From contig CBDDHH010000004.1 in NCBI GenBank assembly GCA_965228345.1, positions 74,983 through 138,982 of the forward strand: DNA of 64,000 nucleotides. Reading direction: 5' to 3'. The notes beneath the pieces are model-generated. The model saw only the letters and a list, made by a program, of their open reading frames with translations, did no database searches and had not been told where the DNA came from. Shown in pieces: positions 1 to 64,000 of this stretch; position 1 is the stretch's first letter; the number at the start of each line of letters is the position of its first letter. The stretch comes from Alphaproteobacteria bacterium. GTDB lineage: Bacteria; Pseudomonadota; Alphaproteobacteria; UBA7985. Position numbers and translations under genes: made by a program.

Positions 1-1627
1 CGGACTCCGGCGCGCCAACCTTGACCACGCCCTTGTCGAGGGCTTGGAACCCGACCTTCTGGCCGCCGAACATGAAGGTATCGCCGGGCTGCAACTGGCC
101 TGCAAAGTACTCCTCTACATCGCCCAAGTACCCCTTGGCCCGATGCACCACCCGCAGACTGCTGGTCTCGACAATCGTCCCGACGTTCATGCGGTAGCGC
201 TGGGCATGGCGGGCATCGCGGATCGTCAGGCCGCCGTCCTTGTGCGCCACCAACCGCTTGTGCGCCGCGTAGGCCTTGAGCGCGTAGCCGCCGTCTCTAA
301 CGAAATTTAGGACATCGTCGAAGTCTTGCTGGCTCAAACCCCGATAGGGGCGCGCACACCGCACCTCGGCATAGAGATCAGCGGGATCAAAGGGCGCGGC
401 ACAAGCCATGCCGACCAGGTGTTGGGACAAGACGTCCAACCCGCCCTGGTCGCGCAGTTCCCCGTCCAAATCCTGATCGTGAACCCCGCCGATGCAGGCC
501 CGACATTCCAGAACCTCCAGGCGCGATGCGGGCACCAACAGGGCCTTGGACGGCTCACCGAAACGATGGTTGGCGCGCCCGATGCGCTGCAACAGGCGGG
601 ACACGCCTTTAGGCGCGCCGACCTGCACGACCAGATCGATGTGACCCCAGTCGATCCCGAGGTCGAGCGAGGCAGTCGCCACTACGGCTTTCAATTGGTT
701 GCGCGCCATGGCCGCCTCGACCTTGCGCCTTTGTTCGCGATTGAGCGACCCGTGGTGCAGGGCGATGGCAAAGCCCTGGTCGTTCAGCCGCCATAGGTCG
801 TTGAACACCAATTCGGCTTGCGCGCGAGTATTGACGAACACCAGCGTGGTAGCATGGGCCGCGATCTGCGCCATCACCTGCTCCATGGCATAAAGCGCCA
901 TGTGCCCGGCCCAGGGGATGCGGGTCTCAGGCGTTTCGGGCACGTCGAGAATCCGGATGTCGGGCGCGGGCCTTGGCGCGCCCCGCACCAAGCGTACGGG
1001 GCCAACCCGATGATCGCCGCGAGGGGACAACCAATCGAGCAAATAGGCTTCATCGGCCACGGTGGCACTGAGGCCAATGCGGCGCGCCTGGGGTGCCAAG
1101 CGCGTCAGACGCGCGAGACCGAGGGCGAGCAGGTCGCCGCGCTTGGTCGGGGCGAGGGCGTGCAGTTCGTCTAAAATCACGCACTTAAGGCCTGCAAAAA
1201 CCTGCGCTGCGTCGGGGTAGGATAGCAAGAGGGCGAGGCTCTCGGGCGTGGTCATGAGCAGGTGCGGCGGGCGGCGGCGCTGGCGCTGCTTCTTGGCGTA
1301 GGGCGTATCGCCCGTTCGGGTTTCGGCGCGAATTAGGGCATCGAGGCCCATACCGTTGAGCGGCGCTTGCAAGTTACGCTCTATATCGACCGCGAGCGCC
1401 TTGAGCGGGGAGATGTAGAGCGTATGCAGCCTCGTTCGCGGGTGGGCGATCAGGTCGCACAGGCTAGGAAGGAAGCCAGAAAGCGTTTTCCCAGCCCCCG
1501 TCGGGGCGATCAACAAGGTGGACTCGCCCGCGTGCGCCGCCGCTAACATGTGCCGCTGATGGGCATGGAGAGACCAACCCTGATCCGCCAGCCAGGACGC
1601 GATGGGTTCAGGCAACACCGCGGCCAT
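1..1627 (-). CDS. Lhr-like (ligase-associated) DEXH-box ATP-dependent helicase, C-terminus beyond window start
   Basis: Reverse-strand frame is open from the ATG at 1625-1627 to the window edge. Translation MAAVLPEPIASWLADQGW...GESTLLIAPTGAGKTLSGF...VILDELHAL...LSATV...HHGSL shows Walker A, DExH and helicase C motifs. The ORF track omits it because it runs off the edge. Confidence 0.8.
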   Translation of the reverse strand, partial: MAAVLPEPIASWLADQGWSLHAHQRHMLAAAHAGESTLLIAPTGAGKTLSGFLPSLCDLIAHPRTRLHTLYISPLKALAVDIERNLQAPLNGMGLDALIRAETRTGDTPYAKKQRQRRRPPHLLMTTPESLALLLSYPDAAQVFAGLKCVILDELHALAPTKRGDLLALGLARLTRLAPQARRIGLSATVADEAYLLDWLSPRGDHRVGPVRLVRGAPRPAPDIRILDVPETPETRIPWAGHMALYAMEQVMAQIAAHATTLVFVNTRAQAELVFNDLWRLNDQGFAIALHHGSLNREQRRKVEAAMARNQLKAVVATASLDLGIDWGHIDLVVQVGAPKGVSRLLQRIGRANHRFGEPSKALLVPASRLEVLECRACIGGVHDQDLDGELRDQGGLDVLSQHLVGMACAAPFDPADLYAEVRCARPYRGLSQQDFDDVLNFVRDGGYALKAYAAHKRLVAHKDGGLTIRDARHAQRYRMNVGTIVETSSLRVVHRAKGYLGDVEEYFAGQLQPGDTFMFGGQKVGFQALDKGVVKVGAPES

Positions 1628-1667
1628 ATGAGAACTTGAATTTCAATCCGTCCAGCGGCATGGTGAT

Positions 1668-1866
1668 CTCTTATACCAACGGCCAAAAAAGTTGACGCTT
1701 TTTTGGCCGTTTTATGTCTCACGGCAGAAACGCTCCGCGTTTCGCCGCCCCTTCGCTTATACCCCGAGGCGCTTTCTTAGCTCATCTCGGGGTCGCTACG
1801 GGGGCCGCAGTCGCGGCCCTATACCAGTTCATAAAGAGTCTGTTTTAAGGTGAACTGGTATAACCT
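1668..1866 (+). repeat. Modular hairpin repeat copy: left unit (TATACCAACGGCC..GGCCGTT), core hairpins, right unit (TATACCAGTTCA..TGAACTGGTATA)
   Basis: Shares modules tgtctcacggcagaaacgcNNcgcgtttcgcc, ccccgaggcgc..atctcgggg and gggggccgcagtcgcggccc with about 20 other loci in the window. Confidence 0.85.
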
Positions 1867-1893
1867 CCGCTATCTTGATCTTGTGGGTTTGAT

Positions 1894-3411
1894 TCAAGCC
1901 TCGTCCGCCAACACGATTTCGGGATTGAGATCTAGGGCGGAGGCCAAGCGCAACAGGGCGGGTGCGTAGGTGTCGTTCCGATTCCAAAGGCCCGGGTTGA
2001 TCACCGTGAGTCGCAGAGTAGATCCTCGCACATCAAGACGCGTTGACTGCAATAGAGGGACGATCCCCCGGGAGATCTTGTAAGCTAACCGCAACGCCCT
2101 GCCGGTAATGAGGCCGTGACGGCGTTGGAGCTTGGGCAGGAGTTTGGTAAGACGAAGCCAAGGATGGGCTTGTTTGTCGCGAGGATCGCCGCCGTGGCGT
2201 AGCAACAGCACAAGCCCGAGGTAGATGCGGTCTGGGTGCGTTTGGGTGAGCGCCGCCGCGTGCACGACCGCACTCGGGATGTCGGTTTTGCGGTACGACG
2301 GATGCGCCTCCCACCCAAAATCGAACAGTTGGCACGCTTGGCGCCGCCGATGCCTTAAACTGTCCTGCTCTGCCGTAAACAAGGGCTCCGTCCAGTCAAA
2401 CAGCGCCTGGTCTGCCACGCCAAACCGCCCCCCATCGGGGATCAGCGCCGCAATGGCGCTGTCGTAGCGGCGAGCCTGATCTTGCTCCAATTCGCGCTCG
2501 CGATCTAGCAAGCGAGCACTATAACCTTCGCGCAAGCCGCCTTGGGAAAACACCACGCGCTCGCACGCCGTCGCTTTGGTCAGGCACGCTGCCGCCAGGG
2601 CCGCCCACGGCAGGTGTTGACGGCGGGCTGAAGGCACCTGACCCACGCCCTTCAGGTGCCTGGATCGAGGGTCCATGAGCTTTTTGGCGTAGCGGCGCAA
2701 TTTCGCCGAAGGCAGGGCGTAGCGGTGGACAACCTTGAGGGCATAGTCCCGATGGGCCATATGGGAGGTCGCCAAGGCCCGCCACGCGCCCCCTACCAAA
2801 TACAGCCGATCGCGGGGTTGCAAGTCTTGCAGCCATGACAGGCTTTGAAAAGCTTCATTTAGGGCGAACTTAGCTTGGTCAAGACCCAACGTCTGGAGCC
2901 GCAGGATTCCAAGGGGCAAACTTGCCGTCGGCGCGATGCCTTGGGGTCCGAAGCGCGCAAGCTCCAGCGAGCCTCCGCCCAAGTCTGCCACCAGGCCCTG
3001 CGCGCCGGGGCAGGTCACCATCACGCCTTTGGCAGCCAGTTCTGCTTCTTCTTCGCCTTTGAGAACCTTGATGTCCGCCGCCAGCAAATCCCGAACAGGG
3101 TCTAGTAAGTCCCCGGCGTTGGCCGCGTCGCGCACCGCCGCCGTGGCGAGGATATGGACTTCGGCAATTGCCAAGCTCTTGAGCGCCGTCTTGAAGTACC
3201 CGAACACCTTGAGGGCGGCGTCAATGCGCTCGGGTGCCAGCTCGCCCTTGGGGCCCGAGTTCCGTCCCAATTCGACCAGAGATTTTTCGTTGAACAAGGG
3301 CGCGGCGAAGGGGCGGGTACGGTCAAATACAACGAGCCGGACCGAGTTGGAGCCGAGATCGATCAGGGCAAAGCGATCTGGCGGCGGATTTGATATCATA
3401 CCAGTGGTCAT
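1894..3411 (-). CDS. Ppx/GppA family phosphatase (exopolyphosphatase / pppGpp phosphohydrolase-like)
   Basis: N-terminal motif IDLGSNSVRLVV is typical of the Ppx/GppA actin-like fold. Complete 505-aa ORF. Confidence 0.75.
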   Translation of the reverse strand: MTTGMISNPPPDRFALIDLGSNSVRLVVFDRTRPFAAPLFNEKSLVELGRNSGPKGELAPERIDAALKVFGYFKTALKSLAIAEVHILATAAVRDAANAGDLLDPVRDLLAADIKVLKGEEEAELAAKGVMVTCPGAQGLVADLGGGSLELARFGPQGIAPTASLPLGILRLQTLGLDQAKFALNEAFQSLSWLQDLQPRDRLYLVGGAWRALATSHMAHRDYALKVVHRYALPSAKLRRYAKKLMDPRSRHLKGVGQVPSARRQHLPWAALAAACLTKATACERVVFSQGGLREGYSARLLDRERELEQDQARRYDSAIAALIPDGGRFGVADQALFDWTEPLFTAEQDSLRHRRRQACQLFDFGWEAHPSYRKTDIPSAVVHAAALTQTHPDRIYLGLVLLLRHGGDPRDKQAHPWLRLTKLLPKLQRRHGLITGRALRLAYKISRGIVPLLQSTRLDVRGSTLRLTVINPGLWNRNDTYAPALLRLASALDLNPEIVLADEA

Positions 3412-3645
3412 TGAAAATGACCCTTATGTCCGCTGGCATAAGGGTCGCGACTGCGGCTCCCCAAGTAGGCTCCACGCCCAAGGGGCGCAGGAAACGCCCG
3501 CGCCCAAAGCGCATGGCCCGAGACAAGCCAAGAAGGCACCTCGGGGTAAAGCAGAGGCCCCATCGGAGGCGAAACGCGAAGCGTTTCTGCCGTGAGACAA
3601 GAAACGGTCATGAAAAGGTCACTTTTTATGACCGCTGGTATGAGG
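3398..3645 (-). repeat. Modular hairpin repeat copy (reverse orientation), includes the GGGCGCAGGAACGCCCGCGC module
   Basis: Contains ggcgaaacgcgaagcgtttctgccgtgagaca and terminal units ataccagtggtcat..gtccgctggcata and ggtcatgaaaaggtcactttttatgaccgctggtat. Confidence 0.8.
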
Positions 3646-3676
3646 TGAGACCGCAACCCAAAAGAGGCCGTTAATA

Positions 3677-5074
3677 TCATAAGCGCTGAACCGACCGTGC
3701 AACCCATGCAAAGGCAAAGCCGCCCGCCAGCAAGGTTGCCAGGCTGCTGCCCCAGGGGATCGCCACAAACTCTGGCGTTGCCTGCTGGAACAGGGGAATC
3801 AGCAGGAGCGGCAGGAGCATTTGCCGACCCACGTTGACCCAGGCGCTAAAACCTGGCTGGCGCATGCCCGTTTTGAACGACGTCGCCGAATAGAGCAGCC
3901 CGAAAAAGACCGCCGCCATCCCCGCATAAAATAAATACTGCGCCGCCACATCGGCTTCCCGTCCTGGGGTGGCGACCCAGTTGGCCAGGGGCTGGCGAAA
4001 GAGCAGCAGCACGAAGGTCGCGGCCAAGGTCAGGGTCAGGTTGACCCACGTCGCCAGCCAAAACACCCGCCGCACCCGATCCATTTGGCCAGCGCCGCTG
4101 TTCTGCCCGATGATGGCCAAGGCACCGATTCCGACGCCGATGATCGGCAGCAGCAAGACTTGCTCAACTCGCGCCCCGACGCTGATCCCCCCTAAGGTCC
4201 CATCCGCGTAGCCGCTGGCGAACATGTTGATCAGCAAGACCGATCCGGCCACGGTTAACATGGAGATCGACCCAGGCAAGGCTTGCGCGGCGATGGTTCG
4301 CAGCAGGGCCGTGTCGGGTCGAACCTCGCGCCAACGAATGCCCTTAAGCGCCCCAAGCAGGCGGACTTCCCACACTACGTAGAGAAAATTCAGCGGTCCT
4401 TGCAGCAGGACGGTGGCGATCCCCAGCCCTACGACCCCCCAACTAAGGAGATGCATGAACACATAGTTGAGGGCAATGTTGAGAATGAACGCCAAGGTCA
4501 GTGACACGCCAAAGGCGCGATTGTTGCCGGCGCCCGACAGTAGCGCGTAGAGGGCGAAGTTAGCAATGATAAGGGGGCCACCTGCGTAAATCGCAACCAT
4601 GTAGCCAGCGGCCCAGGCGTATTCGGTCCCATGCAGCCCTTGCACCCGTGCCAGCAAAACATCCAGGAGGCTCAGGCCGACGAGAGCCACCGCCAGGCCC
4701 ACGAGCCCCCCGAAAATCAGCGCCTGGACCGTAAGCGCCCGTACCGACGAGGAATCTTTGCGACCGTAGGCGTTGGCGATCAGGGCGGTTGTACCCTGAT
4801 ACAGGCCAATCCCAAACGCCAGCTGCAGGAAAAATAAGGGAAAGGTCGCGCCCAAAGCGTCCTGCGTGGACGCCCCGGGAGGCCCGGCCCAAGATCGGGC
4901 GTAGATCAGGTCCACGACGTTGTAGAGGGTGTTGAACACGAACCCAATGGTCGCGGGCAAAGCCATGAACAGGAGCGCCCTCCACAGGGGGTCGCGCAGC
5001 AAATCGACGGGCAACTTGCCCACTGCGCGGGTAGCGGCCTGCGCGCCCGCCTGGGGGCTGTCCCGATCAGACAT
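3677..5074 (-). CDS. MATE family efflux transporter
   Basis: 12-TM protein with MATE-like N-terminus (LWRALLFMALPATIGFVFNTLYNVVDLIYA). Start set at MSDRDSP (ATG at 5072-5074). The longer ORF to 5452 only extends by translating the 48-bp tandem repeat. Confidence 0.75.
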   Translation of the reverse strand: MSDRDSPQAGAQAATRAVGKLPVDLLRDPLWRALLFMALPATIGFVFNTLYNVVDLIYARSWAGPPGASTQDALGATFPLFFLQLAFGIGLYQGTTALIANAYGRKDSSSVRALTVQALIFGGLVGLAVALVGLSLLDVLLARVQGLHGTEYAWAAGYMVAIYAGGPLIIANFALYALLSGAGNNRAFGVSLTLAFILNIALNYVFMHLLSWGVVGLGIATVLLQGPLNFLYVVWEVRLLGALKGIRWREVRPDTALLRTIAAQALPGSISMLTVAGSVLLINMFASGYADGTLGGISVGARVEQVLLLPIIGVGIGALAIIGQNSGAGQMDRVRRVFWLATWVNLTLTLAATFVLLLFRQPLANWVATPGREADVAAQYLFYAGMAAVFFGLLYSATSFKTGMRQPGFSAWVNVGRQMLLPLLLIPLFQQATPEFVAIPWGSSLATLLAGGFAFAWVARSVQRL

Positions 5075-5095
5075 GCCCGAAAAAGGGTCGTCGCG

Positions 5096-5273
5096 GACGT
5101 TCCCTGCGCCCTCCAGGCTTGGAGTCCGCGTCTTCAGTGCGCGGACGTTCCCTGCGCCCTCCAGGCTTGGAGTCCGCGTCTTCAGTGCGCGGACGTTCCC
5201 TGCGCCCTCCAGGCTTGGAGTCCGCGTCTTCAGTGCGCGGACGTTCCCTGCGCCCTCCAGGCTTGGAGTCCGC
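5096..5273. repeat. Tandem array, 48-bp unit x ~3.7 (gacgttccctgcgccctccaggcttggagtccgcgtcttcagtgcgcg)
   Basis: Perfect head-to-tail copies are visible directly. The unit is a divergent variant of the GGGCGCAGGGAACGCCCGCG/GGCTCCAAGC module of the repeat family. Confidence 0.9.
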
Positions 5274-5283
5274 TTGATATCCT

Positions 5284-5727
5284 CTAAGAAACATCGTCGC
5301 CCCTTGGAAAAGACTGCCAAGCCTGCGCCGCGTCTAAATCGTGTGCGCGTTGCTGGACCCAATGGTCCCCTTCCTGCTTCCAAAAGGGGGCGTTGGACTT
5401 CAAAGTATCCATGATAAAGTCCACCGCGCGAATCGCCGCGTGGCGATGGCATGCCGCCGCCAGCACCAAAACAATCTGGTCCCCAGGTTGCAAGATCCCG
5501 TGACGGTGGACAATACGAACCTCGAGCAAATCAAAGCGCGCCAATGCCTGTGCCCGCAGGTCCTGCAACACCCTCAGACTCATACCCGGATAGTGTTCGA
5601 GCAACAGGGGCACGTCGCGGACCGTGCCCATAAAGCTGGCGATCGCACCCATGTCGGTACGCCCGCCGCGCAGGGCCTTCAGTTCGCACGCCAGATCAAA
5701 ATCCGCTGCCTGCACCGAGACGCCCAC
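5284..5727 (-). CDS. moaE: Molybdopterin synthase catalytic subunit MoaE
   Basis: MoaE-like sequence in the position downstream of moaD. Confidence 0.75.
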   Translation of the reverse strand: MGVSVQAADFDLACELKALRGGRTDMGAIASFMGTVRDVPLLLEHYPGMSLRVLQDLRAQALARFDLLEVRIVHRHGILQPGDQIVLVLAAACHRHAAIRAVDFIMDTLKSNAPFWKQEGDHWVQQRAHDLDAAQAWQSFPRGDDVS

Positions 5728-5728
5728 C

Positions 5729-5986
5729 TTAGCCCCCCGTTACGGGCGGGAAGAAGGCAATTTCGCGCGCGCCTGCGAGTGGCGTGTCCCAGGAGGCAAA
5801 GACCTGATCGCAGGCGCATCGGATTTCCCCGCGGCGCGGCGCCAAAGCGCCCCAACTTGAGCGCGTCGCCAGGAGCTCGTCGAAGAGCTGGCCAAGCGTC
5901 TCCGCGTCGGTCGCGTAGGTGAACTGCGGTTCCCCTGTTTGGGTGCGCACCCAGGCAAAGGTCAGAATGGTCAAATCGTGACTCAT
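5729..5986 (-). CDS. moaD: Molybdopterin synthase sulfur carrier subunit MoaD
   Basis: 85-aa protein ending in Gly-Gly (..FFPPVTGG), the ubiquitin-like MoaD hallmark. Confidence 0.75.
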   Translation of the reverse strand: MSHDLTILTFAWVRTQTGEPQFTYATDAETLGQLFDELLATRSSWGALAPRRGEIRCACDQVFASWDTPLAGAREIAFFPPVTGG

Positions 5987-7182
5987 GGCAAGAGTCCCTT
6001 TAGCGGGAGGATCTGCACGCGGCTACCAGCCGCGAACAGAGTCCCCGCGTCGCCCAAAACCGCCAAAGCGTCGGCCGTGGTCAGGGAGCTGATAATACCC
6101 GCCCCCGCCACGGGATAGGCATGGGCCTGGCCGCCGTCGTCGAGCCGGACCCGGACAAACTCGGTTCGACCGGGTTTTTTTCGGATGTCATGCGCCAGCG
6201 GGGCCTGCACGAGCGGCCAATTCTCGTGCGCGCCGAGGCGGGCCAGGGCGTAGGGCCGAGCGAGGAACAGGGCGGTCACTAAGCAGGCAACGGGGTTCCC
6301 GGGAAGGCCGAAAATCGGCGTGCCGGTGCCCAAGGTCCCGAACGCCACGGGGCGGCCAGGCTTGATCCCGACCCGCCAAAAGTCGATCTGGCCCATCTGT
6401 TCGATGGCTAGGCGCAAGAAATCTCGTTCGCCGACCGAAACCCCGCCCGAGGTCAGGACCAAGTCGGCCTGGATTTGCCTTAAGGCCGCCACGCTGGCGT
6501 CCAGCGCGTCGGGGAGGGGGGTGCCAAAGGACAAGTCGAACGCCGGCTCAGAAAAAGCCGCCTGGATCATCCAACGGTTGGCGTCGCCGATTTGGCCCTT
6601 GATCAGCTCATCGCCGCTCGACACCACATGAATCTTCAGGGGGCGATGGACCGACGCTTCGGTAAGGCCGCCGGCCGCCAGCCGAGCCATGTCGAGGGCG
6701 CCGATTATCTGCCCGGCCGCGTAGAGCTGTTGCTCAGCGCGCAAGTCCTCCCCTTGCGGGCGAGCGTTGCTGCCGGGCTTCAATCGCACGTCAAGGGCGA
6801 GCTGATCCCCGTCCCGCACCGCATCCTCGTCCATCATCACTGTATCGGCCCCAGGGGGCAGGGGCGCACCTGTCAGCACTCGCACCGCCGTACCGGGGGC
6901 GAGGGAGACCTGCGGCACGGGATCGCCCGCCGCCAAGGTGCCGGTCACCCGGCGCCTTGGGCCAGGGCCTGCGGCAAAGGCGTAGCCATCGACGGCGGAG
7001 TTGGTAAAGGGCGGCACGTCGCAGCACGCCCGCACCGCCTGGCTCAAGACCCGTCCCCGCAAGGCCCCAATCGGCAAAGTTTGCGAACCACCGCGCAATG
7101 GCTCGGCAGCGGCGCGCAAAGCGGCCTGGGCCGCTCGCAAGCTGAGGCTTTGGTTCGCGGTGGCATCGCTTAGCTGGACCAT
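5983..7182 (-). CDS. moeA: Molybdopterin molybdotransferase MoeA
   Basis: 399-aa protein with the MoeA domain layout (..LTSGGVSVGERDF..) and overlapping stop/start with neighbours in the moa cluster. Confidence 0.8.
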   Translation of the reverse strand: MVQLSDATANQSLSLRAAQAALRAAAEPLRGGSQTLPIGALRGRVLSQAVRACCDVPPFTNSAVDGYAFAAGPGPRRRVTGTLAAGDPVPQVSLAPGTAVRVLTGAPLPPGADTVMMDEDAVRDGDQLALDVRLKPGSNARPQGEDLRAEQQLYAAGQIIGALDMARLAAGGLTEASVHRPLKIHVVSSGDELIKGQIGDANRWMIQAAFSEPAFDLSFGTPLPDALDASVAALRQIQADLVLTSGGVSVGERDFLRLAIEQMGQIDFWRVGIKPGRPVAFGTLGTGTPIFGLPGNPVACLVTALFLARPYALARLGAHENWPLVQAPLAHDIRKKPGRTEFVRVRLDDGGQAHAYPVAGAGIISSLTTADALAVLGDAGTLFAAGSRVQILPLKGLLP

Positions 7183-7690
7183 GCCGCCTGCGCCTCCACC
7201 CAGCGGACGATGTTCGCCGTCTGGTTCAAGTCAAAACATGGAACGCTCGGGTCAAGATCGGGGAGCGCCTCGTCGCTCGCCACCGCGCGAATTCCAGGTA
7301 CCTTGCCGTAGAGCAAGGGTTTATGGAGGCTCGAGCGATGAACTTCCAACTTGGGAAAATCAATCTGCTTAAACCCCTCAACGAGGACCAAATCGCACGG
7401 TGCCAGCTGCGACAGGGCTTGATCGAACGTCAGTTCATCGGCCTGCTGCAATTCGGTTATGAGCGCCCAGCGCCGGGCCGACGTTACCAAGACCTGGCCA
7501 GCGCCGGCAGCACGGTGTTGGTACGAATCCTTGCCGGGCACATCGACATCGAACGCATGGTGAGCGTGCTTGAGGGTACTGACGCGCCGTCCCGCTTGGG
7601 TCAAATGCGCGATCAACTTGCAGGCCAGCTGGGTTTTACCCGACCCGGACCAACCCGCCAATCCCAGCAGCGCCTTGTGTCTCACGCGCG
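7170..7690 (-). CDS. mobB: Molybdopterin-guanine dinucleotide biosynthesis adapter MobB
   Basis: P-loop LLGLAGWSGSGKTQL is typical of MobB. The true start is probably a non-ATG codon near 7690 and overlaps the pgsA stop. Confidence 0.65.
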
Positions 7691-8227
7691 TGCGGCCCGC
7701 ACAAGTGCCTGCGCCAAGGCTGCGTAGGCAGGCATCAAGGAAAGTGCCAGCAACCCCAACCCCAAAGTCGTGGCGCCGCCACCCCATATGAGCAGGGTGA
7801 CGGCGAGGTAGGTTAAGGCGGTTTTCGCGCGGCTAAGCCGTGTAACGGGCAGAATTAGGCGCCCGGCCAGGGCTTCTCGAGTTCCCGCCATGATCAACTC
7901 GCGCATCACAACCAGGCAGACAAGCCCCAAGAACAAAGCCCAAGACACACCCTCCAGACCAGCCCCATCGGCAACCAAGGCCACCAAGGTCACGAGGCAC
8001 AGCACCTTGTCGGCAATGGGGTCAAGGATCTGGCCCCACGCACTCGCTTGGTTCCAGCGGCGCGCCAAGGCGCCATCGGCCCAATCGCTGAGCGCAGCGA
8101 CGGCAAAAAGGCCCGCCGCCCACGCCCGTGCGCTGTCGTGAGTTTCAACAACAATAAGGGGGACAATCAGCCCAGGGCTCAAAAGGCGCCCCAGGGTCAA
8201 ACTAAGCGGCAGGGTCGCTGGCCCCAT
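7682..8227 (-). CDS. pgsA: CDP-diacylglycerol--glycerol-3-phosphate 3-phosphatidyltransferase
   Basis: CDP-alcohol phosphatidyltransferase motif D-x2-DG-x2-AR...G...D (SDWADGALARR...DPIADKVL). Conserved pgsA-moaD-moaE neighbourhood of alphaproteobacteria. Confidence 0.7.
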   Translation of the reverse strand: MGPATLPLSLTLGRLLSPGLIVPLIVVETHDSARAWAAGLFAVAALSDWADGALARRWNQASAWGQILDPIADKVLCLVTLVALVADGAGLEGVSWALFLGLVCLVVMRELIMAGTREALAGRLILPVTRLSRAKTALTYLAVTLLIWGGGATTLGLGLLALSLMPAYAALAQALVRAARA

Positions 8228-8249
8228 GGACGCGGGCCTTCGTCAAAGC

Positions 8250-8705
8250 TCAGCTGTCGTCGCCATCGTCCGAGCCGGAAATGCCGCCAACGGGCGGCAA
8301 ATCGCCGTCGCCCAATTCATCGTCGTCGAGCAAGCTATCGTCGTCCGCAGCAGTGGAATCGTCCCCATCTTCGAATTCAGGACCCAGATCGAGATCCTCG
8401 GGAACGTCCGGGCTTTCGGGTGCATCGGGCTGATCGGCATCCATGGGTTCGGGCTCGTCAACCCCCTCCACGGGCGTCAAAGCGGGCGCGTCGGTCAACT
8501 CGCGAATCGGTTCGATCTCTACCACTTCGGGGCGTACCTCAGCGGCAGGCAGAGCGGCGGCGCGCGACCGGCGGCCCCGCATGAACGCCTCGGGATCGAA
8601 CACCGTGTTGCAACTGGGGCAGATTACAGAGTCCTTGCCAAAATCATAGTATCGAGTGCCGCAATTTTGGCAGATGCGCTTTGAACCCCATTTGGCTTTG
8701 GCCAT
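8250..8705 (-). CDS. TIGR02300/FYDLN-acid family protein (zinc-ribbon N-terminus, poly-acidic tail)
   Basis: MAKAKWGSKRICQNCGTRYYDFGKDSVICPSCNTVF followed by a D/E-rich tail. Divergent partner of aroA, as in many alphaproteobacteria. Confidence 0.6.
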   Translation of the reverse strand: MAKAKWGSKRICQNCGTRYYDFGKDSVICPSCNTVFDPEAFMRGRRSRAAALPAAEVRPEVVEIEPIRELTDAPALTPVEGVDEPEPMDADQPDAPESPDVPEDLDLGPEFEDGDDSTAADDDSLLDDDELGDGDLPPVGGISGSDDGDDS

Positions 8706-8909
8706 GTTTGACCCCTTCGTCCTTAGTTGTGTGGCGTGTGTTCCTGGGCGGGCCCAGGAATTGAGTGCCGTAATCTGGGGGCGAGAGCGCCCCGTCAATG
8801 GAATGCGCCGCCTTAGTCCCCCCCTAGGCCTGCCGTCAACTCCCCGAGCGGGGGACGAGAACAGAGATCCTCGCATTGCGCATTGAGGTCAAAGTCGTAA
8901 AGGACAAGC

Positions 8910-10250
8910 ATGTCCTACTTGCCGCCCCGCCCTTTGCAATCGACCCCCTTTCCTGCCTTGCACGGCCGCGTACGGGTGCCAGGGGACAAGTCGATTTCCC
9001 ACCGCGCGCTCATGTTTGGCGGCACCGCGCGCGGTGAAACCAAAATCCATGGCCTGTTGACCGGGGAAGATGTGCTGGCAACGGGCCAGGCCATGGCAGC
9101 CATGGGTGCCACCATCCGCCGAGACGGTGCCGTCTGGATCGCCCAGGGCCGCGGTGTTGGATCCCTGCTGCCCCCCAGTTCGGCCCTCGATATGGGCAAT
9201 TCGGGCACTTCTACCCGCTTGCTCTTGGGCCTCATAGCCTCCAATCCACTTAGTGCTACTTTAGTCGGGGACGCGAGCTTGCAATCGCGCCCCATGAATC
9301 GAGTCATGGGCCCCTTGCGCCGCATGGGCGCCGATTTCGAGGCGGCGGACGGCGGACGTTTGCCGCTGACCGTCCACGGTGGCGACTTGGCGCCGATCGA
9401 CTACGAGAGCCCTTTGGCGTCTGCCCAAGTCAAATCCTGCCTATTGCTCGCCGGCCTCAACGCCCCTGGCAAGACCAGCGTCTTGGAGCCGAAGGAAACC
9501 CGCGACCATACCGAACGCTTGCTGCGCGCCTTTGGCGCCGAGGTCGAATGCACGGTTGAAAGTGCCGGGCGGCGGGTCAAGGTGACAGGCCATAGCGAGC
9601 TGATCGGCCAAGAGCTGGTCGTGCCGGGCGATCCCAGTTCCGCCGCCTTCTTCGCGGTCGCCGCCGCTATCACCCCCGGTTCAGACTTGATCCTGGAGAA
9701 CGTCTGCCTCAATCCCACGCGCACGGGCCTGCTGGTCACGCTTGCCGAAATGGGCGCGGACATCAGCTACCACGACCGTCGCCTCGCCAGCGGCGAAGAC
9801 GTGGCCGATGTGCGGGTGCGCCATTCGGCCTTGCGCGGTGTGCGTGTGCCCGCGGACCGGGCGGCGTCCATGATCGACGAGTACCTGATCGCCGCCGTCG
9901 CCGCCGCGTGCGCCGAGGGGGACACGCACTTCCTCGGCCTCGACGAACTGCGCGTTAAGGAAAGCGACCGACTGGCAGGTGCCGCAGCCCTGCTACACGC
10001 GGCCCAGGTGCCCCATGAGGTTGGGGATGATTGGCTGACCGTCACAGGATTGGGCGACGGCCAGGGCCTGACACAAATCGCAGGCGGCGGCGCTGTTGCC
10101 ACCCACCTCGATCATCGTATGGCCATGGCGACGTTGATTTTCGGGGGCATCACGCAGGCGCCGCTGGCAATCGACGACGCCAACTGTATCCTCACCAGCT
10201 TTCCCACCTTCGAAGCACTGCTCACCGACCTGGGGGTGGTTTGGTCCTAG
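8910..10250 (+). CDS. aroA: 3-phosphoshikimate 1-carboxyvinyltransferase (EPSP synthase)
   Basis: 446-aa protein with ..LPGDKSISHRALMFGG.. and ..LGNSGTSTRLL.. motifs. Confidence 0.9.
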   Translation: MSYLPPRPLQSTPFPALHGRVRVPGDKSISHRALMFGGTARGETKIHGLLTGEDVLATGQAMAAMGATIRRDGAVWIAQGRGVGSLLPPSSALDMGNSGTSTRLLLGLIASNPLSATLVGDASLQSRPMNRVMGPLRRMGADFEAADGGRLPLTVHGGDLAPIDYESPLASAQVKSCLLLAGLNAPGKTSVLEPKETRDHTERLLRAFGAEVECTVESAGRRVKVTGHSELIGQELVVPGDPSSAAFFAVAAAITPGSDLILENVCLNPTRTGLLVTLAEMGADISYHDRRLASGEDVADVRVRHSALRGVRVPADRAASMIDEYLIAAVAAACAEGDTHFLGLDELRVKESDRLAGAAALLHAAQVPHEVGDDWLTVTGLGDGQGLTQIAGGGAVATHLDHRMAMATLIFGGITQAPLAIDDANCILTSFPTFEALLTDLGVVWS

Positions 10251-10279
10251 GCAAGCCGTCGGGTCCCGATCTATATCAA

Positions 10280-10298
10280 GGGTCGTTGCAAACGACCC
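10280..10298. terminator. Bidirectional intrinsic terminator hairpin between convergent aroA and hslU
   Basis: gggtcgtt-gca-aacgaccc perfect 8-bp stem between stop codons at 10250 and 10305. Confidence 0.5.
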
Positions 10299-10304
10299 CT
10301 GGGT

Positions 10305-11612
10305 TCACAGAATAAACCGGCTCAAATCGGCCTGATCCCTCAGGGTTCCGACCCGCTCATCGACCAAGGCGCGGTCGATTCGGACCGTCTCCCCGCCGCG
10401 ATCGGGGGCCGCGAACGAAATCTCCTCAAGCAGACGTTCCATGACGGTGGCCAAGCGGCGCGCGCCGATGTTTTCGACGCTTTCGTTGATGTCGAAGGAC
10501 ACGGCGGCTAGATGATCGATGGCCTCTTCGGAGAATTTGAGAGTCAGCCCTTCAGTCGCCATGAGTGCGCGGTACTGCTTGAGCAAGGAATGTTCGGTGT
10601 CGGCCAAAATGCGGCGGAAATCGTCCTTGGTCAGCGCCGCCAATTCAACCCGGATCGGCATGCGGCCCTGGAGCTCGGGCAGCAAGTCGCTGGGCTTGGA
10701 CAAATGAAAAGCCCCCGAGGCGATGAACAAGATATGATCGGTCTTGACCATGCCGTGCTTGGTCGACACCTGCGTCCCTTCGATCAAGGGCAACAGGTCG
10801 CGCTGCACCCCCTCGCGGCTGATGGCGCCGCCGCTGCGGGTTTCGCTGATCGCGATCTTGTCGATCTCATCAATGAACACAATGCCATTGTTTTCGACGC
10901 TAGCAATCGCATCGGCCTGCAAGTTGTCTTGATCGAGGCGCTTATCGGCCTCCTCCTCCATGACCGTTTCCAGCGCCGCCTTGACCCGCATTTTGCGCTT
11001 GGTCGGTTTGCCCTTGGCGCCTAGAATTTCACTGAGGTCGAGCATGCCAACCTGGCCGCCCGGTATGCCGGGGATGTCCATGGTTGGCAGGCCGCCCTTC
11101 TTGTCCATGACTTCTATATCGACTTCCTTGTCGTCCAGGTCGCCTTGGCGCAGTTTTTTGCGAAACTTCTGCCGCGTTTCCTGAGTTGCCGTTTCCCCCA
11201 CAAGAACGTCCAAGAGGCGATTTTCGGCGGCGTCCTCCGCGACCGCGCGGACGGCTCCGATCTGCGCGTCGCGCGTTCGCTTCAGCCCCACTTCCACCAA
11301 ATCGCGAATGATCGATTCGACATCGCGCCCGACGTAGCCCACTTCGGTAAATTTGGTGGCCTCAACCTTGGTGAAGGGAGCGTCGGCGAGCTTGGCGAGG
11401 CGGCGCGCAATCTCGGTCTTGCCGCAGCCCGTGGGGCCGATCATCAAAATGTTCTTTGGCATGACCTCGTCGGCCAGCGCCGGGTCCAGCTGTTGACGAC
11501 GCCAGCGGTTGCGCAAGGCTATGGCGACCGCACGCTTCGCCTCCCCCTGGCCGACGATATGGCGATCCAGCTCGCTGACGATTTCACGGGGCGTATAGGC
11601 ATGGGGTGTCAT
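10305..11612 (-). CDS. hslU: ATP-dependent protease ATPase subunit HslU
   Basis: [37 protein letters not shown].. canonical HslU. Confidence 0.95.
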
Positions 11613-11638
11613 GGGGTATTCCAGCAGGCTTGGCGAGT

Positions 11639-12196
11639 TTAGAGAATCTCGACCACAAGGTTATGATTGGTATAGACGCAGATGTCGCCGGCAATTTTCA
11701 TGGCTTTGCGCGCCATTTCCTCTGCGCTCATCTCCTGATCGGCCAAGGCACGTGCCGCCGCCAAAGCAAAGTTCCCCCCCGAGCCAATGGCGATGATGCC
11801 ATCTTCGGAATCCAACACATCGCCGGTGCCCGAAATCATGAGCGAATGATCCCGATCGACGACGATCAACAGGGCCTCCAATCGTCGGAGAATGCGATCT
11901 TGCCGCCAGTCCTTCGCCAGCTCGACCGCCGCGCGCATCAATTGGCCGCCGTGCTTTTCCAACTTGGCCTCCAAGAGCTCAAACAGGGTAAAGGCATCGG
12001 CCGTCGCCCCGGCAAAGCCCGCGATGATCTGCTGATCCTTGCCAATCCGGCGCACTTTGCGCGCCGTGCCTTTGACGACAGTCGCGCCCATGGACACCTG
12101 CCCATCGCCCGCAACCACCACCTGGCCCGCTTTACGAACGGTCAAAATCGTGGTGGCGTGCAGGGTCGTGCCAGCGGTCAAGGACATAGGTCTCAC
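11639..12196 (-). CDS. hslV: ATP-dependent protease subunit HslV (with short alphaproteobacterial N-terminal propeptide)
   Basis: ..[23 protein letters not shown].. catalytic Thr-Thr N-terminus motif, immediately upstream of hslU. Confidence 0.9.
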
Positions 12197-12229
12197 CTGG
12201 ACATGCCTAAGCTCAAGGACCCAGGTTCC

Positions 12230-12607
12230 TCACGCTGTCGCATCGGCGGCAGCGGCCTCTGCCGCATCGGCGGCCTTCTGCGCCTTCTCTGCGGCGCGTT
12301 CCTGGGCTTTTTTCTTGGGTTGATTCTGCTTGGTTTGGGCGGGAATCGCGGGCGCGGCCCCCAGGCCTGCCTGCGCCATGAGGCGGGCGACGCGATCAGT
12401 AGGTTTAGCGCCCTTTCCCATCCACTGCGAAATTTTCTCCCCATTTAGGGTCAGGCGTTCCTCATGGTCCCTCGGAACCATGGGGTTGTAGGACCCAACG
12501 CGCTCGATGAAGCGACCATCACGGGGCATGCGGCTGTCCGCGACCACCACCCGGTAATAGGGACGTTTTTTGGCGCCAGCGCGCGCCAGACGAATTTTCA
12601 AAGCCAT
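12230..12607 (-). CDS. rpsP: 30S ribosomal protein S16 with A/K-rich C-terminal extension
   Basis: [42 protein letters not shown]. Confidence 0.9.
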
Positions 12608-12623
12608 GGGTTATTCCTTATAG

Positions 12624-14045
12624 TTAGCGTTTGAAGGGAAGGCCTCGGGACCTGGTGCCTGCAGGGCCCGCGAGATCGGCGAGTTGGGAGAGATCCCCGA
12701 CGTCCAATTCAGACGGCAGCTGGGGCATACCCCCATGCCGCGACTGCTTGGAAACGTTCTTCATCATTTTGGCCATGCCCTGGTATTGCTTTAGCAACTT
12801 ATTCAGATCGGCGACCGACGTGCCAGACCCCGCTGCGATGCGTTGCTTGCGCTTGGCTTTTAAGATCTGGGGTTTGCTGCGTTCCAGCGGAGTCATGGAG
12901 GAGATCATGGCAAGCTGCCGAGCCACGACCCGATCGTTGATTTGGTCCTTGGCCGCCTCCAACTGGCGCTTCATGCCGCCCATGCCCGGCATGAGGGACA
13001 TGAGCCCGCCGATGCCGCCGAGCTTGGAGATTTTTTTCATCTGATCAGCCAAGTCATTGAGATCGAACTGACCCCTGCTCAAGCGCGCCTGCAGGCGTTC
13101 TGCCTCGCCCTCTTCTTGCAATTTCTGGGCCTTTTCAACCAGGGAGACCACATCGCCCATGCCCAAAATGCGCGAGGCAATGCGGCTTGGGTGAAACTCC
13201 TCGATGGCTTCCATCTTCTCGCCCGTGCCGAGCAGTTTGATCGGCTTGCCCGTGACGGCGCGCATGGAAAGCGCCGCGCCGCCGCGGGCGTCGCCGTCGA
13301 TGCGGGTCAGCACCAAACCCGTTAGACCAAGTCTCTCCTCAAACCCTTGGGCGGTGTTGATGGCGTCCTGGCCCGTCAGTGCGTCGGCGACCAGCAAGGT
13401 TTCGTGCGGCTGGGTCACGTCACGAACCTTGATCAACTCATCCATCAAGGCTCCATCAATGGACAGTCGGCCCGCGCTGTCGAGGATCAGGATGTCATAG
13501 CCCTCCAACTGCGCCATAGTTTGGGCGCGTCGGGCGATCTGGATCGGCGTTTCCCCCACGACAATCGGCAGGGTGGCGACGCGGGTCTGCGCGCCCAGGA
13601 CCCGCAGCTGTTCCTGCGCGGCGGGGCGGCGGGTGTCGAGCGAGGCCAGCAAGGCGCGCTTGCGTTGCTGGTGGTACTTGAGACCTAACTTGGCGGTGGT
13701 TGTGGTCTTGCCTGACCCTTGCAAGCCAACCATCAAGATGACGGTGGGCGGGCTGGCGGCGTCGATCAGAGGTTCAATCGTTGCGCCGAGCGTTGCCACC
13801 AACTCATCGTGGACAATTTTAATCACCTGTTGGTCCGGGGAAATCTTCCGAACCAAATCGGCCCCGACCCCTGCTTGCGTCACCCGGGCCATGAGGTCTT
13901 TGACGACAGGAAGCGCGACATCGGCCTCGAGCAGGGCCACCCGCACCTCGCGCAAAGCAACCTTCACGTCGGCTTCGGTCAGCTTGGCCTTGCGCCGCAT
14001 GGCGGCGAACACGCCCTCTAATCGCTCTGCTAGTCCCTGGAACAT
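12624..14045 (-). CDS. ffh: Signal recognition particle protein Ffh
   Basis: MFQGLAERL..GLQGSGKTTT..M-domain methionine-rich C-terminus (GGMPGMGGM). The ORF-track N-extension to 14213 lacks homology. Confidence 0.9.
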   Translation of the reverse strand: MFQGLAERLEGVFAAMRRKAKLTEADVKVALREVRVALLEADVALPVVKDLMARVTQAGVGADLVRKISPDQQVIKIVHDELVATLGATIEPLIDAASPPTVILMVGLQGSGKTTTTAKLGLKYHQQRKRALLASLDTRRPAAQEQLRVLGAQTRVATLPIVVGETPIQIARRAQTMAQLEGYDILILDSAGRLSIDGALMDELIKVRDVTQPHETLLVADALTGQDAINTAQGFEERLGLTGLVLTRIDGDARGGAALSMRAVTGKPIKLLGTGEKMEAIEEFHPSRIASRILGMGDVVSLVEKAQKLQEEGEAERLQARLSRGQFDLNDLADQMKKISKLGGIGGLMSLMPGMGGMKRQLEAAKDQINDRVVARQLAMISSMTPLERSKPQILKAKRKQRIAAGSGTSVADLNKLLKQYQGMAKMMKNVSKQSRHGGMPQLPSELDVGDLSQLADLAGPAGTRSRGLPFKR

Positions 14046-14341
14046 CCAAAGCCCCCACAACAAAAGCCCCAGTGAGCGTACCTTCGCCGACTGGGGGACG
14101 CACATCAAACCTCCCGATTGGGGCGTGACCCGCGTTAAGAACCACGGCCCAACCCGCCAGACTCCGTCCTTTGAGCGACCGCTAAGACTCTCTCGCACGC
14201 AACCAGAAGCCAAGGCCGTCTGAAGAGTCAGATGGGTTGACTGCGTCTGCGCATCGAAGACCGGACAACCGTAGGCCCTAAACGGCCTGGAGTCAAATGG
14301 CTCATGACAGGCGTGTTGAACCGCTGGTATAGGCGCGCGCC

Positions 14342-16141
14342 ATGAACGCGCCTCCCATCCTCTCCTTACGAGATGTTTCCTTTAAGCTCGGTCGCGCGCC
14401 TTTATTCCAGGGGTTGGAGGTGCACTTGGGCGCGCAGGACCGCGCCGTTCTGGTCGGGCGCAATGGGTCTGGCAAATCAACGCTGTTGAAAACCCTTGCG
14501 GGCCGCATTGAAACCGATGGCGGCGAACGCTGGATTCAACCTGGCATTCGCATTGCCTGCCTCGACCAAGACCCCGACCTTGGACCCTACGCCACTGTCG
14601 CTGACTTTGTGATCGAAGAGTCGGACACCGAGCCCGACGACTATCGCCTTGGCCTCATGGCCGAGGAGCTGAGTCTTGACCTGACACGCGCACCAGCGGG
14701 TCTTTCGGGGGGGGAGGCGCGAAAGGCTGCCCTGATCCGGGCGCTGTTGGGCGCGCCTGACTTGCTGCTGCTCGACGAACCGACCAACCATTTGGACATC
14801 CAGGCTATCGAGTGGTTGGAGGCGCGCTTGGCGGCCTTTGACGGCGCGATCCTGACTATATCGCACGACCGTGCGTTTCTGGCGCGCCTATCGACGTGCG
14901 TTCTGTGGCTCGACCAGGGTCGGATCCGGCGATTGGATAAGTCCTATGACCATTTTGAGCGGTGGTCCCTGGGGCTGATTGAACAAGAGCGGCTCGCCCA
15001 GCACAAACTTGATCGCCTGATTGAGCACGAACGCCTTTGGTCGGTCGAAGGGATCTCGGGCCGACGTCGGCGCAACATGGGGCGAATGCGTCGTCTGGAA
15101 GCCTTGCGTGCGCAACGCATCGCCCACCAACGCCAAGACCGCACCCTTAAGATTGAGGTCGACTCAGCGCAGATGAGCGGCAAGCGCGTCATCGAGGCCT
15201 TCAACGTGTCCAAGTCCTTCGGCAGTCGCCAGCTCTTTGCTCCCTTCAACCTCAAAATTGCGCGCGGGGACCGCGTGGGCTTGGTTGGGCCCAACGGCGC
15301 GGGCAAAACCACCTTGATCCGGCTGCTGATGGGCGAAGAATCGCCCGACACGGGCAGCGTCAAGCATGGCACAAATTTGGCCGCGACCTGGGTCGATCAA
15401 GGCCGAGAGGCCCTCGATAGCGCAGAGCGCGTTTGGGACTTTATCGCCGACGTCGGCGGGGATTCCATCGTCGTCAAAGGCAAAGCCAAGCATGTGGTCA
15501 CCTACTTGCGCGACTTTGGCTTTCGCGACGACCAAGTCCGCAGCCCGATTGCGGGCCTATCGGGCGGGGAGCGTAATCGTCTCCTGCTCGCCAAAAAACT
15601 CGCCAATCCCTCCAACCTCCTGATTTTGGACGAACCGACGAATGATCTAGATACGGAAAGCCTGGATCTGATACAGGAAATGCTGGACGAATACGAAGGC
15701 ACGGTGCTGCTGGTGTCCCATGATCGCGATTTTCTCGACCGTCTTGTCACCTCCACCTTGCTGATCGACGGGTCTGGACGGGTGCAGGAATTTGCCGGCG
15801 GTTTTAGCCACATGGTCGCCCAAGGGGGCTGGATCCCCAAAGGCGCTAGGTTGAAAGCGCCCAAATCCCCCAAGGCCCCTTCAAAGACCGGGCCCAAGGC
15901 AAAACGAGAACGCTCAGGTCTTAGCTTTACCCAAGCGGCGCGCTTAGACTCACTGCCGCAAGAAATCAGCCAACTCACCGCTCAACTCGTGGCATTGGAA
16001 ACCAAGTTAGCTGACACTGAACTCTACCTTAAAGATCCAGATCGTTTCGCGAAAGTTACCGACGCGCATGGGGTGCTAAGGCTCGCCTTGACCGCCTTAG
16101 AAGATGAATGGTTGATGCTAGAGGAGCTGGCGACAGGTTGA
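14342..16141 (+). CDS. ABC-F family ATPase (tandem ABC domains, no TM domain)
   Basis: Two Walker A sites (GRNGSGKST, GPNGAGKTT), two LSGGE signatures, and a long inter-domain linker. Confidence 0.85.
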   Translation: MNAPPILSLRDVSFKLGRAPLFQGLEVHLGAQDRAVLVGRNGSGKSTLLKTLAGRIETDGGERWIQPGIRIACLDQDPDLGPYATVADFVIEESDTEPDDYRLGLMAEELSLDLTRAPAGLSGGEARKAALIRALLGAPDLLLLDEPTNHLDIQAIEWLEARLAAFDGAILTISHDRAFLARLSTCVLWLDQGRIRRLDKSYDHFERWSLGLIEQERLAQHKLDRLIEHERLWSVEGISGRRRRNMGRMRRLEALRAQRIAHQRQDRTLKIEVDSAQMSGKRVIEAFNVSKSFGSRQLFAPFNLKIARGDRVGLVGPNGAGKTTLIRLLMGEESPDTGSVKHGTNLAATWVDQGREALDSAERVWDFIADVGGDSIVVKGKAKHVVTYLRDFGFRDDQVRSPIAGLSGGERNRLLLAKKLANPSNLLILDEPTNDLDTESLDLIQEMLDEYEGTVLLVSHDRDFLDRLVTSTLLIDGSGRVQEFAGGFSHMVAQGGWIPKGARLKAPKSPKAPSKTGPKAKRERSGLSFTQAARLDSLPQEISQLTAQLVALETKLADTELYLKDPDRFAKVTDAHGVLRLALTALEDEWLMLEELATG

Positions 16142-16224
16142 GCGAGATCGCTGCGGGTTTCGACTATCTTCGAGTTCGTCATCACAATTTGCGGCCATTC
16201 TTTGAACTTCACACTTGAATGGGC

Positions 16225-16262
16225 GTCTTAAAAAGTGTCACCTTTTTTGGCCATTGGTATAA
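16225..16262. repeat. Degenerate half-unit of the TATACCA hairpin family
   Basis: aaaaagtgtcaccttttttggccattggtata resembles the left unit loop plus clamp. Confidence 0.4.
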
Positions 16263-16342
16263 GAGCGCTTGGATGAAAGTCGGCCCATCGCAGACCTGGG
16301 TGCCGATCGGTGCCGACGTCCGCAACATGGTGAAGCTAGTTT

Positions 16343-17227
16343 ATGAACCCAATTCGAATCACGCTCTCCGGTTCTCTAGGCTCGGGTAAGTCCTCCGTGG
16401 GCAAGGCTCTTTCCAGACACTTTGGTGTGCCCTTTATCAGTACGGGTGAAATCTTTCGGTCCATTGGTAAAGTTACGAACCTCAGCGCACTTCAAACAAA
16501 TTTGGAGGCCGAAACCAATACCTCCATCGACGAGAAGGTCGATGGCTTCATTGTTGAGAAGGCCCAGACCGATGCGCCCTTCATTATGGATTCGCGCATG
16601 GCGTGGCACTTCGTGCCCCAGTCTTTGAAGGTTTATCTCTACGCCAGCTATGAAACTGCTGCCAGGCGAATCCAGTCGGACACTTCGCGTGAGACAGAAA
16701 CTTACCAAGACATAGCCGAAGCGGAGCAGGCGATCAAGAAACGTCGTTTGAGCGAGCAGGTCCGGTACGCGAACCTCTACGGTGTCGACATTGATAAGTA
16801 CGCCAACTACGATCTCATGATCGTCAGCGACGGACTGGCCATTGACGATCTTGTCGCGATCATCCTCGCGAAAGTGCATCAAACTCTCAGTAGCAAGATA
16901 TACCTATCAAAAAACCGATTGGTTCCCATGATGAGTGTGGGAGCCTTAAGCGGCTCATCGGATGCTGCTCAGCCTTGCCCCCTCTACGGCTTAAACGGGC
17001 TATTGCAGGACGGGTATGGATTTGTCTACGAACAAGCGGATCGTCTGGCGCACATTCTTAAATCTGACGGGAATGTAACCTGTCTCCATCCCCCCTCCCC
17101 GTCTGGCCAAGAACGCGCGCGGATTCTGGAGGACTTGAAGAACTTGGACCCGCGTCACTTCCAACGCTGGGAAGCGGTTGGCAGCCAGAGTTTTGACATC
17201 AGGCGCTATTTGGAGACATTGGACTGA
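16343..17227 (+). CDS. Cytidylate-kinase-like P-loop kinase with ~100-aa C-terminal extension
   Basis: ITLSGSLGSGKSSVGKALSRHFGVPFISTGEIFR and ..MDSRMAWHFVPQSLKVYLYASYETAARR.. match the CMP-kinase fold. Visibly lower GC than flanking genes. Confidence 0.55.
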   Translation: MNPIRITLSGSLGSGKSSVGKALSRHFGVPFISTGEIFRSIGKVTNLSALQTNLEAETNTSIDEKVDGFIVEKAQTDAPFIMDSRMAWHFVPQSLKVYLYASYETAARRIQSDTSRETETYQDIAEAEQAIKKRRLSEQVRYANLYGVDIDKYANYDLMIVSDGLAIDDLVAIILAKVHQTLSSKIYLSKNRLVPMMSVGALSGSSDAAQPCPLYGLNGLLQDGYGFVYEQADRLAHILKSDGNVTCLHPPSPSGQERARILEDLKNLDPRHFQRWEAVGSQSFDIRRYLETLD

Positions 17228-17306
17228 CGTCGGAGGTCGTTTTCCATGGCCCTTGAGCTGTGCGCCCACTTGGTCGCTGGTCTTTGAAGAACCTGGTTTC
17301 TCAATT

Positions 17307-17560
17307 TATACCAACTCCGCTAAAAATTGACATTTTCAGCAGAGTTTTGTCTCACGGCAGAAACGCTTCGCGTTTGGGCTTTTGGGGTTGCGGTCTCACC
17401 TCGCTCGCACCGCTCGCTCGGCCCGACCGTGCAACAGGGCCTCCGCTTATACCCCGAGGCGCGTGTCCGCCGATCTCGGGGCCGCTTCGGGGACTGCGGT
17501 CGCGGCCCTTACACCAGCGAATATAAGAGCCACATAAGTGTCGCTGGTACAGCCAAGCCG
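17307..17560 (+). repeat. Modular hairpin repeat copy with optional GCGGTCTCACC..GGCCCGACCG module
   Basis: Left unit tataccaactccgctaaaaattgacattttcag, core tgtctcacggcagaaacgcttcgcgttt, ccccgaggcgc..atctcgggg, right unit acaccagcgaatataagagccacataagtgtcgctggtac. Confidence 0.85.
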
Positions 17561-17567
17561 ACTTAAA

Positions 17568-17652
17568 ATAATCACATTCTAAGTCGATAAGCTGAGCGCC
17601 AATGAAGGATATAGCGAATGCACCTTAATCAAATTAAGGCGCATTCGCTATA
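17568..17652 (-). repeat. Accessory repeat module E1 (second copy at 54344..54425) containing a long hairpin / probable bidirectional terminator
   Basis: tagcgaatgcaccttaat-caa-attaaggcgcattcgcta (near-perfect 18-bp stem) followed by T-rich tract. About 85% identical to 54344-54425 in opposite orientation. Confidence 0.7.
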
Positions 17653-17841
17653 TTAGAGTTTATTCACGTCGGAGCTGGAATAACCCGTTAAAAGCATGGA
17701 GGCGATGGCACCAAACGACAGGGCCGCGAGCACGCCGCCCAAGGCTTTGCTGAACAGGGCGACCAAGCACCAGACCGCCACCACCAGCCAGATCAGCGCG
17801 GCAGCGGCAAGTTTCCAGGATGTTTTATTCATATCAACCAT
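17653..17841 (-). CDS. Hypothetical small membrane protein (62 aa, 2 predicted TM)
   Basis: Hydrophobic ORF in low-GC spacer. No recognisable family. Weak call. Confidence 0.3.
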   Translation of the reverse strand: MVDMNKTSWKLAAAALIWLVVAVWCLVALFSKALGGVLAALSFGAIASMLLTGYSSSDVNKL

Positions 17842-17854
17842 GCCATGCTCTTAA

Positions 17855-17935
17855 GGCCATTCGCATGTGTATTGATCGGTTGAATGGCTTTAACTCCTTT
17901 GTTGGCGCGGATGTATCCAGCGTCGATTGTTTCAA
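17855..17935. repeat. Accessory repeat module E2 (second copy 46430..46525)
   Basis: cattcgcatgtgtattgatcggttgaatggctttaactcctttgttggcgcggatgt..gcgtcgattgtttcaaccgac aligns with 46436-46515. Confidence 0.6.
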
Positions 17936-18280
17936 CCGACTTATACCAACGGTCATAAAAAGTAACCTTTTTATGACCGTTTCGTGTCTCACGGCAGAAA
18001 CGCGTTGCGTTTCGGCTTTTTGGGGTAGCGGTCTCACCTTGCTCGCACCGCCCGACCGTGCGACGGGGCCTTCGCTTATACCCCGAGGCGCTTTCTTAGC
18101 TGATCTCGGGGCCGCGTGTTTTTGGTACGAGCGTTTCCTACGCCTTTCGGGCTTGGAGCCCAACTGTTTCGCGCGCGGGCGTTCCCTGCGCCCTTCGGGC
18201 TTGGAGCCCACTTGGGGGGGCCGCAGTCGCAGTCCCTATACAGCCGAATATAAGAGTCACTCATAATTGCCGCTGGTATT
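17928..18280 (+). repeat. Modular hairpin repeat copy (two tandem GGCTTGGAGCCC modules)
   Basis: Same module order as 28678-28965, with left unit tataccaacggtcataaaaagtaacctttttatgaccgtt and right unit ...cataattgccgctggtat. Confidence 0.85.
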
Positions 18281-18323
18281 AAAACCCGCTTTAGGGGAAT
18301 AAGAACGCAGGGGGAAGCCAAAA

Positions 18324-19457
18324 TCACCCGAAGGTTCGCTTCTTTTGGGGGCGAGCGAGGGAGCTTCGCACCCGTTTTGCGGCCTTGGGGCCGATTTGGG
18401 TTTTGGTGGGCTTCACGCTCAAGCGGGATTGAATGCCACGCTTGGCGCGTAAGGCATTGAGATCCTCGGCATAGATCCCGATGCCGACCCCCTTGGCGAC
18501 CATGGCTTCGAGTGCTTTAAATTTGATTGTCTCAAACTCGCCTTGCAAGTCAGTGGGGATGTAGCCCAGCTGTTCCATGACATCCCAATGGTGGCCGATG
18601 GTGGCCATAACTTGGGCTTCGGTCAATTCCGTGCGCCAGCCGTCCACCTTACCCGAGCGGAAAAACACCGTCGCCTGATCGGCGCGTGTGCGCTCCTTAA
18701 ATCCTTGCTTCAGGTCTTGGGCCTTCATTTTGTCAAAGGCGGTTGATTCCAGCGCACGTTCGATGCGTGCTTGATCGGCGGGCAGACCCATATGGGCCAG
18801 GGCGCGGGTGAAAGTTTCTGCCCCCTTTTGCTTCATATCTTCGTACTTGAGGACACAAACATTTAACGGCTTCTGCGAGGCGATCCAAGATCGTGTAAAA
18901 GATGACCAGCTTGAGAGGATGGTCGTTGGGAATTGCGAATCCTCTCCGCCCAAGAACATGCTCGGGTCTGCCATGCTGCGGATCGCCGTATCAATATCGA
19001 CAGACATGTGTTGAGCGAACGACGGCAAGACAGCGAGGGGATTGCGGACGATCAGTAAAGAGGCCGAGGTAGACGCAGGGTCGATCGTCGCATGCCCTCC
19101 GGGCTCCGCGACGGCTGAGTGGGTTTTGACGACGATCTGCTGTGAAGCGCGGGCATAGATGCGCTGAACACCAACGCGCACCCGCGCCGCGTCCAGTAGG
19201 GAGAAGTCGCGCACAGGCTTTTTGGCAAGGATCGCACTGAACCGAGGGTTGTTGCACTGATTGTTGCCGGTCAAGTCGTCGTTGATATGGGTTTCCGCTT
19301 TGCCGGAAAAATAGGCGGACAGGAACAGCCGCATCCAAGTGTTGCCCGACTTGGGGTAGGAGGCAAGCCAAAGGATCCGCTGCCGCGCGGGTAAATCGGG
19401 GAAGGGCGGCAGGGTGTCGAAATCGAAATTTGGGTCGTAAAACTCTGGCCCGACCAT
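18324..19457 (-). CDS. Sulfotransferase family protein (PAPS-dependent, NodH-like)
   Basis: 5'-PSB motif YPKSGNTWMRLFL and 3'-PB-like LLIVRNPLAV. 377 aa. Confidence 0.7.
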   Translation of the reverse strand: MVGPEFYDPNFDFDTLPPFPDLPARQRILWLASYPKSGNTWMRLFLSAYFSGKAETHINDDLTGNNQCNNPRFSAILAKKPVRDFSLLDAARVRVGVQRIYARASQQIVVKTHSAVAEPGGHATIDPASTSASLLIVRNPLAVLPSFAQHMSVDIDTAIRSMADPSMFLGGEDSQFPTTILSSWSSFTRSWIASQKPLNVCVLKYEDMKQKGAETFTRALAHMGLPADQARIERALESTAFDKMKAQDLKQGFKERTRADQATVFFRSGKVDGWRTELTEAQVMATIGHHWDVMEQLGYIPTDLQGEFETIKFKALEAMVAKGVGIGIYAEDLNALRAKRGIQSRLSVKPTKTQIGPKAAKRVRSSLARPQKKRTFG

Positions 19458-19468
19458 TCAACGTCTCT

Positions 19469-19497
19469 CAAAAAAAAGGGAGAGCCAAGGCTCTCCC
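19469..19497 (-). terminator. Intrinsic terminator downstream of porin gene
   Basis: On the minus strand, gggagagcc-tt-ggctctccc perfect 9-bp stem followed by T8. Confidence 0.7.
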
Positions 19498-19524
19498 CTT
19501 TCGACTAAATCAAACGAAACTCGC

Positions 19525-20571
19525 TTAGAAAGAAGCGGAAACCTTGAAGTTGATAACAGCATCTTCAGCACCGTCGTTATCAACGTATTCGATCTCCAGG
19601 GCGTCAACTGGCTTGATGTACAGCTCTGTCTCAGTTGTTCCATCGCGATCATTTGAAGATATGCCAGCGGTCATACCGCTAAGCATGGATTCCAAAGTGA
19701 CCTTAGAGAAGTCTTCTTCATTAGTCAGGGCCTCATCGGAACCTGTGGAGAAGGCATAGTCAGCGTTCCCGGCCTTGCCAGAAATCATGAACTCTTGGAC
19801 ATCGGTTCCCTCCGTACCATTGGTCGAGGTTCCCACTTTGGCCGTGAGATCGCCGAGAGTATAGGCAAGAGACAAGTCTGTACCGTCATTCTCTTCGGAG
19901 ATGAGGCTATAGCCGCTTTCAAGCGCAACTTGGATCGGTCCAAGATCCCCAGAAATGTTCACGACGTTGGGATCAACGGCATCTTCGTCTCCGCTTTCAC
20001 CATAGGACAGTGCATCAAGCTTGACTGTGAAGCCACCTGCAACGGTAGAGAGCGACAAGAGTGTCGCATCATCTCCCCAACTCACCTGACCCGTGGTATC
20101 CCCGGATGTATAGCTGTAAGCCAGATAGACGTCAGTAGAATCACGATCGTCTTCATTGTCAAGCTCTCCGTCCATCGGAACTTCACCGTCGTAGCCTGGG
20201 AACTCAACGTTCGTAACGTCATCACCAAGACTTCTTACAATCACTAAGCCGCCATCGGTAAATTCGCCAGCACCGGTGCCAATCTGAAATTTGCCGTAGG
20301 CAGTGTTTGCATAAACGTTAAAACCCAAAATGTCAGTGTCGGTCCAGTTCACGGTATCGCTTGTGTCTGTTTGGCCGAAGATCATGTGACCACCCGCACC
20401 AGCGTCGTTTTCATAAGTGGCTTTCAGGGTAAGAGTCGTAACCACCGCATCCGTCAACTCGTCAGCATCGACGGTTGTGGCTTTTGCGACAATGTTACCG
20501 CTAAGGGTCAATTCCGCCATGGCGGGCGTGGCAACAGCGAGCGTAGATGTCGCTAGAAGTAGCTTTTTCAT
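19525..20571 (-). CDS. Outer-membrane porin-like beta-barrel protein, highly acidic
   Basis: Signal peptide MKKLLLATSTLAVATPAMA, alternating amphipathic strands, C-terminal ..KVSASF (aromatic terminus). GC visibly lower than neighbours. Confidence 0.55.
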   Translation of the reverse strand: MKKLLLATSTLAVATPAMAELTLSGNIVAKATTVDADELTDAVVTTLTLKATYENDAGAGGHMIFGQTDTSDTVNWTDTDILGFNVYANTAYGKFQIGTGAGEFTDGGLVIVRSLGDDVTNVEFPGYDGEVPMDGELDNEDDRDSTDVYLAYSYTSGDTTGQVSWGDDATLLSLSTVAGGFTVKLDALSYGESGDEDAVDPNVVNISGDLGPIQVALESGYSLISEENDGTDLSLAYTLGDLTAKVGTSTNGTEGTDVQEFMISGKAGNADYAFSTGSDEALTNEEDFSKVTLESMLSGMTAGISSNDRDGTTETELYIKPVDALEIEYVDNDGAEDAVINFKVSASF

Positions 20572-20883
20572 TGTGTGTTCTCCAAGTTTCTAGAGTCTTC
20601 CGAGGAAGATGTGAGATGAGCGAGGCAGTTGCCCCCAGGTTAGGACGAGCGGAGTGCCGCAGAAACTGTGAGGCTTCCAGAGACCCTAACGACCATGGTG
20701 GCCCCTCTAGCTTAAGAGGCGGATTGTTCAAGCATGGTGGACCGGACCTCCGGGTGTAGCGCATTCAACTGTTGCAATAATGTCACAGTTGTCGTCCGAC
20801 CTGCCACACCTTCAATGCCTGATTACGGCATGGTGCGAGCCCTAACCTCTTGAAACCGCTGCGAAAAACCGCATGAAGCCCCA

Positions 20884-21537
20884 ATGGACAACGCATTTAG
20901 CCTCATTGGTACCCGCCTGTCAGCCGCCCTAGATCGGGCCGATCGTAGGCCCGATTCCTGCCGTCTCATCGCCGTCACCAAAACCCGCGGTGGCCAAATT
21001 GTCACAGAAGCGCGCCGTCACGGGATTTGCCACTTCGGCGAAAACAAGGTCCAAGAAGCTCAGGAAAAATTCCCGCCCTCAAAGGACAGGGCTGCCTGTG
21101 AGGCGCTTCATCTAATCGGGCCCCTGCAATCCAATAAGGTACGACAGGCAGTTCGGCACTTTGATGCTATACATACGGTCGATCGCCCCAAATTGATCAC
21201 GCGTCTGGTTCAAGTACGCGCCGAGGAAGGGCGCTGCCCCGCCCTTTTCATCCAGGTCAATACAGGCGAGGAACCTCAGAAAGCGGGCGTCTTGCCCGTC
21301 GATCTCGATACTTTGGTCGCCCTAGCGCGCGCAGCCAAGTTGCCGCTGGTCGGTCTCATGTGCATTCCCCCCGCCGATCAAGCGCCAGCGCCCCACTTTG
21401 CCTGGTTGGCCCTCCGCGCCCAGCAACTCGGACTGCATGAACTTTCCATGGGAATGAGTGGCGATTTTGAAGCCGCCGTAGAATTGGGTGCAACCTACGT
21501 TCGGGTCGGTTCAGCCCTGTTCGGCGCGCGCCTTTGA
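20884..21537 (+). CDS. yggS: YggS family pyridoxal-phosphate homeostasis protein
   Basis: ..RLIAVTKTRG.. PLP-lysine motif in an alanine-racemase N-terminal-like fold. 217 aa. Confidence 0.8.
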   Translation: MDNAFSLIGTRLSAALDRADRRPDSCRLIAVTKTRGGQIVTEARRHGICHFGENKVQEAQEKFPPSKDRAACEALHLIGPLQSNKVRQAVRHFDAIHTVDRPKLITRLVQVRAEEGRCPALFIQVNTGEEPQKAGVLPVDLDTLVALARAAKLPLVGLMCIPPADQAPAPHFAWLALRAQQLGLHELSMGMSGDFEAAVELGATYVRVGSALFGARL

Positions 21538-21557
21538 TACCAGGGGAAGACCCATAT

Positions 21558-21733
21558 GATACCAGCGATCATAAGAGTCATTTATAATTGCCGCTGGTAT
21601 TTGCTGTTCTCGGGGCCGCTTGTTTTTGGCGCGGGCGTTCCCTGCGCCCTTCGGGCTTGGAGCCCGCCACGGGGGCCGCAGTCGCGGCCCTATACCAGTT
21701 CATAAGGAGTCTGTTTTTGGGAGAACTGGTATT
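21558..21733. repeat. Modular hairpin repeat copy lacking central core
   Basis: gataccagcgatcataagagtcatttataattgccgctggtat, then ggcgcgggcgttccctgcgcccttcgggcttggagccc, gggggccgcagtcgcggccc and tataccagttcataaggagtctgtttttgggagaactggtat. Confidence 0.85.
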
Positions 21734-21849
21734 ATCCCCGAAGCCTGGAGAGTATAGAACTTTCCAGCAAGGCCGCGACGAGTCAAACCTTTGCGGAGGT
21801 CATGTTAAATCCCCTTCCCCCGTTTTGGCCTCGGTTCTATAGGGCGGCC

Positions 21850-22494
21850 ATGACATCCAGCCCCTTTAACGGCCATCTGCATCTGGTCTGCCACCCCTTT
21901 GTCGCTGATCGTCTAACGCACATGCGTCAGATCGACACCCCGAGCGCGCTGTTCCGCCAGCACTTACAACACATCTCAACCTTGTTGGCTTATGAAGCTT
22001 TGGCGGATACGCCCCTGGAGGCGCGCGTCGTCGAAACCCCCCTGCAGTTGTCGAAGCAACCATGCCTTCCCGATTTGAAGCCTGCGTTGGTTTCGGTTCT
22101 ACGCGCGGGCAACGCTATGGTTGATGGCGCACTGGTGCTTTCGCCCCACTCCCCCGTCGGTATGATCGGGCTGCAGCGTGATGAAGAAACCTTGGCTCCT
22201 AAGGATTACTTTCTACGATTGCCCGGTCAGCTGGGTGCCCGTTTGGTCCTAGTCTGCGACCCTATGGTGGCCACCGGTGGGTCGCTGGTCCGCGCGCTTG
22301 ATTTGACCAAGCACGCGGGTGCGACTCAGGTTCGGGTCCTGTGCCTGCTCGCCGCGCCTGAGGGGGTCGAGCGGGTGTTGACGGCGCACCCAGATGTGCA
22401 TCTTTGGGCGGCGGCTTTGGACGATCATCTGAATGAGAAGGGTTACATAGTGCCAGGCTTGGGCGATGCGGGTGACCGCATTTACGCCGCCTGA
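21850..22494 (+). CDS. upp: Uracil phosphoribosyltransferase
   Basis: ..LVLVCDPMVATGGS.. PRPP-binding motif, UPRTase length. Start set at MTSSPF. Confidence 0.85.
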   Translation: MTSSPFNGHLHLVCHPFVADRLTHMRQIDTPSALFRQHLQHISTLLAYEALADTPLEARVVETPLQLSKQPCLPDLKPALVSVLRAGNAMVDGALVLSPHSPVGMIGLQRDEETLAPKDYFLRLPGQLGARLVLVCDPMVATGGSLVRALDLTKHAGATQVRVLCLLAAPEGVERVLTAHPDVHLWAAALDDHLNEKGYIVPGLGDAGDRIYAA

Positions 22495-22497
22495 GCC

Positions 22498-23385
22498 ATG
22501 GTCAAACCCCCCACCACCGCCGCGATTCTCCACGCCCAACGCGGGCAAGATGCTAGCCTGATCTATCGGCGGGTCACCCCCATAGAACCTGCGATGACGG
22601 GGCGTTTTGCCGATTTCGTTGCGGGCGCGTTTTTGCGCAATCTTGTCATCGCCATCATCATTTTTTCGGCCATCTTGATGGGTGTTGAAACCATGGCCTG
22701 GGCCAAGACAGGCCTGGCATCGCGTATTGTACAAAGGCTCGACACCGCCGTCACCGTCGCCTTTGTTTTGGAATTGGTTGCCAAGCTAGTGGTGTTTCGC
22801 TGGCGATTCTTCCGCGACGGCTGGAACGTTTTTGATTTGCTGATTGTGATCATTTCCCTCATGCCCGCGACCCAAGGCCTAAGGGTGATCCGTACTCTGC
22901 GGGTCTTGCGGGTCCTGCGGTTGCTTTCTGCTGTGCCGTCGATGCGACAAGTCATATCGGGCTTGTTGCGCGCCATTCCTGGCATGCTGTCGGCCACGGC
23001 CCTGTTGCTGATCGTCATTTATGTCTTTGCCATCTTAAGCACCCAGTTGTTTGGTAGCCAATGCTACCAAGGATATTTGGACGACTGCACCTATTTTTTC
23101 GGGACCCTTTACGACTCGCTGTTTACGCTGTTTCAAATCATGACGCTGGAATCTTGGTCCCACGGCATTGTGCGCCCCATTGCCGATGCCTATCCATGGG
23201 CGCGGGGATTTTTTGTCCTTTATGTCGTCATCACCGCTTTTGCGGCGCTCAACTTGTTCATTGGGGTTGTGGTGAATGCTATGGACGGAGCGCATAAGGA
23301 CGAGGCGGAGGCCGATCAACCAACCTTAGCCGACCTGCAAGCGCAAATCGGTGAACTCAAGGCGCTAATTCAGACTCAGAAGTAA
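22498..23385 (+). CDS. Voltage-gated sodium channel, NaChBac/BacNav family (single 6-TM domain)
   Basis: S4 with Arg every third residue (IRTLRVLRVLRLLS). Selectivity filter FQIMTLESWSHG matches the BacNav TLESW signature. C-terminal coiled coil. Confidence 0.8.
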   Translation: MVKPPTTAAILHAQRGQDASLIYRRVTPIEPAMTGRFADFVAGAFLRNLVIAIIIFSAILMGVETMAWAKTGLASRIVQRLDTAVTVAFVLELVAKLVVFRWRFFRDGWNVFDLLIVIISLMPATQGLRVIRTLRVLRVLRLLSAVPSMRQVISGLLRAIPGMLSATALLLIVIYVFAILSTQLFGSQCYQGYLDDCTYFFGTLYDSLFTLFQIMTLESWSHGIVRPIADAYPWARGFFVLYVVITAFAALNLFIGVVVNAMDGAHKDEAEADQPTLADLQAQIGELKALIQTQK

Positions 23386-23401
23386 GCGTACCAAGTGCTC
23401 T

Positions 23402-23448
23402 AATACCAACTCCGCTGAAAATGTCAATTTTTAGCGGAGTTGGTATTA
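23402..23448. repeat. Solo palindromic unit (TATACCAACTCCGCTGAAAATGTCAATTTTTAGCGGAGTTGGTATTA)
   Basis: Perfect palindrome between convergent channel and GST genes. Confidence 0.85.
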
Positions 23449-24053
23449 GAGCGAGGGATGGGCCGAGATTTGGGTGTAGAGGTTTTGTGTTTGAAACCGC
23501 TGGACCCAGGCTTGCACACCTGGGTAGGTCGTGAGATCAAGGCCTGCGTCGCCCGCTAGGGCCGTGTAGGGGTAGAGGCTGATATCGGCGATGGTGGGGC
23601 GGTCGGTTGCGAGCCAGGGGGTGTGGCCGAGTTGCATGTTGAGCAGGCGCAGAGCATCGTGGGACTTGTCGAGCAGGGCCTGAAAGTCCTGCGGGCGGCT
23701 TTGATCCCAACCGCGATAGAGTTTCCACGAGCGCGCTACGGCCAGCGCGGGTTCGTGGCTGTACTGTTCCCAGAACAACCAGGACAGCACGCGCGATTGC
23801 GCGCTGAGATCTTGGGGCCACCAATCGGTGCCTTGGGCCAAGCGCCAAAGGATCGCGTTGGATTCGATCAAAGTTTCGCCCGAAGTCAAGACCAGGCAAG
23901 GAATTTTGCCAGCGGGGTTGATCCGTTGGTACCAGGGTGCCCGCGTTTCGCCGCGGATCGTATCGATTGATTGATAGGCATAGTCGATCTCCAAGAACGA
24001 CAGCATCAATCGCACTTTCCAGCAGTTGCCCGAGGTGGCTTGTCCGTAGAGTT

Positions 24054-24057
<4 letters not shown>
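23446..24057 (-). CDS. Glutathione S-transferase
   Basis: MKLYGQATSGNCWKVRLML..IPCLVLTSGETLIESNAILWRL thioredoxin-like GST N-domain. Confidence 0.8.
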
Positions 24058-25925
<1,868 letters not shown>

Positions 25926-25944
25926 AGCGCTGGCCTGATTTGTC

Positions 25945-26108
25945 TAATACCAACGGTCATAAAAAGTGACTTTTTATGACCGTTTCGTGTCTCCCGGCAG
26001 AAACGCGTTGCGTTTCGCCTCCGACGGGGCCTTCGCTTATACCCCGAGGCGCTTTCGCGCCGATCTCGGGGCCGCTACGAGGGCCGCAATCGCGGCCCTT
26101 ATGCCAGC
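25945..26108 (+). repeat. Modular hairpin repeat copy (minimal form)
   Basis: taataccaacggtcataaaaagtgactttttatgaccgtt, tgtctcccggcagaaacgcgttgcgtttcgcc, ccccgaggcgc..atctcgggg, gagggccgcaatcgcggccc. Confidence 0.85.
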
Positions 26109-26174
26109 AGACATGGAAGGCATTTTTCATCGCTGCTAGCATCATGGCGTTTTGGTTGCTGCGCCTTTCGACCC

Positions 26175-27365
26175 TCAAGATTCGAGCAGCGGTTGGACGC
26201 CGGGAAGGGCGCGGCCCTCCATCCACTCCAGAAATGCGCCGCCCGCGGTGGAAAAATAGCTGAGATCGGCCAGCACACCTGCACCGTCGAGCGCGGCCAA
26301 GGTATCGCCGCCGCCAGCGATTGAGCGCAGCGCGCCGGATCGGGTTTGGGTGGCGACCTGTTGGGCCACGCCTTGCGTGGCGGCCGCAAAGGGGGGAAAT
26401 TCGAAGGCCCCGAGCGGCCCGTTCCAGATCAAGGTTTTGACTTTAGGCAGCAACTGGCAAATCATGGCCGCCGACTTCGGCCCGAAATCGAGGATCATCT
26501 GATCCTCTGGCAAGTCCGCCAAAGCGCTCGACTGCGCAGCTTCGCCGCGATTGGGGGCCGGGGCGTAACAAATATCGGTGGGCAAAATGACCTCGCACCC
26601 AAGGCCCGAAGCGCGGTCCAGCAACGCCAAAGCTTCGCGCGCCAAGGTCGGTTCGCACAACGACGCCCCAACCCCGTGCCCTTGGGCATGAAGGAAGGTA
26701 TTGGCCATGCCCCCACCAATGACGAGGATGTCAGCCTTGGTCACCAGATTGGTCAGCAGATCGAATTTGGTCGAGACCTTGGCGCCGCCAACGATAGCCA
26801 TCAAGGGACGGTCGGGCATGGCAAGGGCCATGTCGAGGGCGCGCAGTTCCTCGACCATCAAATCCCCCGCATAGGCGGGCAAGAGACTGGCGACGGCGGC
26901 GGTCGAGGCGTGCGCGCGGTGGGCCGCCGAAAAAGCGTCGTTGACGTAGAGATCCCCCAGGGCCGCCAGGTCCCGGGCGAAGGTGGTCTCATTGGCTTCC
27001 TCGGCCACCTCAAATCGCAAGTTTTCCAGCACCAGGATCTGGCCCGCCTCCAGGGCCCTTGCCGCCGCCAGGGCCGCCGTGCCCCGCACATCGGGGACGA
27101 ATTGAACCGGCATGTCCAAAACGGTGCTTAAGGCGCTGGCAACGGGCGCGAGGCTCAGCTCGGGAACGCATGTTCCTGCCGGTCGGCCAAAATGCGAGAT
27201 CAGAACGATCCGCGCACCGCGCGCAACTAGGCGTTTGAGCCCCGGGGCCAAGCGGTGCAAGCGCGCCCTACTGGTAACTTGGCCGTCGGCCAAGGGCACA
27301 TTCAAATCGGCCCGCACCAAGAGGGTGCGATCCCGGACTTCAACATCGGAAATGGAGCGAATCAT
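26175..27365 (-). CDS. pgk: Phosphoglycerate kinase
   Basis: 396-aa canonical PGK (..RADLNVP.., ..GGGASLEL..-like C-terminus FLEWMEGRALPG). Confidence 0.95.
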   Translation of the reverse strand: MIRSISDVEVRDRTLLVRADLNVPLADGQVTSRARLHRLAPGLKRLVARGARIVLISHFGRPAGTCVPELSLAPVASALSTVLDMPVQFVPDVRGTAALAAARALEAGQILVLENLRFEVAEEANETTFARDLAALGDLYVNDAFSAAHRAHASTAAVASLLPAYAGDLMVEELRALDMALAMPDRPLMAIVGGAKVSTKFDLLTNLVTKADILVIGGGMANTFLHAQGHGVGASLCEPTLAREALALLDRASGLGCEVILPTDICYAPAPNRGEAAQSSALADLPEDQMILDFGPKSAAMICQLLPKVKTLIWNGPLGAFEFPPFAAATQGVAQQVATQTRSGALRSIAGGGDTLAALDGAGVLADLSYFSTAGGAFLEWMEGRALPGVQPLLES

Positions 27366-27396
27366 GGAAACCTTGGGTTTATTTTGAGGAACTTCT

Positions 27397-27490
27397 TATA
27401 CCAATGCTCATAAAAAGTGACCTTTTTATGACCGTTTCGTATCTTATACCAACTCCGCTAAAAATTGACATTTTCAGCGGAGTTGGTATT
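27397..27490. repeat. Two adjacent palindromic units (type 2 + type 3)
   Basis: tataccaatgctcataaaaagtgacctttttatgaccgtttcgtatc followed by ttataccaactccgctaaaaattgacattttcagcggagttggtatt. Confidence 0.85.
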
Positions 27491-28271
27491 AAAGCGTTCG
27501 CCGCCGCCAACTGAGGCGCAGCAACTGCAGCGGCAGGGGGCGGACATAGGCCGGATGGCCAAGGGGCAGGCGCGCAAGGGCACGCAACCAGCGGCGCACC
27601 AGGTGCGCCGGGGCGCCGAGGGCGAACAGGGCCCCACTCGGCGGGATTTGGGATGCGAGCTCCCGCGCCCGATCGAGGTGCATCTGGGCTTGCGCCGCCA
27701 AGTCCATCACCGCAGCGGCGGGGTCGTCGTGCCAGGTCTTGAGCCCGCGCAGGGTCTGCGCTTGCCCCCCCCTTGCCAGGGTGCGGGCTAGGCCGACGAA
27801 CCCAAAGGCGCAGCCCAGGTGATTGGCGAAGCCTTCATGCCCCGTGAGGCCCAGAGCCCGGCCCTGGGCCACCAGCACGCTGCCGCTGGTCTGCGCCAGG
27901 TAGGCGCGCAGGTCTTCCAGCGTTGCGAACGGGCCCTCGATCAAGTCCGCCTCGCGGCCGTCGATCATGCGGTTCAAGGCCGGCAGGTCGAGCGCGTCGG
28001 CACTGGCCGCCAAGTCGGCCAAGGCCTTTACAACTTGATGACCCTGCGCTGGTTTGCCGCTCTCCAGCATCGCCACCACCTCGCGCCACCACTGCAAGCG
28101 GATGCGGCCGAGATCGGCGTTCGTAACGCGCTGGGTAGTGCGCGCCAGCTCGAGATTGAAGGCCGCCAAGGCCAGGAGATGGGGTTGCGCCGATGCAGGG
28201 GCGCAGAGGGCCAGGTGGAAGCGGTCGGGATCTTGAGCGCGTACCTGCGCCGTGCAGTAATCAAGATTCAT
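27489..28271 (-). CDS. Squalene/phytoene synthase family protein (short, NDUFAF6-like)
   Basis: 260-aa all-helical protein with isoprenoid-synthase-like D-rich segment (MIDGREADL) and overall similarity to the phytoene/squalene synthase fold. Confidence 0.5.
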   Translation of the reverse strand: MNLDYCTAQVRAQDPDRFHLALCAPASAQPHLLALAAFNLELARTTQRVTNADLGRIRLQWWREVVAMLESGKPAQGHQVVKALADLAASADALDLPALNRMIDGREADLIEGPFATLEDLRAYLAQTSGSVLVAQGRALGLTGHEGFANHLGCAFGFVGLARTLARGGQAQTLRGLKTWHDDPAAAVMDLAAQAQMHLDRARELASQIPPSGALFALGAPAHLVRRWLRALARLPLGHPAYVRPLPLQLLRLSWRRRTL

Positions 28272-28447
28272 CCCGTCTTATTCGCGGTTGATCGGATGAT
28301 TTGTATGGCGTGACGCGGGAAAGGCTTTAGAATCAAGGTTCTAGAACAAGAAACGACAGCTAGGACCGAGCCACGCCAAGGGTGAAACACGATCTCTATT
28401 CACGACATCATTCAACCAGAATCTTTCCGTGGAGAGCCGGACCGAGC

Positions 28448-28495
28448 ATCTTATACCAGTTCATAAATAGTCTGTTTTTAGGTAACTTGGTTTTA
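28448..28495. repeat. Degenerate solo unit (tataccagttcataaatagtctgtttttaggtaacttggtttta)
   Basis: Matches right-unit type with decayed second arm. Confidence 0.6.
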
Positions 28496-28677
28496 GGCCC
28501 AAGCGCCAGCTAGAACAAGATCAAAATCGGCATTTCGCGGCATCATCATCATTTCCAGGTTGCCATGAACCTCTGCCCTAAAGCTATAGATGAAGACTTT
28601 TGGATGGCTTCCTCGCCCAGCAATGGCACAGAACATAGGGATTTTGACCCTGTTTAGGAGATCGTGTGTTACTGTCT

Positions 28678-28965
28678 AATACCAACGGCGAAAAAAGCTG
28701 ACACTTTTTTATGTCTCACGGCAGAAACGCTTCGCGTTTCGCCTGTTTGATGCGGTCTCTACTCGCTCGCTACGCTCGCTCAGCCCGACCGCGCGACAGG
28801 GCCTTCGCTGATACCCCGAGGCGCTTTCTTAGCTCATCTCGGGGCCGTTTGTTTTTGGCGCGGGCGTTCCCTGCGCCCTTTGGGCTTGGAGCCCGCTGCG
28901 GGGGCCGCAGTCGCGGCCCTTGATACCAGCGATCATAAGAGTCATTTATAATTGCCGCTGGTATA
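28678..28965 (+). repeat. Archetypal full-length modular hairpin repeat (all modules, single copy each)
   Basis: Order: unit1, core hairpin (gaaacgc-ttc-gcgtttc), GCGGTCTC..CCCGACCG module, CCCCGAG hairpin, 48-bp GGCGCGGGCGTTCCCTGCGCCC/GGCTTGGAGCCC module, GGCCGCAGTCGCGGCC hairpin, unit2. Confidence 0.9.
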
Positions 28966-29084
28966 ACAAACTCATCGTCTATTGTGCGAGATCTTTGGCT
29001 ATGTGTTGTCGCCGAGGGTTCTAAACTTGGCCCTACTTGGAATCCGCTATAGGCGATGCAAAGCCTGTGGCCTATAGACAGGTC

Positions 29085-30473
29085 ATGCGCGCCACCAAGA
29101 TTATTGCCACCCTAGGCCCGGAAACGGCACATCCGGAGGCCATAGCAGGCCTGGTCGCTGCCGGCGTCAACGCATTTCGCCTGAACTTATCCTACGATGA
29201 GCCTTCGCATCACGCGGCCTTGGTGGACGCTGTTCGCGCGGTAGAGCAAGAAGTAGGTCGTCCTATAGCCTTGATCGCGGATGTATCGGGGCCGCGCTTT
29301 CGTATCGGCCCTTTCGCCCATGGATCACTCGCGTTGGAAACAGGTCAGTCACTGATTTTAGACCAAGACGAGACGCCAGGAGGTCGTGATCGTGTCCACC
29401 TGCCGGTCCCCGCCGCCTTTACCAGTAGCCGCATTGGTGATCTCCTGCGCTTGGACGACGGCCGGGTGGCGCTGCGGGTGCTCAAGGTCAGCCCAGTTGC
29501 CCTCCATACGGTCGTGGTTTCAGGGACGGAGCTTTCTGGAAACAAGATCATTTCCCTTCCCAACGTGCCGCTTCAGCATACAAAGCTCAGCACCTCCGAT
29601 TGCGATCAGATTGATTGGGCGCGGCAAGCAGGTATCGACTGGCTCGGCGTTTCTTGGCCCCATGAGGCCCGAACGTGGCAGGCGTTGCGGGCGCGTGCTG
29701 GGTCCATGAAGTTACTTGCGAAGATCGAAAGCCGCGCGTGCCTCGCGGCGGCAACAGCGTTGATCGACGGTGCCGACGGCCTATTGGTGGCGCGCGGGGA
29801 TTTGGGTTATGACTTGCCTGCGGAGGAAATCCCAGAATGGCAGAAACGCTTGGTTCGCGACGCGCGTGCGGCGGGGAAACCCGTGGTCATTGCCGCCCAA
29901 ATGCTGGAATCTATGGTCTCCAGTCCCGCCCCGACCCGCGCCGAAGCATCGGACGTGGCCAACGCGGTCAAGGATGGCGCGGACGCCCTTATGCTTTCAG
30001 CCGAGACCGCTATTGGTGCCTATCCGCGCGAGGCGGTCAGTCTGATGGCGTCGGTTATCGACCAGACCGAGGTCCAGGAGTCCGGGCCTCTCCAGCCCAT
30101 GGGCACGGCCCCCACGATCACCCAGACGATCGCCTATTCCGCCGCCCAAGCGGCGGATGCCCTGGGCGCACCGGTCATCTTTTGCTTTACGACCAGTGGT
30201 TCGACCGCCACTGCCGTGGCGCGGACGCGGCCCAAGACCGCTATTGTCTGCGCCTCCGACCGGCCCCAAACTCTGCGGCAAATGCAAATTTCCTGGGGCC
30301 TTGATTGCGTGGCGGCCCCGGCCCTAAAGTCATGGAAGGACGTGGTCGACACGGCGGTCAAGCTGGCCAAAGACCGGCAAATCCCCGCGGGTGCCCCCCT
30401 GGTCATCACCGCGGGCATGCCGTTTGGACGGTCGGGGTCCACCAACATCTTAAGGATCGCAACTGCGGAGTAA
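29085..30473 (+). CDS. pyk: Pyruvate kinase
   Basis: MRATKIIATLGPE.. canonical PK N-terminus, 462 aa from this start. Confidence 0.9.
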   Translation: MRATKIIATLGPETAHPEAIAGLVAAGVNAFRLNLSYDEPSHHAALVDAVRAVEQEVGRPIALIADVSGPRFRIGPFAHGSLALETGQSLILDQDETPGGRDRVHLPVPAAFTSSRIGDLLRLDDGRVALRVLKVSPVALHTVVVSGTELSGNKIISLPNVPLQHTKLSTSDCDQIDWARQAGIDWLGVSWPHEARTWQALRARAGSMKLLAKIESRACLAAATALIDGADGLLVARGDLGYDLPAEEIPEWQKRLVRDARAAGKPVVIAAQMLESMVSSPAPTRAEASDVANAVKDGADALMLSAETAIGAYPREAVSLMASVIDQTEVQESGPLQPMGTAPTITQTIAYSAAQAADALGAPVIFCFTTSGSTATAVARTRPKTAIVCASDRPQTLRQMQISWGLDCVAAPALKSWKDVVDTAVKLAKDRQIPAGAPLVITAGMPFGRSGSTNILRIATAE

Positions 30474-30475
30474 CC

Positions 30476-30895
30476 ATGGTCCTGTTTCATCTCGCCTTTG
30501 CCGTCAACGACTTGCCGACAACGCGCCAGTTCTACGAGGGGCTACTCGGCTGCCGCGTTGGGCGCACCGCGGAAAAGTGGATCGATTTTGATTTTTACGG
30601 CCATCAGATCAGCGCCCATGTCAAACCCGAAGAAACCGGGCTGGCATCGGGCAACACGGTCGATGGCAAGACCGTCCCAACCCGCCATTTTGGCCTGATT
30701 CTCGCATGGGACACCTGGCAAGCCCTGGCCGACCGCCTCAAGGCCGCCAAAACCAAGTTTCTGATCGATCCCTACATTCGCTTCGCCGGAGAAGTCGGCG
30801 AGCAAGGCACTTTCTTCATCGCCGACCCCAGCGGCAACGCGCTAGAGTTCAAAACCTTCCGTGACATGGACCAAGTCTTCGCCAACGAAGCGTAA
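30476..30895 (+). CDS. VOC (glyoxalase/bleomycin-resistance/dioxygenase) family protein
   Basis: MVLFHLAFAVNDLPTTRQFYEGLLGC.. typical VOC beta-alpha-beta-beta-beta start. ATG is 2 bp after the pyk stop. Confidence 0.6.
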   Translation: MVLFHLAFAVNDLPTTRQFYEGLLGCRVGRTAEKWIDFDFYGHQISAHVKPEETGLASGNTVDGKTVPTRHFGLILAWDTWQALADRLKAAKTKFLIDPYIRFAGEVGEQGTFFIADPSGNALEFKTFRDMDQVFANEA

Positions 30896-31126
30896 AGCCC
30901 TCGCCAATGCACGCTAAAATTCCCTTCCGAGACCTCAGCATAAGTCGACTTCGGGCCAAAGAACCACAATACATGGTGTCACCGAAGCGAAATAAGCACA
31001 ATATCTTGCTGTCAACTTTCGGTTCTCTGATTTATGCTGCGGCCTCCTGCCAAAGCAACGCGAGGGATTTTTAGGGAAACTTCGGCAACTTCCAAGTCGT
31101 ACCAGGCACCCCCTCACCGTGAGGGG

Positions 31127-31202
31127 TGGTGGAGCATAGCGGGATCGAACCGCTGACCTCTTCGCTGCCAGCGAAGCGCTCTTCCAGCTGAGCTAATGCC
31201 CC
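31127..31202 (-). tRNA. tRNA-Ala (anticodon GGC), CCA encoded
   Basis: Reverse complement GGGGCATTAGCTCAGCTGGAAGAGCGCTTCGCTGGCAGCGAAGAGGTCAGCGGTTCGATCCCGCTATGCTCCACCA. Cloverleaf has G3:U70 and the anticodon loop ctGGCag. Followed by hairpin cccctcac-cg-gtgagggg. Confidence 0.85.
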
Positions 31203-31281
31203 AAAGCGAGTGCGCGGTTAGCTTGAGAGTTGAAAGAAGGCAAGCCAGAAAATCTTCGAGCCATGGCACCAAACAGCGCCT

Positions 31282-31476
31282 CATACCAGTTCACCTCAAA
31301 ACAGACTCTTTATGAACTGGTATAGGGCCGCGACTGCGGCCCCCGTAGCGGCCCCGAGAACAGCGGACACCCGCCTTGGGGTATAAGCGAGGGCCCCGTC
31401 GGGGGCGAAACGCGAAGCGTTTCTGCCGTGAGACAAAACTCTGCTGATTATGTCAATGTTTAGCGGAGTTGGTATG
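31282..31476 (-). repeat. Modular hairpin repeat copy (reverse orientation)
   Basis: cataccagttcacctcaaaacagactctttatgaactggtat ... ggcgaaacgcgaagcgtttctgccgtgagaca ... tgtcaatgtttagcggagttggtat. Confidence 0.85.
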
Positions 31477-31478
31477 AG

Positions 31479-31859
31479 TCACAGATCGCGCAAGACTTGG
31501 CGCAAATGCTCGGCCTGATCGAAGCTGGTGTCGTAGACGAACGTCAGCTTCGGCGTGTACTTAGAACTGCTCTTTTTCGCCACCGCCGCGCTGAGGGTTG
31601 GCCGGGCGTTTTTGAGGGCAAACTCGCAATCGGCCTCGGGCACGGGCCCCAGGGGCACATAGAAAGCCTTGGCCGTGCGCAAATCGGCGCTGCAGCGCAC
31701 TTCGGTGAAGGTGAGGCTCAAGGGATGCCCGCGTTGATCGAGCAAATCTTCGCGCAGGCCTGCTTCGCACAAGGTATGGCGAATGTGCTCGCCTATCTTG
31801 AGTTGGCGTTGGCTTTGCCCGCGCCCATCGCGCGGTCTGGGTTGACGGCGGCTTTTCAT
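31479..31859 (-). CDS. rbfA: Ribosome-binding factor A-like protein
   Basis: ..RQLKIGEHIRHTLCEAGLREDLLD..LTFTEVRCSADLRTAKAFYVPLG.. fits the RbfA KH-like pattern. Start set at MKSRRQ. Not in a nusA-infB context, so only moderate confidence. Confidence 0.45.
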   Translation of the reverse strand: MKSRRQPRPRDGRGQSQRQLKIGEHIRHTLCEAGLREDLLDQRGHPLSLTFTEVRCSADLRTAKAFYVPLGPVPEADCEFALKNARPTLSAAVAKKSSSKYTPKLTFVYDTSFDQAEHLRQVLRDL

Positions 31860-31953
31860 GGGCGCGCCTGTGGCGTGCTTGCCGATGAAAAGCAAGAGTT
31901 TGCGCTTGTCCGCCTGCCGCCAAGGCCCTAGCGCGCCACTTATGAAATCTGGC

Positions 31954-33150
31954 ATGAGTGAACAGCGGACCCGAAGGGCGTTTCGGGCCATTGCGGGGTG
32001 TTTCTTCATGCTGGGCTGGCTGGTTCCCACGCTGTTCGCACAGTTTCCTACCGTACGCGAAAATTTGCAAATTGAAGAATGGCAAATCACGGTCTTCATC
32101 CTCACCATGGCGCTGGGGGCGATCCCATCCATGATCGCCAGTTCCTGGGCGATTGGGCGCTGGGGCAGCCAGCGACTTGCCCTGATCTTTCACCCGCTGA
32201 TTCTGATTTTTCCCGTCAGCTTCATCATGGCCCCAACTTATGAGGTGTTGTTGGGCGTCGGTTTTGCCATGGGTATTTGTACGGGTTTTTTTGACGTCGT
32301 GGCCAATACCCAGGGCAGCTTGCTGGAACGTGTCACCGACCGATTTTTTATGACCAGCATCCATGCGCTCTTCGCCTTGGGCGTCTTGGCCGGGTCCTTC
32401 TTAGCCTCCGTAGCCCACTTTGTTGGCCTGTCTTTGCCGCTATTTTTTGCGTGGCTTACTCTTGTGTCCAGCGCCCTGTTCCTGTTCATTTGGCGCGACT
32501 TCCTCCCTTTTGCGGTAGAACGCGACCAGGAACGCAGCGATGGGGCCGACCTTGGGACCGTTTCGCCCAGGATTTCCCGGTTCTTGCTCATCGCCCTGGC
32601 GGTTTTGATGGTGCTGGGAATCGAGGCCGAGGCCGCTCACTACGATTGGTTAGCGCTCTATTTTGCCGACGAGTTCGTATGGCGGGGGGAGGCCCTGCCC
32701 AAGCTGGGGTCAAATCTGGCCATGGTGTTCTTTTCCTCGGGGCTGCTGTTGGCGCGTCTGGTTGGGGACGGCGTCGCTGATCGAATCGGGCGCCCCAAAT
32801 TGCTCTTGTTCGGCACCTTGATCGGGCTGGCCGGCTTGGTCTGGCTGATCGCGACGCCTGCGTATGGGCAGGGGTTGCTGGCGGCCTTTTTGATCGGGTT
32901 TGGTTTTGCCTTTTTCTTTCCGATTTTTGTGGCGGCAGCGGGGCGTCTGCGCGGCATTCGCCCCGCCTTTGGCGTGGCCCTGGTCTCGGCCATGGGCTGG
33001 GCGTCGATCTTTATCGGGCCGCCGCTGATCGGATTTATCGAGCACCACTACGGGTTCCGCTGGGCCTACGCGTCCATCATCCCTGTGGCGGCGTTCGTCG
33101 CGATCTTGGGACCATGGGTCGTGTTCAAATCCCGTCCTGGCAATCACTAG
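31954..33150 (+). CDS. MFS-type transporter (12 TM)
   Basis: Two six-helix halves, GRxxxxG-like loop (GRWGSQRL), hydrophobic throughout. Confidence 0.65.
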   Translation: MSEQRTRRAFRAIAGCFFMLGWLVPTLFAQFPTVRENLQIEEWQITVFILTMALGAIPSMIASSWAIGRWGSQRLALIFHPLILIFPVSFIMAPTYEVLLGVGFAMGICTGFFDVVANTQGSLLERVTDRFFMTSIHALFALGVLAGSFLASVAHFVGLSLPLFFAWLTLVSSALFLFIWRDFLPFAVERDQERSDGADLGTVSPRISRFLLIALAVLMVLGIEAEAAHYDWLALYFADEFVWRGEALPKLGSNLAMVFFSSGLLLARLVGDGVADRIGRPKLLLFGTLIGLAGLVWLIATPAYGQGLLAAFLIGFGFAFFFPIFVAAAGRLRGIRPAFGVALVSAMGWASIFIGPPLIGFIEHHYGFRWAYASIIPVAAFVAILGPWVVFKSRPGNH

Positions 33151-33186
33151 GATAATCTAGGGTTTGTCCAGCGAGGGAGTCCAGGC

Positions 33187-34077
33187 ATGAACTATGAGGT
33201 GTTTATCACCGCCGCGATCACTGGTGGCGGCGCCACCACCCAAAAGTCGGACAAGGTGCCGATCACGCCTAAGGCGATTGCTGCCGCCGCGATTCAAGCC
33301 GCCAAGGCCGGGGCCGCCATCGCCCACTGCCATGTCCGCGACCCGCAAACCGGCGCGCAATCGCGCGACTTGGCCTTGTATAGGGAGGTGGTCGACCGCA
33401 TCCGTGACGCAGATACCGACGTGGTGATCAACCTAACGGGGGGAACAGGCGGGGATTTGACCCTGGGATCAACCAGTGCGCCCTTGCCCCTCGACGCTGC
33501 AGGTACCGACATGGCGAGCGCCGAAGTGCGGGTTCAGCACGTCAAGGATTCCTTGCCCGAAATCTGCACCCTTGATTGCGGCACCATGAATTTTGGCGAG
33601 GGCGACTACATCATGACCAACACGCCCGCCATGTTACGGGACATGGCGCGCCGCATGACCGCCCTGGGGGTCCGTCCTGAAATCGAAGCCTTTGACACCG
33701 GGCATCTGTGGTTTGCCAAGCAACTGGTCGCCGAAGGCCTGATTGAGGATCCGGTTCTGGTGCAGCTGTGCATGGGGGTGCCCTGGGGAGCGCCGCCCGA
33801 CATGACCACTTTCATGGCCATGGTCAACAATGTCCCTGAAAACTGGGTATTTTCGGCCTTTTCCATCGGGCGCTTGCAATTGCCCTACGTGGCGGCGGCG
33901 GTGCTTGCGGGCGGCAATGTGCGGGTCGGGCTGGAAGACAATATCTACTTGCGGCGCGGGGTGCTCGCGAACAATGGACAGTTGGTCGAGCGCGCGGTGA
34001 CGATTCTGGAGGCCATGAACGTACGGATCCTTGGGCCCGCGGAGGTGCGCGAAAAACTAAAGCTGCGCAAAGGGTAG
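33187..34077 (+). CDS. BKACE family (beta-keto acid cleavage enzyme, DUF849) protein
   Basis: TIM-barrel BKACE hallmarks: [11 protein letters not shown].. near N-terminus, ..[10 protein letters not shown].. zinc-ligand His pair, ..[10 protein letters not shown].. C-terminal motif. Confidence 0.8.
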
Positions 34078-34083
34078 GACGTC

Positions 34084-35244
34084 ATGTTTTTCGACCCGAC
34101 GCCTGAGCAGGACCTGATCGTCAAAACGGTTCGATCCTTCGTCGAAACCGAACTTTACCCCCTAGAAGACGAGGTTGAAAGCCTTGGTCATGTGCCCAAA
34201 GACATGGGCCAGACCATCGCTCGAAAAGTTCAAGACCTAGGGTTCTTTGCCCCCAATTTCCCGGAGGAGGTCGGCGGCGGCGGCCTCAATCATTTGGACT
34301 TTACCCTCCTGGAACGGGAGTTGGGTCGGGGCTCCATGGCCCTGACGCACTTCTGGGGGCGGCCCCAAGGCATTTTGATGGCCTGCCGCGACGATCAGAT
34401 TGACACCTATCTAAAGCCCGCAGTGGCGGGTGAGCGCTGGGATGCCCTAGCCATGACCGAACCCGACGCAGGGTCCGACGTGCGCGGGATGAAATGCCGC
34501 GCCGACCAACGGGGTACGGATTGGGTCCTCAACGGCACCAAACACTTTATTTCCGGCGCCGAACACGCCGACTTCGTGATCGTGTTTGTGGCGACGGGGG
34601 AGGAGCAGACTCCGCGCGGGCCGAAAAAAATCATCACGTGCTTCCTGGTCGATCGTGGCACCCCAGGTTTTGAGATCAAACCAGGCTACGCCAGCGTTTC
34701 GCACCGCGGCTACCCCAACAATATCCTCACCTTCGATGACTGTGTCTTGGGTCCAGGGCAGGTGTTGGGCGAGGTCGGCGGCGGTTTCGCCGTCATGAAC
34801 GAGTGGCTCTACGCCACGCGCATCACGGTGGCGACCATGTGCGTCGGACGTGCGCGCCGGGTCTTTGACTATGCCTTGACGCACAGCGCCGACCGCAAGC
34901 AATTTGGCCAATCTATCGGCAAGTTCCAGGGCGTGAGTTTCAAACTCGCCGATATGCTCACCGAAATCGATGCCGCTGATCTCTTGACGCTACGAGCCGC
35001 CTGGCAGCTCGACCAAGGCATGTCAAACAATCGCGAGATTGCGAGCGCCAAACTCTACGCCTCCGAGATGCTGGCTCGCGTGACCGATCAGGCCATTTCG
35101 ATCTACGGCGGCATGGGCCTAATGGACGATCTACCCCTTGCACGGTTCTGGCGTGATGCGCGCGTTGAGCGGATTTGGGACGGCACGTCCGAAATTCAGC
35201 GTCATATCATCAGCCGCGATTTGCTGCGCCCCCTGGGGGCCTAA
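34084..35244 (+). CDS. Acyl-CoA dehydrogenase
   Basis: 386 aa with ACAD N/M/C domains and catalytic-base region ..YGGMGLMDD..RIWDGTSEIQRHIISRDLL. Confidence 0.85.
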   Translation: MFFDPTPEQDLIVKTVRSFVETELYPLEDEVESLGHVPKDMGQTIARKVQDLGFFAPNFPEEVGGGGLNHLDFTLLERELGRGSMALTHFWGRPQGILMACRDDQIDTYLKPAVAGERWDALAMTEPDAGSDVRGMKCRADQRGTDWVLNGTKHFISGAEHADFVIVFVATGEEQTPRGPKKIITCFLVDRGTPGFEIKPGYASVSHRGYPNNILTFDDCVLGPGQVLGEVGGGFAVMNEWLYATRITVATMCVGRARRVFDYALTHSADRKQFGQSIGKFQGVSFKLADMLTEIDAADLLTLRAAWQLDQGMSNNREIASAKLYASEMLARVTDQAISIYGGMGLMDDLPLARFWRDARVERIWDGTSEIQRHIISRDLLRPLGA

Positions 35245-35265
35245 TACCAGCAGCCAAGGGATTTT

Positions 35266-37230
35266 ATGGCCGACCTAGGGCGCTTGCTGAACCCCAAATC
35301 CATCGCCCTCATCGGGGGCAGTTGGACCCACAATGTCAGGTTTCAACTGACCCGCATGGGCTTTGACGGGCCCCTATGGCATGTCCACCCGCGGGCGGAG
35401 TTTCAGCGCGTTGAGGACCTGCCCAGCGCGCCCGACGCGGCCTTCATCGCCGTCAATCGCCATGCCAGCGTGGAAATCACCCGCAGTCTACGCGCGCGCG
35501 GGGCTGGCGGGGCAATTTGCTTTGCCTCGGGTTTTGAGGAAACAGGTCGCGAAGGCGCGGCCTTGCAAACGGCCCTGTTGGCGGCGGCGGGACCCATGCC
35601 CTTACTTGGCCCCAACTGCTACGGCCTGATCAATTACTTGGACGGTGTGGCCCTTTGGCCCGACGTCCATGGCGGCCGCAAGGTCGACCGAGGTGTCGCG
35701 CTGATTACCCAATCGTCCAACATCCTGATCAATATGACCATGCAGCAGCGCGGCGTCCCGCTCGCCTATGTGCTGGCCGCGGGCAATGGCGCGCAGGTGG
35801 GCTTGCCCCAGCTGATCGCGGCTATGGACGCCGACCCGCGCGTCACCGCCCTTGGCCTTCATATCGAGGGATTTGGGTCGGCGCGCGCGTTTCATGCCGC
35901 GGTGTGCGCCTGTTCCAAGCCCCTTGTCGCGCTTAAGGCGGGCGAGACCGACGCGGCCCAGGCGCTGACCGTGTCGCATACGGCCTCGCTCTCCGGGTCG
36001 GACGCGGTGGCAAGCGCCTTTATGGACCGCTGCGGTCTCGGCCGGGTTCGCTCGATTGAGGGTTTAATGGAGGCGCTCAAGGTTCTGCATTCGGGCGGCG
36101 GCCTCGCCGCTCCGACGATTGCCAGCGTATCCTGCTCGGGCGGGGAGGCCAGCCTCATGGCCGATGCCGGGGCGCGCCACGGGCTCCAGTTTCCCGCCCT
36201 TGCGGGTCTCGGCATTGGCGATACGCTGAACCCTATGGTCCAGGTGTCCAATCCTTTCGACTATCATACCTTCGATTGGGGCAACCCCGAGGCTTTGCAA
36301 CCCGCCTTTACGAAGGTCATGCAGGGGCCGCAGGCCATGACAGTTTTCGTACTCGATTGGCCACGCGAGGGCAGCGGCGACGCCACAGGATTTGAAACGG
36401 CGATCAGATGCATGATCGCTGCGCAGAAAACGACGGGCGCACGGGCCAGCGTGCTGGCCACTCTGCCCGAAAACATGCCCGAATCCTTGGCTGCGCGATT
36501 ACTGGCGGCGGGGTTGGTCCCCTTGCAGGGGTTGCAAGCAGGCCTGGAGGGGGTGGCGGCCGCCGTATTGCCCGCGGGCGGGGCCTTCACCCACGTGCCG
36601 CCCCCAGCGCGGCGCGGCGCGACCTTAGACGAGTTTGCGGGCAAGCAAGACTTGGCAGCAGCGGGGCTAACCGTCCCCCAAGGGCGGGTCGTCGAACGCA
36701 TTGAGGATGTGCCAACGGACATGAATCGCCCCGTTGTGATGAAGGCTCTGGTCGCCGATTTGGCGCACAAGTCCGATGTTGGGGGGGTCAAGTTGCAGGT
36801 CCATGACCTCGCGGCAGCCTACGCGGATCTTGCGCCCCTATCCCCCCGCGTTCTGGTCGAGGAAATGGTGAACGACGCGGTGGCGGAACTGATTGTCGGG
36901 GTCGCCTACGACCCCGTTGTTGGGGGGCACTTGGTTGTGGGGGCCGGCGGTGTCTTGACGGAGGTCTTATCGGACACGACCGTCTTGCTCATGCCCGCCT
37001 CTGCCGACCAAGTGAACGCTGCGCTTTCGACCCTCAACATGGCACCGATGCTCAACGGCTACCGCGGCAAGGCGGCGGCGGATCGCCCCGCCTTGGTCCA
37101 GGCGATCATGGCGGTGCAAGCGCGGGTGCTGCGTGGTGATGTGGCCGAGTTAGACATCAACCCCCTCATGGCAACGCCCACCCGCGCGGTTGCCGCCGAT
37201 GCCTTAGTTGTTTTAGGAGAGCGCCCATGA
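35266..37230 (+). CDS. ADP-forming acyl-CoA synthetase (fused CoA-binding + ATP-grasp domains)
   Basis: N-terminal CoA-binding Rossmann (SIALIGGS..), succinyl-CoA-synthetase-like alpha/beta arrangement, C-terminal ATP-grasp. Confidence 0.75.
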   Translation: MADLGRLLNPKSIALIGGSWTHNVRFQLTRMGFDGPLWHVHPRAEFQRVEDLPSAPDAAFIAVNRHASVEITRSLRARGAGGAICFASGFEETGREGAALQTALLAAAGPMPLLGPNCYGLINYLDGVALWPDVHGGRKVDRGVALITQSSNILINMTMQQRGVPLAYVLAAGNGAQVGLPQLIAAMDADPRVTALGLHIEGFGSARAFHAAVCACSKPLVALKAGETDAAQALTVSHTASLSGSDAVASAFMDRCGLGRVRSIEGLMEALKVLHSGGGLAAPTIASVSCSGGEASLMADAGARHGLQFPALAGLGIGDTLNPMVQVSNPFDYHTFDWGNPEALQPAFTKVMQGPQAMTVFVLDWPREGSGDATGFETAIRCMIAAQKTTGARASVLATLPENMPESLAARLLAAGLVPLQGLQAGLEGVAAAVLPAGGAFTHVPPPARRGATLDEFAGKQDLAAAGLTVPQGRVVERIEDVPTDMNRPVVMKALVADLAHKSDVGGVKLQVHDLAAAYADLAPLSPRVLVEEMVNDAVAELIVGVAYDPVVGGHLVVGAGGVLTEVLSDTTVLLMPASADQVNAALSTLNMAPMLNGYRGKAAADRPALVQAIMAVQARVLRGDVAELDINPLMATPTRAVAADALVVLGERP

Positions 37231-38009
37231 ACCACGTGACCACAACCAAAGCGGGCCGAATCTGGACCCTGACTCTAGATCGACCCAAGGCCAATGCCAT
37301 CGCACTGACCACCAGTCGCGCGATGGGGGAGCAGTTTCGCGCCTTCCGCGATGATCCTGAGGCGCGCGTCTGCATCGTCAAAACCGCTGGTGAGAAGTTC
37401 TTCTCAGCCGGTTGGGATTTAAAGGCCGCCGCCGAAGGCGACTCGGTTGTGGGTGATTACGGCGTCGGCGGCTTTGGTGGATTGCAAGAACTGCGTGACA
37501 TGAACAAGCCGGTGATTGCTCAGGTCGAGGGCATGGCGGTCGGCGGGGGTTTTGAACTCATGCTCTCGTGCGATCTGATTTATTGCACCGCGTCGTCCAG
37601 CTTCGCCCTACCCGAAATTCGCGCTGGCACCTTGGCCGACGCCGCCTCGATCAAGCTGCCCAAACGCATCCCCTATCATATCGCCATGGACCTGTTGCTG
37701 ACCGGGCGGTGGATGGACAGTAGCGAGGCGGCGCAGTGGGGCCTCGTCAACGCGGTGTTGCCCGACGGGCCAGCCCTTGAGGCCAAAGTGCAGGAGATCG
37801 CACAACTCCTGGAAAGTGGTCCTCCGCTGGTGTTTCAGGCCATCAAGGAAACGGTGCGTGAGGCCGAAGGCGCCAAGTTCCAGGACACCATGAACCGTGT
37901 TACCAAGTCGCAACTCGCGACCGTCGAACGGCTCTATACCTCCGAAGATGGGCAAGAGGGCTTTCGGGCCTTCGCCGAAAAGCGCGATCCCGTATGGAAA
38001 GGGCGCTAA
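37227..38009 (+). CDS. Enoyl-CoA hydratase/isomerase (crotonase) family protein
   Basis: Crotonase fold with oxyanion-hole segment ..AQVEGMAVGGGFELMLSCDLIY... Start overlaps the upstream stop by 4 bp. Confidence 0.8.
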   Translation: MNHVTTTKAGRIWTLTLDRPKANAIALTTSRAMGEQFRAFRDDPEARVCIVKTAGEKFFSAGWDLKAAAEGDSVVGDYGVGGFGGLQELRDMNKPVIAQVEGMAVGGGFELMLSCDLIYCTASSSFALPEIRAGTLADAASIKLPKRIPYHIAMDLLLTGRWMDSSEAAQWGLVNAVLPDGPALEAKVQEIAQLLESGPPLVFQAIKETVREAEGAKFQDTMNRVTKSQLATVERLYTSEDGQEGFRAFAEKRDPVWKGR

Positions 38010-38039
38010 GAGTCTGTCTTGGCTAGTAAGACCAGCGGC

Positions 38040-38078
38040 AAATATAAATGACTCTTATGACCGTTGGTATAAGTTCTA
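38040..38078. repeat. Partial solo unit (aaatgactcttatgaccgttggtataag)
   Basis: Right half of type-2b unit plus clamp. Confidence 0.5.
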
Positions 38079-38202
38079 TAGCGAAGGCCTGGCAGGGGTT
38101 TCAAAGAAAGGCATCTATCTTCACCCAGCTTGGCCGAAATGAGGCACGCATCAGGTCTTGAGATTTCAAAGATGCTCGCTTAGACTGCGGCGGTAAAGGC
38201 CC

Positions 38203-38607
38203 ATGACCCATCCCAATCCCAACCCTAAATGGCCCGGTGACTTGGCCGCGGATACCCAGCGCTTGGAACGCCTGAAAGCGCGTGTGGCCAGCGCGCGCGC
38301 TGCGGGCGGCGCTGCGCGGGTCCCCGAATTTGATCCCGCCAAACCCACAACAGGAATGGGACTGGGATTTAAGATGGGAATGGATCTTACCGTAGCGACA
38401 CTCGTTGGCTTCGGCCTCGGGGCCCTGGTCGATTGGCCCTTGGGCACCTTCCCCCTGCTGGCGCTGATTTTGTGCGCCCTAGGTTTTGCCGCCGGCATAC
38501 GGATGGTCTTAGCAGCGGCTCAGGACTATCGCACCCGCCTGGATGCGGGTATTGTTGCGCAACACTCGCGCAACCCCTCTATCGACCGTCGCGTGCGCCG
38601 ACGCTGA
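38203..38607 (+). CDS. atpI: ATP synthase protein I (AtpI/AtpZ-like), first gene of F0 operon
   Basis: Small 2-4 TM protein immediately upstream of atpB, the usual alphaproteobacterial arrangement. Confidence 0.55.
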   Translation: MTHPNPNPKWPGDLAADTQRLERLKARVASARAAGGAARVPEFDPAKPTTGMGLGFKMGMDLTVATLVGFGLGALVDWPLGTFPLLALILCALGFAAGIRMVLAAAQDYRTRLDAGIVAQHSRNPSIDRRVRRR

Positions 38608-38631
38608 CACAGATTTTACAAGGAACTGTCC

Positions 38632-39459
38632 ATGGCTGATTCAACCTTGATTCCAGGAACCCCTTGGTTGAAAGAACCAGGTCAAGCGATTGACCCCACC
38701 TCGCAATTTATTCCCAAGACGCTGTTAGGCTCAGAGATTTCTTGGCTTACGTTCACCAGCGCCAATTTAATGATGTTTTTTGGCGTCTTGGCCACCTTTG
38801 CATTGATTTATGTCGGCCTGGGTTCCAAAGCGGGTCGGGTGCCAGGGCGCATGCAAGTTGTCGCCGAAGCTGCCTATAGCTTTGTTAGGACGACCTTGCT
38901 CAGTGCCACAGGGGACGCGGGAAAACCTTATTTGCGGCTCATGATCACGCTGTTTTTCTTCATTGCCATGGGTAATTTTCTGGGCATGGTTACCTTGTCG
39001 ATTCCAGGCCTTGGGAATCCATTTTTTACCTACACTTCGCACTTCGCTATTACCGGGGCTTTAGGATTTGGCTTGATGATTTTTGTGACGGGCCTTGGGA
39101 TCCATAGGCATGGCTTGAAATTTTTCACCTTGTTTGTTCCCCAAGGCGTTCCCCTTCCGCTCTTGTTCGTTCTGGTGCCCATTGAGGTCATCTCCTACCT
39201 AACCCGCCCCGTCACCTTGGCAGTGCGGTTGTTTGCCAACATGGTGGCAGGTCACGCCCTGCTGAAAACCTTGGCGAGCTTTCCCTACTTCGTAGCCTCC
39301 GCCGCGACCTCTTTGACCTTAGGGGTTTTCATGACGGTCGCCATGCAACTCATTTTGATCCCCTTGACGGGCCTAGAATTCGTGATCGCGTTTTTGCAGG
39401 CCTATGTATTCGTCATGCTGGCCTCCATGTACTTTAAGGATGCGATACACCTGCACTGA
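38632..39459 (+). CDS. atpB: F0F1 ATP synthase subunit a
   Basis: ..LAVRLFANMVAGHALL.. conserved Arg-containing helix. 5-6 TM. Confidence 0.9.
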   Translation: MADSTLIPGTPWLKEPGQAIDPTSQFIPKTLLGSEISWLTFTSANLMMFFGVLATFALIYVGLGSKAGRVPGRMQVVAEAAYSFVRTTLLSATGDAGKPYLRLMITLFFFIAMGNFLGMVTLSIPGLGNPFFTYTSHFAITGALGFGLMIFVTGLGIHRHGLKFFTLFVPQGVPLPLLFVLVPIEVISYLTRPVTLAVRLFANMVAGHALLKTLASFPYFVASAATSLTLGVFMTVAMQLILIPLTGLEFVIAFLQAYVFVMLASMYFKDAIHLH

Positions 39460-39541
39460 GTTCGTTCGGGGTCAACTGTGGTCACGGTGCGCAAAACGAC
39501 TTCACAGATCACGGCTTGAATCTCTCCCCTGGCAGGCCTAA

Positions 39542-39811
<270 letters not shown>

Positions 39812-39897
39812 GCCTTTAGGGGTCATTGACGGGGTCGTTTGCCTCCGGGCTCTCCTCACTCCATGCCTCTTTGGTCCCAAACTAGGAACCCTGCCTG

Positions 39898-40425
39898 ATG
39901 ATCGGTGCTCCCCTTTTTGCTGCTAGTGAGGCCGCCAGCACGGCCTTTGGCCCCCTTGATTTCGCCATAGCGGGGTCGTTGCTGTTTTGGGCGCTGGTGT
40001 GCTTTTTGATCTACTACTTCGTGTTGGCGCCCATGTTGATGCAGCGGTCCGAAACCGTGATCGAAGATCGGGACAGGACGGTGAAGAACGACTTGGCCGC
40101 CGCTGAGCAAGCCAACGCAGACGCCGCAGCCCTGCTCGCCCAGTATGAAAGCAAGTTAGAAGACGCGCGGGCCGAGGCGAGCGCTGCTGTTCGAGAGGTT
40201 TTGGCCACAGCGAAGCTGAAGGCCGTGGCGGAAGAAAATCGCGTCTCGAAGAAAATTGCCCAAGGTGCGCAGGAGGCCGAACAACGCATCTCTGCAGCGC
40301 TTCAAGAAGCCGCGAAGGACCTGGCTGAAAGTGCTGCCGAGACCGCGCAGGCGGCTGTGGCCTGTTTAGCGGGCCTTAAGGTGACAAAGACGATGGCCAA
40401 AAATGCCCTTAAGGCGAGCCCCTAG
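39898..40425 (+). CDS. atpF2: F0F1 ATP synthase subunit b'
   Basis: Single N-terminal TM plus long A/E/K-rich helix. First of two b-type genes, as in alphaproteobacteria. Confidence 0.7.
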   Translation: MIGAPLFAASEAASTAFGPLDFAIAGSLLFWALVCFLIYYFVLAPMLMQRSETVIEDRDRTVKNDLAAAEQANADAAALLAQYESKLEDARAEASAAVREVLATAKLKAVAEENRVSKKIAQGAQEAEQRISAALQEAAKDLAESAAETAQAAVACLAGLKVTKTMAKNALKASP

Positions 40426-40964
40426 TGTTCGACTTACTTGTGTATTCTAAGGACGCGGGCCTGTTTGCCGCGGGTGGACCGTGGATTGTCGATTCCAACA
40501 CGGTGGTTATGATCGCGTTGATCGCCTTTCTATTGTTGGCCTATCGTTTCGGTTGGCCCTTGATTCGCGATATGCTTGATAGCCGTATTGATGAAATTCG
40601 ATCTGAGCTTGACGAGGCCAAGCGGCTGCGCACGCAGGCCGAAGACCTGTTGAAAGACTATAGGGCCAAGCACAACCACGCCTTGGCAGAAGCCAAGGCT
40701 ATTGTCGCGGCGGCTCAAAAGGACGCCCAAGCCTTGCAGGAAAAGGCCGCGGCGGACTTAGCGGTAGCGCTTCAACGTCGAGAAGACGCCGCCAAGGCGC
40801 GGATCAAGCAAGCGGAAGTCGCGGCTATCGCGCAAGCCCAAGCTACGGTCGCGGCCCAAGCCATAGCTTCCGCAGAAAAGATGTTAGCCGAAAAGCTGGA
40901 TGCAGACACCCACCTTAAACTGGTCGACGAAGCTATCGGCCTGGTTTCTGGGCGATTGCCTTGA
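40425..40964 (+). CDS. atpF: F0F1 ATP synthase subunit b
   Basis: Same architecture. Stop/start overlap with the b' gene. Confidence 0.7.
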   Translation: MFDLLVYSKDAGLFAAGGPWIVDSNTVVMIALIAFLLLAYRFGWPLIRDMLDSRIDEIRSELDEAKRLRTQAEDLLKDYRAKHNHALAEAKAIVAAAQKDAQALQEKAAADLAVALQRREDAAKARIKQAEVAAIAQAQATVAAQAIASAEKMLAEKLDADTHLKLVDEAIGLVSGRLP

Positions 40965-41042
40965 CGCGGCTGCCCTTGGTGCCCTTACCAAGAGCACCGC
41001 GAGAAATCCTCACAACGACTTTCGCCTTAGGCCGCCGGTGAT

Positions 41043-41090
41043 GGCTTATACCAGCGGCAATTATAAATGACTCTTATGACTGTTGGTATA
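41043..41090. repeat. Solo palindromic unit (TATACCAGCGGCAATTATAAATGACTCTTATGACTGTTGGTATA)
   Basis: Between convergent atpF and the dehydrogenase gene. Confidence 0.8.
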
Positions 41091-41118
41091 AGCGTCTCGT
41101 TTTTCGTGGCCGCCCATA

Positions 41119-42126
41119 TCACCCTTCCGCGCGTTCGGCCCGCTGCTTTAGTTGTGCCTCGAATTTATTGAGGGTCGTGCCCGCGCCCATATTGTGCTTA
41201 GCCAAAACGCGCTGCAGGGCGACGAGGCACTCGTCGCGCACCGCCTCCAGCTCGCGGATCGACTTGCCCTGCGCTTGGTCCTGGGTACCGCCCGCAAACC
41301 GGTCGATGATGTCCTCGGTAAGGGGCGGGGCTTGCAGGTGCGTCCAGGGCAAGTCCAGGGCGGGACCGAATTGCTTCAAAAAGTGGCGCGCGCCGCCTTC
41401 GCCGCCACCAAGCATGTAGATCTGGTTCATGCCCATGATTGCCCAACGCAGACCCGGGCCGTAGACAATCGACTCGTCCAACTCGCCCGTTGTGGCAATG
41501 TCGTCGTTCAGCGCGTGCAGAATTTCTCGCCACATAGCTTCCTGCAAGCGATCAGCAAGGTGGCCCGGCACCTCGCGCCTGACCAAGAGCGCGTGCATAC
41601 CGAGGGATTCATAGAAGGCCTTGGCCTGGTCCTTGGCGTGCGCGGCGGTTTCCGCGCCGCCGACGATCTCAACTAAGGGGCACAAATAGACGGGGTTGAA
41701 GGGGTGGCCGACCAAAATACGCTCGGGATGGGGCAGGCCCGCCTGCAACTCGGACGGCATGAAGCCCGACGTGGAGGAGGCGATCAAAACCGAGGCAGGA
41801 GTGCGTTGGCACACCTCCCCAAGCGCTCGGCGCTTTAAGTCGAGAACCTCAGGCACGTTTTCCTGAACGAAGTCGGCCTTGGCGGCCAGATCATCCAAGT
41901 CCGTCGTGAAGCAGAGCTGGCCCTTCGGCGGAACGGCCATACCTGAGGTAAGTTGCTCCAAGCCCTGGGTTGCGACCTCCAGGGTGCGATGCAAGACCGC
42001 TTCCATCTTGGCGTCGATATCGTAGGCAACAACGTCGTACCCACCGTGCAAGGCGCGCGCGGCCCAACCGCCGCCGATCACGCCTGTTCCCAATAAACCT
42101 AGGGTGCGAATGTCATCCATATACAT
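41119..42126 (-). CDS. lcdH: L-carnitine dehydrogenase-like 3-hydroxyacyl-CoA dehydrogenase family protein
   Basis: GLLGTGVIGGGWAAR Rossmann motif. SSTSG..PSE, HPFNPVYLCPLVEIVGG and GPALDLPWTHLQAPPLT match carnitine dehydrogenase signatures. Confidence 0.7.
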   Translation of the reverse strand: MYMDDIRTLGLLGTGVIGGGWAARALHGGYDVVAYDIDAKMEAVLHRTLEVATQGLEQLTSGMAVPPKGQLCFTTDLDDLAAKADFVQENVPEVLDLKRRALGEVCQRTPASVLIASSTSGFMPSELQAGLPHPERILVGHPFNPVYLCPLVEIVGGAETAAHAKDQAKAFYESLGMHALLVRREVPGHLADRLQEAMWREILHALNDDIATTGELDESIVYGPGLRWAIMGMNQIYMLGGGEGGARHFLKQFGPALDLPWTHLQAPPLTEDIIDRFAGGTQDQAQGKSIRELEAVRDECLVALQRVLAKHNMGAGTTLNKFEAQLKQRAERAEG

Positions 42127-42154
42127 GTCCCAACTTGGTGCGCTTGCGCCGAGG

Positions 42155-42340
42155 CTAACCCGAAGTGAGGTGCACGGCAACATCATTTAGAGTGATGGCG
42201 CAGTCACAAAGAGACGACCGCCAGTCGTCCTTGGCGGTTTGGTCCGCTGCGTTGCTCAAGTACTTGACCGCCGCGAAGGGCACCTCGAAGACACGGCAAA
42301 CCTTGGCGAGGGCAAAGGCCTCCATCTCCACGACGCAAGG
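42155..42340 (-). pseudogene. mtnN: C-terminal remnant (~57 codons) of MTA/SAH nucleosidase (mtnN/pfs) truncated by a repeat copy
   Basis: VVEMEAFALAKVCRVFEVPFAAVKYLSNAADQTAKDDWRSSLCDCAITLNDVAVHLTSG aligns with the MtnN C-terminus (AVEMEA.A.A.VC..F.VPF..V..IS..ADQ....L..HG). Upstream codons are repeat-derived. Confidence 0.6.
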
Positions 42341-42347
42341 ACTAGGT

Positions 42348-42586
42348 GATACCAGCGGCAATGATAAATGACTCTTATGATCGCTGGTATAAGGGCCGCG
42401 ACTGCGGCCCCCGTAGCGGGCTCCAAGCCTAAAGGGCGCAGGGAACGCCCGCGCCAAAAACAAGCGGCCCCGAGAACAGCTAAGAAAGCGCCTCGGGGTA
42501 TCAGCGAAGGGGAGGCGAAACGCGGAGCGTTTCTTCCGTGAGACAAAACTCCGCTGAAAATGTCAATTTTTAACGGAGTTGGTGTA
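42348..42586 (-). repeat. Modular hairpin repeat copy (reverse orientation)
   Basis: gataccagcggcaatgataaatgactcttatgatcgctggtat ... gggcgcagggaacgcccgcgcc ... ggcgaaacgcggagcgtttcttccgtgagaca ... aaaatgtcaatttttaacggagttggtgta. Confidence 0.85.
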
Positions 42587-42961
42587 AAGCAAGCCGCGCT
42601 CTTCTAAGACCTTGCGCGCATGGCGAAAGCACTCCAGCGCCTGGGGGACGCCGCAATAAATCCCGATCACATGGCACGAGGCGCGAATTTCCTCCTTGGT
42701 CACGCCGTTGTTGACCGCGCCGCGCAGATGGATTTCGAATTCATGCATCTTGCCCAAAGCCCCGATCATGGAAAGGTTCATAAGGCTCCGTGTTTTAGCG
42801 TCGAGCGTATCGTCGCCCCAACCAAAACCCCAGCACCAGGCGGTCATGGCTTCCTGAAACGGACGGGTGAAGTCATCGGCGGAGGCGAGGTTGGCCTCGA
42901 CATAGTCGGCGCCCAGCGTGGCTTTGCGTCGTTCGAGGCCGAGATCAAATTTGTTGTCCAT
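42563..42961 (-). CDS. Carboxymuconolactone decarboxylase (AhpD-like) family protein
   Basis: ..CHVIGIYCGVPQALECF.. AhpD-like CxxxH-type helical motif. Start set at MDNKFDLGLERRK. The 3' end is overlapped by the repeat copy. Confidence 0.65.
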   Translation of the reverse strand: MDNKFDLGLERRKATLGADYVEANLASADDFTRPFQEAMTAWCWGFGWGDDTLDAKTRSLMNLSMIGALGKMHEFEIHLRGAVNNGVTKEEIRASCHVIGIYCGVPQALECFRHARKVLEERGLLYTNSVKN

Positions 42962-43083
42962 GACGTGTCTCCATAAATCGGGTGCGAGAGGGATCGGCAC
43001 GCCGCTAAAGAGCCAGCAATCAAAGCGCAATGCGGAATCGAAGCGGGATTGATCACCGGGAAATCTCGACGCGCCAGCAGGGG

Positions 43084-43370
43084 TTATACCAGCGGCAATG
43101 ATAAATGACTCTTATGATCGCGGGTATAAGGGCCGCGACCGCGGCCCCCGTAGCGGGCTCCAAGTCCAAAGGGCGCAGGGAACGCCCGCGCCAAAAACAA
43201 ACGACCCCGAGATCGGCGGACACGCGCCTCGGGGTATAAGCGAAGGCGCGGTCGGGCTGAGCGAGCGTAGCGAGCGAGGTGAGACCGCATCAAACAGGCG
43301 AAACGCGAAGCGTTTTCGCCGCGAGACAAAACTCTGCTGAAAATGTCAATTTTTAGCGGAGTTGGTATAA
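43084..43370 (-). repeat. Modular hairpin repeat copy (reverse orientation, with GCGGTCTCACC module)
   Basis: About 90% identical to 42348-42586 plus the extra module. Ends 10 bp before the paiB-like ATG. Confidence 0.85.
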
Positions 43371-43379
43371 GGCGGGTCC

Positions 43380-44009
43380 ATGCATCCCAATTCGGTCTAT
43401 CGTCAGTTAAGCGAAACCGACACCCTAGCGTTGGCGGGTCAGCGGGGGTTTGGTGTGGTTACGGCCCAGTTGGACATTCTGTTTGGTGCCCATGTTCCCT
43501 TTATTTTGGACGGCGGGGATCGGCTGCTGCTGCATTTACATCGAGGCAATGCCTTGGCCAAGGCGGCGCGGGCAGAACCGCTTGAGGTTATGGTAATTGT
43601 CTCGCTAGGCGACGCTTATGTGTCGCCCGAGTGGTACGGTCTTGGCCCCGACCAAGTGCCGACATGGCTTTACGGGGCGGTGCACTTGCACGGCCTGATG
43701 CAGGCCTTGCCCGATGAGGAGTTGGAGCCTTTGCTGGAGCAGATGACCGAGGAATTCGAGGGGCGGCTGGCGCCAAAAAACCCGTGGACGCTCGATAAGA
43801 TGGGCGAGGCGCCCAAGGCCGCCCTCATGCGCGCCATTCAGCCGTTTGAAATTGTGCTAGACGGAGTTGAGGCCACGGACAAGTTTGCCCAAAACAAACC
43901 CCCGGCAGCCCTCGACGCCTTGGCCGAGCAATTGCCGCAAACTTTTGGGGCTAGGGTCGATCAGGTCACCGAGCGGGTCCAGCGCGCGGCCCGCGACAAG
44001 AGGCGATGA
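43380..44009 (+). CDS. PaiB-family FMN-binding protein / putative transcriptional regulator
   Basis: 209 aa. N-terminal MHPNSVYRQLSE.. and split-barrel pattern resemble PaiB. Confidence 0.6.
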   Translation: MHPNSVYRQLSETDTLALAGQRGFGVVTAQLDILFGAHVPFILDGGDRLLLHLHRGNALAKAARAEPLEVMVIVSLGDAYVSPEWYGLGPDQVPTWLYGAVHLHGLMQALPDEELEPLLEQMTEEFEGRLAPKNPWTLDKMGEAPKAALMRAIQPFEIVLDGVEATDKFAQNKPPAALDALAEQLPQTFGARVDQVTERVQRAARDKRR

Positions 44010-45268
44010 GTCGCAAGGCCCGCAAAGGCGGCGGGCGTGAAATCCGCGTCCACATCGCGGCAATGGGCGCGCGCGGCGATGGCCTGGCAGCGCTTGACGA
44101 CGGCACGCCGCTGTTCATCGCCCATGCCCTGCCAGGGGAAGAAGTGCGGGTCCGCACCCTGGGCAAAACCGACGCAGGCGTGCGCGGCGACGTGATCGAG
44201 CTGCTGCACGCCAGCCCCGAGCGGCGCGCGGGGACGTGCCCCAACGGCGCACGCTGCGGCGGGTGCCTGTTTCAATACTGGGATCCCGCAGCGCAGACGG
44301 CCTGGAAAGCGGCGCAGGTTTGCGACGCCGTGCGTCGTGCAGGCGATGATCCCGCCCTGGTCGCGCCGCTGGTCGCCCCCGAGCCTTCCGGCCGCCGCCG
44401 CGCGCGCTTTGCCGCGCACCAAGGGCGGCTGGGATTTCGCGAACGCCGCAGCCATGCGGTGATCGCCGAAGGGCCGTGCCAAACCTTGGGGACCGAGTTA
44501 CGCGCCTTCTGGTTCGCCGTGCAGGGCTGCGCTTTGCTCGACGTCGCCGCCGAGTGGACCGTGACGATCACGCCCGCGGGCGCGGACGTGGACATTCGCG
44601 CCAAGGCCCCTGCCCCGCATCCGACGACGCTGCATAAGGCTATGCCTTTGCTTGCCCCACTCGCGCGCATCGCTTGGAACGGGGAGGTCTTAGTAATCGT
44701 CGATCCGCCGCGCCTTGACCTGGGCGGTTTGGCGCCCGTCCTGCCCCCTGGGGGGTTCCTGCAACCCTCCCTCGGCGGGCTGCGTGCGCTGCAAGACCTG
44801 GTGCTAGCGGCGGTGCCTTCCAAAGCCTCGCGGGTTGCGGATCTTTATTGCGGATTGGGCACATTCGCCGTGCCGCTCGCCGCACGCGGGCATGCGGTCC
44901 AGGCCTTCGAATCTTACGAACCCGCCGTTGCGGCCCTGGATGGTGCCGTTCGCCGCGACGCGAGCAACCGCACCCGCTTGTGCGCCCAAACGCGCAACCT
45001 CGACCTCCTGCCCCTGCAGGAGCGCAAGTTAAGCGCCTTCGATGCCGTGGTTTTGGACCCGCCGCGGGCTGGCGCACGTGCGCAGACTCGCTGCCTCAGC
45101 GAGTCATCCGTGCCCTTGATCGTTGCGGTGTCATGCAACCCGACGACCTGGGCGCGCGACGCAAGCGTGCTGCGCGCGGGCGGCTATGCCCTGCGCGCCG
45201 TCACGCCCGTCGATCAGTTCCCGCAGACGCCCCATGTTGAGCTGGTGTCCGTGTTTGAACGGATCTAG
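44006..45268 (+). CDS. Class I SAM-dependent RNA (uracil-5-)methyltransferase, RumA/RlmD-like with TRAM domain
   Basis: N-terminal TRAM-like beta-barrel, Cys cluster ([10 protein letters not shown]), SAM-binding DLYCGLGTF, catalytic ..VSCNP.. near C-terminus. Confidence 0.75.
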
Positions 45269-46371
45269 ACCCTATCCCAAGGGCGCAAGGTGGGCAGCGG
45301 GGTGCCGTCGGCTTTGGCGAGCAGAAGATGGTCGGCCAAAACGCACGCCGTCATGGCGACAGCGACGGGAACCGCGCGGATGCCGACGCAAGGGTCGTGG
45401 CGGCCCTTGGTGATGAGGCTGACCTCGCGGCCAAAGCGGTCGAGCGATCGGCGCGAGGTTAGGATCGACGAAGTCGGCTTGACCGCGAACCGGGCTAGCA
45501 AGTCCTGGCCCGAGGACAGGCCCCCCAAGACCCCGCCCGCGTGGTTGGCCGAAAAGACGGGTTCGCCGTTGGGACCTAGGGTCATTTCATCGGCGTTTTC
45601 GGTGCCCGTAAGCGCGGCAGCGGCCATACCCTCGCCAATTTCGACGCCCTTGACGGCGTTGATCGACATGAAAGCCGCCGCTAGGTCCTGATCGAGTTTG
45701 CCGTAGAGCGGTTGACCGAGCCCTGCTGGCAGGCCCGACACGCAGACCTCAATCGCTGCGCCGTATGAATTGCCCGCCTTGCGCGCCTTGTGCAACTCGC
45801 CAGCAAAAACTTTCGCCGCCGCCGCGTCGGGGCAAAACACAGGGTTTTGCCTGACTTGCGACCAATCCCGCGCCTCTGCACGAAACGGTCCCATTTGTAC
45901 CAGGCCCGCTTGCACGGTGAGATCGGGTAACTCGGCCGCCAAGATCACCTGCGCAACGGCGCCCGCCGCCACCCGCACGGCGGTTTCCCGCGCCGAAGAC
46001 CGGCCGCCGCCGCGATAATCGCGCACGCCGTACTTGGCCCAGTAGGTGAAGTCCGCATGGCCTGGGCGGAATTGGTCCTTGATGTCGCCGTAGTCTTTTG
46101 ATCGTTGATCTGTGTTGTGGATCAGCAAGGCAATCGGCGTGCCCGTCGTTTGCCCTGCGAACGTGCCCGAGAGGATTTGGACCTGATCAGCCTCCTGACG
46201 CTGGGTCGTCAAGGCCGATTGCCCGGGCCGGCGCTGGTCGAGCGCGGGCTGGATCTGCGCCTCGCTAAGGGTCAGGCCCGCCGGCACGCCATCGACCACG
46301 CAGCCAATAGCCGTGCCATGACTTTCCCCAAACGAGGTGAACTTAAACAGATGCCCGATAGTATTGATCAC
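45265..46371 (-). CDS. aroC: Chorismate synthase
   Basis: [19 protein letters not shown].. canonical AroC N-terminus. 368 aa. Confidence 0.95.
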
Positions 46372-46429
46372 GGTGTGTCATCCGCGCGAAGCAAGGAACG
46401 CCCTTGGGCCACAGGCGCAGGGGCCCTAA

Positions 46430-46525
46430 AACCATTTGCATTTGTATTGATGTGGCTGAATGGCTTTAACTCTTTTTTTGCGCGGATGTTCTTTGGCGTC
46501 GATTGTTCCAATCGACTTGGAATCC
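46430..46525. repeat. Accessory repeat module E2 (copy 2), between aroC start and fabI stop
   Basis: catttgcatttgtattgatgtggctgaatggctttaactctttttttgcgcggatgt..gcgtcgattgttccaatcgac aligns to 17855-17935. The tail cttggaatccgctatggcg recurs at 29036-29054. Confidence 0.6.
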
Positions 46526-46555
46526 GCTATGGCGTCCCAAGGTGACGGCCCGGCC

Positions 46556-47368
46556 CTATTTGGCCTGGCCAGCATAGAGCGCGCCCAAGCCTTCGGCTTC
46601 GTCGAATCCGGGCATGCCAACGACGTTATAGCCGCTATCTACATGGTGTGTTTCGCCGGTGACGCCCGAGGACATGTCCGACAGCAAATAAACGCCCGTC
46701 TGCCCCACCTCATCTATTGTGATGTTGCGCCGCAGCGGTGCCACCAGTTCGTTGAACTTAAGCATGGTTTTGAAGTCGCCAATCCCGGAGGCCGCCAAGG
46801 TGCGGATCGGCCCCGCCGATAAGGCATTGACCCGAATCCCCTTGGGACCCAGATCGTTGGCGAGATACATGACCGACGCCTCCAGCGCGGCCTTAGCAAC
46901 GCCCATGACGTTGTAGTTCGGCACGACGCGCTCGGACCCCTGGTAGGTGAGCGTCACCATGGCGCCGCCCTGGGGCATGATCGCCGCCGCGCGCTTGGCA
47001 ACCGCCGTAAACGAGAAACAGGAAATATCCATGGTGTTCAAGAAGTTAGTGCGCGAGGTGTCGACGTAGGCTCCGCGCAGCTCGGCCTTATCGCTAAACC
47101 CAATAGCATGGACCAGGAAGTCGAGACTGCCCCAGGTTTCGGCGATGGCGGCGAAGGTCGCATCCATCGCAGCCTCATCGGTCACGTCGCACTCAAAAAA
47201 CTGGCCGATGCCCAGGTCCGCCGCCATGGGCTGTACGCGCTTGAGCAGCGCTTCGCCCTGGTAAGACAGGGCCACGTCGGCACCTTGGTCGATCAAGGCC
47301 TTGGTCATGCCGTAGGCGATCGACTTATCGTTGGCCAAGCCCATGACGAGGCCGCGTTTTCCCTGCAT
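46556..47368 (-). CDS. fabI: Enoyl-[acyl-carrier-protein] reductase (NADH) FabI
   Basis: MQGKRGLVMGLANDKSIAYG.. and ..Y(x6)K catalytic region of the SDR FabI family. Confidence 0.9.
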   Translation of the reverse strand: MQGKRGLVMGLANDKSIAYGMTKALIDQGADVALSYQGEALLKRVQPMAADLGIGQFFECDVTDEAAMDATFAAIAETWGSLDFLVHAIGFSDKAELRGAYVDTSRTNFLNTMDISCFSFTAVAKRAAAIMPQGGAMVTLTYQGSERVVPNYNVMGVAKAALEASVMYLANDLGPKGIRVNALSAGPIRTLAASGIGDFKTMLKFNELVAPLRRNITIDEVGQTGVYLLSDMSSGVTGETHHVDSGYNVVGMPGFDEAEGLGALYAGQAK

Positions 47369-47509
47369 CAAATCGCCCATTGGCACCTCCTGATTTATTT
47401 ACAACTTTGCCGCGCTCGGGCATTAAGACCGCTGGCAGAAGGATCAAGTCCTTCCCCTTAAGCCCTAAGGGGACACCTTGCCATCATTTTCCGCGCGCGA
47501 AGGACACCT

Positions 47510-48874
47510 ATGACGTTGCCAACTACCCAGATCATGAGGGATCCGAAGGCATCTTTTTCTTGGACGCGGATCGGGGCGCAACCCCTGTTGGCCGCTTGCG
47601 CCCTGACTCTCGTCAGCGCGGGGCTCGGCCTGCCCCTGTTGGCATTCATGGATAAGGCCTTCGACGCATCCGAAGCCTTGCAAAGCTACGCTTTGGGCCA
47701 GGCCTACCTAGGCTTGGCGGCGCAGTTTCAAGCGCCGACGGGCCCCCTAATCACACCAACTGGCGGGCCAAGCTTTGCGGGGCTTGGGATCGCCCTGATG
47801 GCCTTGGGGTTGATCGCGGGGGCCATGGTCCACCAGTTGCGAGCCCAGGCAGACGCACACCTGCCCCTTCGGGACCCGGTCCAATGGCCGCGCCTCGCAC
47901 GGGCCTTCGGGGTGACGTTGGCTCTGGTCATGGCCCTGGGTTGGGCCTGGGCTGGCGAGTCAAGCCCCCATGATGCTGCCGCCTTGGGGCTGGCAATGAG
48001 CGTTTTTGTATCAGTGTGGATTGCGACGGCGCTTTGGTATCAGGCGGTTGTCGGGGCGCTCGTTCCGTGGCGGGCCCTGACCCGCGCCGCGCTTCCCGTC
48101 GCATTCTTCGTGACGCTGGTCACCTGGCTGATCGGGGCGGCCGTCGCCGCAGGGGCGCAGAACGTCGCGGACCTAAAGGCATGGGCCCTGGGCGCGGCTG
48201 TGCTGGGGCATCTATTGCTGGTTTGGCTGATCGTGTTTTTGGGCGTCCATGCTCTAACTGTCGAGGTTCTGCAGTGGTCAGGATCGCGGGACCTGGGCGC
48301 GCTTACGCGTGGCCAGCAAGTCGATTTTGGCCTTGCGATCCTCAAGGCTCTTGCCCACCCCGATCCGGGCCATGCGTGGATTTCTAGTCGGGCTATCGCC
48401 GCGCAGCTCGGCGCCAAACCTGTGATCACCGCGCAGACCCTGGGTCGCCTGCACCTGGCGGGCCTGGTGCGGCGAGGCCCCGCCTCGGCGGACCAGTGGC
48501 GCCTAGCCACCCCAGCGCTTGATCGGCTAAACTTGGGCGATCTGATGGACACCTTCGACGCGGCCTTCGACCCCGAAGACGGCGCCTACGCAAACGGCCC
48601 GCAACCGGCTCTAACCTACCTGGCCGATCAGGAACGGCGCCTGTTTCAAACCAACCTCGCCCTGCTGACACGCGGGAATTGGGCGCCTGAGCTGGCGTCG
48701 GGCGGCATGACCCCCGCCCTGATCCCCGAGGGTTCCTACGTGCGGCTGGCGCAACTAGTTGCCCGCGACGGCGACCGCCCCCCCCCCCAGGCCCCGAGCC
48801 AAGTTTCGGACGACTTTCCAGCCTTTGCGCCGCCGCCGCTGCGCAAGATTGCACCTGAGGGTAACCTTAAGTGA
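47510..48874 (+). CDS. Polytopic membrane protein with C-terminal Rrf2-like winged-helix domain and Pro-rich tail
   Basis: About 7 hydrophobic helices in residues 1-260. Residues ~270-350 (FGLAILKALAHPD..ISSRAIAAQLGAKPVITAQTLGRLHLAGLVRRGP..WRLATPALDRLNLGDLMDTFD) match the Rrf2/IscR HTH pattern. Confidence 0.5.
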   Translation: MTLPTTQIMRDPKASFSWTRIGAQPLLAACALTLVSAGLGLPLLAFMDKAFDASEALQSYALGQAYLGLAAQFQAPTGPLITPTGGPSFAGLGIALMALGLIAGAMVHQLRAQADAHLPLRDPVQWPRLARAFGVTLALVMALGWAWAGESSPHDAAALGLAMSVFVSVWIATALWYQAVVGALVPWRALTRAALPVAFFVTLVTWLIGAAVAAGAQNVADLKAWALGAAVLGHLLLVWLIVFLGVHALTVEVLQWSGSRDLGALTRGQQVDFGLAILKALAHPDPGHAWISSRAIAAQLGAKPVITAQTLGRLHLAGLVRRGPASADQWRLATPALDRLNLGDLMDTFDAAFDPEDGAYANGPQPALTYLADQERRLFQTNLALLTRGNWAPELASGGMTPALIPEGSYVRLAQLVARDGDRPPPQAPSQVSDDFPAFAPPPLRKIAPEGNLK

Positions 48875-49150
48875 TACCAGCGGAAACAAGACTGACCTGC
48901 TGATCCACTTCTCATACCAGTTCACCTTAAAACAGACTCTTTATGAACTGGTATAGGGCCGCGACTGCGGCCCCCGCAGCGGGCTCCAAGCCCAAAGGGC
49001 GCAGAGAACGCCCGCGCCAAAAACAAACGGCCCCGAGACAAGCTAAGAAAGCGCCTCGGGGTATAAGCGAAGGGGAGGCGAAACGCGAAGCGTTTCTGCC
49101 GTGAGACAAAACTCCGATAAAAATGTCAATTTTTATCGGAATTGGGTTCA
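48873..49150 (-). repeat. Modular hairpin repeat copy (reverse orientation), begins inside the stop codon of the upstream gene
   Basis: gTGAtaccagcgg ... cataccagttcaccttaaaacagactctttatgaactggtat ... ggcgaaacgcgaagcgtttctgccgtgagaca ... aaaatgtcaatttttatcgg. Confidence 0.85.
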
Positions 49151-49351
49151 GGAGGTCATTCAACCTATTCAAAACAAACGCAAATAGCTTCAAGCATGCT
49201 CCTTGGGATACGGCTCAAAAAGCGATGCGACCCAGCCACTAAATTCTTGCAAATTTGCCGAACTTTTGACACGGGTCAGGAGCGTGTTGCTGAGGGCCGT
49301 CAAGTTCTTTGTCTGCCGTCGACGCGGCGCTCAATTTTCTTTGAAGGTTCT

Positions 49352-49879
49352 ATGATGCTTCGTCTGATCGCTTTTCTTTTTGTCACATGCTCCCCCCTAA
49401 CAGCTGCAGCCCAAACTGCGCAAGAACTTGGCAGCAATGGAGATTGGAAAGCTTATAGCTATACGGACCCCACGAGCGGTGGCTTGGTTTGTTTTGTATC
49501 TAGTCCACCGAAACAAATGGAAGGCGATTATCAGCGTCGCGGACCTGCTTGGTTACAAATCACCCACCGTCAAGGCGAGGAAAACGCCGCCAATCGGGTC
49601 AATGTAGTGACGTTTGCGGCGGGGTTCACGTTCTGGGATCAGCATCAACCTGTGATTCGCATCGGTGATCAACAATTTCGAATGCATACCGAAAACGAGA
49701 CCGCTTGGTCTTTTCCAGCTGATGATTCCGCACTGACCCGCGCTATGCGCGATGGGGCCAGTTTGTTCATCGAGTCTAAGTCCTGGCGCGGTACCGAAAT
49801 TCGCGATACTTTTTCTCTTCGCGGGATCACCGCCATGCACAATCGCATATCTGAGGAATGCGGATTTGACCCACTTTAA
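49352..49879 (+). CDS. IalB-like (invasion-associated locus B family) secreted protein
   Basis: Signal peptide MMLRLIAFLFVTCSPLTAAA, then GDW..C pattern (GSNGDWKAYSY..GLVCFVSS). Low-GC gene. Confidence 0.5.
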   Translation: MMLRLIAFLFVTCSPLTAAAQTAQELGSNGDWKAYSYTDPTSGGLVCFVSSPPKQMEGDYQRRGPAWLQITHRQGEENAANRVNVVTFAAGFTFWDQHQPVIRIGDQQFRMHTENETAWSFPADDSALTRAMRDGASLFIESKSWRGTEIRDTFSLRGITAMHNRISEECGFDPL

Positions 49880-50082
49880 AACTCTTTGATGTCTCTTATC
49901 CAGAGGCCGGGCCTGGCAGTCGAGGTGGGGTCGCAATCAAAAATGCCAAGACACGAACTGCGATAGATATGTGTCGCGTTGAGCCTGTGTTGACCCCAAA
50001 CCCAGACCCTCAAGCACGAGGTGTTTTCGTCAGGGGACACAAAGCCACTCCAAAGATCACAATTTTTGGAGTCGGTGGTGCG

Positions 50083-50652
50083 ATGCCCCTTGTCCCCTGG
50101 TTTCTCGCTTTCCTGTGTTCTGCTATCTTGTCAGCTTGCGGCGGCGCGCTCCCCGAACGCTATCATTCCAGGGACTATGATCTCAAAGAAGTCACAGCGC
50201 TCTCACGCAGTGCTCTCGCCACGCTGCAAACCCAATCGTTTAAAACCAATCGTGAATACTGCGGCTACATTGGTATTGACCCAACCGGCCAGGTGCGCGC
50301 CGCACCTGCTAGCAAGGGGCGGGTGAACACATGCCGTGCGGTCAATCAGCCACTCGATTGGCACATTATCGCCCACTATCATACCCACGGGGCCTACGAC
50401 GCACGCCACAATACCGAACGACCTACGGCTCTTGATATCACGGGCGGTCTAGGGCAGGCGGGCATTGTTGGGTTTGTTTCGACTCCTGGGGGACGATTTT
50501 GGCAAATTGGTCTTAGCGATCCGACGCAGCCCGCTGCAAAGCTGCTTTGTGATGAAGGATGTCTGCCTCAAGACCCTCAGTTCAAAGACATACATCCTAT
50601 AAAATCGAGCTATAGCTTGGCTGAGTTGATGGCCTTGGGCGAAAAATCCTGA
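50083..50652 (+). CDS. DUF4329-like lipoprotein
   Basis: Lipobox ..AILSAC. REYCGYIGIDPTGQV..WHIIAHYHTHGAYD resembles DUF4329. Low-GC gene. Confidence 0.45.
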   Translation: MPLVPWFLAFLCSAILSACGGALPERYHSRDYDLKEVTALSRSALATLQTQSFKTNREYCGYIGIDPTGQVRAAPASKGRVNTCRAVNQPLDWHIIAHYHTHGAYDARHNTERPTALDITGGLGQAGIVGFVSTPGGRFWQIGLSDPTQPAAKLLCDEGCLPQDPQFKDIHPIKSSYSLAELMALGEKS

Positions 50653-50687
50653 TCCTGAACGATCTTCCCAAGTCGGCAAGTTATATC

Positions 50688-51172
50688 GGCGGCAATTGTG
50701 AGTGAGTCTTAATGGTCGCTGGTATAAGGGCCGCGACTGCGGCGGCCCCAAGCGGGCTCCAAGCTCGAAGGGCGTAGGGAACGCCCGCGCACGAAAGGGT
50801 TGGGCTCCAAGCTCGAAGGGCGCAGGGAACGCCCGCGCACGAAAGGGTTGGGCTCCAAGCTCGAAGGGCGCAGGGAACGCCCGCGCACGAAAGGGTTGGG
50901 CTCCAAGCTCGAAGGGCGCAGGGAACGCCCGCGCACGAAAGGGTTGGGCTCCAAGCTCGAAGGGCGCAGGGAACGCCCGCGCCAAAAACAAGTGGCCCCG
51001 AGAATAGCTAAGAAGGCGCCTCGGGGTATAAGCGAAGGCCCCGTCGCACGGTCGGGCTGAGCGAGCGGTGCGAGCGAGGTGAGACCGCCGCTCAAAAAAG
51101 CCGAAACGCGGAGCGTTTCTGCCGTGAGACCAAACTCCGCTGAAAATGTCAATGTTTAGCGGAGTTGGTACT
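50688..51172 (-). repeat. Largest modular hairpin repeat copy with 5 tandem 48-bp modules (50754..50985)
   Basis: Five head-to-tail gggctccaagctcgaagggcgcagggaacgcccgcgcacgaaagggtt units embedded between standard end/core modules. Confidence 0.9.
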
Positions 51173-51312
51173 AAAGGTCTGGCAGGGCGGGAAAAATTAT
51201 GGCTTTCGTGCGAGAAAAGAGGCCTTTTTTGGTTCCGAGGCTTTGCAAAACGGCAACCAGGTGCTAAGGGCCGCGCTCTCAATCGGGGCCAGGGGCCTCA
51301 AAAGGAGTTTCA

Positions 51313-51516
51313 GTGGAAGTATCAGTACGCGACAATAATGTGGAGCAAGCTTTGCGCGCGCTCAAGAAGAAGTTGCAGCGTGAGGGTCTGTTTCGGGAAA
51401 TGAAGGAGCGTCGGCACTTCGAAAAACCCAGCTTGCGTCGCAAGCGGGAAAAGCAAGAAATGGCGCGGCGTCACCGCAAGAATTTGCGCAAGAAGATGGA
51501 GCGCGACGGTTTCTAG
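51313..51516 (+). CDS. rpsU: 30S ribosomal protein S21
   Basis: ..[40 protein letters not shown].. matches S21 throughout. Confidence 0.85.
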
Positions 51517-51542
51517 TCGCGTAGCTCTAAGAGAGTGTTTGA

Positions 51543-51565
51543 GGGCCTGGTTAGGCCCTTTTTTT
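51543..51565 (+). terminator. Intrinsic terminator after rpsU
   Basis: gggcc-tggtta-ggccc followed by T7. Confidence 0.7.
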
Positions 51566-51596
51566 ATGCTGAAATTTCGGCCATGGAACCTTGCCC

Positions 51597-52229
51597 ATGT
51601 TTGACGCTGCCCTGCGCCCGTTGATCGATCCGCCCCTCCATCGGCTTGCTAGCGTGTTGGATGCTGCGGGCTTTAGTCCCAATCAGCTGACCTTGACGGG
51701 GTTGGGCTTCGGCCTCCTGGCCGTCCCTGCCTTGTGGCAGGGGTTTTACCTAGCCGCGCTTGTCTTGATTGTACTCAATCGCCTGTTCGACGGCCTTGAT
51801 GGCGCCCTTGCGCGTGTTTGGCACGAGCGCGGCAAACCCCCGCCAATTGAGGGTGGCGTGTTCGACATTAGCGCAGACTTTATTTTCTATGGGGCGATTC
51901 CTTTGGGGTTCGCCCTCGCCGATCCTGCGACAAATGCACTAGCAGCAGCGTTTCTACTCTCGGCTTTCCTCGGGACGGGATCAAGTTTTCTGGCCTTTGC
52001 CATTCTTGCCGAACAGCACGGCCTTGAAACCGAAACCCATGGCAGGAAAGCTTTCTATTACCTGGGCGGCCTCGCTGAGGGGGCCGAAACCATCGGCCTT
52101 TTTGTCGCCGCCTGCCTGCTGCCCCAATGGTTCCCCTGGTTGGCGCTGGGCTACGGTCTGATCTGTTGGATGAGCGTCCTTGGGCGATTCTTCCTGATCC
52201 GAGAAAAGGTCAAAGCCCTAAGTCCGTAA
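51597..52229 (+). CDS. CDP-alcohol phosphatidyltransferase family protein
   Basis: ..NRLFDGLDGALAR...GGVFDISAD.. matches the D-x2-DG-x2-AR...G-x3-D-x3-D motif. Multi-TM. Confidence 0.7.
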   Translation: MFDAALRPLIDPPLHRLASVLDAAGFSPNQLTLTGLGFGLLAVPALWQGFYLAALVLIVLNRLFDGLDGALARVWHERGKPPPIEGGVFDISADFIFYGAIPLGFALADPATNALAAAFLLSAFLGTGSSFLAFAILAEQHGLETETHGRKAFYYLGGLAEGAETIGLFVAACLLPQWFPWLALGYGLICWMSVLGRFFLIREKVKALSP

Positions 52230-52971
52230 GGCCGAGCGGCGTACCCAGTTGGAACTCCGCGACCCTGCGGCCGACCCAGGACTTCATAACGTAGGCGAAC
52301 CCGTATGCGTCGTACGTGCTGCGGATCTCCCCAATTTTTTTCCCTTCTACTAGCAAGGTTTGGCCGACCCTGCCGCGGCCTTGGTACGGCACCAACACGC
52401 GCTTGAGCAAGGCGCGGTAGCGCATACGTGCCGTCACCTCCTGGCCCATGAAACAGCCCTTTTTCCAATCGATTGCCCCTGCCAGTCCATTGTCGAGCAA
52501 GGTTGATTTATTCGGCACGAGGTCCCACGCGCCCTCAGGCACACCCAAGGCGGCGCGGGCGGCATGAAAGGCTGCGGCAGACTCAGCCACGGGGCCAGCA
52601 GGGCGCAGATCGTGGCTGATCTCGCTATGGCGGCTGTCGGCGTAGGGCAGTTTCGGGCCGCCGATTTGACTGATGAGGACCTGCCCTGCGTCCCCCTCTT
52701 GCAAGGTCACGGCGGATCGCAATTTGAACAGGCCGAGCTTCTTGAGGGTTTCGTCGAAGGCACGCGCGGGCAGGGCCAGGACCAGGGCGTCGGGTGCGAC
52801 CGACAAAATTGGAAAATCGACGAGCCACTTTCCTTGCGGGGTCAGCAAGGCCCCGTAGGCACCTTCCCCTACGGCCAGATCGGTGCGCTGGGTAATGAGC
52901 CCGCCGAGGAAGGTTCGGGCATCTGGCCCGACTACATGCAGCAATCTGAGATCGTCGCGCAAAAAACCCAT
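52210..52971 (-). CDS. ygfZ: Folate-binding YgfZ/CAF17 family protein (Fe-S cluster repair / tRNA modification)
   Basis: GcvT-like fold with signature ..KGCFMGQE.. near the C-terminal third. Confidence 0.7.
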   Translation of the reverse strand: MGFLRDDLRLLHVVGPDARTFLGGLITQRTDLAVGEGAYGALLTPQGKWLVDFPILSVAPDALVLALPARAFDETLKKLGLFKLRSAVTLQEGDAGQVLISQIGGPKLPYADSRHSEISHDLRPAGPVAESAAAFHAARAALGVPEGAWDLVPNKSTLLDNGLAGAIDWKKGCFMGQEVTARMRYRALLKRVLVPYQGRGRVGQTLLVEGKKIGEIRSTYDAYGFAYVMKSWVGRRVAEFQLGTPLGLTDLGL

Positions 52972-53005
52972 AGACTTTAGATGGGTCGAAGACCATGCGT
53001 TTGCA

Positions 53006-54343
53006 ATGACGGCAATTTACGATCTGATTTTGAAAAACGCCCAGGTGTTTTTGCCTGGCGGGATGACCCCCATCGACATCGGCATCCACGCGGGGCGGAT
53101 CGCCGCGCTGGATAAGCTGGACAGCGCCAAGGGTGGGCAGGTGCGCGACCTTGCGGGCCTCACCATCTTGCCTGGCCTGATCGATACCCAAGTTCACTTT
53201 CGTGAGCCAGGATTGGAGCATAAGGAAGACCTAGAGACGGGCGCCGACGCGGCGGTCGTTGGCGGCATCACGGGCGTTTTTGAAATGCCCAATACGCAGC
53301 CGACGACGACGACGGAGGCAGCCTTGGCCGACAAGCTGGCGCGCGCCAAGGGCCGGATGGCGTGCGACCATGCGTTCTTCGTCGGGGCAAGTCCGCACAA
53401 CCTTGACACCATCGCCGACCTGGAAGATTTACCTGGGTCTGCGGGCGTCAAGGTCTTCATGGGGTCCTCAACCGGGTCTTTGCTGGTCGAGCAAGAAGAC
53501 ATGTTGGAGGCGGTGCTGCGCAAGGGGCATCGCCGTGCGGCATTCCATTGCGAAGACGAAGACATGCTGCGCACCCAATACGCCGAAGTTGCGCCAGGAA
53601 CCCCCGTGCGCGACCATCCAGCGATCCGCAGCGTTGCGGCGGCGGTGACCGCCACCGCGCGCTTGCTGCGCTTGGCAGAAAAAACCCGTCGGTTGGTCCA
53701 TGTCCTCCATATCTCTACGGCGGAAGAACTGCCGCTGCTGGCCGCGGCTCGTACCTGGGCCACCTGCGAAGTGACGCCCAACCATCTAAATTTAACCGCG
53801 CCAGACTGCTACGATACTTTGGGCAGCAAAGCGCAAATGAACCCCCCCGTCCGCGACGCCCGCCACCAAGCCGCCCTTTGGCATGGGGTGCGCAGCGGCT
53901 TGTTCGACGTCATGGGGTCCGACCATGCTCCCCATACCCTTGCCGAGAAAGCCCAAGTTTTCCCCGCCTCACCCTCGGGCATGCCCGGGGTTCAAACCAC
54001 CGTCCCGCTCATGCTGCACGCGGTCAACGAAGGTAAGATGACCCTGGCCCGCCTCGTCGATTTGATGGCGAGCGGCCCGCAGCGCATCTTTGGTGTTCAA
54101 AATAAGGGACGCATCGCACCTGGCTACGACGCTGACTTGACCATCGTTGATCTCAAGCGGACCGAAGTTGTGACCCCTGCCTGGCTCAAGTCGCGCGCGG
54201 GCTGGTCGCCCTACGAGGGACGACGCTTGCGCGGATGGCCTGTTATGACCTATGTGCGCGGTCACCTAGTCGCCGAACAGGGAGAGCGGGTGGGCTCTGC
54301 GCCTGGCGCGCCCATCAGTTTTTTGAAGTCGCACGGACGCTGA
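53006..54343 (+). CDS. pyrC: Dihydroorotase-like cyclic amidohydrolase (type I)
   Basis: ..GLIDTQVHFREPG.. (D-x-HxH metal site), ..VLHISTAEEL.., ..GSDHAPH.. amidohydrolase motifs. Allantoinase/hydantoinase not excluded. Confidence 0.6.
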   Translation: MTAIYDLILKNAQVFLPGGMTPIDIGIHAGRIAALDKLDSAKGGQVRDLAGLTILPGLIDTQVHFREPGLEHKEDLETGADAAVVGGITGVFEMPNTQPTTTTEAALADKLARAKGRMACDHAFFVGASPHNLDTIADLEDLPGSAGVKVFMGSSTGSLLVEQEDMLEAVLRKGHRRAAFHCEDEDMLRTQYAEVAPGTPVRDHPAIRSVAAAVTATARLLRLAEKTRRLVHVLHISTAEELPLLAAARTWATCEVTPNHLNLTAPDCYDTLGSKAQMNPPVRDARHQAALWHGVRSGLFDVMGSDHAPHTLAEKAQVFPASPSGMPGVQTTVPLMLHAVNEGKMTLARLVDLMASGPQRIFGVQNKGRIAPGYDADLTIVDLKRTEVVTPAWLKSRAGWSPYEGRRLRGWPVMTYVRGHLVAEQGERVGSAPGAPISFLKSHGR

Positions 54344-54632
54344 TATAGCGAGTGCGATTTAATTTGATTAAGGCGCAATCACTATATCCTTTATTGGCGC
54401 TCAGCTTATCGTCTCAAAATGTGATCGTTTTAATACCAGCGGCGAATTAAAATGACTCTTTTATTCGCTGGTATAAGGGCCGCGACCGCGGCCCCCGTAG
54501 CGGCCCCGAGAATAGCGCGAAAGCGCCTCGGGGTATAAGCGAAGGCCCCGTCGGAGGCGAAACGCGAAGCGTTTCTGCCGTGAGACATAAAACGGCTGAA
54601 AAAGTGTCAACTTTTTTCGCCGTTGGTATAAG
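54344..54632 (-). repeat. Modular hairpin repeat copy (reverse) preceded by accessory module E1 (54344..54425), starts 1 bp after the pyrC stop
   Basis: tatagcgagtgcgatttaatttgattaaggcgcaatcactata..., then aataccagcggcgaattaaaatgactcttttattcgctggtat ... ggcgaaacgcgaagcgtttctgccgtgagaca ... ggctgaaaaagtgtcaacttttttcgccgttggtat. Confidence 0.85.
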
Positions 54633-54695
54633 ACGGTTTGGCTGTACCAAGGGTCGCGTGATTGTTCTGCTGGCAAGAGCCGGAATTGAACAACC

Positions 54696-55865
54696 TCAGA
54701 ACTGTGAGGACTGAGGCTGCGCACGGAGGTTGTCGATGTTGCCGTCGGCCGACAGCAGAATCGCGAGTTGACGGGACCCTTGGAAATTAGCGAGCAAAAT
54801 GACGAAGGCCGCCATGATCGGCGCAGAGATCAGCATGCCAAAAATCCCCCAAATGGCTCCCCAAAACAAGAGGGAGGCCATAACGAGGATTGAGGAGATG
54901 TTGAAGGAGTTTGCAAGCAAACGGGGTTCCAAAACCGAACCGATGCTCTGTTGGATCAACAAGAGACCAAAGATCAGAACCAGCCAGCGTGTCACGGTGA
55001 AGTCGGGATCTACGAGGAACAGCACGATAGGCAAAATCGAAGAGATCAGCGAGCCGACGACGGGAATGTAGTTGAGCACGAACAGCAATAGGGCGAACAG
55101 TAAAGCAAAATTGACGTCCAGAATCGCCATTAAGATGTAGCCCAGGCCGCCCGTGAGCGCTGAGGTAAGGGTTTTGATCCGAATGTAGGAGGCGAGCCGA
55201 GCGATGATCAGGCCGATAAGCGAGGACCAGCGCTCATGGGCGTCTTGTTCCCTGTTCAGGGCTGCGAGTTTTTTGGGGAAGCTGCTGCTTTCTGAATAGA
55301 AGAAGATCATGTAGATCAGAACGGTGACCACGAGGGTAATGGTGCCTTGCGTGGCGGACAGGAGATTGGTGGCGGCCTGGGGTAAGCGCGCGCGCAAAGC
55401 CTCGATTGAGTTGACCACAAGACCTTCAAACTGTTCGGCGTAGGTTGCAATTTCCGCGGTGTTGACGGCGGAATCGCCCGACACGACGGCGTTGACCCGC
55501 GCGAGTTGCCCACCCACCCAAGTGGCAAAGGTGCTGGCGAGGGCGCCAAGCTGTGCCTCGTAGTCGGGAATTTGGGCGCTAAATTCCACGACGGTGCTGC
55601 TGACCGTGCTGGTGAACAGCCAGGTCGCCATGATCAAAATAACCCAGGATAGGAAGTGGGTTAGGAAAGTCTTGCCCGCAAAGTCGGGCCCCAGCGGCTG
55701 AAGCAGGCGGGCGATGGAGACCAATGCAAACCAAACCAGCCCCGCCAAGACGATGGGGATCAAAATGGACGACCCAAGCCACAAGATATAAGTAAGCAAG
55801 CAGGCACTGGCGAGGGTGAAGAAAATGGTCGCGGCGCTCCAGCGGCCAACAGACAAGGAAGACAT
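54696..55865 (-). CDS. AI-2E family transporter (PerM/UPF0118)
   Basis: 8-TM protein with conserved C-terminal region ..LLFWGAIWGIFGMLISAPIMAAF... Confidence 0.75.
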   Translation of the reverse strand: MSSLSVGRWSAATIFFTLASACLLTYILWLGSSILIPIVLAGLVWFALVSIARLLQPLGPDFAGKTFLTHFLSWVILIMATWLFTSTVSSTVVEFSAQIPDYEAQLGALASTFATWVGGQLARVNAVVSGDSAVNTAEIATYAEQFEGLVVNSIEALRARLPQAATNLLSATQGTITLVVTVLIYMIFFYSESSSFPKKLAALNREQDAHERWSSLIGLIIARLASYIRIKTLTSALTGGLGYILMAILDVNFALLFALLLFVLNYIPVVGSLISSILPIVLFLVDPDFTVTRWLVLIFGLLLIQQSIGSVLEPRLLANSFNISSILVMASLLFWGAIWGIFGMLISAPIMAAFVILLANFQGSRQLAILLSADGNIDNLRAQPQSSQF

Positions 55866-55869
55866 GGGT

Positions 55870-56451
55870 CTAGCCTATCGCATCTATGAGCGCGGCTAAA
55901 GCCCGAAACCGCTGGGTCGAAAGCCCCAGCGCCTGCATCTGATCGATGGTATGGGCCAGGTAGGCGCGGTTGGTCCCCATGCCGCCCGTCGCCTGGGCCA
56001 TGATCGCCGCTTGTTCGTGCATCGACAGGCCGGGTGTAAACTGAGGCGCGCCAGGTGTGGGGACAAAGGTTAGGGCGCGGATAGTTTTGTTTGCCATGCG
56101 GCAGGGAAGTAGGGCGGGCCTGTAGGCGTAGGTGCCGATTTCGCGGTCCATTAAATAATCGTAGGCTGCGGGCACGTCCGCCGCCGCGACCTGAAAGGCG
56201 CGCCCTAGGCACGAACCGCCGGGGCATAGACTTAGCACGAGACCCGGTGTTTGGGGTGTGCCGCGATGGCGAACGGACTGCATGGCAAAATCGCGATGAT
56301 ATCCGTAGATGCGCGCAGAACAGGTGGTCACATGGGCAAAGCCAGGGTTCCACATGAGCGAACCATAACCAAACACCCACAGCGGGTTCCTAAGCAGCCG
56401 CTGGCGCAAATCCCCTAAGTCTTGCCTTTGTATGGGCATAGGGTAAGGCAT
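55870..56451 (-). CDS. chaC: Gamma-glutamylcyclotransferase, ChaC family
   Basis: ..LWVFGYGSLMWNP.. (YGSL motif) and downstream catalytic Glu region. Start set at MPYPMPIQ. Confidence 0.7.
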   Translation of the reverse strand: MPYPMPIQRQDLGDLRQRLLRNPLWVFGYGSLMWNPGFAHVTTCSARIYGYHRDFAMQSVRHRGTPQTPGLVLSLCPGGSCLGRAFQVAAADVPAAYDYLMDREIGTYAYRPALLPCRMANKTIRALTFVPTPGAPQFTPGLSMHEQAAIMAQATGGMGTNRAYLAHTIDQMQALGLSTQRFRALAALIDAIG

Positions 56452-56483
56452 AGGGTCGTGAGTTAAAAAAGAAAGCCTTTGCC

Positions 56484-57611
56484 ATGCGCATCCTTCGCTA
56501 CGTTCTTTATGGCTTTGTCGCCCTGCTGGTTTTGGGATGGAGCGGTGCGTGGCTGGCAGGTCAGCGGATCTTGTTGCGTGAACTGCGCCAGCACGGCTTG
56601 GACGTTCAGGTGGACGAGTTGCACTTTCGCGCTGATGACGTTCGGGTCGGGGGGTTTCCATTTCACTATCGCGTAAGCCCGCGTGGCGCGCAGATCAGCG
56701 GTCTTCAAGACATGCCGACCCTCACCTTAGATGATCGGATTGCGGTTCAGGTTTCCGTGGTTGGCAGTGCGCTCAGTTTGCTGTCAGGCGGCGAATTGAG
56801 CGTGCAGGTTCAGTTTCCTGGCACCTATGAGGTGGATGATCTAGCCAGCATTCGCGTCGATTCTGGTTGGATACGGACCGGCTTGAGCGGCTTCAGTCTT
56901 GGAAACCAAGACACCTGGGTCTTCGATGGGGTGGATATGGACATTGACGCGCTGGCGGTGTCGATGGCGTCGGGCGACGATTGGGTGATCTTTGAAACCC
57001 TGACCCTAGATATGAACCCGCTGGGCAACGCGCCTGGGTACAGTTACGCTCTTGACCTGACAGGCTTGACCCCTGGGTTTCTGGATTTGGGGCGCGTGCC
57101 ACCTCAAATTGACCAGATTGCCTTGAGGGGCCGTATCCAACCTGACCTTCGCTCTGACTACTTTCGGTTTCTTGATGCGGCAACCGAAAACCCTATGGAG
57201 GCTCTGATCTCTAACGCCGAAGTCATCAGGACGTTGCTCAGCTCTGCGCCGGGGATATATGTGACCGAAGGGACGTTGAAATGGGGCGAGGCGTCGATCA
57301 AGGCGCAGCTTGACTTCCCTCTGACCCTCGCGGCCTTGCAACAACAGCTGCACGTGAAAGTCGCAGGCACGCTGGCGTTCACGGGGGTCGGTACTTTTTT
57401 GGAGGAGTTGTTGCGCGCGCCAAGCGTGCAACAAGTCCGCGGTCTGGCGCCACTGATTTCTGGTATTCGCGCGACCGCACCCCGTCTTGGCTTGGATTTG
57501 AACCAAGGCCGCACCAGCACGCTCGACGGGACCTTGATCACCATCGGGACAGCGGGGGTGCGCCCCACCCCAGAACGGGTTTTGATCGATGGTCGCCCCT
57601 TATCGTTCTAA
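56484..57611 (+). CDS. DUF2125-like membrane-anchored hypothetical protein
   Basis: N-terminal TM anchor (YVLYGFVALLVLGW). Remainder of uncharacterised alphaproteobacterial family. Name is low-confidence. Confidence 0.4.
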   Translation: MRILRYVLYGFVALLVLGWSGAWLAGQRILLRELRQHGLDVQVDELHFRADDVRVGGFPFHYRVSPRGAQISGLQDMPTLTLDDRIAVQVSVVGSALSLLSGGELSVQVQFPGTYEVDDLASIRVDSGWIRTGLSGFSLGNQDTWVFDGVDMDIDALAVSMASGDDWVIFETLTLDMNPLGNAPGYSYALDLTGLTPGFLDLGRVPPQIDQIALRGRIQPDLRSDYFRFLDAATENPMEALISNAEVIRTLLSSAPGIYVTEGTLKWGEASIKAQLDFPLTLAALQQQLHVKVAGTLAFTGVGTFLEELLRAPSVQQVRGLAPLISGIRATAPRLGLDLNQGRTSTLDGTLITIGTAGVRPTPERVLIDGRPLSF

Positions 57612-57762
57612 ATCTGGCCCTGGGTGCCTAGAACCGATTGAATGGTGCACGGCAGATTCCAAGGTCGGTTCGGATTGGAATCAGCAATAAAGCGACATCA
57701 TGTGTTGATTTGGCGGCTTACCTTGCCTAAGCCCCCCAAAAAATAGAGTGCAAAAGCGAGCA

Positions 57763-58980
57763 ATGTCCAAAATCAAAGTGCTGAACCCTGTGGTCGAGCT
57801 TGACGGCGATGAAATGACCCGAATCATTTGGGAATTCATCAAGGAACGGCTGATCCTGCCCTACTTAGACATGGATCTTAGGTACTTTGACCTTGGCATT
57901 GAAAAGCGTGATCAAACCGACGATCAAATTACCATCGACGCCGCCAAGGCGATTCAGGAACATCGTGTCGGGGTCAAGTGCGCGACCATTACCCCGGACG
58001 AGGCGCGCGTTGAGGAATTTGATCTGCGGCGCATGTACCCCAGCCCCAACGGAACCATCCGCAATATCATCGGGGGCACCATTTTTCGCGCGCCGATTGT
58101 GATGCAGAACGTCCCGCGTTTGGTACCAGGTTGGACGCACCCCATCGTCATTGGCCGCCATGCTTTTGGCGATCAGTACCGCGCAACCGATACCCTAATC
58201 CCTGGACCGGGCAAGTTGCGGATGGTTTATGAACCCGCGGAGGGCGGCGCCGTGCAGGACCTGGAGGTGCATGCTTTCGATCAAGCGGGCGTTGCCATGA
58301 CCATGTACAACCACGACGAATCCATTCGCGGCTTTGCGCGGTCGTGCATGAACTATGGCCTCAATGTCGGGTGGCCCGTCTATCTATCGACCAAAAATAC
58401 GATCATGAAGAGGTACGATGGTAGGTTCAAGGACTTGTTCCAAGAAATTTATGACGCCGAGTTTTCCGACAAGTTTCGGGCCGCGGGCATTACGTACGAA
58501 CACCGCCTGATCGACGATATGGTCGCCGCAGCGCTGAAGTGGAACGGTGAATTTGTTTGGGCCTGCAAGAACTACGATGGCGATGTGCAGTCAGACACGG
58601 TAGCTCAGGGGTTTGGCTCGCTAGGCCTCATGACCTCAGTGCTCATGACTCCCGATGGAAAGACGGTGGAGGCCGAAGCCGCTCATGGGACGGTGACCCG
58701 CCACTATCGCCTGCATCAGCAAGGCAAGGAAACCTCAACCAATCCCATTGCGTCGATTTTCGCCTGGACGCGCGGGCTGGCCTACCGCGGCAAGTTTGAT
58801 GAGACCCCAGAAGTAGTCAAGTTCGCAGAAACGCTGGAAAAGGTCTGTATCGAAACGGTCGAAGCGGGCTTTATGACCAAGGATTTGGCTCTACTCGTAT
58901 CCCCCGACCAGGGTTGGATGACGACGCGACAATTTTTGGATAAGCTCGACGAAGGGTTGAAGGGGGCCATGGATGCCTAA
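57763..58980 (+). CDS. icd: NADP-dependent isocitrate dehydrogenase (eukaryote-like homodimeric type)
   Basis: [23 protein letters not shown].. canonical start. 405 aa. Confidence 0.95.
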
Positions 58981-60022
58981 GACACTCAAGGGACTGCTCT
59001 CGGTCCTGGTTTTTTGCCTCCTGGACACCGGCGTGCAGGCGGAGGTTTATTGGTCGGTGCGGCCCGATGACCAACTGGGCGACGGGGAACGACGGGGCGA
59101 CTTTATATCGGGTTGGGCACGTGTGATCGTCGACGACACGGGGGCGGTTCAATCGTTGCAGGATTTAAAGGCATCTTACGGGTCTGTACTTTCCGCTCTC
59201 TCGACTGCAAGCGCGAACAATGCTGCCTTGGTGGAGACAACAGATATTGAGGATCTTGGGAGCGTATCACGGATTCTCACCGATCCCATCCATGCCGTTT
59301 CGGGTTTGCTATTACTCGAGACCTATGTCGGCGGCTTAGCCGCTAATGAGGACTTAAAGGCTACCAAGTTCATTCTGCCTAGGCCCGATTTGCTCGTGTT
59401 CCAAGCAGAGTTTAATTCTGAGATTGATACGAACTTCGCCGACTTGGCTTTTCGCCTTTCCCAAGGCTCTGATGGCGTTAGCGATCTGATCTTAACCTAC
59501 GCTGAAGGCACCTACACCACCAACGCCCCGCCAACAGCAGAGGAAATTCTCATGGCCCTTGGACCCGACCCAGAAAACACGCTCATCATCACCCTGAAGG
59601 ACGGAGAGGTTGCCATTCGTTTACGCGACGATTTGGCACCCAACCACGTCAGTCGATTGAAGGAGCTCACTCGTCAAAACTTCTACGATGGCCTGGTTTT
59701 TCACCGCGTGATAGATGGATTTATGGCCCAAACTGGTGACCCTACCGGGACGGGAACTTCAGGGTCGGGTCAGAACTTGAACGCCGAGTTCACGGATGCG
59801 CCGTTTTTGCGCGGTACCGTCGGCATGGCGCGAGCAACGAGCCCCAATTCAGCAGACAGTCAGTTCTTTATCATGTTTGACGAGGGCCGATTCCTAGACA
59901 ACAACTATACGGTCATTGGTCAAGTCACATCAGGCATGGAGTTTGTTGATCAAATCAAGCGCGGCGAACCCCCCACGGATCCCGACAAAATGATCCGTGT
60001 TCGCGTTGAAGCCGATCTCTAA
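58973..60022 (+). CDS. Cyclophilin-type peptidyl-prolyl isomerase with ~170-aa secreted N-terminal domain
   Basis: Signal peptide, then C-terminal ..[24 protein letters not shown].. cyclophilin motifs. Start overlaps the icd stop. Confidence 0.7.
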
Positions 60023-60029
60023 ACCCTTC

Positions 60030-60251
60030 TACCAGGAGTCGATTCAGCTTGCGCGCACCAGACACTTCCATGCCGCCATACTTGGCCTTGGACTTGTAAT
60101 ACCTGGCTGTGTTGAGGCCATGCATGCGACATATGTCCTTAGTCGGAGGGCCTGCCTCATGCTCCCGTATCATCCCAATGATTTGTTCTTCGGTAAATCT
60201 GCTCTTGCCCATCTCTCCGCTCCTTCAAATTTGCAGGTTAGCAGACTCTCA
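60030..60251 (-). mobile_element. IS3-family insertion sequence remnant (left inverted repeat + first ~57 codons of orfA)
   Basis: orfA HTH MGKSRFTEEQIIGMIREHEAGPPTKDICRMHGLNTARYYKSKAKYGGMEVSGARKLNRLLVE is typical of IS3 OrfA. Terminal TGAGAGTCTGC at 60251. Homology ends where the cyclophilin 3' end begins. Confidence 0.6.
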
Positions 60252-60401
60252 AAATAAAAGAGGAAACTTATGGAGGGCACGTCAGGACCAGCGCACTAAG
60301 GAGGCTATTCCTACTCGAAAGCGCTCCGAGGCTTGTGCAGACGTCAAACCTTCATTCTCCTTAACGGACAAAACATGAAGACGAAATTCTAAGGGATAAG
60401 T

Positions 60402-60593
60402 CATACCAGCGGAGATTTAAAATGACTCTTTTATTCGCTGGTATAAGGGCCGCGACTGCGGCCCCCGTAGCGGCCCCGAGATGAGCTAAGAAAGCGCCTC
60501 GGGGTATAAGCGAAGGGGAGGCGAAACGCGAAGCGTTTCTGCCGTGAGACATAAAACGGCTGAAAAAGTGTCAACTTTTTTCGCCGTTGGTAT
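60402..60593 (-). repeat. Modular hairpin repeat copy (reverse orientation, minimal form)
   Basis: cataccagcggagatttaaaatgactcttttattcgctggtat ... ggcgaaacgcgaagcgtttctgccgtgagaca ... ggctgaaaaagtgtcaacttttttcgccgttggtat. Confidence 0.85.
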
Positions 60594-60728
60594 TAATCGT
60601 AAAACATCGCGTATCTTGCGCATGGGCACTCTCTGCATAGCCCCTCCTCTTGGTCGTGAAAAACCAACAGGATAGGGCCTGGTTAGAGCGCCTCAAACAA
60701 ACACCAGCATCGCTCCCTAAATAGGGTG

Positions 60729-60820
60729 GCCGAATGACCCGGAATCACCAGCCGAATGATAATGGAACCGGTGGCCGAATGACGCTGGAATCACCGGCCG
60801 AATGACCCCGGAATGTGCCT
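60729..60820 (+). promoter_or_regulatory. Four imperfect direct repeats (22-24 bp period) GCCGAATGAC-N3-GGAATCACC, ~30 bp upstream of a membrane-protein gene
   Basis: gccgaatgacccggaatcacca / gccgaatgataatggaaccggtg / gccgaatgacgctggaatcaccg / gccgaatgaccccggaatgtgcc read directly from sequence. Confidence 0.4.
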
Positions 60821-60849
60821 CCTGTAACTAGAAGGATTATGAGAGCCTT

Positions 60850-61374
60850 ATGACACAAGTAACGACGTCTCCCGCAAGGCTCAATTTTGGTTGGTCGGGC
60901 GCCTATCGGCCTATTTGGATTATCTACGGTCTGATATTTATTTCAGTGACCCTTGGCGTTTTAGCCAATGGCCTTGGGTTTGATACCTGGATGGAGCTAT
61001 CCATGGGCGCGATTGCCTTAATCTTTGCTTTATTCAAGCTGTTTGATCTCAGGGCCTTTGCTAGAGACTTTGCTGGCTATGATGTATTGGCAAAGCGCAT
61101 ACCTGCCTATGGCCGCGCCTATCCCTTCATCGAGGCAGGGATGGGTCTGCTGTTCGTTGCGAGTATCGCCATTCCTGTCGCTCTGGTTGCTTCAGTTCTG
61201 GTCTTTGGGGCAGGGTTGATTGGCGTGTGGCAAGCCTTGCAGCGTGGCGAGAAGATTCAGTGCGCCTGTGTGGGCAAGATGTTTGATTTGCCCTTGTCGC
61301 GTGTTGCCCTGTTTGAAAATGGCCTCATGGTTGGCATGTCGCTAATTATGCTGATCCTCATGACCGTGAGATAG
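60850..61374 (+). CDS. Hypothetical 4-TM membrane protein (MauE/DoxX-like) with CxC motif
   Basis: 174 aa, four hydrophobic helices, ..KIQCACVGKMF... 4 bp upstream of the merR-like gene. Confidence 0.4.
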   Translation: MTQVTTSPARLNFGWSGAYRPIWIIYGLIFISVTLGVLANGLGFDTWMELSMGAIALIFALFKLFDLRAFARDFAGYDVLAKRIPAYGRAYPFIEAGMGLLFVASIAIPVALVASVLVFGAGLIGVWQALQRGEKIQCACVGKMFDLPLSRVALFENGLMVGMSLIMLILMTVR

Positions 61375-61378
61375 ACCC

Positions 61379-61703
61379 ATGAATATCCAGGGGGCTGCGC
61401 ACCTATCCAATTTGTCCACCAAAACCATCCGATACTATGAGGGTGTGGGCCTAATTTCCCCCACACGTTCACCCAACGGCTACCGCGACTTTGATCGAGT
61501 TGATGTTATTCGCCTTTCCTTCATTGCCCGCGCAAGGGGACTTGGCTTTTCTATTCGGGGAGGTGCGCACGCTCTTAGATTTACAAGATACTCCCAGCCG
61601 CGGTTCAGCAGAGGTAAAGGCCCTGGCCAAAGCGCATTTGAATGAGTTGGATCGCAAACTGGCCGAGCTTTCGCAGATGCGGCCCTTGTACCAAGCATCA
61701 TAA
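61379..61703 (+). pseudogene. MerR/CueR-like regulator interrupted by +1 frameshift (extra G near 61560)
   Basis: N-terminal HTH LSTKTIRYYEGVGLI..GYRDF..DVIRLSFIARARGLGFSI in one frame. Continuation EVRTLLDLQ..AEVKALAKAHLNELDRKLAELSQMR in the +1 frame (ORF 61491..61703). Removing one G from cgggga restores the frame. Confidence 0.55.
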
Positions 61704-61740
61704 AGGTCAAACTTTATGGCGCTTGGTATAAGACCTATCT

Positions 61741-62451
61741 TTACTGACCCTCAATCTGCTGGTGAGCCGCTTTTAGCGCTTCTAAAATTCTCTCATAAGC
61801 TTTATTAGTTTCTTTTAGTTCGGCGTTGATAGCGTCTAGTTCGGCGATAGTTTTCTGCTGTTCAGATAAACGTTTATCTAAATCCGCTTCTTCTGCGGCT
61901 AGTTCGGCGTTTTCTGCTTGTAAATCTGCTATAGATGCTTCTCTATCTGCTATAGATGCTTCCAAAGTTGCAACTTCTAGTCGTGCTTCAGCAATATCCA
62001 AGTCTAGGGTCGCTTCTTGAACTGTTTGTGATAAACCGTCGCAGGTTCGCGCCTCGTCACGACTCATCAGGGATCGGTTGTGAACCGGAAAACACAGCGT
62101 AGGATTTACCGCAAAATCCTCCACCCTTAGAGGCTCTTGGTCATTGTCCGCGCGGTCAGTGTTGAACCGCTCCAATATCTCGGGTTCTAGGTGGTCAGTT
62201 AGAGCTTGCAGAGCGATGGCGGAATCGGCAAGTTCTTCAGCGACCAGGGCTTCGGCTTCTTCAACCGTCAAGGGTTCCAGCCCCAGCTCGCTCAGGTTAG
62301 CCTCTATCTCTAGTTGGGTCAAAACAAGATCCCGCGGACCCGTAGATATGGGATCGATTGGCAGGGGGGCTTTCAAAGACCGATCGGCTGCTGAGGCCAT
62401 ACCAGACATCGCTAGCCCGGCTACTATAGGAACAATACCTCTAAAAACCAT
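61741..62451 (-). CDS. Secreted coiled-coil protein with internal tandem duplication
   Basis: Signal peptide MVFRGIVPIVAGLAMSGMASAA. C-terminal heptad-rich region containing duplicated EASIADREASIADL (24-bp DNA duplicate tctctatctgctatagatgcttc x2). Confidence 0.4.
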   Translation of the reverse strand: MVFRGIVPIVAGLAMSGMASAADRSLKAPLPIDPISTGPRDLVLTQLEIEANLSELGLEPLTVEEAEALVAEELADSAIALQALTDHLEPEILERFNTDRADNDQEPLRVEDFAVNPTLCFPVHNRSLMSRDEARTCDGLSQTVQEATLDLDIAEARLEVATLEASIADREASIADLQAENAELAAEEADLDKRLSEQQKTIAELDAINAELKETNKAYERILEALKAAHQQIEGQ

Positions 62452-62502
62452 GGTAGTTTAGGGTAATAACCAGAATGGGATCACCTTGGGAATACCTAAA
62501 AT

Positions 62503-62555
62503 TAAGAGTCGCTCATTCTTGCCGCTGGCATAACCCCTGTGCCCGCTGGTATAGG
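62503..62555. repeat. Degenerate solo unit (..gccgctggcataacccctgtgcccgctggtatagg)
   Basis: Contains two CCGCTGG(C/T)ATA clamp copies. Confidence 0.4.
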
Positions 62556-62566
62556 GGTCGCTGTTT

Positions 62567-64000
62567 TTAGGATCTTGGGGTGTCGATCCAGTTGGATACA
62601 GACTTGATTTCGCAGAAATCTTCGATGCCCCAAATGCCACCTTCGCGACCATTTCCCGACCCTTTCATGCCGCCGAAGGGCGAGCCCATCCCGCGGCCAA
62701 CGCCGTTGTTTTCGACCATGCCCGACCGCAAGCGGCGCGACACCCGCTGCAGCTTATCCTGGTCTTCGGTCTGGATGAAGTTGGTCAAGCCGTAGGGCGT
62801 GTCGTTGGCGATTTCGATCGCTTCATCCTCCGTGTCGAACGGAATGAGGCAAAAGACGGGGCCGAAGATCTCCTCACGGCTGATCGTGGCCTGATTGTCG
62901 ACATCGGCAAAAATCGTCGGGCGGACAAAGTAGCCTTGGTTGTGCCCCTCGGGGCGACCTAGACCTCCAGCGACCAAGGTCGCGCCTTCGTCTAGGCCTG
63001 TCTGGATCAGATTTTGGATCTTGTCGAATTGGGCCCTGGAAACCACTGGGCCGATGTGCTTGCCGTCTTCGTGCGCGGACTTGACCGCGAGTTTATCGGC
63101 GACTGCCTTGACCTCCTCAACGGTGCGATCATAGCGTGACCGCTCGACGAGCAGGCGTGTGGGGGCGTTGCAAGATTGTCCCGAGTTATTGAAAACACGC
63201 AGGGCGCTCCACTTCGCCGCGTCGTCGCGGGCATCAGCGAACAAGATATTGGCGCCCTTGCCGCCCAATTCCAGCGATACCCGTTTCAAGGTGTCCGCCG
63301 CGTTTTTGGAAATAGCGATGCCCGCGCGGGTCGAGCCGGTAAAGGAGACCATATGAACATCTTCATGAACGCACAGTTGCGTGCCGACGCCCGCTCCGTC
63401 GCCGTTGATGAGATTGAAGACACCGGCGGGGACGCCCGCCTCGTCCATGATTTCTGCCCACAAATGGCCCGAAAGAGGCGCGATTTCCGACGGTTTCAGT
63501 ACCATAGTATTGCCCGCGATCAGGGCAGGGAACACCTTGAGCACTATCTGATTCATGGGCCAGTTCCAGGGCGTGATCAGGGCGCACACGCCCACGGGAT
63601 CGTAGAGAACCCGGTCGTTGGGGGCATGATCGCCCAGAGAGGCGACGGGTTGCCATTGTTCGGCGGCGGCAAAAAAACCATCCATGTGCCAGGTCCCAGC
63701 GCCAACCTGCTGCGTGCGGGCCATGGCGATCGGTGCGCCCATTTCGGTGGCGATAGCCTGGGCCATGTCTTCGGCACGGGACTCATAGACTCTTTGGATG
63801 GTGCGGCACAAGGTCAGGCGCTCGGCCTTGGTCGTGTGTTGCCACGTCTTAAAAGCGTCCGTGGCAGCGGCGACCGCCGCGTTGGTGTCGGCCTGCCCGC
63901 CCAGGGCTATGTGGCCGACGATCGCCTCGGTTGAGGGGTCAATGATCTCAAAATCGTTCCCATCAATGGGGTCAACCCACGCGCCGCCGATGTAAAATTG
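62567..64000 (-). CDS. NAD(P)-dependent aldehyde dehydrogenase, N-terminus beyond window end
   Basis: Frame is open to the window edge (..QFYIGGAWVDPIDGNDFEIIDPSTEAIVGHIALGGQADTNAAVAAATDAFKTW..). Catalytic ..FNNSGQSC.. and ..ELGGKGANI.. motifs present. Confidence 0.85.
   Translation of the reverse strand, partial: QFYIGGAWVDPIDGNDFEIIDPSTEAIVGHIALGGQADTNAAVAAATDAFKTWQHTTKAERLTLCRTIQRVYESRAEDMAQAIATEMGAPIAMARTQQVGAGTWHMDGFFAAAEQWQPVASLGDHAPNDRVLYDPVGVCALITPWNWPMNQIVLKVFPALIAGNTMVLKPSEIAPLSGHLWAEIMDEAGVPAGVFNLINGDGAGVGTQLCVHEDVHMVSFTGSTRAGIAISKNAADTLKRVSLELGGKGANILFADARDDAAKWSALRVFNNSGQSCNAPTRLLVERSRYDRTVEEVKAVADKLAVKSAHEDGKHIGPVVSRAQFDKIQNLIQTGLDEGATLVAGGLGRPEGHNQGYFVRPTIFADVDNQATISREEIFGPVFCLIPFDTEDEAIEIANDTPYGLTNFIQTEDQDKLQRVSRRLRSGMVENNGVGRGMGSPFGGMKGSGNGREGGIWGIEDFCEIKSVSNWIDTPRS

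What the first reader, a model, noticed from the sequence alone, without database searches (positions are those of the whole stretch)
28678..28965. Dense family (~20 copies) of modular, multi-hairpin intergenic repeats clamped by TATACCA...TGGTATA palindromic units
Copies (partial or full) were read at 1668-1866, 3398-3645, 16225-16262, 17307-17560, 17928-18280, 21558-21733, 23402-23448, 25945-26108, 27397-27490, 28448-28495, 28678-28965, 31282-31476, 38040-38078, 41043-41090, 42348-42586, 43084-43370, 48873-49150, 50688-51172, 54344-54632, 60402-60593 and 62503-62555. That is about 4.4 kb, or 7% of the window, and every copy is intergenic. The architecture has a left ~45-bp perfect palindrome (three variants, all TATACCAAC-stem-AAAAA(G)TTGAC-stem-GTTGGTATA), then a core hairpin tgtctcacggcaGAAACGC-ttc-GCGTTTCgcc, then an optional GCGGTCTCACC..GGCCCGACCG module, a CCCCGAG-N13-CTCGGGG hairpin, an optional 48-bp GGCGCGGGCGTTCCCTGCGCCC/GGCTTGGAGCCC module, a GGCCGC-agtc-GCGGCC hairpin, and a right ~45-bp palindrome (variants with central AGAGTC). 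Units occur alone, in pairs, or bracketing the full element, and in both orientations. This is more elaborate than typical REP/BIME or MITE families, and I cannot assign it to a named family. Positions directly after stop codons (48872, 54343, 23385) suggest terminator or mRNA-stability roles. The hairpin-clamp structure suggests mobilisation by a hairpin-recognising (RAYT/IS200-like) enzyme encoded elsewhere, or an RNA-level function.
Basis: seen in the sequence. Interest (0 to 1): 0.85.

Follow-up and report, generated by a model that had tools for sequence, protein, structure and literature searches.

The report
Dense MITE family of IS630 type

Summary
The window holds 13 complete composite elements of 187-483 bp, plus solo palindromic units, one partial copy and a bare 48-bp tandem array. 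Together they cover about 4.2 kb (6.5%), all between genes. The window's own genome is not in the collections. A sister species (MAG OZ245893.1, genes 84-90% identical) carries the same family, and there 78 complete copies have 3-bp TNA flanks with the same middle base in 48 of 57 cases (16 expected). One window copy (54434-54628) is a clean TTA-duplicating insertion relative to an uninterrupted paralogous site at 17544-17610. A 1172-bp insertion sequence in the sister genome (L041) has the same ends, TAA/TAA flanks and an IS630-family transposase (NF033545, 246 bits). The named ISAli3 of Azospirillum lipoferum shares the ends (TACCAGCGGC-N9-TGAC) and has TGA/TGA flanks. The elements are therefore MITEs of an ISAli3-like IS630 element, not REP/RAYT or IS200-type elements. 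No Rfam, plasmid, JGI-metagenome or literature match was found. Two points remain open: why most window copies have non-matching flanks, and why the GC-rich interior is more conserved between the species than the genes are. Verdict: a new member of a known kind, of modest interest.

The parts
28680..28963 (+). Flagged archetype: composite MITE L1-C-M-H-V-G-R1, flanked by TAA (28677-28679) and TAA (28964-28966)
   Evidence: Sequence read; modules placed; flanks
1674..1860 (+). Composite MITE L1-C-H-G-R2; flanks TTA / TAA
3399..3640 (-). Composite MITE L3-C-H-V-G-R1, inserted where the sister species has an overlapping stop/start (ATGA) junction between the MatE and Ppx genes. An adjacent 17-nt fragment of module M lies at 3647-3663. 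Flanks TCA / TGA.
17309..17549 (+). Composite MITE L2-C-M-H-G-R1; flanks TTA / CAG
17944..18278 (+). Composite MITE L3-C-M-H-V(x2)-G-R; flanks TTA / TTA
25948..26138 (+). Composite MITE L3-C-H-G with a degenerate R end. This is an old copy: the sister species has only a decayed C+V remnant at the same ABC-F/PGK intergenic site.
31284..31474 (-). Composite MITE L2-C-H-G-R2, next to tRNA-Ala (31127-31202); flanks TCA / TGA
42350..42584 (-). Composite MITE L2-C-H-V-G-R1; flanks TTA / TCA
43087..43367 (-). Composite MITE L2-C-M-H-V-G-R1; flanks TTA / TAA
48915..49148 (-). Composite MITE L2(degenerate tip)-C-H-V-G-R2; flanks TGA / TGA
50688..51170 (-). Composite MITE L2-C-M-H-V(x5)-G-R1 with a degenerate R tip; the 48-bp V array runs 50754-50982 (4.8 copies)
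54434..54628 (-). Composite MITE L1-C-H-G-R1; flanks TTA / TTA. Shown to be an insertion by comparison with the uninterrupted paralogous site at 17544-17610.
60404..60592 (-). Composite MITE L1-C-H-G-R1; flanks TAA / TGA
21560..21731 (+). Partial element: an R1 unit, then the 3' half of H, V, G and R2 (no L, no core)
5092..5273 (+). Bare array of 3.8 identical 48-bp V units without termini, intergenic upstream of the MatE start (ATG about 5073); the sister species has about 2.3 units fewer
16228..16262 (-). Solo L1-like unit (truncated)
23404..23445 (-). Solo L2 unit, a perfect palindrome that extends 6 nt into the flanks; flanks TAA / TTA
27399..27488 (+). L3 unit of the truncated type (27399-27440) followed by a solo L2 unit (27447-27488, flanks TTA / TTA)
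28454..28492 (+). Solo R2-like unit; flanks TTA / TTA
38030..38069 (-). Solo hybrid unit (L-type tip TACCAACGG plus R-type tip GCCGCTGGTC), i.e. the two ends with no interior; flanks TTA / TTA
41047..41087 (-). Solo hybrid unit (L-type tip plus R-type tip); flanks TTA / TAA
61692..61733 (-). Divergent solo unit TACCAAGCGCC..GCTTGGTA just after the stop codon of ORF 61741-62451
62471..62528 (-). Remnant of the left end of the parent IS630-family insertion sequence (97% identical to the L041 IS left end over 58 nt). It lies upstream of a non-transposase ORF. No transposase gene is present in the window.
17544..17610 (+). Uninterrupted ('empty') paralogue of the insertion site of the copy at 54434-54628. 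It is 86% identical over 66 nt once that MITE and one TTA are removed.

Best explanation
[quoted passage not shown] They are mobilised in trans by the DDE transposase of an ISAli3-like member of the IS630 family.

Shown:
- Each composite is bounded by inverted ends with a bipartite signature: TACCA(A/G)CGG(C) at positions 1-10, a hypervariable spacer, and (T)GAC at positions 20-23.
- The same signature is at both ends of a 1172-bp transposase-bearing IS in the sister genome and of ISAli3 in Azospirillum.
- Insertion goes into TNA and duplicates it (3 bp). The preferred context is roughly C|TNA|G, and the target is often the stop codon TAA or TGA of a gene.

Inferred:
- The transposase's paired helix-turn-helix DNA-binding region contacts the two conserved blocks one helical turn apart, which would leave the spacer free to drift.
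- The roughly 45-bp 'clamp' palindromes are not recognition hairpins for a single-strand enzyme. The left one copies the hairpin that the IS right end itself carries. The right one is a complete solo mini-MITE (an IS-left-end arm plus a short inverted tip).
- The composite therefore behaves like a miniature compound transposon: two end units carrying a GC-rich, hairpin-rich cargo (C, optional M, H, 0-5 tandem V units, G).
- Modules are reshuffled among copies by recombination or gene conversion. V varies by slippage.
- Copies decay in place. Any effect on neighbouring transcripts is secondary and untested.
For: Target-site duplication. In 78 complete copies from the sister genome OZ245893.1, both flanks are TNA in 57, and the middle base is identical in 48 of those 57. 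The shuffle mean is 16.1 and the maximum 30 in 2000 shuffles.

Direct filled/empty comparisons:
- Window copy 54434-54628 interrupts, with TTA duplicated, a 66-nt sequence that is intact at 17544-17610.
- In L007 a new copy sits in the single TTA that every other copy has between module G and unit R, with TTA on both sides.

Autonomous partner. L041 5490-6661 is 1172 bp with ends TACCAACGG.../...CCGCTGGTA and flanks TAA/TAA. Its product scores NF033545 'IS630 family transposase' at 245.9 bits against a cut-off of 100, and carries Pfam DDE_3 plus HTH_32/33. Homologues of 350-357 aa align end to end.

Shared ends. Positions 1-10 and 18-27 are conserved and 11-17 variable in the MITE R ends. TGAC sits at positions 20-23 in the L ends and the R ends; the L041 IS has TGAC at its right end and CGAC at its left. 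ISAli3 (L066, 312-1475) has TGA|TACCAGCGGCTTTGAAGTGTGAC...GCCGCTGGTA|TGA.

Presence in the window's genome. A 58-nt piece of the IS left end, 97% identical, lies at 62471-62528.

MITE-like behaviour:
- No protein-family hit other than spurious ORFs.
- Nested and tandem insertions.
- Depletion from divergent promoter regions (5 of 56 copies, against 55 of 382 background gene pairs) and enrichment between convergent genes (18 of 56 against 60 of 382).
- Decay in place at an orthologous site.

Lineage restriction. The family is absent from 29 kb of the next relatives and from JGI metagenomes.
Against: - In the window itself the flanks keep T and A, but the middle base matches in only about 4 of 13 composites, which is the chance level. 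I attribute this to recombination between copies, because all four L1/L2 x R1/R2 combinations occur and synteny with the sister species breaks at element-bearing spacers. That attribution is an inference.
- Only one transposase-bearing copy was seen, in the sister species. It is split at an A8 run, which could be a pseudogene, programmed frameshifting or a long-read homopolymer error.
- No transposase gene is in the window.
- To my knowledge the canonical IS630-family duplication is TA, not TNA.
- The interior shares nothing with the IS, so the MITE is not a simple deletion derivative.
- No clean orthologous empty site between the two species was found.
- Solo units are too few for a duplication test.
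Confidence: 0.85

Rival explanations
1. REP/BIME-like elements. On this view the palindromic units are REP sequences recognised as hairpins and spread by a RAYT (Y1 HUH) transposase encoded elsewhere, and the composites are BIME-like mosaics.
For: Units are roughly 40-48-bp palindromes. They occur singly, in pairs and bracketing other motifs, in both orientations, only between genes and often just after stop codons. The organisation is mosaic, like BIMEs.
Against: - A 3-bp target-site duplication is present; REP/RAYT and other Y1 systems leave none.
- The conserved tip is TACCA, not the GT[AG]G tetranucleotide of REPs.
- The ends match an IS630-family IS over 23-30 nt.
- tblastn with E. coli RayT finds nothing better than E=1.4 in 586 kb. 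This is a weak negative, since only part of each genome is held and RAYTs are divergent.
Confidence: 0.03
2. Palindrome-associated derivatives (PATEs) of an IS200/IS605-type element, moving as single strands and recognised through subterminal hairpins.
For: There are hairpins at both ends, and the right unit has an asymmetric bulged stem.
Against: - IS200/IS605 elements insert 3' of a fixed tetra- or pentanucleotide without duplication, and their end hairpins lie in the same orientation.
- Here the ends are inverted repeats with a duplicated TNA.
- No TnpA(Y1)-like sequence is present in the held DNA.
Confidence: 0.02
3. MITEs as above, but mobilised by an IS5-family (IS1031-group) or PIF/Harbinger-like transposase, the groups classically associated with 3-bp TNA/TWA duplications, rather than by the IS630-family element.
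For: To my knowledge the TNA 3-bp duplication is the hallmark of the IS1031 group and of Harbinger/Tourist, whereas IS630/Tc1/mariner classically duplicate TA. DDE_Tnp_1 transposase genes exist in the sister genome.
Against: - The only IS found with the MITE's ends encodes an IS630-family enzyme and itself has TAA/TAA flanks.
- ISAli3, a named IS630-family element, has the same ends and TGA/TGA flanks.
- A second, classical IS630 member in the same genome uses CTAG, so both habits exist within the family.
Confidence: 0.04
4. The composites are primarily functional host elements, such as multi-copy structured RNA genes or terminator / mRNA-stabiliser / insulator modules. On this view the conserved GC-rich interior is kept by selection and the transposon ends are only the vehicle.
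For: - The interior consensus is 108/112 identical between the two species, while orthologous genes are 84-90% identical.
- Both strands fold better than shuffles, z = -4.4 and -5.1.
- The M-containing form has the core hairpin followed by GGCTTTTTGG, which the simple terminator scan picks up once.
- Copies lie close to gene 3' ends.
Against: - There is no Rfam match.
- Internal stems never vary, so there is no covariation support; the covariation term is 0.01.
- Low diversity in the core is partly ascertainment, because loci were fetched by an exact core match.
- Orientation relative to the genes is not clearly biased (12 against 21).
- The terminator scan does not single out the elements overall: 18 sites found against 18.9 expected.
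- An orthologous copy has been allowed to decay to a remnant in the sister species.
- Stop-codon proximity follows in part from the TNA target.
Confidence: 0.12

Closest known systems
ISAli3 (IS630 family; Azospirillum lipoferum 4B, FQ311868.1) and the ISAli3-like IS at L041 5490-6661 of MAG OZ245893.1
   Same: The terminal signature is identical, TACCA(A/G)CGGC-N9-TGAC. Both have 3-bp TNA flanks (TGA/TGA and TAA/TAA). The right-end hairpin (CAGCGG..CCGCTG) is like the MITE L unit, and GACTC sits at positions 21-25 of the left end as in the MITE R end. The transposases are 57% identical.
   Different: These are about 1.17-kb autonomous elements with a transposase gene. The window's elements are 40-483 bp, non-coding, and have an interior unrelated to the IS.
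RUP (repeat unit of pneumococcus), a MITE thought to be mobilised by IS630-Spn1 (from my own knowledge; not compared by sequence here)
   Same: A small non-coding element with inverted ends matching an IS630-family IS. It is high-copy, intergenic and inserts at a T/A-containing target.
   Different: RUP is about 107 bp, is a single module, and is reported with a TA duplication. The host phylum is different. It has no tandem-repeat module and no compound two-unit architecture.
BOX elements of Streptococcus pneumoniae (boxA-boxB(n)-boxC) (from my own knowledge and the review PMC10969869)
   Same: The layout is modular, with fixed terminal modules and a roughly 45-48-bp internal module present in a variable number of tandem copies. 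BOX elements are strongly folded, intergenic, and cluster with or nest in other repeats.
   Different: No transposase partner or duplication is established for BOX. Here both are identified. The sequences are presumably unrelated, but I did not test this.
Correia elements (NEMIS) of Neisseria (from my own knowledge)
   Same: A dense intergenic MITE with inverted ends beginning TATA.., a T/A target, and several length variants produced by internal deletion.
   Different: Correia elements have a TA duplication, 26-bp ends of unrelated sequence, and no known parent IS. Functional promoter, IHF and RNase III sites are documented for Correia; none is shown here.
REP/BIME of enterobacteria and RIME / Sm-repeats of Sinorhizobium (from my own knowledge)
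   Same: They look like mosaic combinations of palindromic units and other short motifs in extragenic DNA.
   Different: REPs have a GT[AG]G head, no duplication, and RAYT partners. The elements here fail those tests (see Membership tests).
Tourist-like MITEs / PIF-Harbinger (eukaryotes) and tandem-repeat-containing MITEs such as DTC84 of the clam Donax (PMC3879986, listed)
   Same: They share the 3-bp T(N/W)A duplication and, in the case of DTC84, a central block of a variable number of tandem repeats inside a MITE.
   Different: The transposase superfamily and the hosts are different. The resemblance is convergent.

Membership tests
MITE (non-autonomous class II element) | Small size (tens to a few hundred bp) and no coding capacity | tested here: met
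   Copies are 40-483 bp. Only spurious overlapping ORFs occur. The interior shares no similarity with the transposase gene.
MITE (non-autonomous class II element) | Terminal inverted repeats | tested here: met
   The L outer end TACCAACGGC.. and the R outer end ..GCCGCTGGTA are conserved over 88 copies.
MITE (non-autonomous class II element) | Target-site duplication of fixed length | tested here: met
   In the sister genome the middle base of TNA matches in 48 of 57 copies, against 16 expected. A paralogous empty/filled pair exists in the window, and a nested insertion in L007. Caveat: only about 4 of 13 window copies still have matching flanks.
MITE (non-autonomous class II element) | High copy number with an autonomous element sharing the ends | tested here: met
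The parent-type IS was identified.
IS630 family (for the partner IS) | DDE transposase matching the family model, with N-terminal helix-turn-helix domains | tested here: met
   NF033545 scores 245.9 bits against a cut-off of 100. Pfam DDE_3, HTH_32, HTH_33 and HTH_29 are present.
IS630 family (for the partner IS) | TA dinucleotide duplication, typically within CTAG/NTAN (my own knowledge of ISfinder/TnPedia descriptions) | tested here: not met
   Flanks are TNA (3 bp) for the MITEs, the L041 IS and ISAli3. A different IS630 member in the same genome does sit in CTAG. So this looks like a sub-group habit, C|TNA|G in place of C|TA|G. I could not consult ISfinder's entry for ISAli3.
REP / BIME with RAYT | Conserved 5' GT[AG]G tetranucleotide heading an imperfect palindrome | tested here: not met
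   The units begin T-N-A-TACCA.
REP / BIME with RAYT | No target-site duplication | tested here: not met
   A duplication is present.
REP / BIME with RAYT | A RAYT gene in the genome, typically flanked by REPs | tested here: inconclusive
   tblastn with E. coli RayT finds no hit better than E=1.4 in 586 kb. Most of both genomes is not held.
IS200/IS605-derived PATE | Insertion 3' of a fixed tetra- or pentanucleotide, no duplication, and no terminal inverted repeats | tested here: not met
   The ends are inverted and TNA is duplicated.
Any Rfam RNA family | Score at or above the family's gathering threshold | tested here: not met
   Only a tRNA was found in the whole window. At E<=1 the archetype gives only a chance 16-bit hit.
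BOX-like modular repeat | Fixed end modules with a variable number of tandem internal modules | tested here: met
   There are 0-5 copies of the 48-bp V unit between H and G. This is an architectural analogy only. Sequence relatedness to pneumococcal BOX was not tested.

The most novel reading that the evidence does not exclude
The most novel reading not excluded concerns the roughly 110-nt interior (core hairpin, CCCCGAG hairpin, GGCCGC hairpin, with or without M and V). It may not be junk cargo but a functional structured nucleic acid, captured between two mini-MITEs and dispersed as a miniature compound transposon. Candidate functions are a cis-acting aid to transposition, or an RNA element that terminates or stabilises neighbouring transcripts. 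That would explain why the interior consensus is 96% identical between two species whose genes are only 84-90% identical, while the transposase-binding spacers drift freely. A smaller novelty is that this IS630 sub-group makes 3-bp TNA duplications and lands on stop codons about twice as often as expected.
Probability: 0.15. Interest if true: 0.55.

Novelty: new member of a known kind. Interest (0 to 1): 0.3.

Why it matters
For annotation, about 6.5% of this region, and probably several hundred sites genome-wide if the density holds, should be masked as transposon-derived rather than searched for regulatory RNAs or mistaken for ORFs. Several long spurious ORFs run through the copies.

For genome biology, the family marks a poorly sampled alphaproteobacterial lineage whose next relative has a phosphoglycerate kinase only 71% identical. 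Its copies coincide with breaks in synteny between sister species, sit inside a former overlapping stop/start gene junction, and are themselves targets for other insertion sequences. They are therefore likely drivers of rearrangement.

For transposon biology, it offers a clean natural data set: dozens of near-identical copies with intact duplications. This defines a bipartite end for an ISAli3-like IS630 transposase and documents a 3-bp TNA duplication in that family.

None of this changes current concepts.

Tried and rejected
- **Exact-protein look-up of a window gene.** Not on record. The window's genome is not in the collections. It is a sister species of OZ245893.1, not the same genome.
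- **Orthologous empty sites between the two species.** Examined at five junctions. None was clean. Spacers differ by replacement, extra fragments or loss of synteny. One site (ABC-F/PGK) holds an old shared copy that has decayed differently in each species.
- **Pairs of ends 0.5-4 kb apart with matching flanks, as candidate full-length elements**. Four of five candidates examined simply enclosed ordinary genes. Only L041 held a transposase.
- **Covariation test of the hairpins**. The internal stems are invariant, so it is uninformative. Compensated changes occur only between sub-types of the terminal units, which the inverted-repeat origin already explains.
- **Terminator scan**. Counts equal the shuffle expectation and do not single out the elements.
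- **Wider searches.** Two JGI metagenome scans, a plasmid search, Rfam at E<=1, and the next relatives' contigs all found nothing.
- **Literature.** Two searches on IS630 with TNA found nothing relevant, and a search for 'ISAli3' found no paper.
- **RayT tblastn**. Negative.
- **Duplication test on solo units**. Too few units (5 + 5) to say anything.
- **Closest transposase relative, P0123**. It has different ends (CAGTT..), so it is not informative for this sub-group.
Full report
The flagged segment 28678-28965 is one copy of a repeat family that is far above chance in this 64-kb window.
- The 18-nt core GTCTCACGGCAGAAACGC occurs 13 times at <=3 mismatches, against 0.08 expected.
- ATACCCCGAGGCGC occurs 13 times against 0.81.
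- TATACCAAC occurs 8 times against 0.09.
- An unsupervised repeat search recovers every module.

I oriented and stacked the 13 full copies and mapped module consensus sequences back onto the window. In the + orientation it reads: TNA | L unit (TACCAAC-stem-loop-stem-GTTTTGT, variants L1/L2/L3) | core C (GTCTCACGGCAGAAACGC-nnn-GCGTTTCGCC) | optional M (about 55 nt, GCGGTCTC..CCCGACCG) | H (CCCCGAG-N13-CTCGGGG, three discrete loop variants) | 0-5 tandem 48-nt V units | G (GGCCGCAGTCGCGGCC) | TTA | R unit (a complete palindrome TACCAGCG..CGCTGGTA, variants R1/R2) | TNA.

My census is 13 composites, one partial copy, about eight solo units, a bare V array and fragments. They total 4177 bp, or 6.5% of the window, and all lie between predicted genes.

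**2. Where it comes from.** The window is ordinary chromosome: Ppx, MatE, PGK, pyruvate kinase, an ABC-F protein and so on, and one tRNA-Ala.

The window is not that genome. Shared genes are 84-90% identical at the nucleotide level, so it is a sister species carrying the same family. The lineage is poorly sampled. The best PGK match is 90% (strains of the OZ245893 species in ENA sample ERZ25074195), and the next is only 71%. Contigs of those next relatives (29 kb) contain no copy. Two JGI metagenome scans, the plasmid collection and Rfam give nothing.

**3. The copies are transposition products with a 3-bp duplication.** In the sister genome 78 complete copies could be delimited.
- Both flanks read TNA in 57 of them, and the middle base is the same on the two sides in 48 of those 57. 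The expectation is 16.1 and the maximum 30 in 2000 shuffles. It is complementary in only 4.
- The flanks further out suggest a palindromic preference of roughly C|TNA|G.

Two direct filled-versus-empty comparisons agree.
- In the window, a 66-nt sequence intact at 17544-17610 (..CCGAC TTA AAAT..) recurs around the copy at 54434-54628. It is 86% identical once the element and one TTA are removed.
- In L007 a complete copy sits in the single TTA that all other copies have between G and R, with TTA on both sides.

A duplication of fixed length together with inverted ends means a DDE-type cut-and-paste enzyme. That exclusion rests on established knowledge of those families.

**4. The partner enzyme.** I searched the held loci for pairs of ends enclosing 0.5-4 kb. 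This turned up L041 5490-6661, a 1172-bp element with tips TACCAACGG.. and ..CCGCTGGTA and flanks TAA/TAA. It has two ORFs that join across an A8 run into a 354-aa protein.
- That protein scores 245.9 bits on NCBIfam NF033545 'IS630 family transposase' (cut-off 100) and carries Pfam DDE_3 plus HTH_32/33/29.
- Database homologues are single ORFs of 350-357 aa, 55-68% identical, aligned end to end. They are named IS630-family transposases, and one is named 'IS630-like element ISAli3' from Azospirillum lipoferum.
- The split in L041 may therefore be a pseudogene, programmed slippage, or a homopolymer error of a long-read assembly.

I fetched ISAli3 itself (L066, element 312-1475, 1164 bp). It reads ..GATC TGA|TACCAGCGGCTTTGAAGTGTGACTCG ... 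CAATGTCTAAAGCCGCTGGTA|TGA GAGC... The tips are the same as the MITE's and the TGA/TGA flanks are again a 3-bp TNA.

The window has no transposase gene. It does retain 58 nt of the IS left end, 97% identical, at 62471-62528.

**5. Anatomy of the ends.** A position-by-position profile of the 88 L outer ends and 88 R outer ends was compared with the IS ends.
- TACCA(A/G)CGG(C) at positions 1-10 is conserved.
- Positions 11-17 are hypervariable.
- Positions 20-23 read (T)GAC in the L ends, the R ends and three of the four IS ends examined (L041 right end, both ISAli3 ends); the L041 left end has CGAC.

This accounts for an oddity of the alignment of 54 short-form copies. Nucleotide diversity is 0.245 in the R spacer and 0.20 in the H loop, but 0.03 in G, and 78 copies have 60 different R interiors.

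My inference is that the paired helix-turn-helix DNA-binding region of the transposase reads two blocks about one helical turn apart and ignores the spacer. This rests on what is known of Tc1/mariner-type transposases and was not tested here.

The 'clamp' palindromes have a simple origin.
- The IS right end already contains a hairpin (CAACGG..CCGTTG in L041, CAGCGG..CCGCTG in ISAli3). The MITE L unit is an elaboration of it, with its inner tip degraded (GTTTTGT instead of GTTGGTA).
- The R unit is about 30 nt of the IS left end followed by a short inverted tip. That is the same thing as the solo units.
- Two solo units (38030-38069 and 41047-41087) are simply an L tip joined to an R tip.

The composite thus resembles a miniature compound transposon: two end units carrying a cargo that has no similarity to the IS.

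**6. Where they land and what happens to them.** I used a crude GC3-based gene caller.
- Copies are enriched between convergent genes (18 of 56, against 60 of 382 background gene pairs) and depleted between divergent genes (5 of 56, against 55 of 382).
- In tandem spacers they lie a median of 16 nt from the upstream stop and 109 nt from the next start.
- Orientation relative to the genes is 12 same against 21 opposite.
- For 18 of 99 stop-side neighbours the duplicated TNA is the stop codon itself.
- Among 29 copies with intact duplications and two flanking genes, 10 are at a stop codon against 5.4 expected if all intergenic TNA sites were equal (p about 0.01).

This is a modest excess. It may reflect sequence context or selection, and it depends on my gene calls.

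One window copy (3399-3640) sits where the sister species has the MatE stop overlapping the Ppx start (ATGA). An extra 36 nt there includes a fragment of module M, so the history at that site is complex.

Copies decay in place. At the ABC-F/PGK spacer the window has a full element with a degenerate R end, and the sister species has only a C+V remnant.

Copies are also targets for other mobile DNA. An IS3-family element and IS110-family genes interrupt or abut copies. New copies nest in the TCA inside the core or in the TTA before R.

The V module behaves as a minisatellite.
- It is present in 0-5 copies inside elements.
- A terminus-less array of 3.8 identical units lies at 5092-5273, just upstream of the MatE start.
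- That array is about 2.3 units shorter in the sister species.

**7. What is not explained.**

(a) Flanks in the window. In the window the flanks keep T and A, but the middle base agrees in only about 4 of 13 composites, which is chance level. In the sister genome it agrees in 84%. All four combinations of L1/L2 with R1/R2 occur among just 13 copies, and M and V assort freely, so copies have recombined. Synteny with the sister species ends at element-bearing spacers. I therefore think reciprocal exchange between older copies has swapped flanks, but I did not demonstrate this.

(b) Conservation of the interior. The interior consensus of window copies and sister-species copies is 108/112 identical, which is more conserved than the genes. 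Part of the low diversity is ascertainment, because the loci were fetched by exact core match. G and the H stem were required only loosely (at most 3 mismatches in G) and are equally uniform. Possible causes are constraint on master copies, recent exchange between the species, or a function of the cargo.

Tests for structure or function are silent.
- The internal stems never vary, and the covariation term is 0.01.
- Both strands fold well (z = -4.4 and -5.1), as any palindrome-rich DNA would.
- A consensus terminator scan finds no excess.

**8. Comparison with known systems.** The family works like, and passes the tests for, a MITE. See Membership tests.
- Its partner is a member of the IS630 family by its protein. 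The 3-bp TNA duplication departs from the TA that I know as canonical for IS630/Tc1/mariner.
- The named ISAli3 shares the TNA habit, and a second IS630 member in the same genome sits in CTAG. It is therefore a sub-group trait, C|TNA|G in place of C|TA|G. I could not check what ISfinder records.
- The modular A-B(n)-C layout recalls pneumococcal BOX elements. The IS630 link recalls RUP. The density and TATA-like tips recall Correia elements. The mosaic look recalls BIME/RIME. These are analogies drawn from my own knowledge, and the REP/RAYT tests fail.
- No paper in the library mentions ISAli3, and the 2024 review of prokaryotic MITEs does not list an alphaproteobacterial family of this kind.

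**9. Verdict.** The feature is real and correctly described. It is a previously undescribed but conventional MITE family of an ISAli3-like IS630 element, expanded in one uncultured alphaproteobacterial lineage. The RAYT/IS200 mechanism is not supported. A transcript-level role is neither supported nor excluded.

Noticed in passing
window 62471-62552 (-) and ORF 61741-62451 (-): A 58-nt remnant of the IS630-type IS left end (97% identical to L041) is preceded by TTA and by a further degenerate tip. It sits directly upstream of a 236-aa ORF that is not a transposase; by eye the protein looks like a secreted coiled-coil protein, and Pfam gives only a sub-threshold CENP-F leucine-zipper hit (22 bits, cut-off 34.5). 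A divergent solo unit follows the ORF's stop at 61692-61733. The gene looks bracketed by end-like sequences.
   Followed up: partly
window 5092-5273: A tandem array of 3.8 perfectly identical 48-bp V units has no MITE termini and lies between an upstream gene and the MatE start. The orthologous array in the sister species (L036) is about 2.3 units shorter, so it is a minisatellite at a conserved site.
   Followed up: partly
window 3396-3680 versus L036 4180-4195: In the sister species the MatE stop and the Ppx start overlap (ATGA). In the window a MITE plus a 36-nt stretch containing an M-module fragment separates them, and 'TATGATAT' is present on both sides. The Ppx start codon now reads across the element tip and the TGA flank.
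   Followed up: partly
L064 2675-6929 and L065 4503-6929 (strains of the OZ245893 species): A MITE core is split at GTGTCT^CACGG by a block that ends in an IS110-family gene (DEDD_Tnp_IS110 / Transposase_20) and also carries DDE_Tnp_1 transposases. The strains differ by a further 1.8-kb IS. L016 has an unrelated IS110-family gene and an IS3-family element next to or inside copies. IS110-type elements may be targeting the repeats.
   Followed up: partly
L064 about 13845-15080; L065 13845-16515: A second, unrelated IS630-family element has ends TCCTTCG../..GAGGA and sits in CTAG (the classical IS630 target). It is single in one strain and part of a duplicated segment of about 1.4 kb in the other.
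   Followed up: partly
R outer ends of the MITEs (e.g. window 28934-28942) and IS left ends (L041, L066): GACTC/GAGTC, which matches GANTC, is conserved at positions 21-25 of the IS left end and of the MITE R end but not of the L end. GANTC is the site of the alphaproteobacterial CcrM methylase. This could couple end activity or transposase expression to replication, as Dam sites do in IS10/IS50. This is pure inference.
   Followed up: no
L unit loops, e.g. window 1692-1697, 17327-17332: The loop of the L1 and L2 units is TTGACA, the sigma-70 -35 consensus, facing inward. I saw no convincing -10 hexamer 17 nt downstream by eye. The promoter scan, run on 16000-32000, reported no site in an L unit.
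   Followed up: partly
window 23399-23450: The palindrome of the solo L2 unit continues 6 nt beyond the tips into the flanks (CTCTAA..TTAGAG). Its TNA flanks are therefore complementary (TAA/TTA) rather than identical. Several other window copies also have complementary flanks (TCA/TGA, TTA/TAA).
   Followed up: partly
window 31127-31202 (-): tRNA-Ala(GGC), the only RNA gene in the window, lies 80 nt from the composite at 31284-31474.
   Followed up: no
window 17544-17610 and 54380-54433 / 54629-54650: About 66 nt of non-element DNA adjoining an R-type tip (..TGGTA CAG CCAAGCCGAC TTA AAAT..) is duplicated at two loci 37 kb apart, at 86% identity. This suggests that flanking DNA has occasionally been carried along or that the segment was duplicated.
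   Followed up: partly

What the first reader, a model, noticed from the sequence alone, without database searches (positions are those of the whole stretch)
42155..42590. Repeat element has truncated an mtnN (MTA/SAH nucleosidase) gene, leaving only the last ~57 codons
Minus-strand translation of 42165-42335 gives VVEMEAFALAKVCRVFEVPFAAVKYLSNAADQTAKDDWRSSLCDCAITLNDVAVHLTSG. This aligns residue-for-residue with the conserved C-terminus of MtnN/Pfs, but everything upstream is the repeat copy at 42348-42586. The repeat family is therefore not neutral filler: it has inserted into, or recombined out, coding sequence. The organism either has another mtnN copy or lacks this methionine-salvage/AI-2 step.
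Basis: partly seen in the sequence, partly recalled or inferred. Interest (0 to 1): 0.6.

Follow-up and report, generated by a model that had tools for sequence, protein, structure and literature searches.

The report
Repeat-truncated nucleosidase gene remnant
A small structured repeat element sits where the first two thirds of a 185-codon nucleosidase gene used to be, leaving a dead 63-codon tail; this is an ordinary gene-loss event, in a genome unusually crowded with such repeats.

Summary
Minus-strand 42346-42158 (stop codon 42157-42155) encodes the last 63 codons of a PNP_UDP_1-family nucleosidase. A complete 238-bp copy of a modular hairpin repeat (42347-42584) lies directly upstream of it. 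Four orthologous loci carry an intact ~185-codon gene at this position: three ~85%-identical relatives (L081-L083) and a more distant one (L087), all ordered CMD-nucleosidase-3HCDH. In the window, the first 366 bp (codons 1-122) are missing and the repeat is there instead. The left break falls inside the CMD stop codon, so CMD now reads 7 extra codons into the repeat. The remnant is unique to this genome, has Asn at the catalytic Asp position and no credible start. It is a recent pseudogene (dN/dS 0.11-0.13, no frameshift). The "mtnN" label is only partly right. The intact orthologue is a short MtnN-like protein that fails every curated MtnN cut-off and sits in a CMD/dehydrogenase/racemase cluster, so the methionine-salvage and AI-2 inference is unsupported. 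Repeats mark every deletion or rearrangement junction I examined around this block. How the element arrived (insertion plus deletion, or recombination between copies) is unresolved. This is a known kind of event, and interest is low to moderate.

The parts
42155..42346 (-). Pseudogene remnant: codons 123-185 plus the stop codon of a 185-codon PNP_UDP_1 (MtnN-like) nucleosidase gene. The catalytic-Asp position (E. coli Asp197 equivalent) is Asn here.
   Evidence: ORF and translation. Pfam and NCBIfam hits. blastn window 41128-42346 = L081 10993-9773 at 84.6%. Alignment. 53/63 aa identical to the orthologue, dN/dS 0.11-0.13.
42347..42584 (.). Complete 238-bp copy of the modular hairpin repeat element, occupying the place of the missing 366 bp (codons 1-122). 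A terminal hairpin ATACCAGCGG...CGCTGGTAT abuts the remnant. The other terminal hairpin abuts the CMD gene.
   Evidence: Gap in homology to L081-83 between 9407 and 9772. Alignment with 11 other copies shows both termini present. Folds as a chain of six stem-loops, z=-3.7 (RNA) and -4.7 (DNA). No Rfam family.
42563..42961 (-). CMD-family (carboxymuconolactone-decarboxylase-like) gene. Its original TAG stop was destroyed at the junction (TA retained at 42586-42585). The ORF runs 7 extra codons (YTNSVKN) into the repeat, to a TGA at 42565-42563.
   Evidence: 118/125 aa identical to the L082 orthologue, dN/dS 0.07.
41119..42120 (-). Intact 3-hydroxyacyl-CoA/L-carnitine-dehydrogenase-like gene (333 aa) directly downstream of the remnant (34-nt spacer). 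This is the same neighbour as in relatives.
   Evidence: 304/333 aa identical, dN/dS 0.06.
41043..41099 (.). Solo terminal-hairpin module, 19 nt beyond the 3HCDH stop codon. It is orthologous to the first hairpin of a full element downstream of atpF' in relative L085. It marks the junction where the MR_MLE gene of relatives is missing and the ATP-synthase operon begins.
43082..43372 (.). Second full element, in direct orientation, 737 bp from the first. It starts exactly where homology to relatives upstream of CMD ends (43085).

Best explanation
The ancestor carried a cluster CMD - 185-codon MtnN-like nucleosidase - 3HCDH - MR_MLE, with the CMD stop codon overlapping the nucleosidase start codon. 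In the lineage of this window, a copy of a modular hairpin repeat became associated with the nucleosidase gene, and 366 bp were lost. The repeat is non-coding, about 240 bp, MITE/BOX/REP-like, and has about 20 copies per 64 kb here. The lost stretch runs from the last base of the CMD stop codon through codon 122. What remains is one complete element flanked by CMD on one side and the last 63 codons on the other.

The remnant is a non-functional pseudogene:
- It lacks two thirds of the fold.
- It has no credible translation start.
- It has Asn in place of the catalytic Asp.

Its low dN/dS and the absence of frameshifts indicate that the loss is recent relative to the split from the nearest relatives (dS about 0.7).

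The same element family marks the other two edges of this small syntenic block and the edges of two other operon-sized blocks. So the truncation is one instance of repeat-associated deletion and rearrangement that is reshaping this genome.

Shown: the deletion, its exact boundaries, the ancestral state, and the presence of the element. Inferred: that the element caused the deletion. The route could be insertion followed by adjacent deletion, or recombination between two copies, rather than the element arriving afterwards.
For: - Intact 185-codon gene between the same neighbours in L081, L082 and L083 and in the more distant L087. CMD-nucleosidase adjacency is also seen in L084 and on the 1.8-kb contig that holds both P0004 and P0032.
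- blastn shows two homology blocks, 41128-42346 and 42585-43085. They are separated by 238 bp of repeat in the window and by 366 bp of coding sequence in relatives.
- The element is a full canonical copy.
- No other nucleosidase fragment is present in the window.
- The remnant product is a single-member cluster.
- dN/dS is 0.11-0.13 for the remnant, 0.06 for 3HCDH and 0.07 for CMD.
- Asp to Asn at the position aligned to E. coli Asp197.
- Elements lie at the other breakpoints.
- Modules are shuffled between copies.
- Near-identical relatives differ by element-associated replacement of intergenic DNA.
Against: - No intermediate state (an element inserted into an otherwise complete gene) was found, so the order of events is unknown.
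- No transposase or RAYT-type gene was seen among 30 window ORFs, and no target-site duplication could be defined. Transposition is therefore unproven.
- Only the 64-kb window could be searched. The missing 5' part could lie elsewhere in the genome, which would mean rearrangement rather than deletion.
- The contig is a metagenome assembly, and a 240-bp repeat is a plausible place for a mis-join. However, the CMD stop codon and codon 122 both abut repeat termini, so the gene is broken under any assembly.
Confidence: 0.85

Rival explanations
1. The deletion arose by homologous recombination between two directly oriented element copies. One had inserted at the CMD/nucleosidase boundary and one at codon 122. 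Recombination left one hybrid element and removed everything between them.
For: - Elements are modular mosaics. This copy shares its first hairpin type with 43082, 28964 and 21600, but its body is closest to 48908 (93%) and 28802-28921 (96%). That points to frequent exchange between copies.
- A second copy in direct orientation lies 737 bp away.
- A rearrangement junction lies inside an ancestral element at 41043-41099.
- MITEs are documented hotspots of homologous recombination (PMC10969869).
Against: It needs two independent insertions within 366 bp, one of them exactly at overlapping stop/start codons. No relative carries either insertion. A complete, canonical element is equally expected from a single insertion.
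Confidence: 0.3
2. The element, or its terminal hairpin, was captured at a site in the gene that resembles its own terminal arm. This could be pseudo-end recognition or microhomology-primed repair copying an element. The 5' gene segment was lost in the same event.
For: - In intact orthologues the 42 nt before the break begin with TACACCAGCGATCA. The window has, in the same register (45 nt, still in frame), the hairpin beginning TATACCAGCGATCA, a 13/14 match.
- An in-register match this good occurred at 22 of 25,974 control positions. Most of those were genuine element copies, so p is below about 8e-4, assessed post hoc.
Against: - The match was noticed after the fact. A search anywhere in the gene gives only p of about 0.03.
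- The observed junction is not at the microhomology, because the full hairpin follows it.
- Three other filled/empty or breakpoint comparisons show no such resemblance.
Confidence: 0.15
3. Assembly artefact: the metagenomic assembler joined two different loci through a collapsed repeat, and the real genome has an intact gene.
For: The source is an uncultured-organism assembly. The repeats are 200-300 bp and numerous.
Against: Both flanks are the ancestral neighbours in the ancestral order and orientation, which a random mis-join would not give. The repeat termini abut the TA of the CMD stop codon and codon 122, so an intact gene cannot be reconstructed from these flanks. The remnant also carries a catalytic-site substitution.
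Confidence: 0.04
4. The 56-63-residue tail is a genuine, still-functional small gene.
For: A gene caller called a 56-aa product (P0001). The frame is open, and dN/dS against orthologues is low.
Against: - It is a one-member cluster with no standalone homologues among 5.8 billion proteins.
- All relatives encode the full 185-aa protein.
- It covers only profile positions 171-207 of 233 of the fold.
- The GGAG directly abuts the ATG, with no spacer (sequence).
- The low dN/dS is explained by constraint before a recent truncation.
Confidence: 0.03

Closest known systems
MtnN/Pfs 5'-methylthioadenosine/S-adenosylhomocysteine nucleosidase (PNP_UDP_1 superfamily)
   Same: The remnant and its intact orthologues share the C-terminal VEMEA and SDxADQ motifs. 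All 26 solved-structure hits are MTA/SAH nucleosidases (best 4qez E=7e-13; E. coli 1jys E=3e-12). One orthologue is named MTA/SAH nucleosidase by NCBI (P0032).
   Different: - The intact orthologue is 185 aa, not about 230. It lacks about 26 N-proximal residues in the alignment to solved MTANs.
- It is below every curated MtnN cut-off, and below the cut-off of NF004168 'nucleosidase', its best match.
- Its genomic context is a CMD/dehydrogenase/MR_MLE cluster.
- The substrate is unknown.
BOX elements of Streptococcus pneumoniae (boxA-boxB(n)-boxC)
   Same: Both are composite non-coding repeats with two terminal modules and an internal module present in 0 to several tandem copies. Both are predicted to fold into independent stem-loops, are mostly intergenic, and occasionally disrupt genes (PMC3049150). 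Here the terminal hairpins flank an optional 48-nt unit that forms arrays at 50754-50993 and 5092-5273.
   Different: There is no sequence relationship. The host is an alphaproteobacterium, the element has more modules (six hairpins), and both terminal modules are palindromes sharing ATACCA...TGGTAT.
MITEs, REP/BIME and REPIN elements, Correia elements, Rickettsia palindromic elements
   Same: All are short, non-autonomous, hairpin-forming, high-copy repeats that sit at gene ends, act as recombination hotspots and sometimes enter coding sequence (PMC10969869; PMC3049150; otherwise my own knowledge). Terminal inverted repeats are present here (ATACCAGC / GCTGGTAT).
   Different: No target-site duplication could be defined, and no partner transposase or RAYT was identified in the window. 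Unlike Rickettsia elements, the host gene was not kept in frame and functional; two thirds of it are gone.
IS-mediated adjacent deletion and pseudogene formation in repeat-rich genomes
   Same: A mobile repeat lies directly next to a deletion that ends at the boundary of a retained gene. Several neighbouring genes of the ancestral cluster are lost (nucleosidase truncated, MR_MLE absent).
   Different: The element has no transposase, and the mechanism is not demonstrated.

Membership tests
PNP_UDP_1 phosphorylase/nucleosidase superfamily (Pfam PF01048) | Significant match to the Pfam profile above its gathering score | tested here: met
   Remnant: 31.5 bits against 25.1, E=1.5e-7, profile positions 171-207 of 233. 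The intact orthologues carry a precomputed PF01048 hit.
MtnN (MTA/SAH nucleosidase) equivalog | Full-length score above the curated cut-off of TIGR01704 / NF004079 / TIGR01705 | tested here: not met
   Intact orthologue from L082: 54.0 against 73.8 (TIGR01704), 73.6 against 169 (NF004079), 62.9 against 152.2 (TIGR01705). The remnant itself cannot reach a whole-protein cut-off.
MtnN (MTA/SAH nucleosidase) equivalog | Catalytic residues Glu174 and Asp197 (E. coli numbering; roles from my own knowledge of the family) | tested here: inconclusive
   Orthologues keep VEMEA and SDAADQ. The window remnant keeps VEMEA but has SNAADQ, i.e. Asp to Asn. The Glu12 equivalent cannot be placed with confidence in the shortened N-terminus.
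MtnN (MTA/SAH nucleosidase) equivalog | About 230-residue single-domain architecture | tested here: not met
   Orthologues are 183-188 aa. The alignment to solved MTANs starts at chain residue 35.
Short 'nucleosidase' family NF004168 (PRK05634, 185-position model) | Score above the curated cut-off (129 bits) | tested here: not met
   It is the best-matching model and matches in length (positions 21-182 of 185), but scores only 83.1 bits.
Pseudogene (truncated remnant of a functional gene) | Intact full-length orthologue at the syntenic position in relatives, with only part of it present here | tested here: met
   185 codons in four relatives, and only codons 123-185 here.
Pseudogene (truncated remnant of a functional gene) | Relaxed selection or disabling changes within the remnant | tested here: inconclusive
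   dN/dS is 0.11-0.13 against 0.06-0.07 for the neighbours, not significantly different (p=0.2). There is no frameshift or internal stop in 63 codons. There is one catalytic-site substitution. This is consistent with a recent truncation.
MITE (miniature inverted-repeat transposable element) | Terminal inverted repeats | tested here: met
   ATACCAGCGG at one end and CCGTTGGTAT / GGAGTTGGTAT at the other in 12 aligned copies.
MITE (miniature inverted-repeat transposable element) | Target-site duplication flanking the insertions | tested here: inconclusive
   The flanking bases are palindromic (T-N-ATACC...GGTAT-N-A) rather than direct repeats. Filled/empty comparisons show replacement of 14-177 nt rather than clean insertion.
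MITE (miniature inverted-repeat transposable element) | Related autonomous element whose transposase shares the termini | not tested
   No transposase was found among 30 window ORFs. Relatives carry IS630-, IS110- and IS4/5-type transposase genes, but their ends were not compared with the element.
REP/REPIN | Associated RAYT (Y1 transposase) gene in the genome | not testable with these tools
   The whole genome is not available. None was seen in the window.

The most novel reading that the evidence does not exclude
The hairpin element family may be an active, self-recombining agent that cuts this uncultured alphaproteobacterial genome into operon-sized blocks. On this reading it deletes or relocates DNA precisely at gene boundaries and even supplies new stop codons. 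It would be drawn to coding sites that mimic its own terminal arm, as the in-register 13/14 match at the nucleosidase break hints. That would be a mobilisation or recombination mechanism not described for MITE/REP-type repeats.
Probability: 0.15. Interest if true: 0.6.

Novelty: new member of a known kind. Interest (0 to 1): 0.3.

Why it matters
The result is a clean, base-resolved example of a small non-coding repeat associated with loss of coding sequence. It comes with the ancestral state from related genomes. It shows that the repeat family in this genome is not inert spacer: it marks every deletion and rearrangement junction examined. For annotation, the 56-aa called 'protein' should be flagged as a pseudogene fragment. 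The missing activity should not be read as loss of methionine salvage or AI-2 signalling. The wider question is more interesting than the pseudogene itself: how a six-hairpin modular element spreads and reshuffles a genome without a visible transposase.

Tried and rejected
- Word-indexed protein search with the 59-aa fragment found only itself.
- Exact look-ups of window proteins (P0001, CMD, AtpE) found no contig on record. The source genome is not in the indexed assemblies. Relatives were reached instead through 90%-cluster members of the neighbouring 3HCDH.
- The genome-contig scan with 3HCDH returned only relatives at 70% identity or less, none with a nucleosidase next to it.
- A metagenome scan with a degenerate pattern for VVEMEAFALAKVCR found nothing. 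The follow-up scan with 3HCDH gave one useful locus, L087.
- Rfam at gathering and at E<=1 gave no family for the element.
- The promoter/terminator consensus scan of 40900-43500 gave nothing above the shuffled expectation. Polarity on 3HCDH could therefore not be judged.
- I looked for the missing 5' gene part, for MR_MLE and for the relatives' other flanking genes elsewhere in the window. None was found.
- I looked for a transposase or RAYT among 30 ORFs. None was found.
- I tried to define a target-site duplication from 12 copies and 3 filled/empty pairs. It could not be defined.
- Window-versus-relative intergenic comparisons are not evidence of 'replacement'. At dS of about 0.7, non-coding DNA no longer aligns.
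- The weak second tblastn hit of E. coli MtnN at 50742-50620 (E=0.71) lies inside a repeat array and was dismissed as chance.

Full report
**1. What is in the sequence**

It lies inside the minus-strand ORF 42155..42463. The stated coordinates 42165-42335 are out of frame and translate to something else. The correct span is 42334-42158, with the stop codon at 42157-42155.

Several results place the peptide in the nucleosidase family:
- The 59-residue peptide matches Pfam PF01048 (PNP_UDP_1) above the gathering score: 31.5 against 25.1 bits, E=1.5e-7. It covers only profile positions 171-207 of 233, the C-terminal part of the fold.
- NCBIfam places it nearest a 185-position 'nucleosidase' model (NF004168, positions 130-181, E=9e-10). 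MTA/SAH nucleosidase models come next, at E=9e-9 to 4e-7.

Directly upstream in the gene's sense lies a repeat, at 42347-42584. The same 36-mer from its end occurs four times in the window against zero in shuffles. The family has about 20 copies or fragments, 3.9 kb or 6% of the window.

**2. The ancestral state**

The source genome is not in the indexed collections. However, the neighbouring dehydrogenase has 90%-cluster mates on other contigs. Three such loci (L081, L082, L083) share one gene order:
- CMD-family gene, 125 aa
- PNP_UDP_1 gene, 185 aa
- 3-hydroxyacyl-CoA/L-carnitine-dehydrogenase-like gene, 333 aa
- MR_MLE gene

The CMD stop codon and the PNP start codon overlap by one base. 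A more distant metagenomic locus, L087, has the same CMD-PNP-3HCDH order with a full-length PNP gene; its 3HCDH is 76% identical to the window's and its PNP 67% identical to the L082 orthologue. L084 and a 1.8-kb contig also keep CMD next to PNP.

blastn of the window against L081 gives two blocks: 41128-42346 = L081 10993-9773 (84.6%) and 42585-43085 = L081 9406-8905 (86%). Between these blocks the relatives have 366 bp, codons 1-122 of the PNP gene. The window has 238 bp of repeat in that place. The alignment shows both junctions to the base. So 63 codons survive, not about 57. No other piece of the gene is in the window.

**3. The junctions**

On the CMD side, relatives read ...GGC GTG CTT TAG|TGG. 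The window reads ...GGC TTG CTT TA|C ACC AAC TCC GTT AAA AAT TGA. The break is therefore inside the CMD stop codon. CMD now runs seven codons (YTNSVKN) into the element's terminal hairpin, which supplies a new stop codon.

On the remnant side, the element ends ...GCCGCTGGTATCA and gene sequence resumes at CCT AGT CCT TGC GTC GTG GAG (PSPCVVE).

One detail is unexplained. In intact orthologues the 42 nt before the break begin TACACCAGCGATCA. This encodes YTSD(Q), the family's 'SGDAF'-type motif. The window has, 45 nt before the break and in the same frame, the hairpin beginning TATACCAGCGATCA, a 13/14 match. Searched anywhere in the gene this is weak evidence (55 of 2000 shuffles). An in-register match this good occurred at only 22 of 25,974 control positions, and most of those were real element copies. 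The test is post hoc, the junction is not at the microhomology, and other sites show nothing similar. I record it as a possible hint of target choice, not as a finding.

**4. Is the remnant dead?**

These points say it is:
- It lacks two thirds of the protein.
- The called 56-aa product is a single-member cluster among 5.8 billion proteins.
- The only SD-like GGAG abuts the ATG with no spacer.
- The residue aligned to E. coli Asp197 is Asp in all relatives (SDAADQ) but Asn here (SNAADQ). Asp197 is the general acid of MtnN, from my own knowledge of the family.

Against L082 the remnant has dN/dS 0.11, and 0.13 against L081 (dS 0.67, 53/63 residues identical). 3HCDH has 0.06 and CMD 0.07, and the difference is not significant (p=0.2). 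There are no frameshifts or stops. The simplest reading is that the gene was under constraint for most of the divergence and was truncated recently.

**5. Is it mtnN?**

Only loosely. The intact orthologue gives 83.1 bits on NF004168 (cut-off 129), 73.6 on NF004079 (cut-off 169), 54.0 on TIGR01704 (cut-off 73.8) and 62.9 on TIGR01705 (cut-off 152.2). All 26 solved-structure hits are MTA/SAH nucleosidases (best E=7e-13), but the alignment begins at chain residue 35 and the protein is about 45 residues shorter.

It belongs to a populous clade of 180-200-aa proteins that pipelines call 'nucleosidase', '5'-nucleosidase' or 'adenosylhomocysteine nucleosidase'. Its conserved partners are not methionine-salvage genes. 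They are:
- a CMD-family protein (117 bits against a PcaC cut-off of 155.7)
- a carnitine-dehydrogenase-like protein, below its cut-offs
- an MR_MLE enzyme

The statement about methionine salvage and AI-2 is therefore unsupported. Whether the genome has a canonical mtnN elsewhere could not be tested.

**6. The repeat and the mechanism**

Twelve aligned copies show a fixed order of modules:
- a terminal palindrome ATACCAGCGG...CGCTGGTAT
- GGCCGCGACTGCGGCC
- an optional 48-nt unit, which forms tandem arrays at 50754-50993 and 5092-5273
- a CCCCGAG...CTCGGGG hairpin
- an optional GC-rich unit
- GAAACGCGAAGCGTTTC
- a second terminal palindrome ending GTTGGTAT

Different copies carry different but internally complementary stems in the terminal hairpins. 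An example is CAGCGGCAAT...GATCGCTG against CAGTTCACC...TGAACTG. This shows that the hairpin form is maintained.

The copy at 42347-42584 is complete. It folds into six independent stem-loops, with z=-3.7 as RNA and -4.7 as DNA. It matches no Rfam family. Among 168 fetched loci the family occurs only in the window and its ~85%-identical relatives. No transposase or RAYT was seen among 30 window ORFs. Relatives do carry IS630-, IS110- and IS4/5-type transposase genes.

Near-identical relatives differ by elements that replace 14 nt (L081/L082 against L083) or 177 nt (L082 against L081/L083) of intergenic DNA, rather than inserting cleanly.

Around the finding, every edge of conserved synteny carries an element:
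- Homology upstream of CMD stops at 43085, where a full element starts.
- Just beyond the 3HCDH stop codon the MR_MLE gene of relatives is absent. A solo hairpin (41043-41099) follows. It is orthologous to the first hairpin of a full element downstream of atpF' in L085, so that junction lies inside an ancestral element.
- The GST-ABC-PGK block (23446-27365) is likewise bounded by hairpin modules.

The causal link between the element and the deletion is thus strongly suggested but inferred. I cannot separate insertion plus adjacent deletion from recombination between two copies or from a microhomology or pseudo-end event.

**7. Comparison with known systems**

The gene is an MtnN-like member of PNP_UDP_1 that fails the MtnN membership tests.

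The element works like known small bacterial repeats. Its terminal modules plus a variable tandem internal module closely parallel pneumococcal BOX elements. BOX elements are also predicted to fold into independent stem-loops and also disrupt genes (PMC3049150). It also resembles MITE, REP/BIME and Correia elements, which are documented recombination hotspots (PMC10969869). There is no sequence relationship to any of them, and MITE membership is incomplete. Terminal inverted repeats are present, target-site duplication is undefined, and a partner transposase was not tested.

**8. Verdict**

It is imprecise on the gene's identity and speculative on physiology. The event is an ordinary kind of gene decay in a repeat-rich genome of a deep-branching uncultured alphaproteobacterium. 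PGK is 90% identical to the relatives, then 71%, and only 54-58% to cultured taxa. Interest is 0.3. The element family itself and its role at every breakpoint are the more interesting lead.

Noticed in passing
window 1670-1848, 3398-3644, 5092-5274, 17306-17549, 17940-18281, 21559-21711, 23400-23449, 25944-26144, 27443-27484, 28676-28967, 31304-31478, 38027-38073, 41046-41092, 42345-42587, 43082-43372, 48927-49145, 50680-51170, 54431-54632, 60400-60593: One modular hairpin repeat family makes up about 6% of the window (about 20 copies or fragments). It separates nearly every gene or operon. Modules are shuffled between copies, and the terminal hairpins show compensatory stem variants. There is no Rfam match. 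Among the fetched loci it occurs only in the closest relatives.
   Followed up: partly
window 50754-50993 and 5092-5273: The 48-nt internal module of the element (GGGCTCCAAGC..GGGCGCAGGGAACGCCCGCGC..) is amplified into tandem arrays of about 5 and about 4 units. This recalls boxB arrays in BOX elements and the minisatellite inside a Porphyromonas MITE (PMC4596501). The 5092-5273 array lies inside the over-long ORF 3677-5452, upstream of its MatE domain.
   Followed up: no
window 38137-40962; 41128-43085; 23446-27365: Synteny with the ~85%-identical relatives is only operon-sized: the atp F0 operon = L085, 3HCDH-remnant-CMD = L081, and GST-ABC-PGK = L167. The blocks lie in different genomic neighbourhoods in the relatives. 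Every block edge examined carries an element or a solo hairpin.
   Followed up: partly
window 41043-41118: The MR_MLE gene that follows 3HCDH by 5 nt in L081-83 is absent from the window. The break is just beyond the 3HCDH stop codon. The ancestral four-gene cluster has therefore lost two members here.
   Followed up: partly
window 42563-42586: The CMD gene lost its TAG stop at the repeat junction. It gained a 7-residue C-terminal extension (YTNSVKN) and a new TGA stop, both encoded by the element's terminal hairpin.
   Followed up: yes
L081 4075-4235 vs L083 4218-4280; L082 5367-5600 vs L081/L083: Near-identical relatives differ by the presence or absence of elements. In both cases the element replaces resident intergenic DNA (14 nt and 177 nt, the latter including terminator-like hairpins) instead of inserting cleanly with a duplication.
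   Followed up: partly
L167 3120-6916, 13859-14994; L168 4948-6916, 13859-16426: The relatives' contigs carry IS4/5-type (DDE_Tnp_1), IS110-type and IS630-type (DDE_3) transposase genes next to the PGK block. The window shows none among 30 ORFs scanned. Whether any of these shares termini with the hairpin element was not checked.
   Followed up: no
window 31858-33150 and 27489-28271: These may be further partial genes. ORF 31858-33150 matches only MFS_1 profile positions 34-178 of 347 and overlaps rbfA on the other strand. ORF 27489-28271 matches SQS_PSY positions 1-162 of 263 and is bordered by hairpin modules at 27395-27496.
   Followed up: no
L084 10264-10810: In a more distant relative (CMD 79% nt identity) the nucleosidase gene is split into 85-aa and 109-aa calls and is followed directly by MR_MLE with no 3HCDH. 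Many genes on that pilon-polished contig are split, so sequencing error is likely.
   Followed up: no

What the first reader, a model, noticed from the sequence alone, without database searches (positions are those of the whole stretch)
50754..50985. 48-bp repeat module expands as perfect tandem arrays (5x here; ~3.7x divergent variant at 5096-5273)
Within the largest repeat copy, the GGGCTCCAAGCTCGAAGGGCGCAGGGAACGCCCGCGCACGAAAGGGTT module is present five times head-to-tail with essentially no divergence. Other copies carry 1 or 2. A diverged 48-bp relative forms a separate 4-unit array at 5096-5273 upstream of the MATE gene. Identical contiguous units imply recent slippage or recombination, so copy number is probably hypervariable between strains (a VNTR-like locus). 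Each unit contains a GCGCAGGGAACGCCCGCGC imperfect palindrome.
Basis: seen in the sequence. Interest (0 to 1): 0.6.

Follow-up and report, generated by a model that had tools for sequence, protein, structure and literature searches.

The report
Variable 48-bp module in mobile repeats
The 48-base tandem arrays are real: they are an expandable hairpin module of a small mobile intergenic repeat family in an uncultured alphaproteobacterium, and related strains differ in unit number, much like the boxB module of pneumococcal BOX elements.

Summary
There are five head-to-tail 48-bp units at 50752-50991 (one mismatch). Four units of a roughly 80%-similar subtype lie at 5082-5273 on the other strand.

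The unit is one optional cassette ("C") of a dense, modular, MITE-like mosaic repeat family. The family has about 22 places covering about 4.7 kb of the 64 kb. Its elements have 9-11-nt terminal inverted repeats (TACCAGCGG...) and 3-bp T-N-A target-site duplications. Closely related strains differ in whether an element is present. Elements in the window carry 0, 1, 2 or 5 C units.

Copy number does vary:
- In the sister species the ybjN-rimP spacer of three strains is identical base for base. The only differences are 3/4/3 C units and 4/2/2 units of a second 48-bp cassette (E).
- The orthologous moaE-MATE spacer has 4 units here and 1 degenerate unit in the sister species, a difference of exactly 144 bp.

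I therefore read the arrays as VNTR-like expansions of a hairpin module, arising by slippage or unequal recombination. This parallels boxB in pneumococcal BOX elements and REP clusters (BIMEs).

The family matches no Rfam family and was found only in this narrow clade. Any effect on rpsU or MATE expression is untested. It is a new member of a known kind, of moderate interest.

The parts
50684..51170 (+). Complete composite mosaic (MITE-like) element, 487 bp, module order A-B-C(x5)-D-E-F-G. It has a degenerate left terminal repeat TATCGGCGG and a right end ...GGAGTTGGTA. The flanking triplets are TTA and CTA.
   Evidence: Sequence; module map B+ C+x5 D+ E+ F+; repeat interval 50678-51176. It folds as a chain of separate hairpins, -228 kcal/mol, z = -3.3.
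50684..50724 (+). Module A: terminal hairpin carrying the left inverted repeat.
   Evidence: stem 1-10 with 32-41 of the element.
50725..50751 (+). Module B: GGGCCGCGACTGCGGC hairpin plus a short link ending in AAGC.
50752..50991 (+). Five tandem 48-bp C units (A-type, GCGGGC...GCCCGC): 50752-50799, 50800-50847, 50848-50895, 50896-50943, 50944-50991. There is one substitution (C to T in unit 1). Units 1-4 have linker ACGAAAGGG and unit 5 has the terminal linker CAAAAACAA.
   Evidence: TRF 50754-50982; nhmmer units.
50992..51038 (+). Module D (GGCCCCGAGA...CCTCGGGGTATAAGCGAAGG). Its first 12 nt resemble the start of a C unit, giving a 48-bp-spaced microhomology.
51039..51099 (+). Module E (GGTCGGGCTGAGCGAGCGGTGCGAGCGAGGTGAGACCGC plus an A-rich linker), single copy here. 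It is a 48-bp VNTR in the sister species.
51100..51170 (+). Modules F (GAAACGCGGAGCGTTTC hairpin, CTGCCGTGAGAC) and G (terminal hairpin AACTCCGCT...AGCGGAGTTGGTA, the right inverted repeat).
   Evidence: (D4, D7, D8).
5082..5273 (-). Stand-alone array of four B-type C units (GCGGAC...GTCCGC) with no other mosaic modules. It fills the moaE-MATE spacer and ends 17 nt before the MATE ATG (5074).
   Evidence: TRF 5092-5273, 100% matches.
18116..18211 (-). Two C units inside a mosaic element (17944-18278). The second unit is decayed. The internal junction is GCGAAACAGTT.
3465..3512 (+). Single, somewhat decayed C unit in the mosaic element inserted between the MATE stop and the ppx start.
21620..21667 (-). 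Single C unit in a mosaic element.
28849..28896 (-). Single C unit in mosaic element 28680-28963 (flanks TAA/TAA).
42416..42463 (+). Single C unit in a mosaic element.
43153..43200 (+). Single C unit in a mosaic element.
48979..49026 (+). Single C unit in a mosaic element (flanks TCA/TCA).
51313..51516 (+). rpsU (ribosomal protein S21), 142 nt downstream of the element. The 135 nt in between are conserved with the sister species.
49969..50652 (+). DUF4329-domain gene upstream of the element. It is not the upstream neighbour of rpsU in relatives.
   Evidence: Pfam PF14220, E = 1.6e-21.
3677..5074 (-). MATE efflux gene directly downstream of the B-type array.
   Evidence: (PF01554).
5284..5727 (-). 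moaE, directly upstream of the B-type array.
   Evidence: Pfam MoaE, E = 2.4e-26.

Best explanation
The 48-bp unit is a roughly 37-nt G+C-rich self-complementary hairpin plus a roughly 11-nt A-rich linker. It is an optional, expandable internal cassette ("C") of a lineage-specific family of non-coding, MITE-like mosaic elements built from a chain of hairpin cassettes (A-B-C(n)-D-(E)-F-G). The elements spread by transposition. They have terminal inverted repeats TACCAGCGG.../...CCGCTGGTA and 3-bp T-N-A target-site duplications. After insertion, the C cassette changes copy number in place. The likely routes are replication slippage or unequal recombination between adjacent 48-bp repeats. The first duplication can be seeded by the microhomology AGCGG(G/C)C(T/C)CC(A/G)AG, which brackets a single unit at a spacing of exactly 48 bp. 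The hairpins probably favour misalignment. This produces near-perfect arrays whose length differs between close relatives, so they are VNTR-like loci. A B-type subfamily also occurs as stand-alone arrays in operon spacers. Copy-number variation, mobility signatures and modular anatomy are shown. The slippage or recombination mechanism and the seeding by microhomology are inferred. No dedicated cellular function is required. Any effect on neighbouring genes would be a by-product, for example hairpins in the moaE-MATE transcript.
For: Arrays and the dispersed family.

Modular composition: window elements carry 0 (x6), 1 (x6), 2 (x1) or 5 (x1) C units, plus one stand-alone array of 4. Zero-copy elements join B directly to D (GTAGC|GGCCCCGAG). 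One-copy elements read GTAGC|GGGCTCCAAG...ACAAGC|GGCCCCGAG (D2, 17).

In-place expansion: array-private variants are repeated in every unit. Within-array identity is 97.9% against 88.5% between loci in the window, and 98.4% against 95.3% in the sister genome.

Orthologous locus: the moaE-MATE spacer has 4 units here (209 nt) and 1 degenerate unit in OZ245893.1 and in strain contig_18 (65 nt), a difference of 144 bp.

Strain-level variation: the ybjN-rimP spacers of L070, L071 and L072 are identical in every aligned column. They differ only in having 3/4/3 C units and 4/2/2 E units, both of period 48. The flanking genes differ by 1.3-2.4%.

Mobility:
- A 249-bp element is present in L070 and L072 and absent in L071. 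The empty site is AAAGTC-TGA-CTCGTC. The filled site is ...TGA-TACCAGCGGCG...CGCCGCTGGTA-TGA....
- A 197-bp element is present in L051 and absent in L052.
- An element lies between MATE and ppx in the window, where the sister species has overlapping ATGA.
- Window copies have matching flanks TTA/TTA, TAA/TAA, TAA/TAA and TCA/TCA.

Hairpin nature: the unit folds at -24.7 kcal/mol as RNA (z = -3.0) and -16.3 as DNA (z = -4.0). Over 34 distinct units, 95.6% of cells pair in the outer-stem plus inner-hairpin model. Pair 5-33 is G-C in 25 units, A-U in 8 and unpaired in 1.

Non-coding: every unit is intergenic and occurs in both orientations relative to neighbouring genes. ORFs through the arrays have no Pfam match. 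There is no Rfam match.

Precedent: boxB arrays in BOX elements vary between strains and serve as MLVA markers (PMC3049150, PMC1315331).
Against: - No conspecific strain of the window genome was available, so variation at 50752-50991 itself is not shown. In relatives the rpsU upstream region has no C unit.
- No transposase with matching ends was found in the sequence at hand.
- Stand-alone B-type arrays lack terminal repeats, so element transposition does not explain how they arrived.
- In the sister genome 6 of 8 multi-unit arrays have exactly 3 units, and many share the internal junction ...AAACAGTT|GGGCTCC. Part of the multi-unit state is therefore inherited from a multi-unit master copy rather than generated locally.
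- The structural covariation rests on one base pair, probably a single subfamily event.
- Raw reads could not be inspected.
Confidence: 0.8

Rival explanations
1. The arrays are cis-regulatory or RNA-level elements whose unit number tunes expression of flanking genes. They could act as mRNA-stabilising or attenuating hairpins within the moaE-MATE-ppx operon and upstream of rpsU, working as contingency loci. This does not exclude the VNTR/MITE origin.
For: The B-type array lies inside an apparent operon, 17 nt before the MATE start codon and in the sense orientation, so it is very probably transcribed. Units are stable hairpins. C-to-T changes in the inner stem keep G-U pairing on the strand written here. 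The ybjN-rimP spacer, element included, shows no substitutions among strains whose flanks differ by 1.3-2.4%. boxA, boxB and boxC affect downstream expression in pneumococcus (PMC3049150).
Against: Units occur in sense, antisense, convergent and divergent contexts. No promoter-like or terminator-like site lies in either array. There is no Rfam match. The rpsU upstream region of relatives lacks the module entirely, so rpsU does not need it. No expression data are available.
Confidence: 0.2
2. The units are binding sites for a DNA-structuring or processing protein, so arrays are clusters of protein-binding sites like E. coli BIMEs. Candidates include gyrase, IHF or another nucleoid protein, or a REP-associated tyrosine transposase.
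For: The units are G+C-rich imperfect palindromes of REP-like size. They are extragenic, abundant and clustered. The period is a constant 48 bp for two different cassettes, C and E. BIMEs bind IHF, Pol I and gyrase (PMC3184786).
Against: Units are head-to-tail, not in the alternating orientation typical of BIMEs. No RAYT or other partner was identified. Nothing here tests binding. The family is confined to a very narrow clade.
Confidence: 0.1
3. The perfect arrays are assembly artefacts, with repeats expanded or collapsed.
For: Near-identical tandem repeats are error-prone in assemblies, and reads could not be examined.
Against: Arrays of 2-4 units occur at many loci in an independently assembled 3.25-Mb chromosome at about 172x. 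Three separately assembled contigs give unit counts differing by whole units in otherwise identical sequence. The 4-versus-1 difference at moaE-MATE is exactly 3 x 48 bp with matching flanks. The arrays are only 190-240 bp long.
Confidence: 0.03
4. The arrays encode a repeat protein or an N-terminal repeat extension of the MATE protein, since a 48-bp period equals 16 codons and several frames are open.
For: ORFs run through both arrays (50702-51007 +, 50709-51152 -, 3677-5452 -).
Against: Several frames and both strands are open simultaneously, as expected for a stop-free repeat. There is no Pfam match. The long MATE ORF would overlap moaE. Orthologous MATE proteins start at the same ATG and are 465 aa long. 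The same unit occurs in both orientations in intergenic DNA.
Confidence: 0.02

Closest known systems
BOX elements of Streptococcus pneumoniae and S. suis (boxA-boxB(n)-boxC)
   Same: Both are composite, non-coding, intergenic, MITE-like repeats with terminal modules and a roughly 45-bp internal module. That module can be absent, single or tandemly repeated with high internal identity. Its number varies between strains, and boxB loci are the main pneumococcal MLVA markers. The internal module folds independently of the terminal ones (PMC3049150, PMC1315331). Here the period is 48 bp with 0-5 copies. Strains show 3 versus 4 copies, and the hairpins fold independently.
   Different: The host phylum and base composition are unrelated (G+C-rich alphaproteobacterium) and no sequence similarity is expected. 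Here there are at least seven cassette types, two of them expandable (C and E). Clear 3-bp T-N-A target duplications and fresh presence/absence polymorphisms are seen here, whereas BOX elements appeared dormant and their target duplications were unclear. The C unit also forms stand-alone arrays outside the composite element.
REP sequences and BIMEs of enterobacteria and pseudomonads
   Same: Both are abundant, extragenic, G+C-rich imperfect palindromes of 35-40 nt. They occur singly or in clusters, including inside operons, where they can affect mRNA stability (PMC3184786).
   Different: In BIMEs neighbouring REPs alternate in orientation and are separated by defined linker motifs. Here the units are strictly head-to-tail. 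No RAYT gene was found. Here the units ride inside elements that have terminal inverted repeats and target duplications, which REPs lack.
Bacterial MITEs (Correia/NIME of Neisseria, RUP, Nezha and others), and by target duplication the T-N-A / TWA type associated with IS5-family and Harbinger-type transposases (from my own knowledge, not tested)
   Same: Both are small (190-490 bp) and non-coding, with terminal inverted repeats, short target duplications, a highly base-paired structure, intergenic location and insertion polymorphism between strains.
   Different: These elements are G+C-rich rather than A+T-rich. They are built of interchangeable cassettes with internal VNTRs. The mobilising transposase is unidentified.
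Classical bacterial VNTR / minisatellite loci used for MLVA
   Same: Both have head-to-tail units of tens of bp and near-identical copies, with whole-unit length differences between close strains.
   Different: Here the same unit is dispersed at many loci as part of a mobile element rather than being a locus-specific repeat.

Membership tests
VNTR (variable-number tandem repeat) locus | Head-to-tail tandem copies of one unit with high identity | tested here: met
   TRF: period 48, 4.8 copies at 99% matches and 3.8 copies at 100%.
VNTR (variable-number tandem repeat) locus | Copy number differs between strains at the same locus | tested here: inconclusive
   Met for the same module in the sister species: 3/4/3 units in otherwise identical ybjN-rimP spacers. 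Met between species at moaE-MATE: 4 versus 1. Not testable for 50752-50991 itself, because no conspecific strain was retrievable.
MITE (miniature inverted-repeat transposable element) | Terminal inverted repeats | tested here: met
   TACCAGCGGCG ... CGCCGCTGGTA is perfect over 11 nt in L070. TACCARCGG / CCGYTGGTA appears in window copies.
MITE (miniature inverted-repeat transposable element) | Target-site duplication, shown by empty versus filled sites | tested here: met
   TGA is duplicated in L070 versus the empty L071. TGA is duplicated in the window versus L064. TAA/TAG appears in L051 versus L052. Matching TTA, TAA, TAA and TCA flanks occur in the window.
MITE (miniature inverted-repeat transposable element) | Small and non-coding | tested here: met
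   Elements are 190-490 bp. ORFs through them have no Pfam match.
MITE (miniature inverted-repeat transposable element) | A cognate autonomous element or transposase with the same ends | tested here: inconclusive
   No candidate was found among TIR-bounded 0.7-2.5-kb segments of the window and about 0.4 Mb of loci. The complete genomes could not be searched.
BOX-type composite repeat (architecture) | Terminal modules flanking an internal roughly 45-bp module present in 0 to n tandem copies | tested here: met
   A-B-C(0,1,2,5)-D-(E)-F-G. The definition of BOX is taken from PMC3049150 and PMC1315331.
BOX-type composite repeat (family membership by sequence) | Sequence homology to the boxA, boxB and boxC profiles | not tested
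   The BOX HMMs are not available in these tools. Composition and host make homology very unlikely (inference).
REP / BIME | G+C-rich imperfect palindrome of about 35-40 nt, extragenic, in high copy number | tested here: met
REP / BIME | Clustered units alternate in orientation | tested here: not met
   All units in every array are on the same strand at 48-bp spacing.
REP / BIME | Association with a RAYT (REP-associated tyrosine transposase) gene | not testable with these tools
   Only 64 kb plus selected loci are readable, and none was seen there. A whole-genome search is needed.
CRISPR array | Repeats separated by unique spacers of about 30 nt | tested here: not met
   The 11-nt linkers are identical within an array.
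Any Rfam RNA family | Covariance-model match at the gathering score | tested here: not met
   Only tRNA-Ala matches in the window. The only permissive match in 50600-51320 is a chance one at E = 0.76.

The most novel reading that the evidence does not exclude
This lineage carries an undescribed, currently active family of mobile elements assembled entirely from hairpin-plus-linker cassettes of about 48 nt, making up about 7% of this window. At least two cassettes (C and E) change copy number faster than point mutations accumulate. The elements insert at T-N-A triplets, including stop codons, and can rebuild overlapping stop and start codons. Under the novel reading, the constant 48-nt period reflects recognition by a dedicated protein (a transposase or a host factor). 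The arrays inside operons, such as moaE-MATE, and upstream of rpsU and rimP-nusA would then act as reversible expression switches rather than neutral junk.
Probability: 0.12. Interest if true: 0.6.

Novelty: new member of a known kind. Interest (0 to 1): 0.38.

Why it matters
- **A second, independent example of the BOX design.** It shows a mobile composite repeat with an expandable internal hairpin module in a G+C-rich, uncultured alphaproteobacterium. This suggests the design arises repeatedly.
- **Practical consequences.** These loci are ready-made strain markers for this lineage. They are places where short-read assemblies will break or miscount. In the relatives compared here, two synteny breaks lie at elements.
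- **A possible model for mobilisation.** The clean empty and filled sites and the 3-bp T-N-A duplications indicate recent or ongoing activity. That could make this a useful natural system for studying how such elements move and how module number changes.

Tried and rejected
1. Looking up the window's own rpsU and MATE proteins to find the source contig and conspecific strains. Both were "not on record". The source is a 965,168-bp contig but could not be read.
2. A genome-collection scan for the window-type unit junction gave 0 hits. The core scan gave hits in unrelated phyla, but these match only the 21-nt core and are chance.
3. Two JGI metagenome scans, one for the junction and one for a single unit, both gave 0 hits.
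4. Comparing the rpsU locus in relatives: it has no C unit, so no copy-number comparison was possible there.
5. Searching for an autonomous element bounded by the same terminal repeats. The candidates were ordinary genes, such as an FAA-hydrolase-like ORF in L021.
I solved this by going through a homology search.
7. The two-hairpin fold that is the minimum-energy structure of A-type units has no covariation support. It is broken at pair 5-13 in 9 of 34 units. The alternative model, an outer stem plus an inner GCCC-NNN-GGGC hairpin, fits slightly better, but on a single covarying pair.
8. Coding, CRISPR, Rfam RNA, promoter and terminator readings were all rejected.
9. Replichore-linked orientation looked striking in the window but was not seen in the sister chromosome.
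Full report
**1. Observation.**
Tandem Repeats Finder reports two period-48 arrays. One is at 50754-50982 (4.8 copies, 99% matches). The other is at 5092-5273 (3.8 copies, 100% matches). The 21-nt core GGGCGCAGGGAACGCCCGCGC has 16 matches with up to 3 mismatches, where 0.01 are expected from shuffles. The two arrays are about 79-80% complementary, so they are one module on opposite strands.

A profile built from the units finds 17 units in 9 places in the window, with array sizes 1,1,1,1,1,1,2,4,5. In unit register the large array is 50752-50991. Units 1-4 end in the private linker ACGAAAGGG. Unit 5 ends in the family's usual terminal linker CAAAAACAA. The only substitution is a C-to-T in unit 1.

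**2. What the unit belongs to.**
The unit is one cassette of a dense mosaic repeat family. A self-comparison of the window marks about 24 repeated intervals totalling about 4.7 kb, roughly 7% of the window. All of them lie between the long ORFs.

Written in the orientation of the 50.7-kb copy, a full element reads as follows:
- A: terminal hairpin, TACCAGCGG...CCGCTGGTA
- B: GGGCCGCGACTGCGGCCC
- C: the 48-bp unit
- D: GGCCCCGAGA...CCTCGGGGTATAAGCGAAGG
- E: optional, GGTCGGGCTGAGCGAGCG...GAGACCGC
- F: GCGAAACGCGAAGCGTTTCTGCCGTGAGAC
- G: terminal hairpin ending in ...GGAGTTGGTA or ...CCGTTGGTA

Window elements carry 0 C units (six elements), 1 (six), 2 (one) or 5 (one). The array at 5082-5273 is a stand-alone run of four units without other modules. 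In zero-copy elements B joins D directly (GTAGC|GGCCCCGAG). In one-copy elements the unit sits between two similar 12-mers exactly 48 bp apart (AGCGGGCTCCAAG ... AGCGGCCCCGAGA). That microhomology is an obvious seed for a first duplication or deletion; this is inference.

The element with five units spans 50684-51170 (487 bp). As RNA it folds into a chain of separate hairpins (-228 kcal/mol, z = -3.3). The A, B, D, E, F and G hairpins are stable in the centroid structure, while the repeated C region is ambiguous in register.

**3. The unit itself.**
The A-type unit is GCGGGCTCCAAGCCCGAAGGGCGCAGGGAACGCCCGCGC plus an A-rich linker. It folds at -24.7 kcal/mol as RNA (z = -3.0) and -16.3 as DNA (z = -4.0).

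Two folds compete. One is a pair of hairpins. The other is an outer stem (positions 1-6 with 32-37) enclosing a small hairpin GCCC-NNN-GGGC whose triloop varies (GAA, AAA, GTA, AGA, GCA, GGA).

I counted pairs on 34 distinct units from this window and the sister genome. The second model pairs 95.6% of cells. Pair 5-33 is G-C in 25 units, A-U in 8 and unpaired in 1. That pair defines the B-type subfamily (GCGGAC...GTCCGC) to which the 5082-5273 array belongs. The two-hairpin model has no covariation and is broken at pair 5-13 in 9 units.

This is weak evidence, resting on one pair and probably one event. It does show that the unit is constrained as a hairpin. The E cassette has the same plan (GCGGTC...GACCGC plus an A-rich linker, 48 nt), from the sequences.

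**4. Relatives.**
The unit junction as found in the window occurs nowhere in the species-representative genome collection. Thirty are from one 3.25-Mb chromosome, OZ245893.1, labelled "MAG: Alphaproteobacteria bacterium". The matches in other phyla cover only the core and are chance.

OZ245893.1 is a sister species. Two aligned coding stretches are 88-90% identical in DNA to the window, and its MATE protein falls in the same 90% cluster. It carries the same mosaic family. In the sample retrieved, which was ascertained by the core, it has C arrays of 1 (22 places), 2 (1), 3 (6) and 4 (1) units.

More distant relatives show no unit or module in 10-20 kb around the genes examined. These have rpsU 91-97% identical or MATE 68% identical. 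Two scans of JGI metagenomes found nothing. rpsU homologues with names point to Rhodospirillales/Kiloniellales-like alphaproteobacteria. The family is therefore confined, as far as can be seen, to a narrow clade.

**5. Is the copy number variable?**
Three lines of evidence say yes.

(a) Arrays carry private variants in all or most units:
- the window 50.7-kb array has GCTC and linker ACGAAAGGG;
- the window 5.1-kb array has GCCTGGA and linker ACTGAAGAC;
- L039 has GAATGCCC in three of its four units;
- L037 has GTCC and AAGCAG in two of three units.

Within-array core identity is 97.9% against 88.5% between loci in the window. In the sister genome the figures are 98.4% against 95.3%.

(b) The moaE-MATE spacer is orthologous between the two species. 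In the window, moaE ends at 5284 (Pfam MoaE) and the MATE ATG is at 5074. That leaves 209 nt holding four perfect B-type units. In OZ245893.1 (L064) and in a second strain (L065) the spacer is 65 nt, with one degenerate unit and the same 3' flank (CGCAACGACAC versus CGCGACGACCC). The difference is exactly 3 x 48 bp.

(c) Three contigs encode the identical YbjN protein of the sister species:
- L070: OZ245893.1, about 172x coverage;
- L071: a 30x contig from the same sample;
- L072: contig_18 from another assembly.

Their ybjN-rimP spacers are 682, 634 and 586 nt. In the alignment every column is identical. The only differences are one 48-bp gap in the C array (3, 4 and 3 units) and one 96-bp gap in the E array (4, 2 and 2 units). 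The flanking genes differ by 1.3-2.4%. Unit number therefore changes faster than bases are substituted.

The window's genome could not be looked up. The rpsU upstream regions of relatives also differ in content:
- The sister species has pgeF, then a solo terminal-type hairpin, then the same roughly 135-nt rpsU leader.
- A low-coverage contig (L053) has a mosaic element without C.
- A further group has a 105-nt spacer without any element.

**6. Mobility of the carrier element.**
There are three empty/filled comparisons.
- **ymdB-ybjN spacer.** L071 has AAAGTC-TGA-CTCGTC. L070 and L072 have AAAGTC-TGA-TACCAGCGGCG...(249-bp gain)...CGCCGCTGGTA-TGA-CTCGTC. This shows 11-nt perfect inverted ends and a 3-bp duplication.
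- **rnpA-rpmH spacer.** L051 has a 197-bp element that L052 lacks, with flanks TAG and TAA around an empty CTAAG.
- **MATE-ppx junction.** In the sister species MATE and ppx overlap (ATGA). The window has a mosaic element there (about 3395-3661), flanked by duplicated TGA. The left copy keeps the MATE stop codon. The element's final A plus the right copy rebuild the ppx ATG.

Window copies with matching flanks include TTA/TTA (17944-18278), TAA/TAA (28680-28963 and 54434-54628) and TCA/TCA (the element at 48.9 kb). Terminal inverted repeats, 3-bp T-N-A duplications, small size, no coding capacity and insertion polymorphism are the defining features of a MITE.

From my own knowledge, T-N-A or TWA 3-bp duplications are typical of some IS5-family and Harbinger-type transposases. 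I found no such gene in the sequence available, so the mobilising enzyme is unknown.

**7. Mechanism, with shown and inferred steps.**
Shown: the unit is a hairpin cassette of a mobile mosaic element. The cassette is present in 0 to 5 copies. Arrays expand in place. Copy number differs between strains and between sister species.

Inferred: changes arise by slipped-strand mispairing during replication or by unequal recombination between 48-bp repeats. Hairpin formation favours misalignment. The first duplication or the loss of the last unit uses the 12-nt microhomology at the C/D boundary.

Part of the multi-unit state is inherited rather than local. Many arrays in both genomes share the internal junction ...AAACAGTT|GGGCTCC, which differs from the terminal linker, and three-unit arrays are over-represented in the sister genome. 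A multi-unit master copy has therefore also been dispersed.

How the stand-alone B-type arrays (5082-5273; L028; L006) reached their sites is not explained.

**8. Function.**
Nothing requires a function. Units occur in sense, antisense, convergent and divergent settings. Neither array contains a promoter-like or terminator-like site. No Rfam family matches.

The B-type array does sit inside what looks like the moeA-moaD-moaE-MATE-ppx operon, 17 nt before the MATE start and in the sense orientation. It is therefore very probably transcribed, and it could influence mRNA processing or translation. The 50.7-kb element lies upstream of a conserved roughly 135-nt rpsU leader and may lie outside the rpsU transcript. 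Effects on expression are possible by analogy with BOX and REP (PMC3049150, PMC3184786) but are untested.

**9. Comparison with known systems.**
The closest analogue is the pneumococcal BOX element. It has boxA and boxC ends around a variable tandem array of 45-bp boxB modules. The boxB number varies more the longer the array is, and these loci supply most MLVA markers (PMC3049150, PMC1315331). The architecture and behaviour are the same here. The sequence, host, number of cassette types, second expandable cassette and clear target duplications are different.

REP/BIME clusters share the G+C-rich palindromic unit, the extragenic clustering and the presence within operons. Their units alternate in orientation, however, and they are linked to RAYT transposases. 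The first feature is not met here and the second could not be tested.

The carrier element meets the MITE definition except for an identified transposase. CRISPR, coding-repeat and assembly-artefact readings are rejected.

**10. Verdict.**
It is better described as the expandable cassette of a new, lineage-specific MITE-like mosaic family. It is a new member of a known kind. Interest is moderate: it is a tidy, apparently active system in an uncultured lineage, without evidence so far of a new mechanism.

Noticed in passing
L070 4230-4430 versus L071 and L072 (sister species, ybjN-rimP spacer); window 51039-51099 holds the single-copy counterpart: A second cassette (E, GTCGGGCTGAGCGAGCGTAGCGAGCGAGTAGAGACCGCAACAACAAGC) also has a 48-bp period. 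It is present in 4, 2 and 2 copies in three otherwise identical strains. Its outer stem GCGGTC/GACCGC parallels GCGGGC/GCCCGC (A-type C) and GCGGAC/GTCCGC (B-type C).
   Followed up: partly
window 3395-3677 versus L064 5380-5420: A mosaic element is inserted exactly at the overlapping stop/start (ATGA) of MATE and ppx. The duplicated TGA keeps the MATE stop codon, and the element's last A plus TG rebuilds the ppx ATG. The left end carries an extra fragment (the 3' half of E plus a degenerate terminal repeat TATTAACGG), suggesting a nested or rearranged copy.
   Followed up: partly
window 1-64000 (elements at 1716-28919 versus 31284-60550): Seven of eight mosaic elements or arrays left of about 30 kb are on the minus strand, and all seven to the right are on the plus strand. 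GC skew is negative at 1-16 kb and positive beyond 30 kb, and gene orientation diverges at 28.3/29.0 kb. A replication origin may lie in the window. In the sister chromosome unit strands are mixed along the sequence, so a replichore rule is not supported.
   Followed up: partly
window 49142-51312 versus L051, L054 and L066: Synteny upstream of rpsU is broken only in the window. Relatives have lgt, a methyltransferase, pgeF and then rpsU. The window instead has an unannotated 245-aa ORF and a DUF4329 gene, followed by the 487-bp element. Synteny with L023 also ends at a mosaic element (window 54433-54632 corresponds to L023 4338-4538).
   Followed up: partly
L070, L071 and L072, 3998-4680: The whole ybjN-rimP spacer (about 590 aligned nt, mobile element included) has no substitution among three strains whose flanking genes differ by 1.3-2.4%. 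About 8 substitutions would be expected. Possible causes are recent exchange or conversion, or strong constraint on the rimP-nusA leader.
   Followed up: no
window 51103-51119 (minus strand) and other F modules: Read on the reverse strand, module F (GAAACGC-TCC-GCGTTTC followed by GGCTTTTTTG) scores as an intrinsic-terminator-like site. Elements could therefore terminate transcription in one orientation.
   Followed up: no
window 23397-23453, 27394-27496, 38028-38073, 41043-41092; L051 4830-4862: Solo terminal-type hairpins (TACCA...TGGTA), with TTGACA or TGTCAA in the loop of one subtype, occur alone or as two side by side. One marks the rpsU upstream site in the sister species at the same position as the right end of the window's element.
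   Followed up: no
L051 1440-1500 and L052 1430-1480 (rnpA-rpmH spacer): This is a C-like unit in which the inner GCCC-NNN-GGGC hairpin is replaced by a different small hairpin (GCGGAGTCCAAG-TCGATTGGAACAATCGA-CGCAGGGAACATCCGCGCC). The outer frame of the cassette therefore appears to accept different inserts.
   Followed up: no
window 14000-24000 and 56000-64000: G+C content drops to 0.53-0.56 in these stretches, against 0.60-0.65 elsewhere. They may be recently acquired or compositionally distinct regions.
   Followed up: no
L053 4600-4930 (low-coverage contig with identical rpsU): This is a mosaic element with an internal duplication of the B-D-F block (A-B-D-F-B-D-F-G) and no C unit. Larger multi-cassette blocks can therefore also be duplicated.
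   Followed up: no
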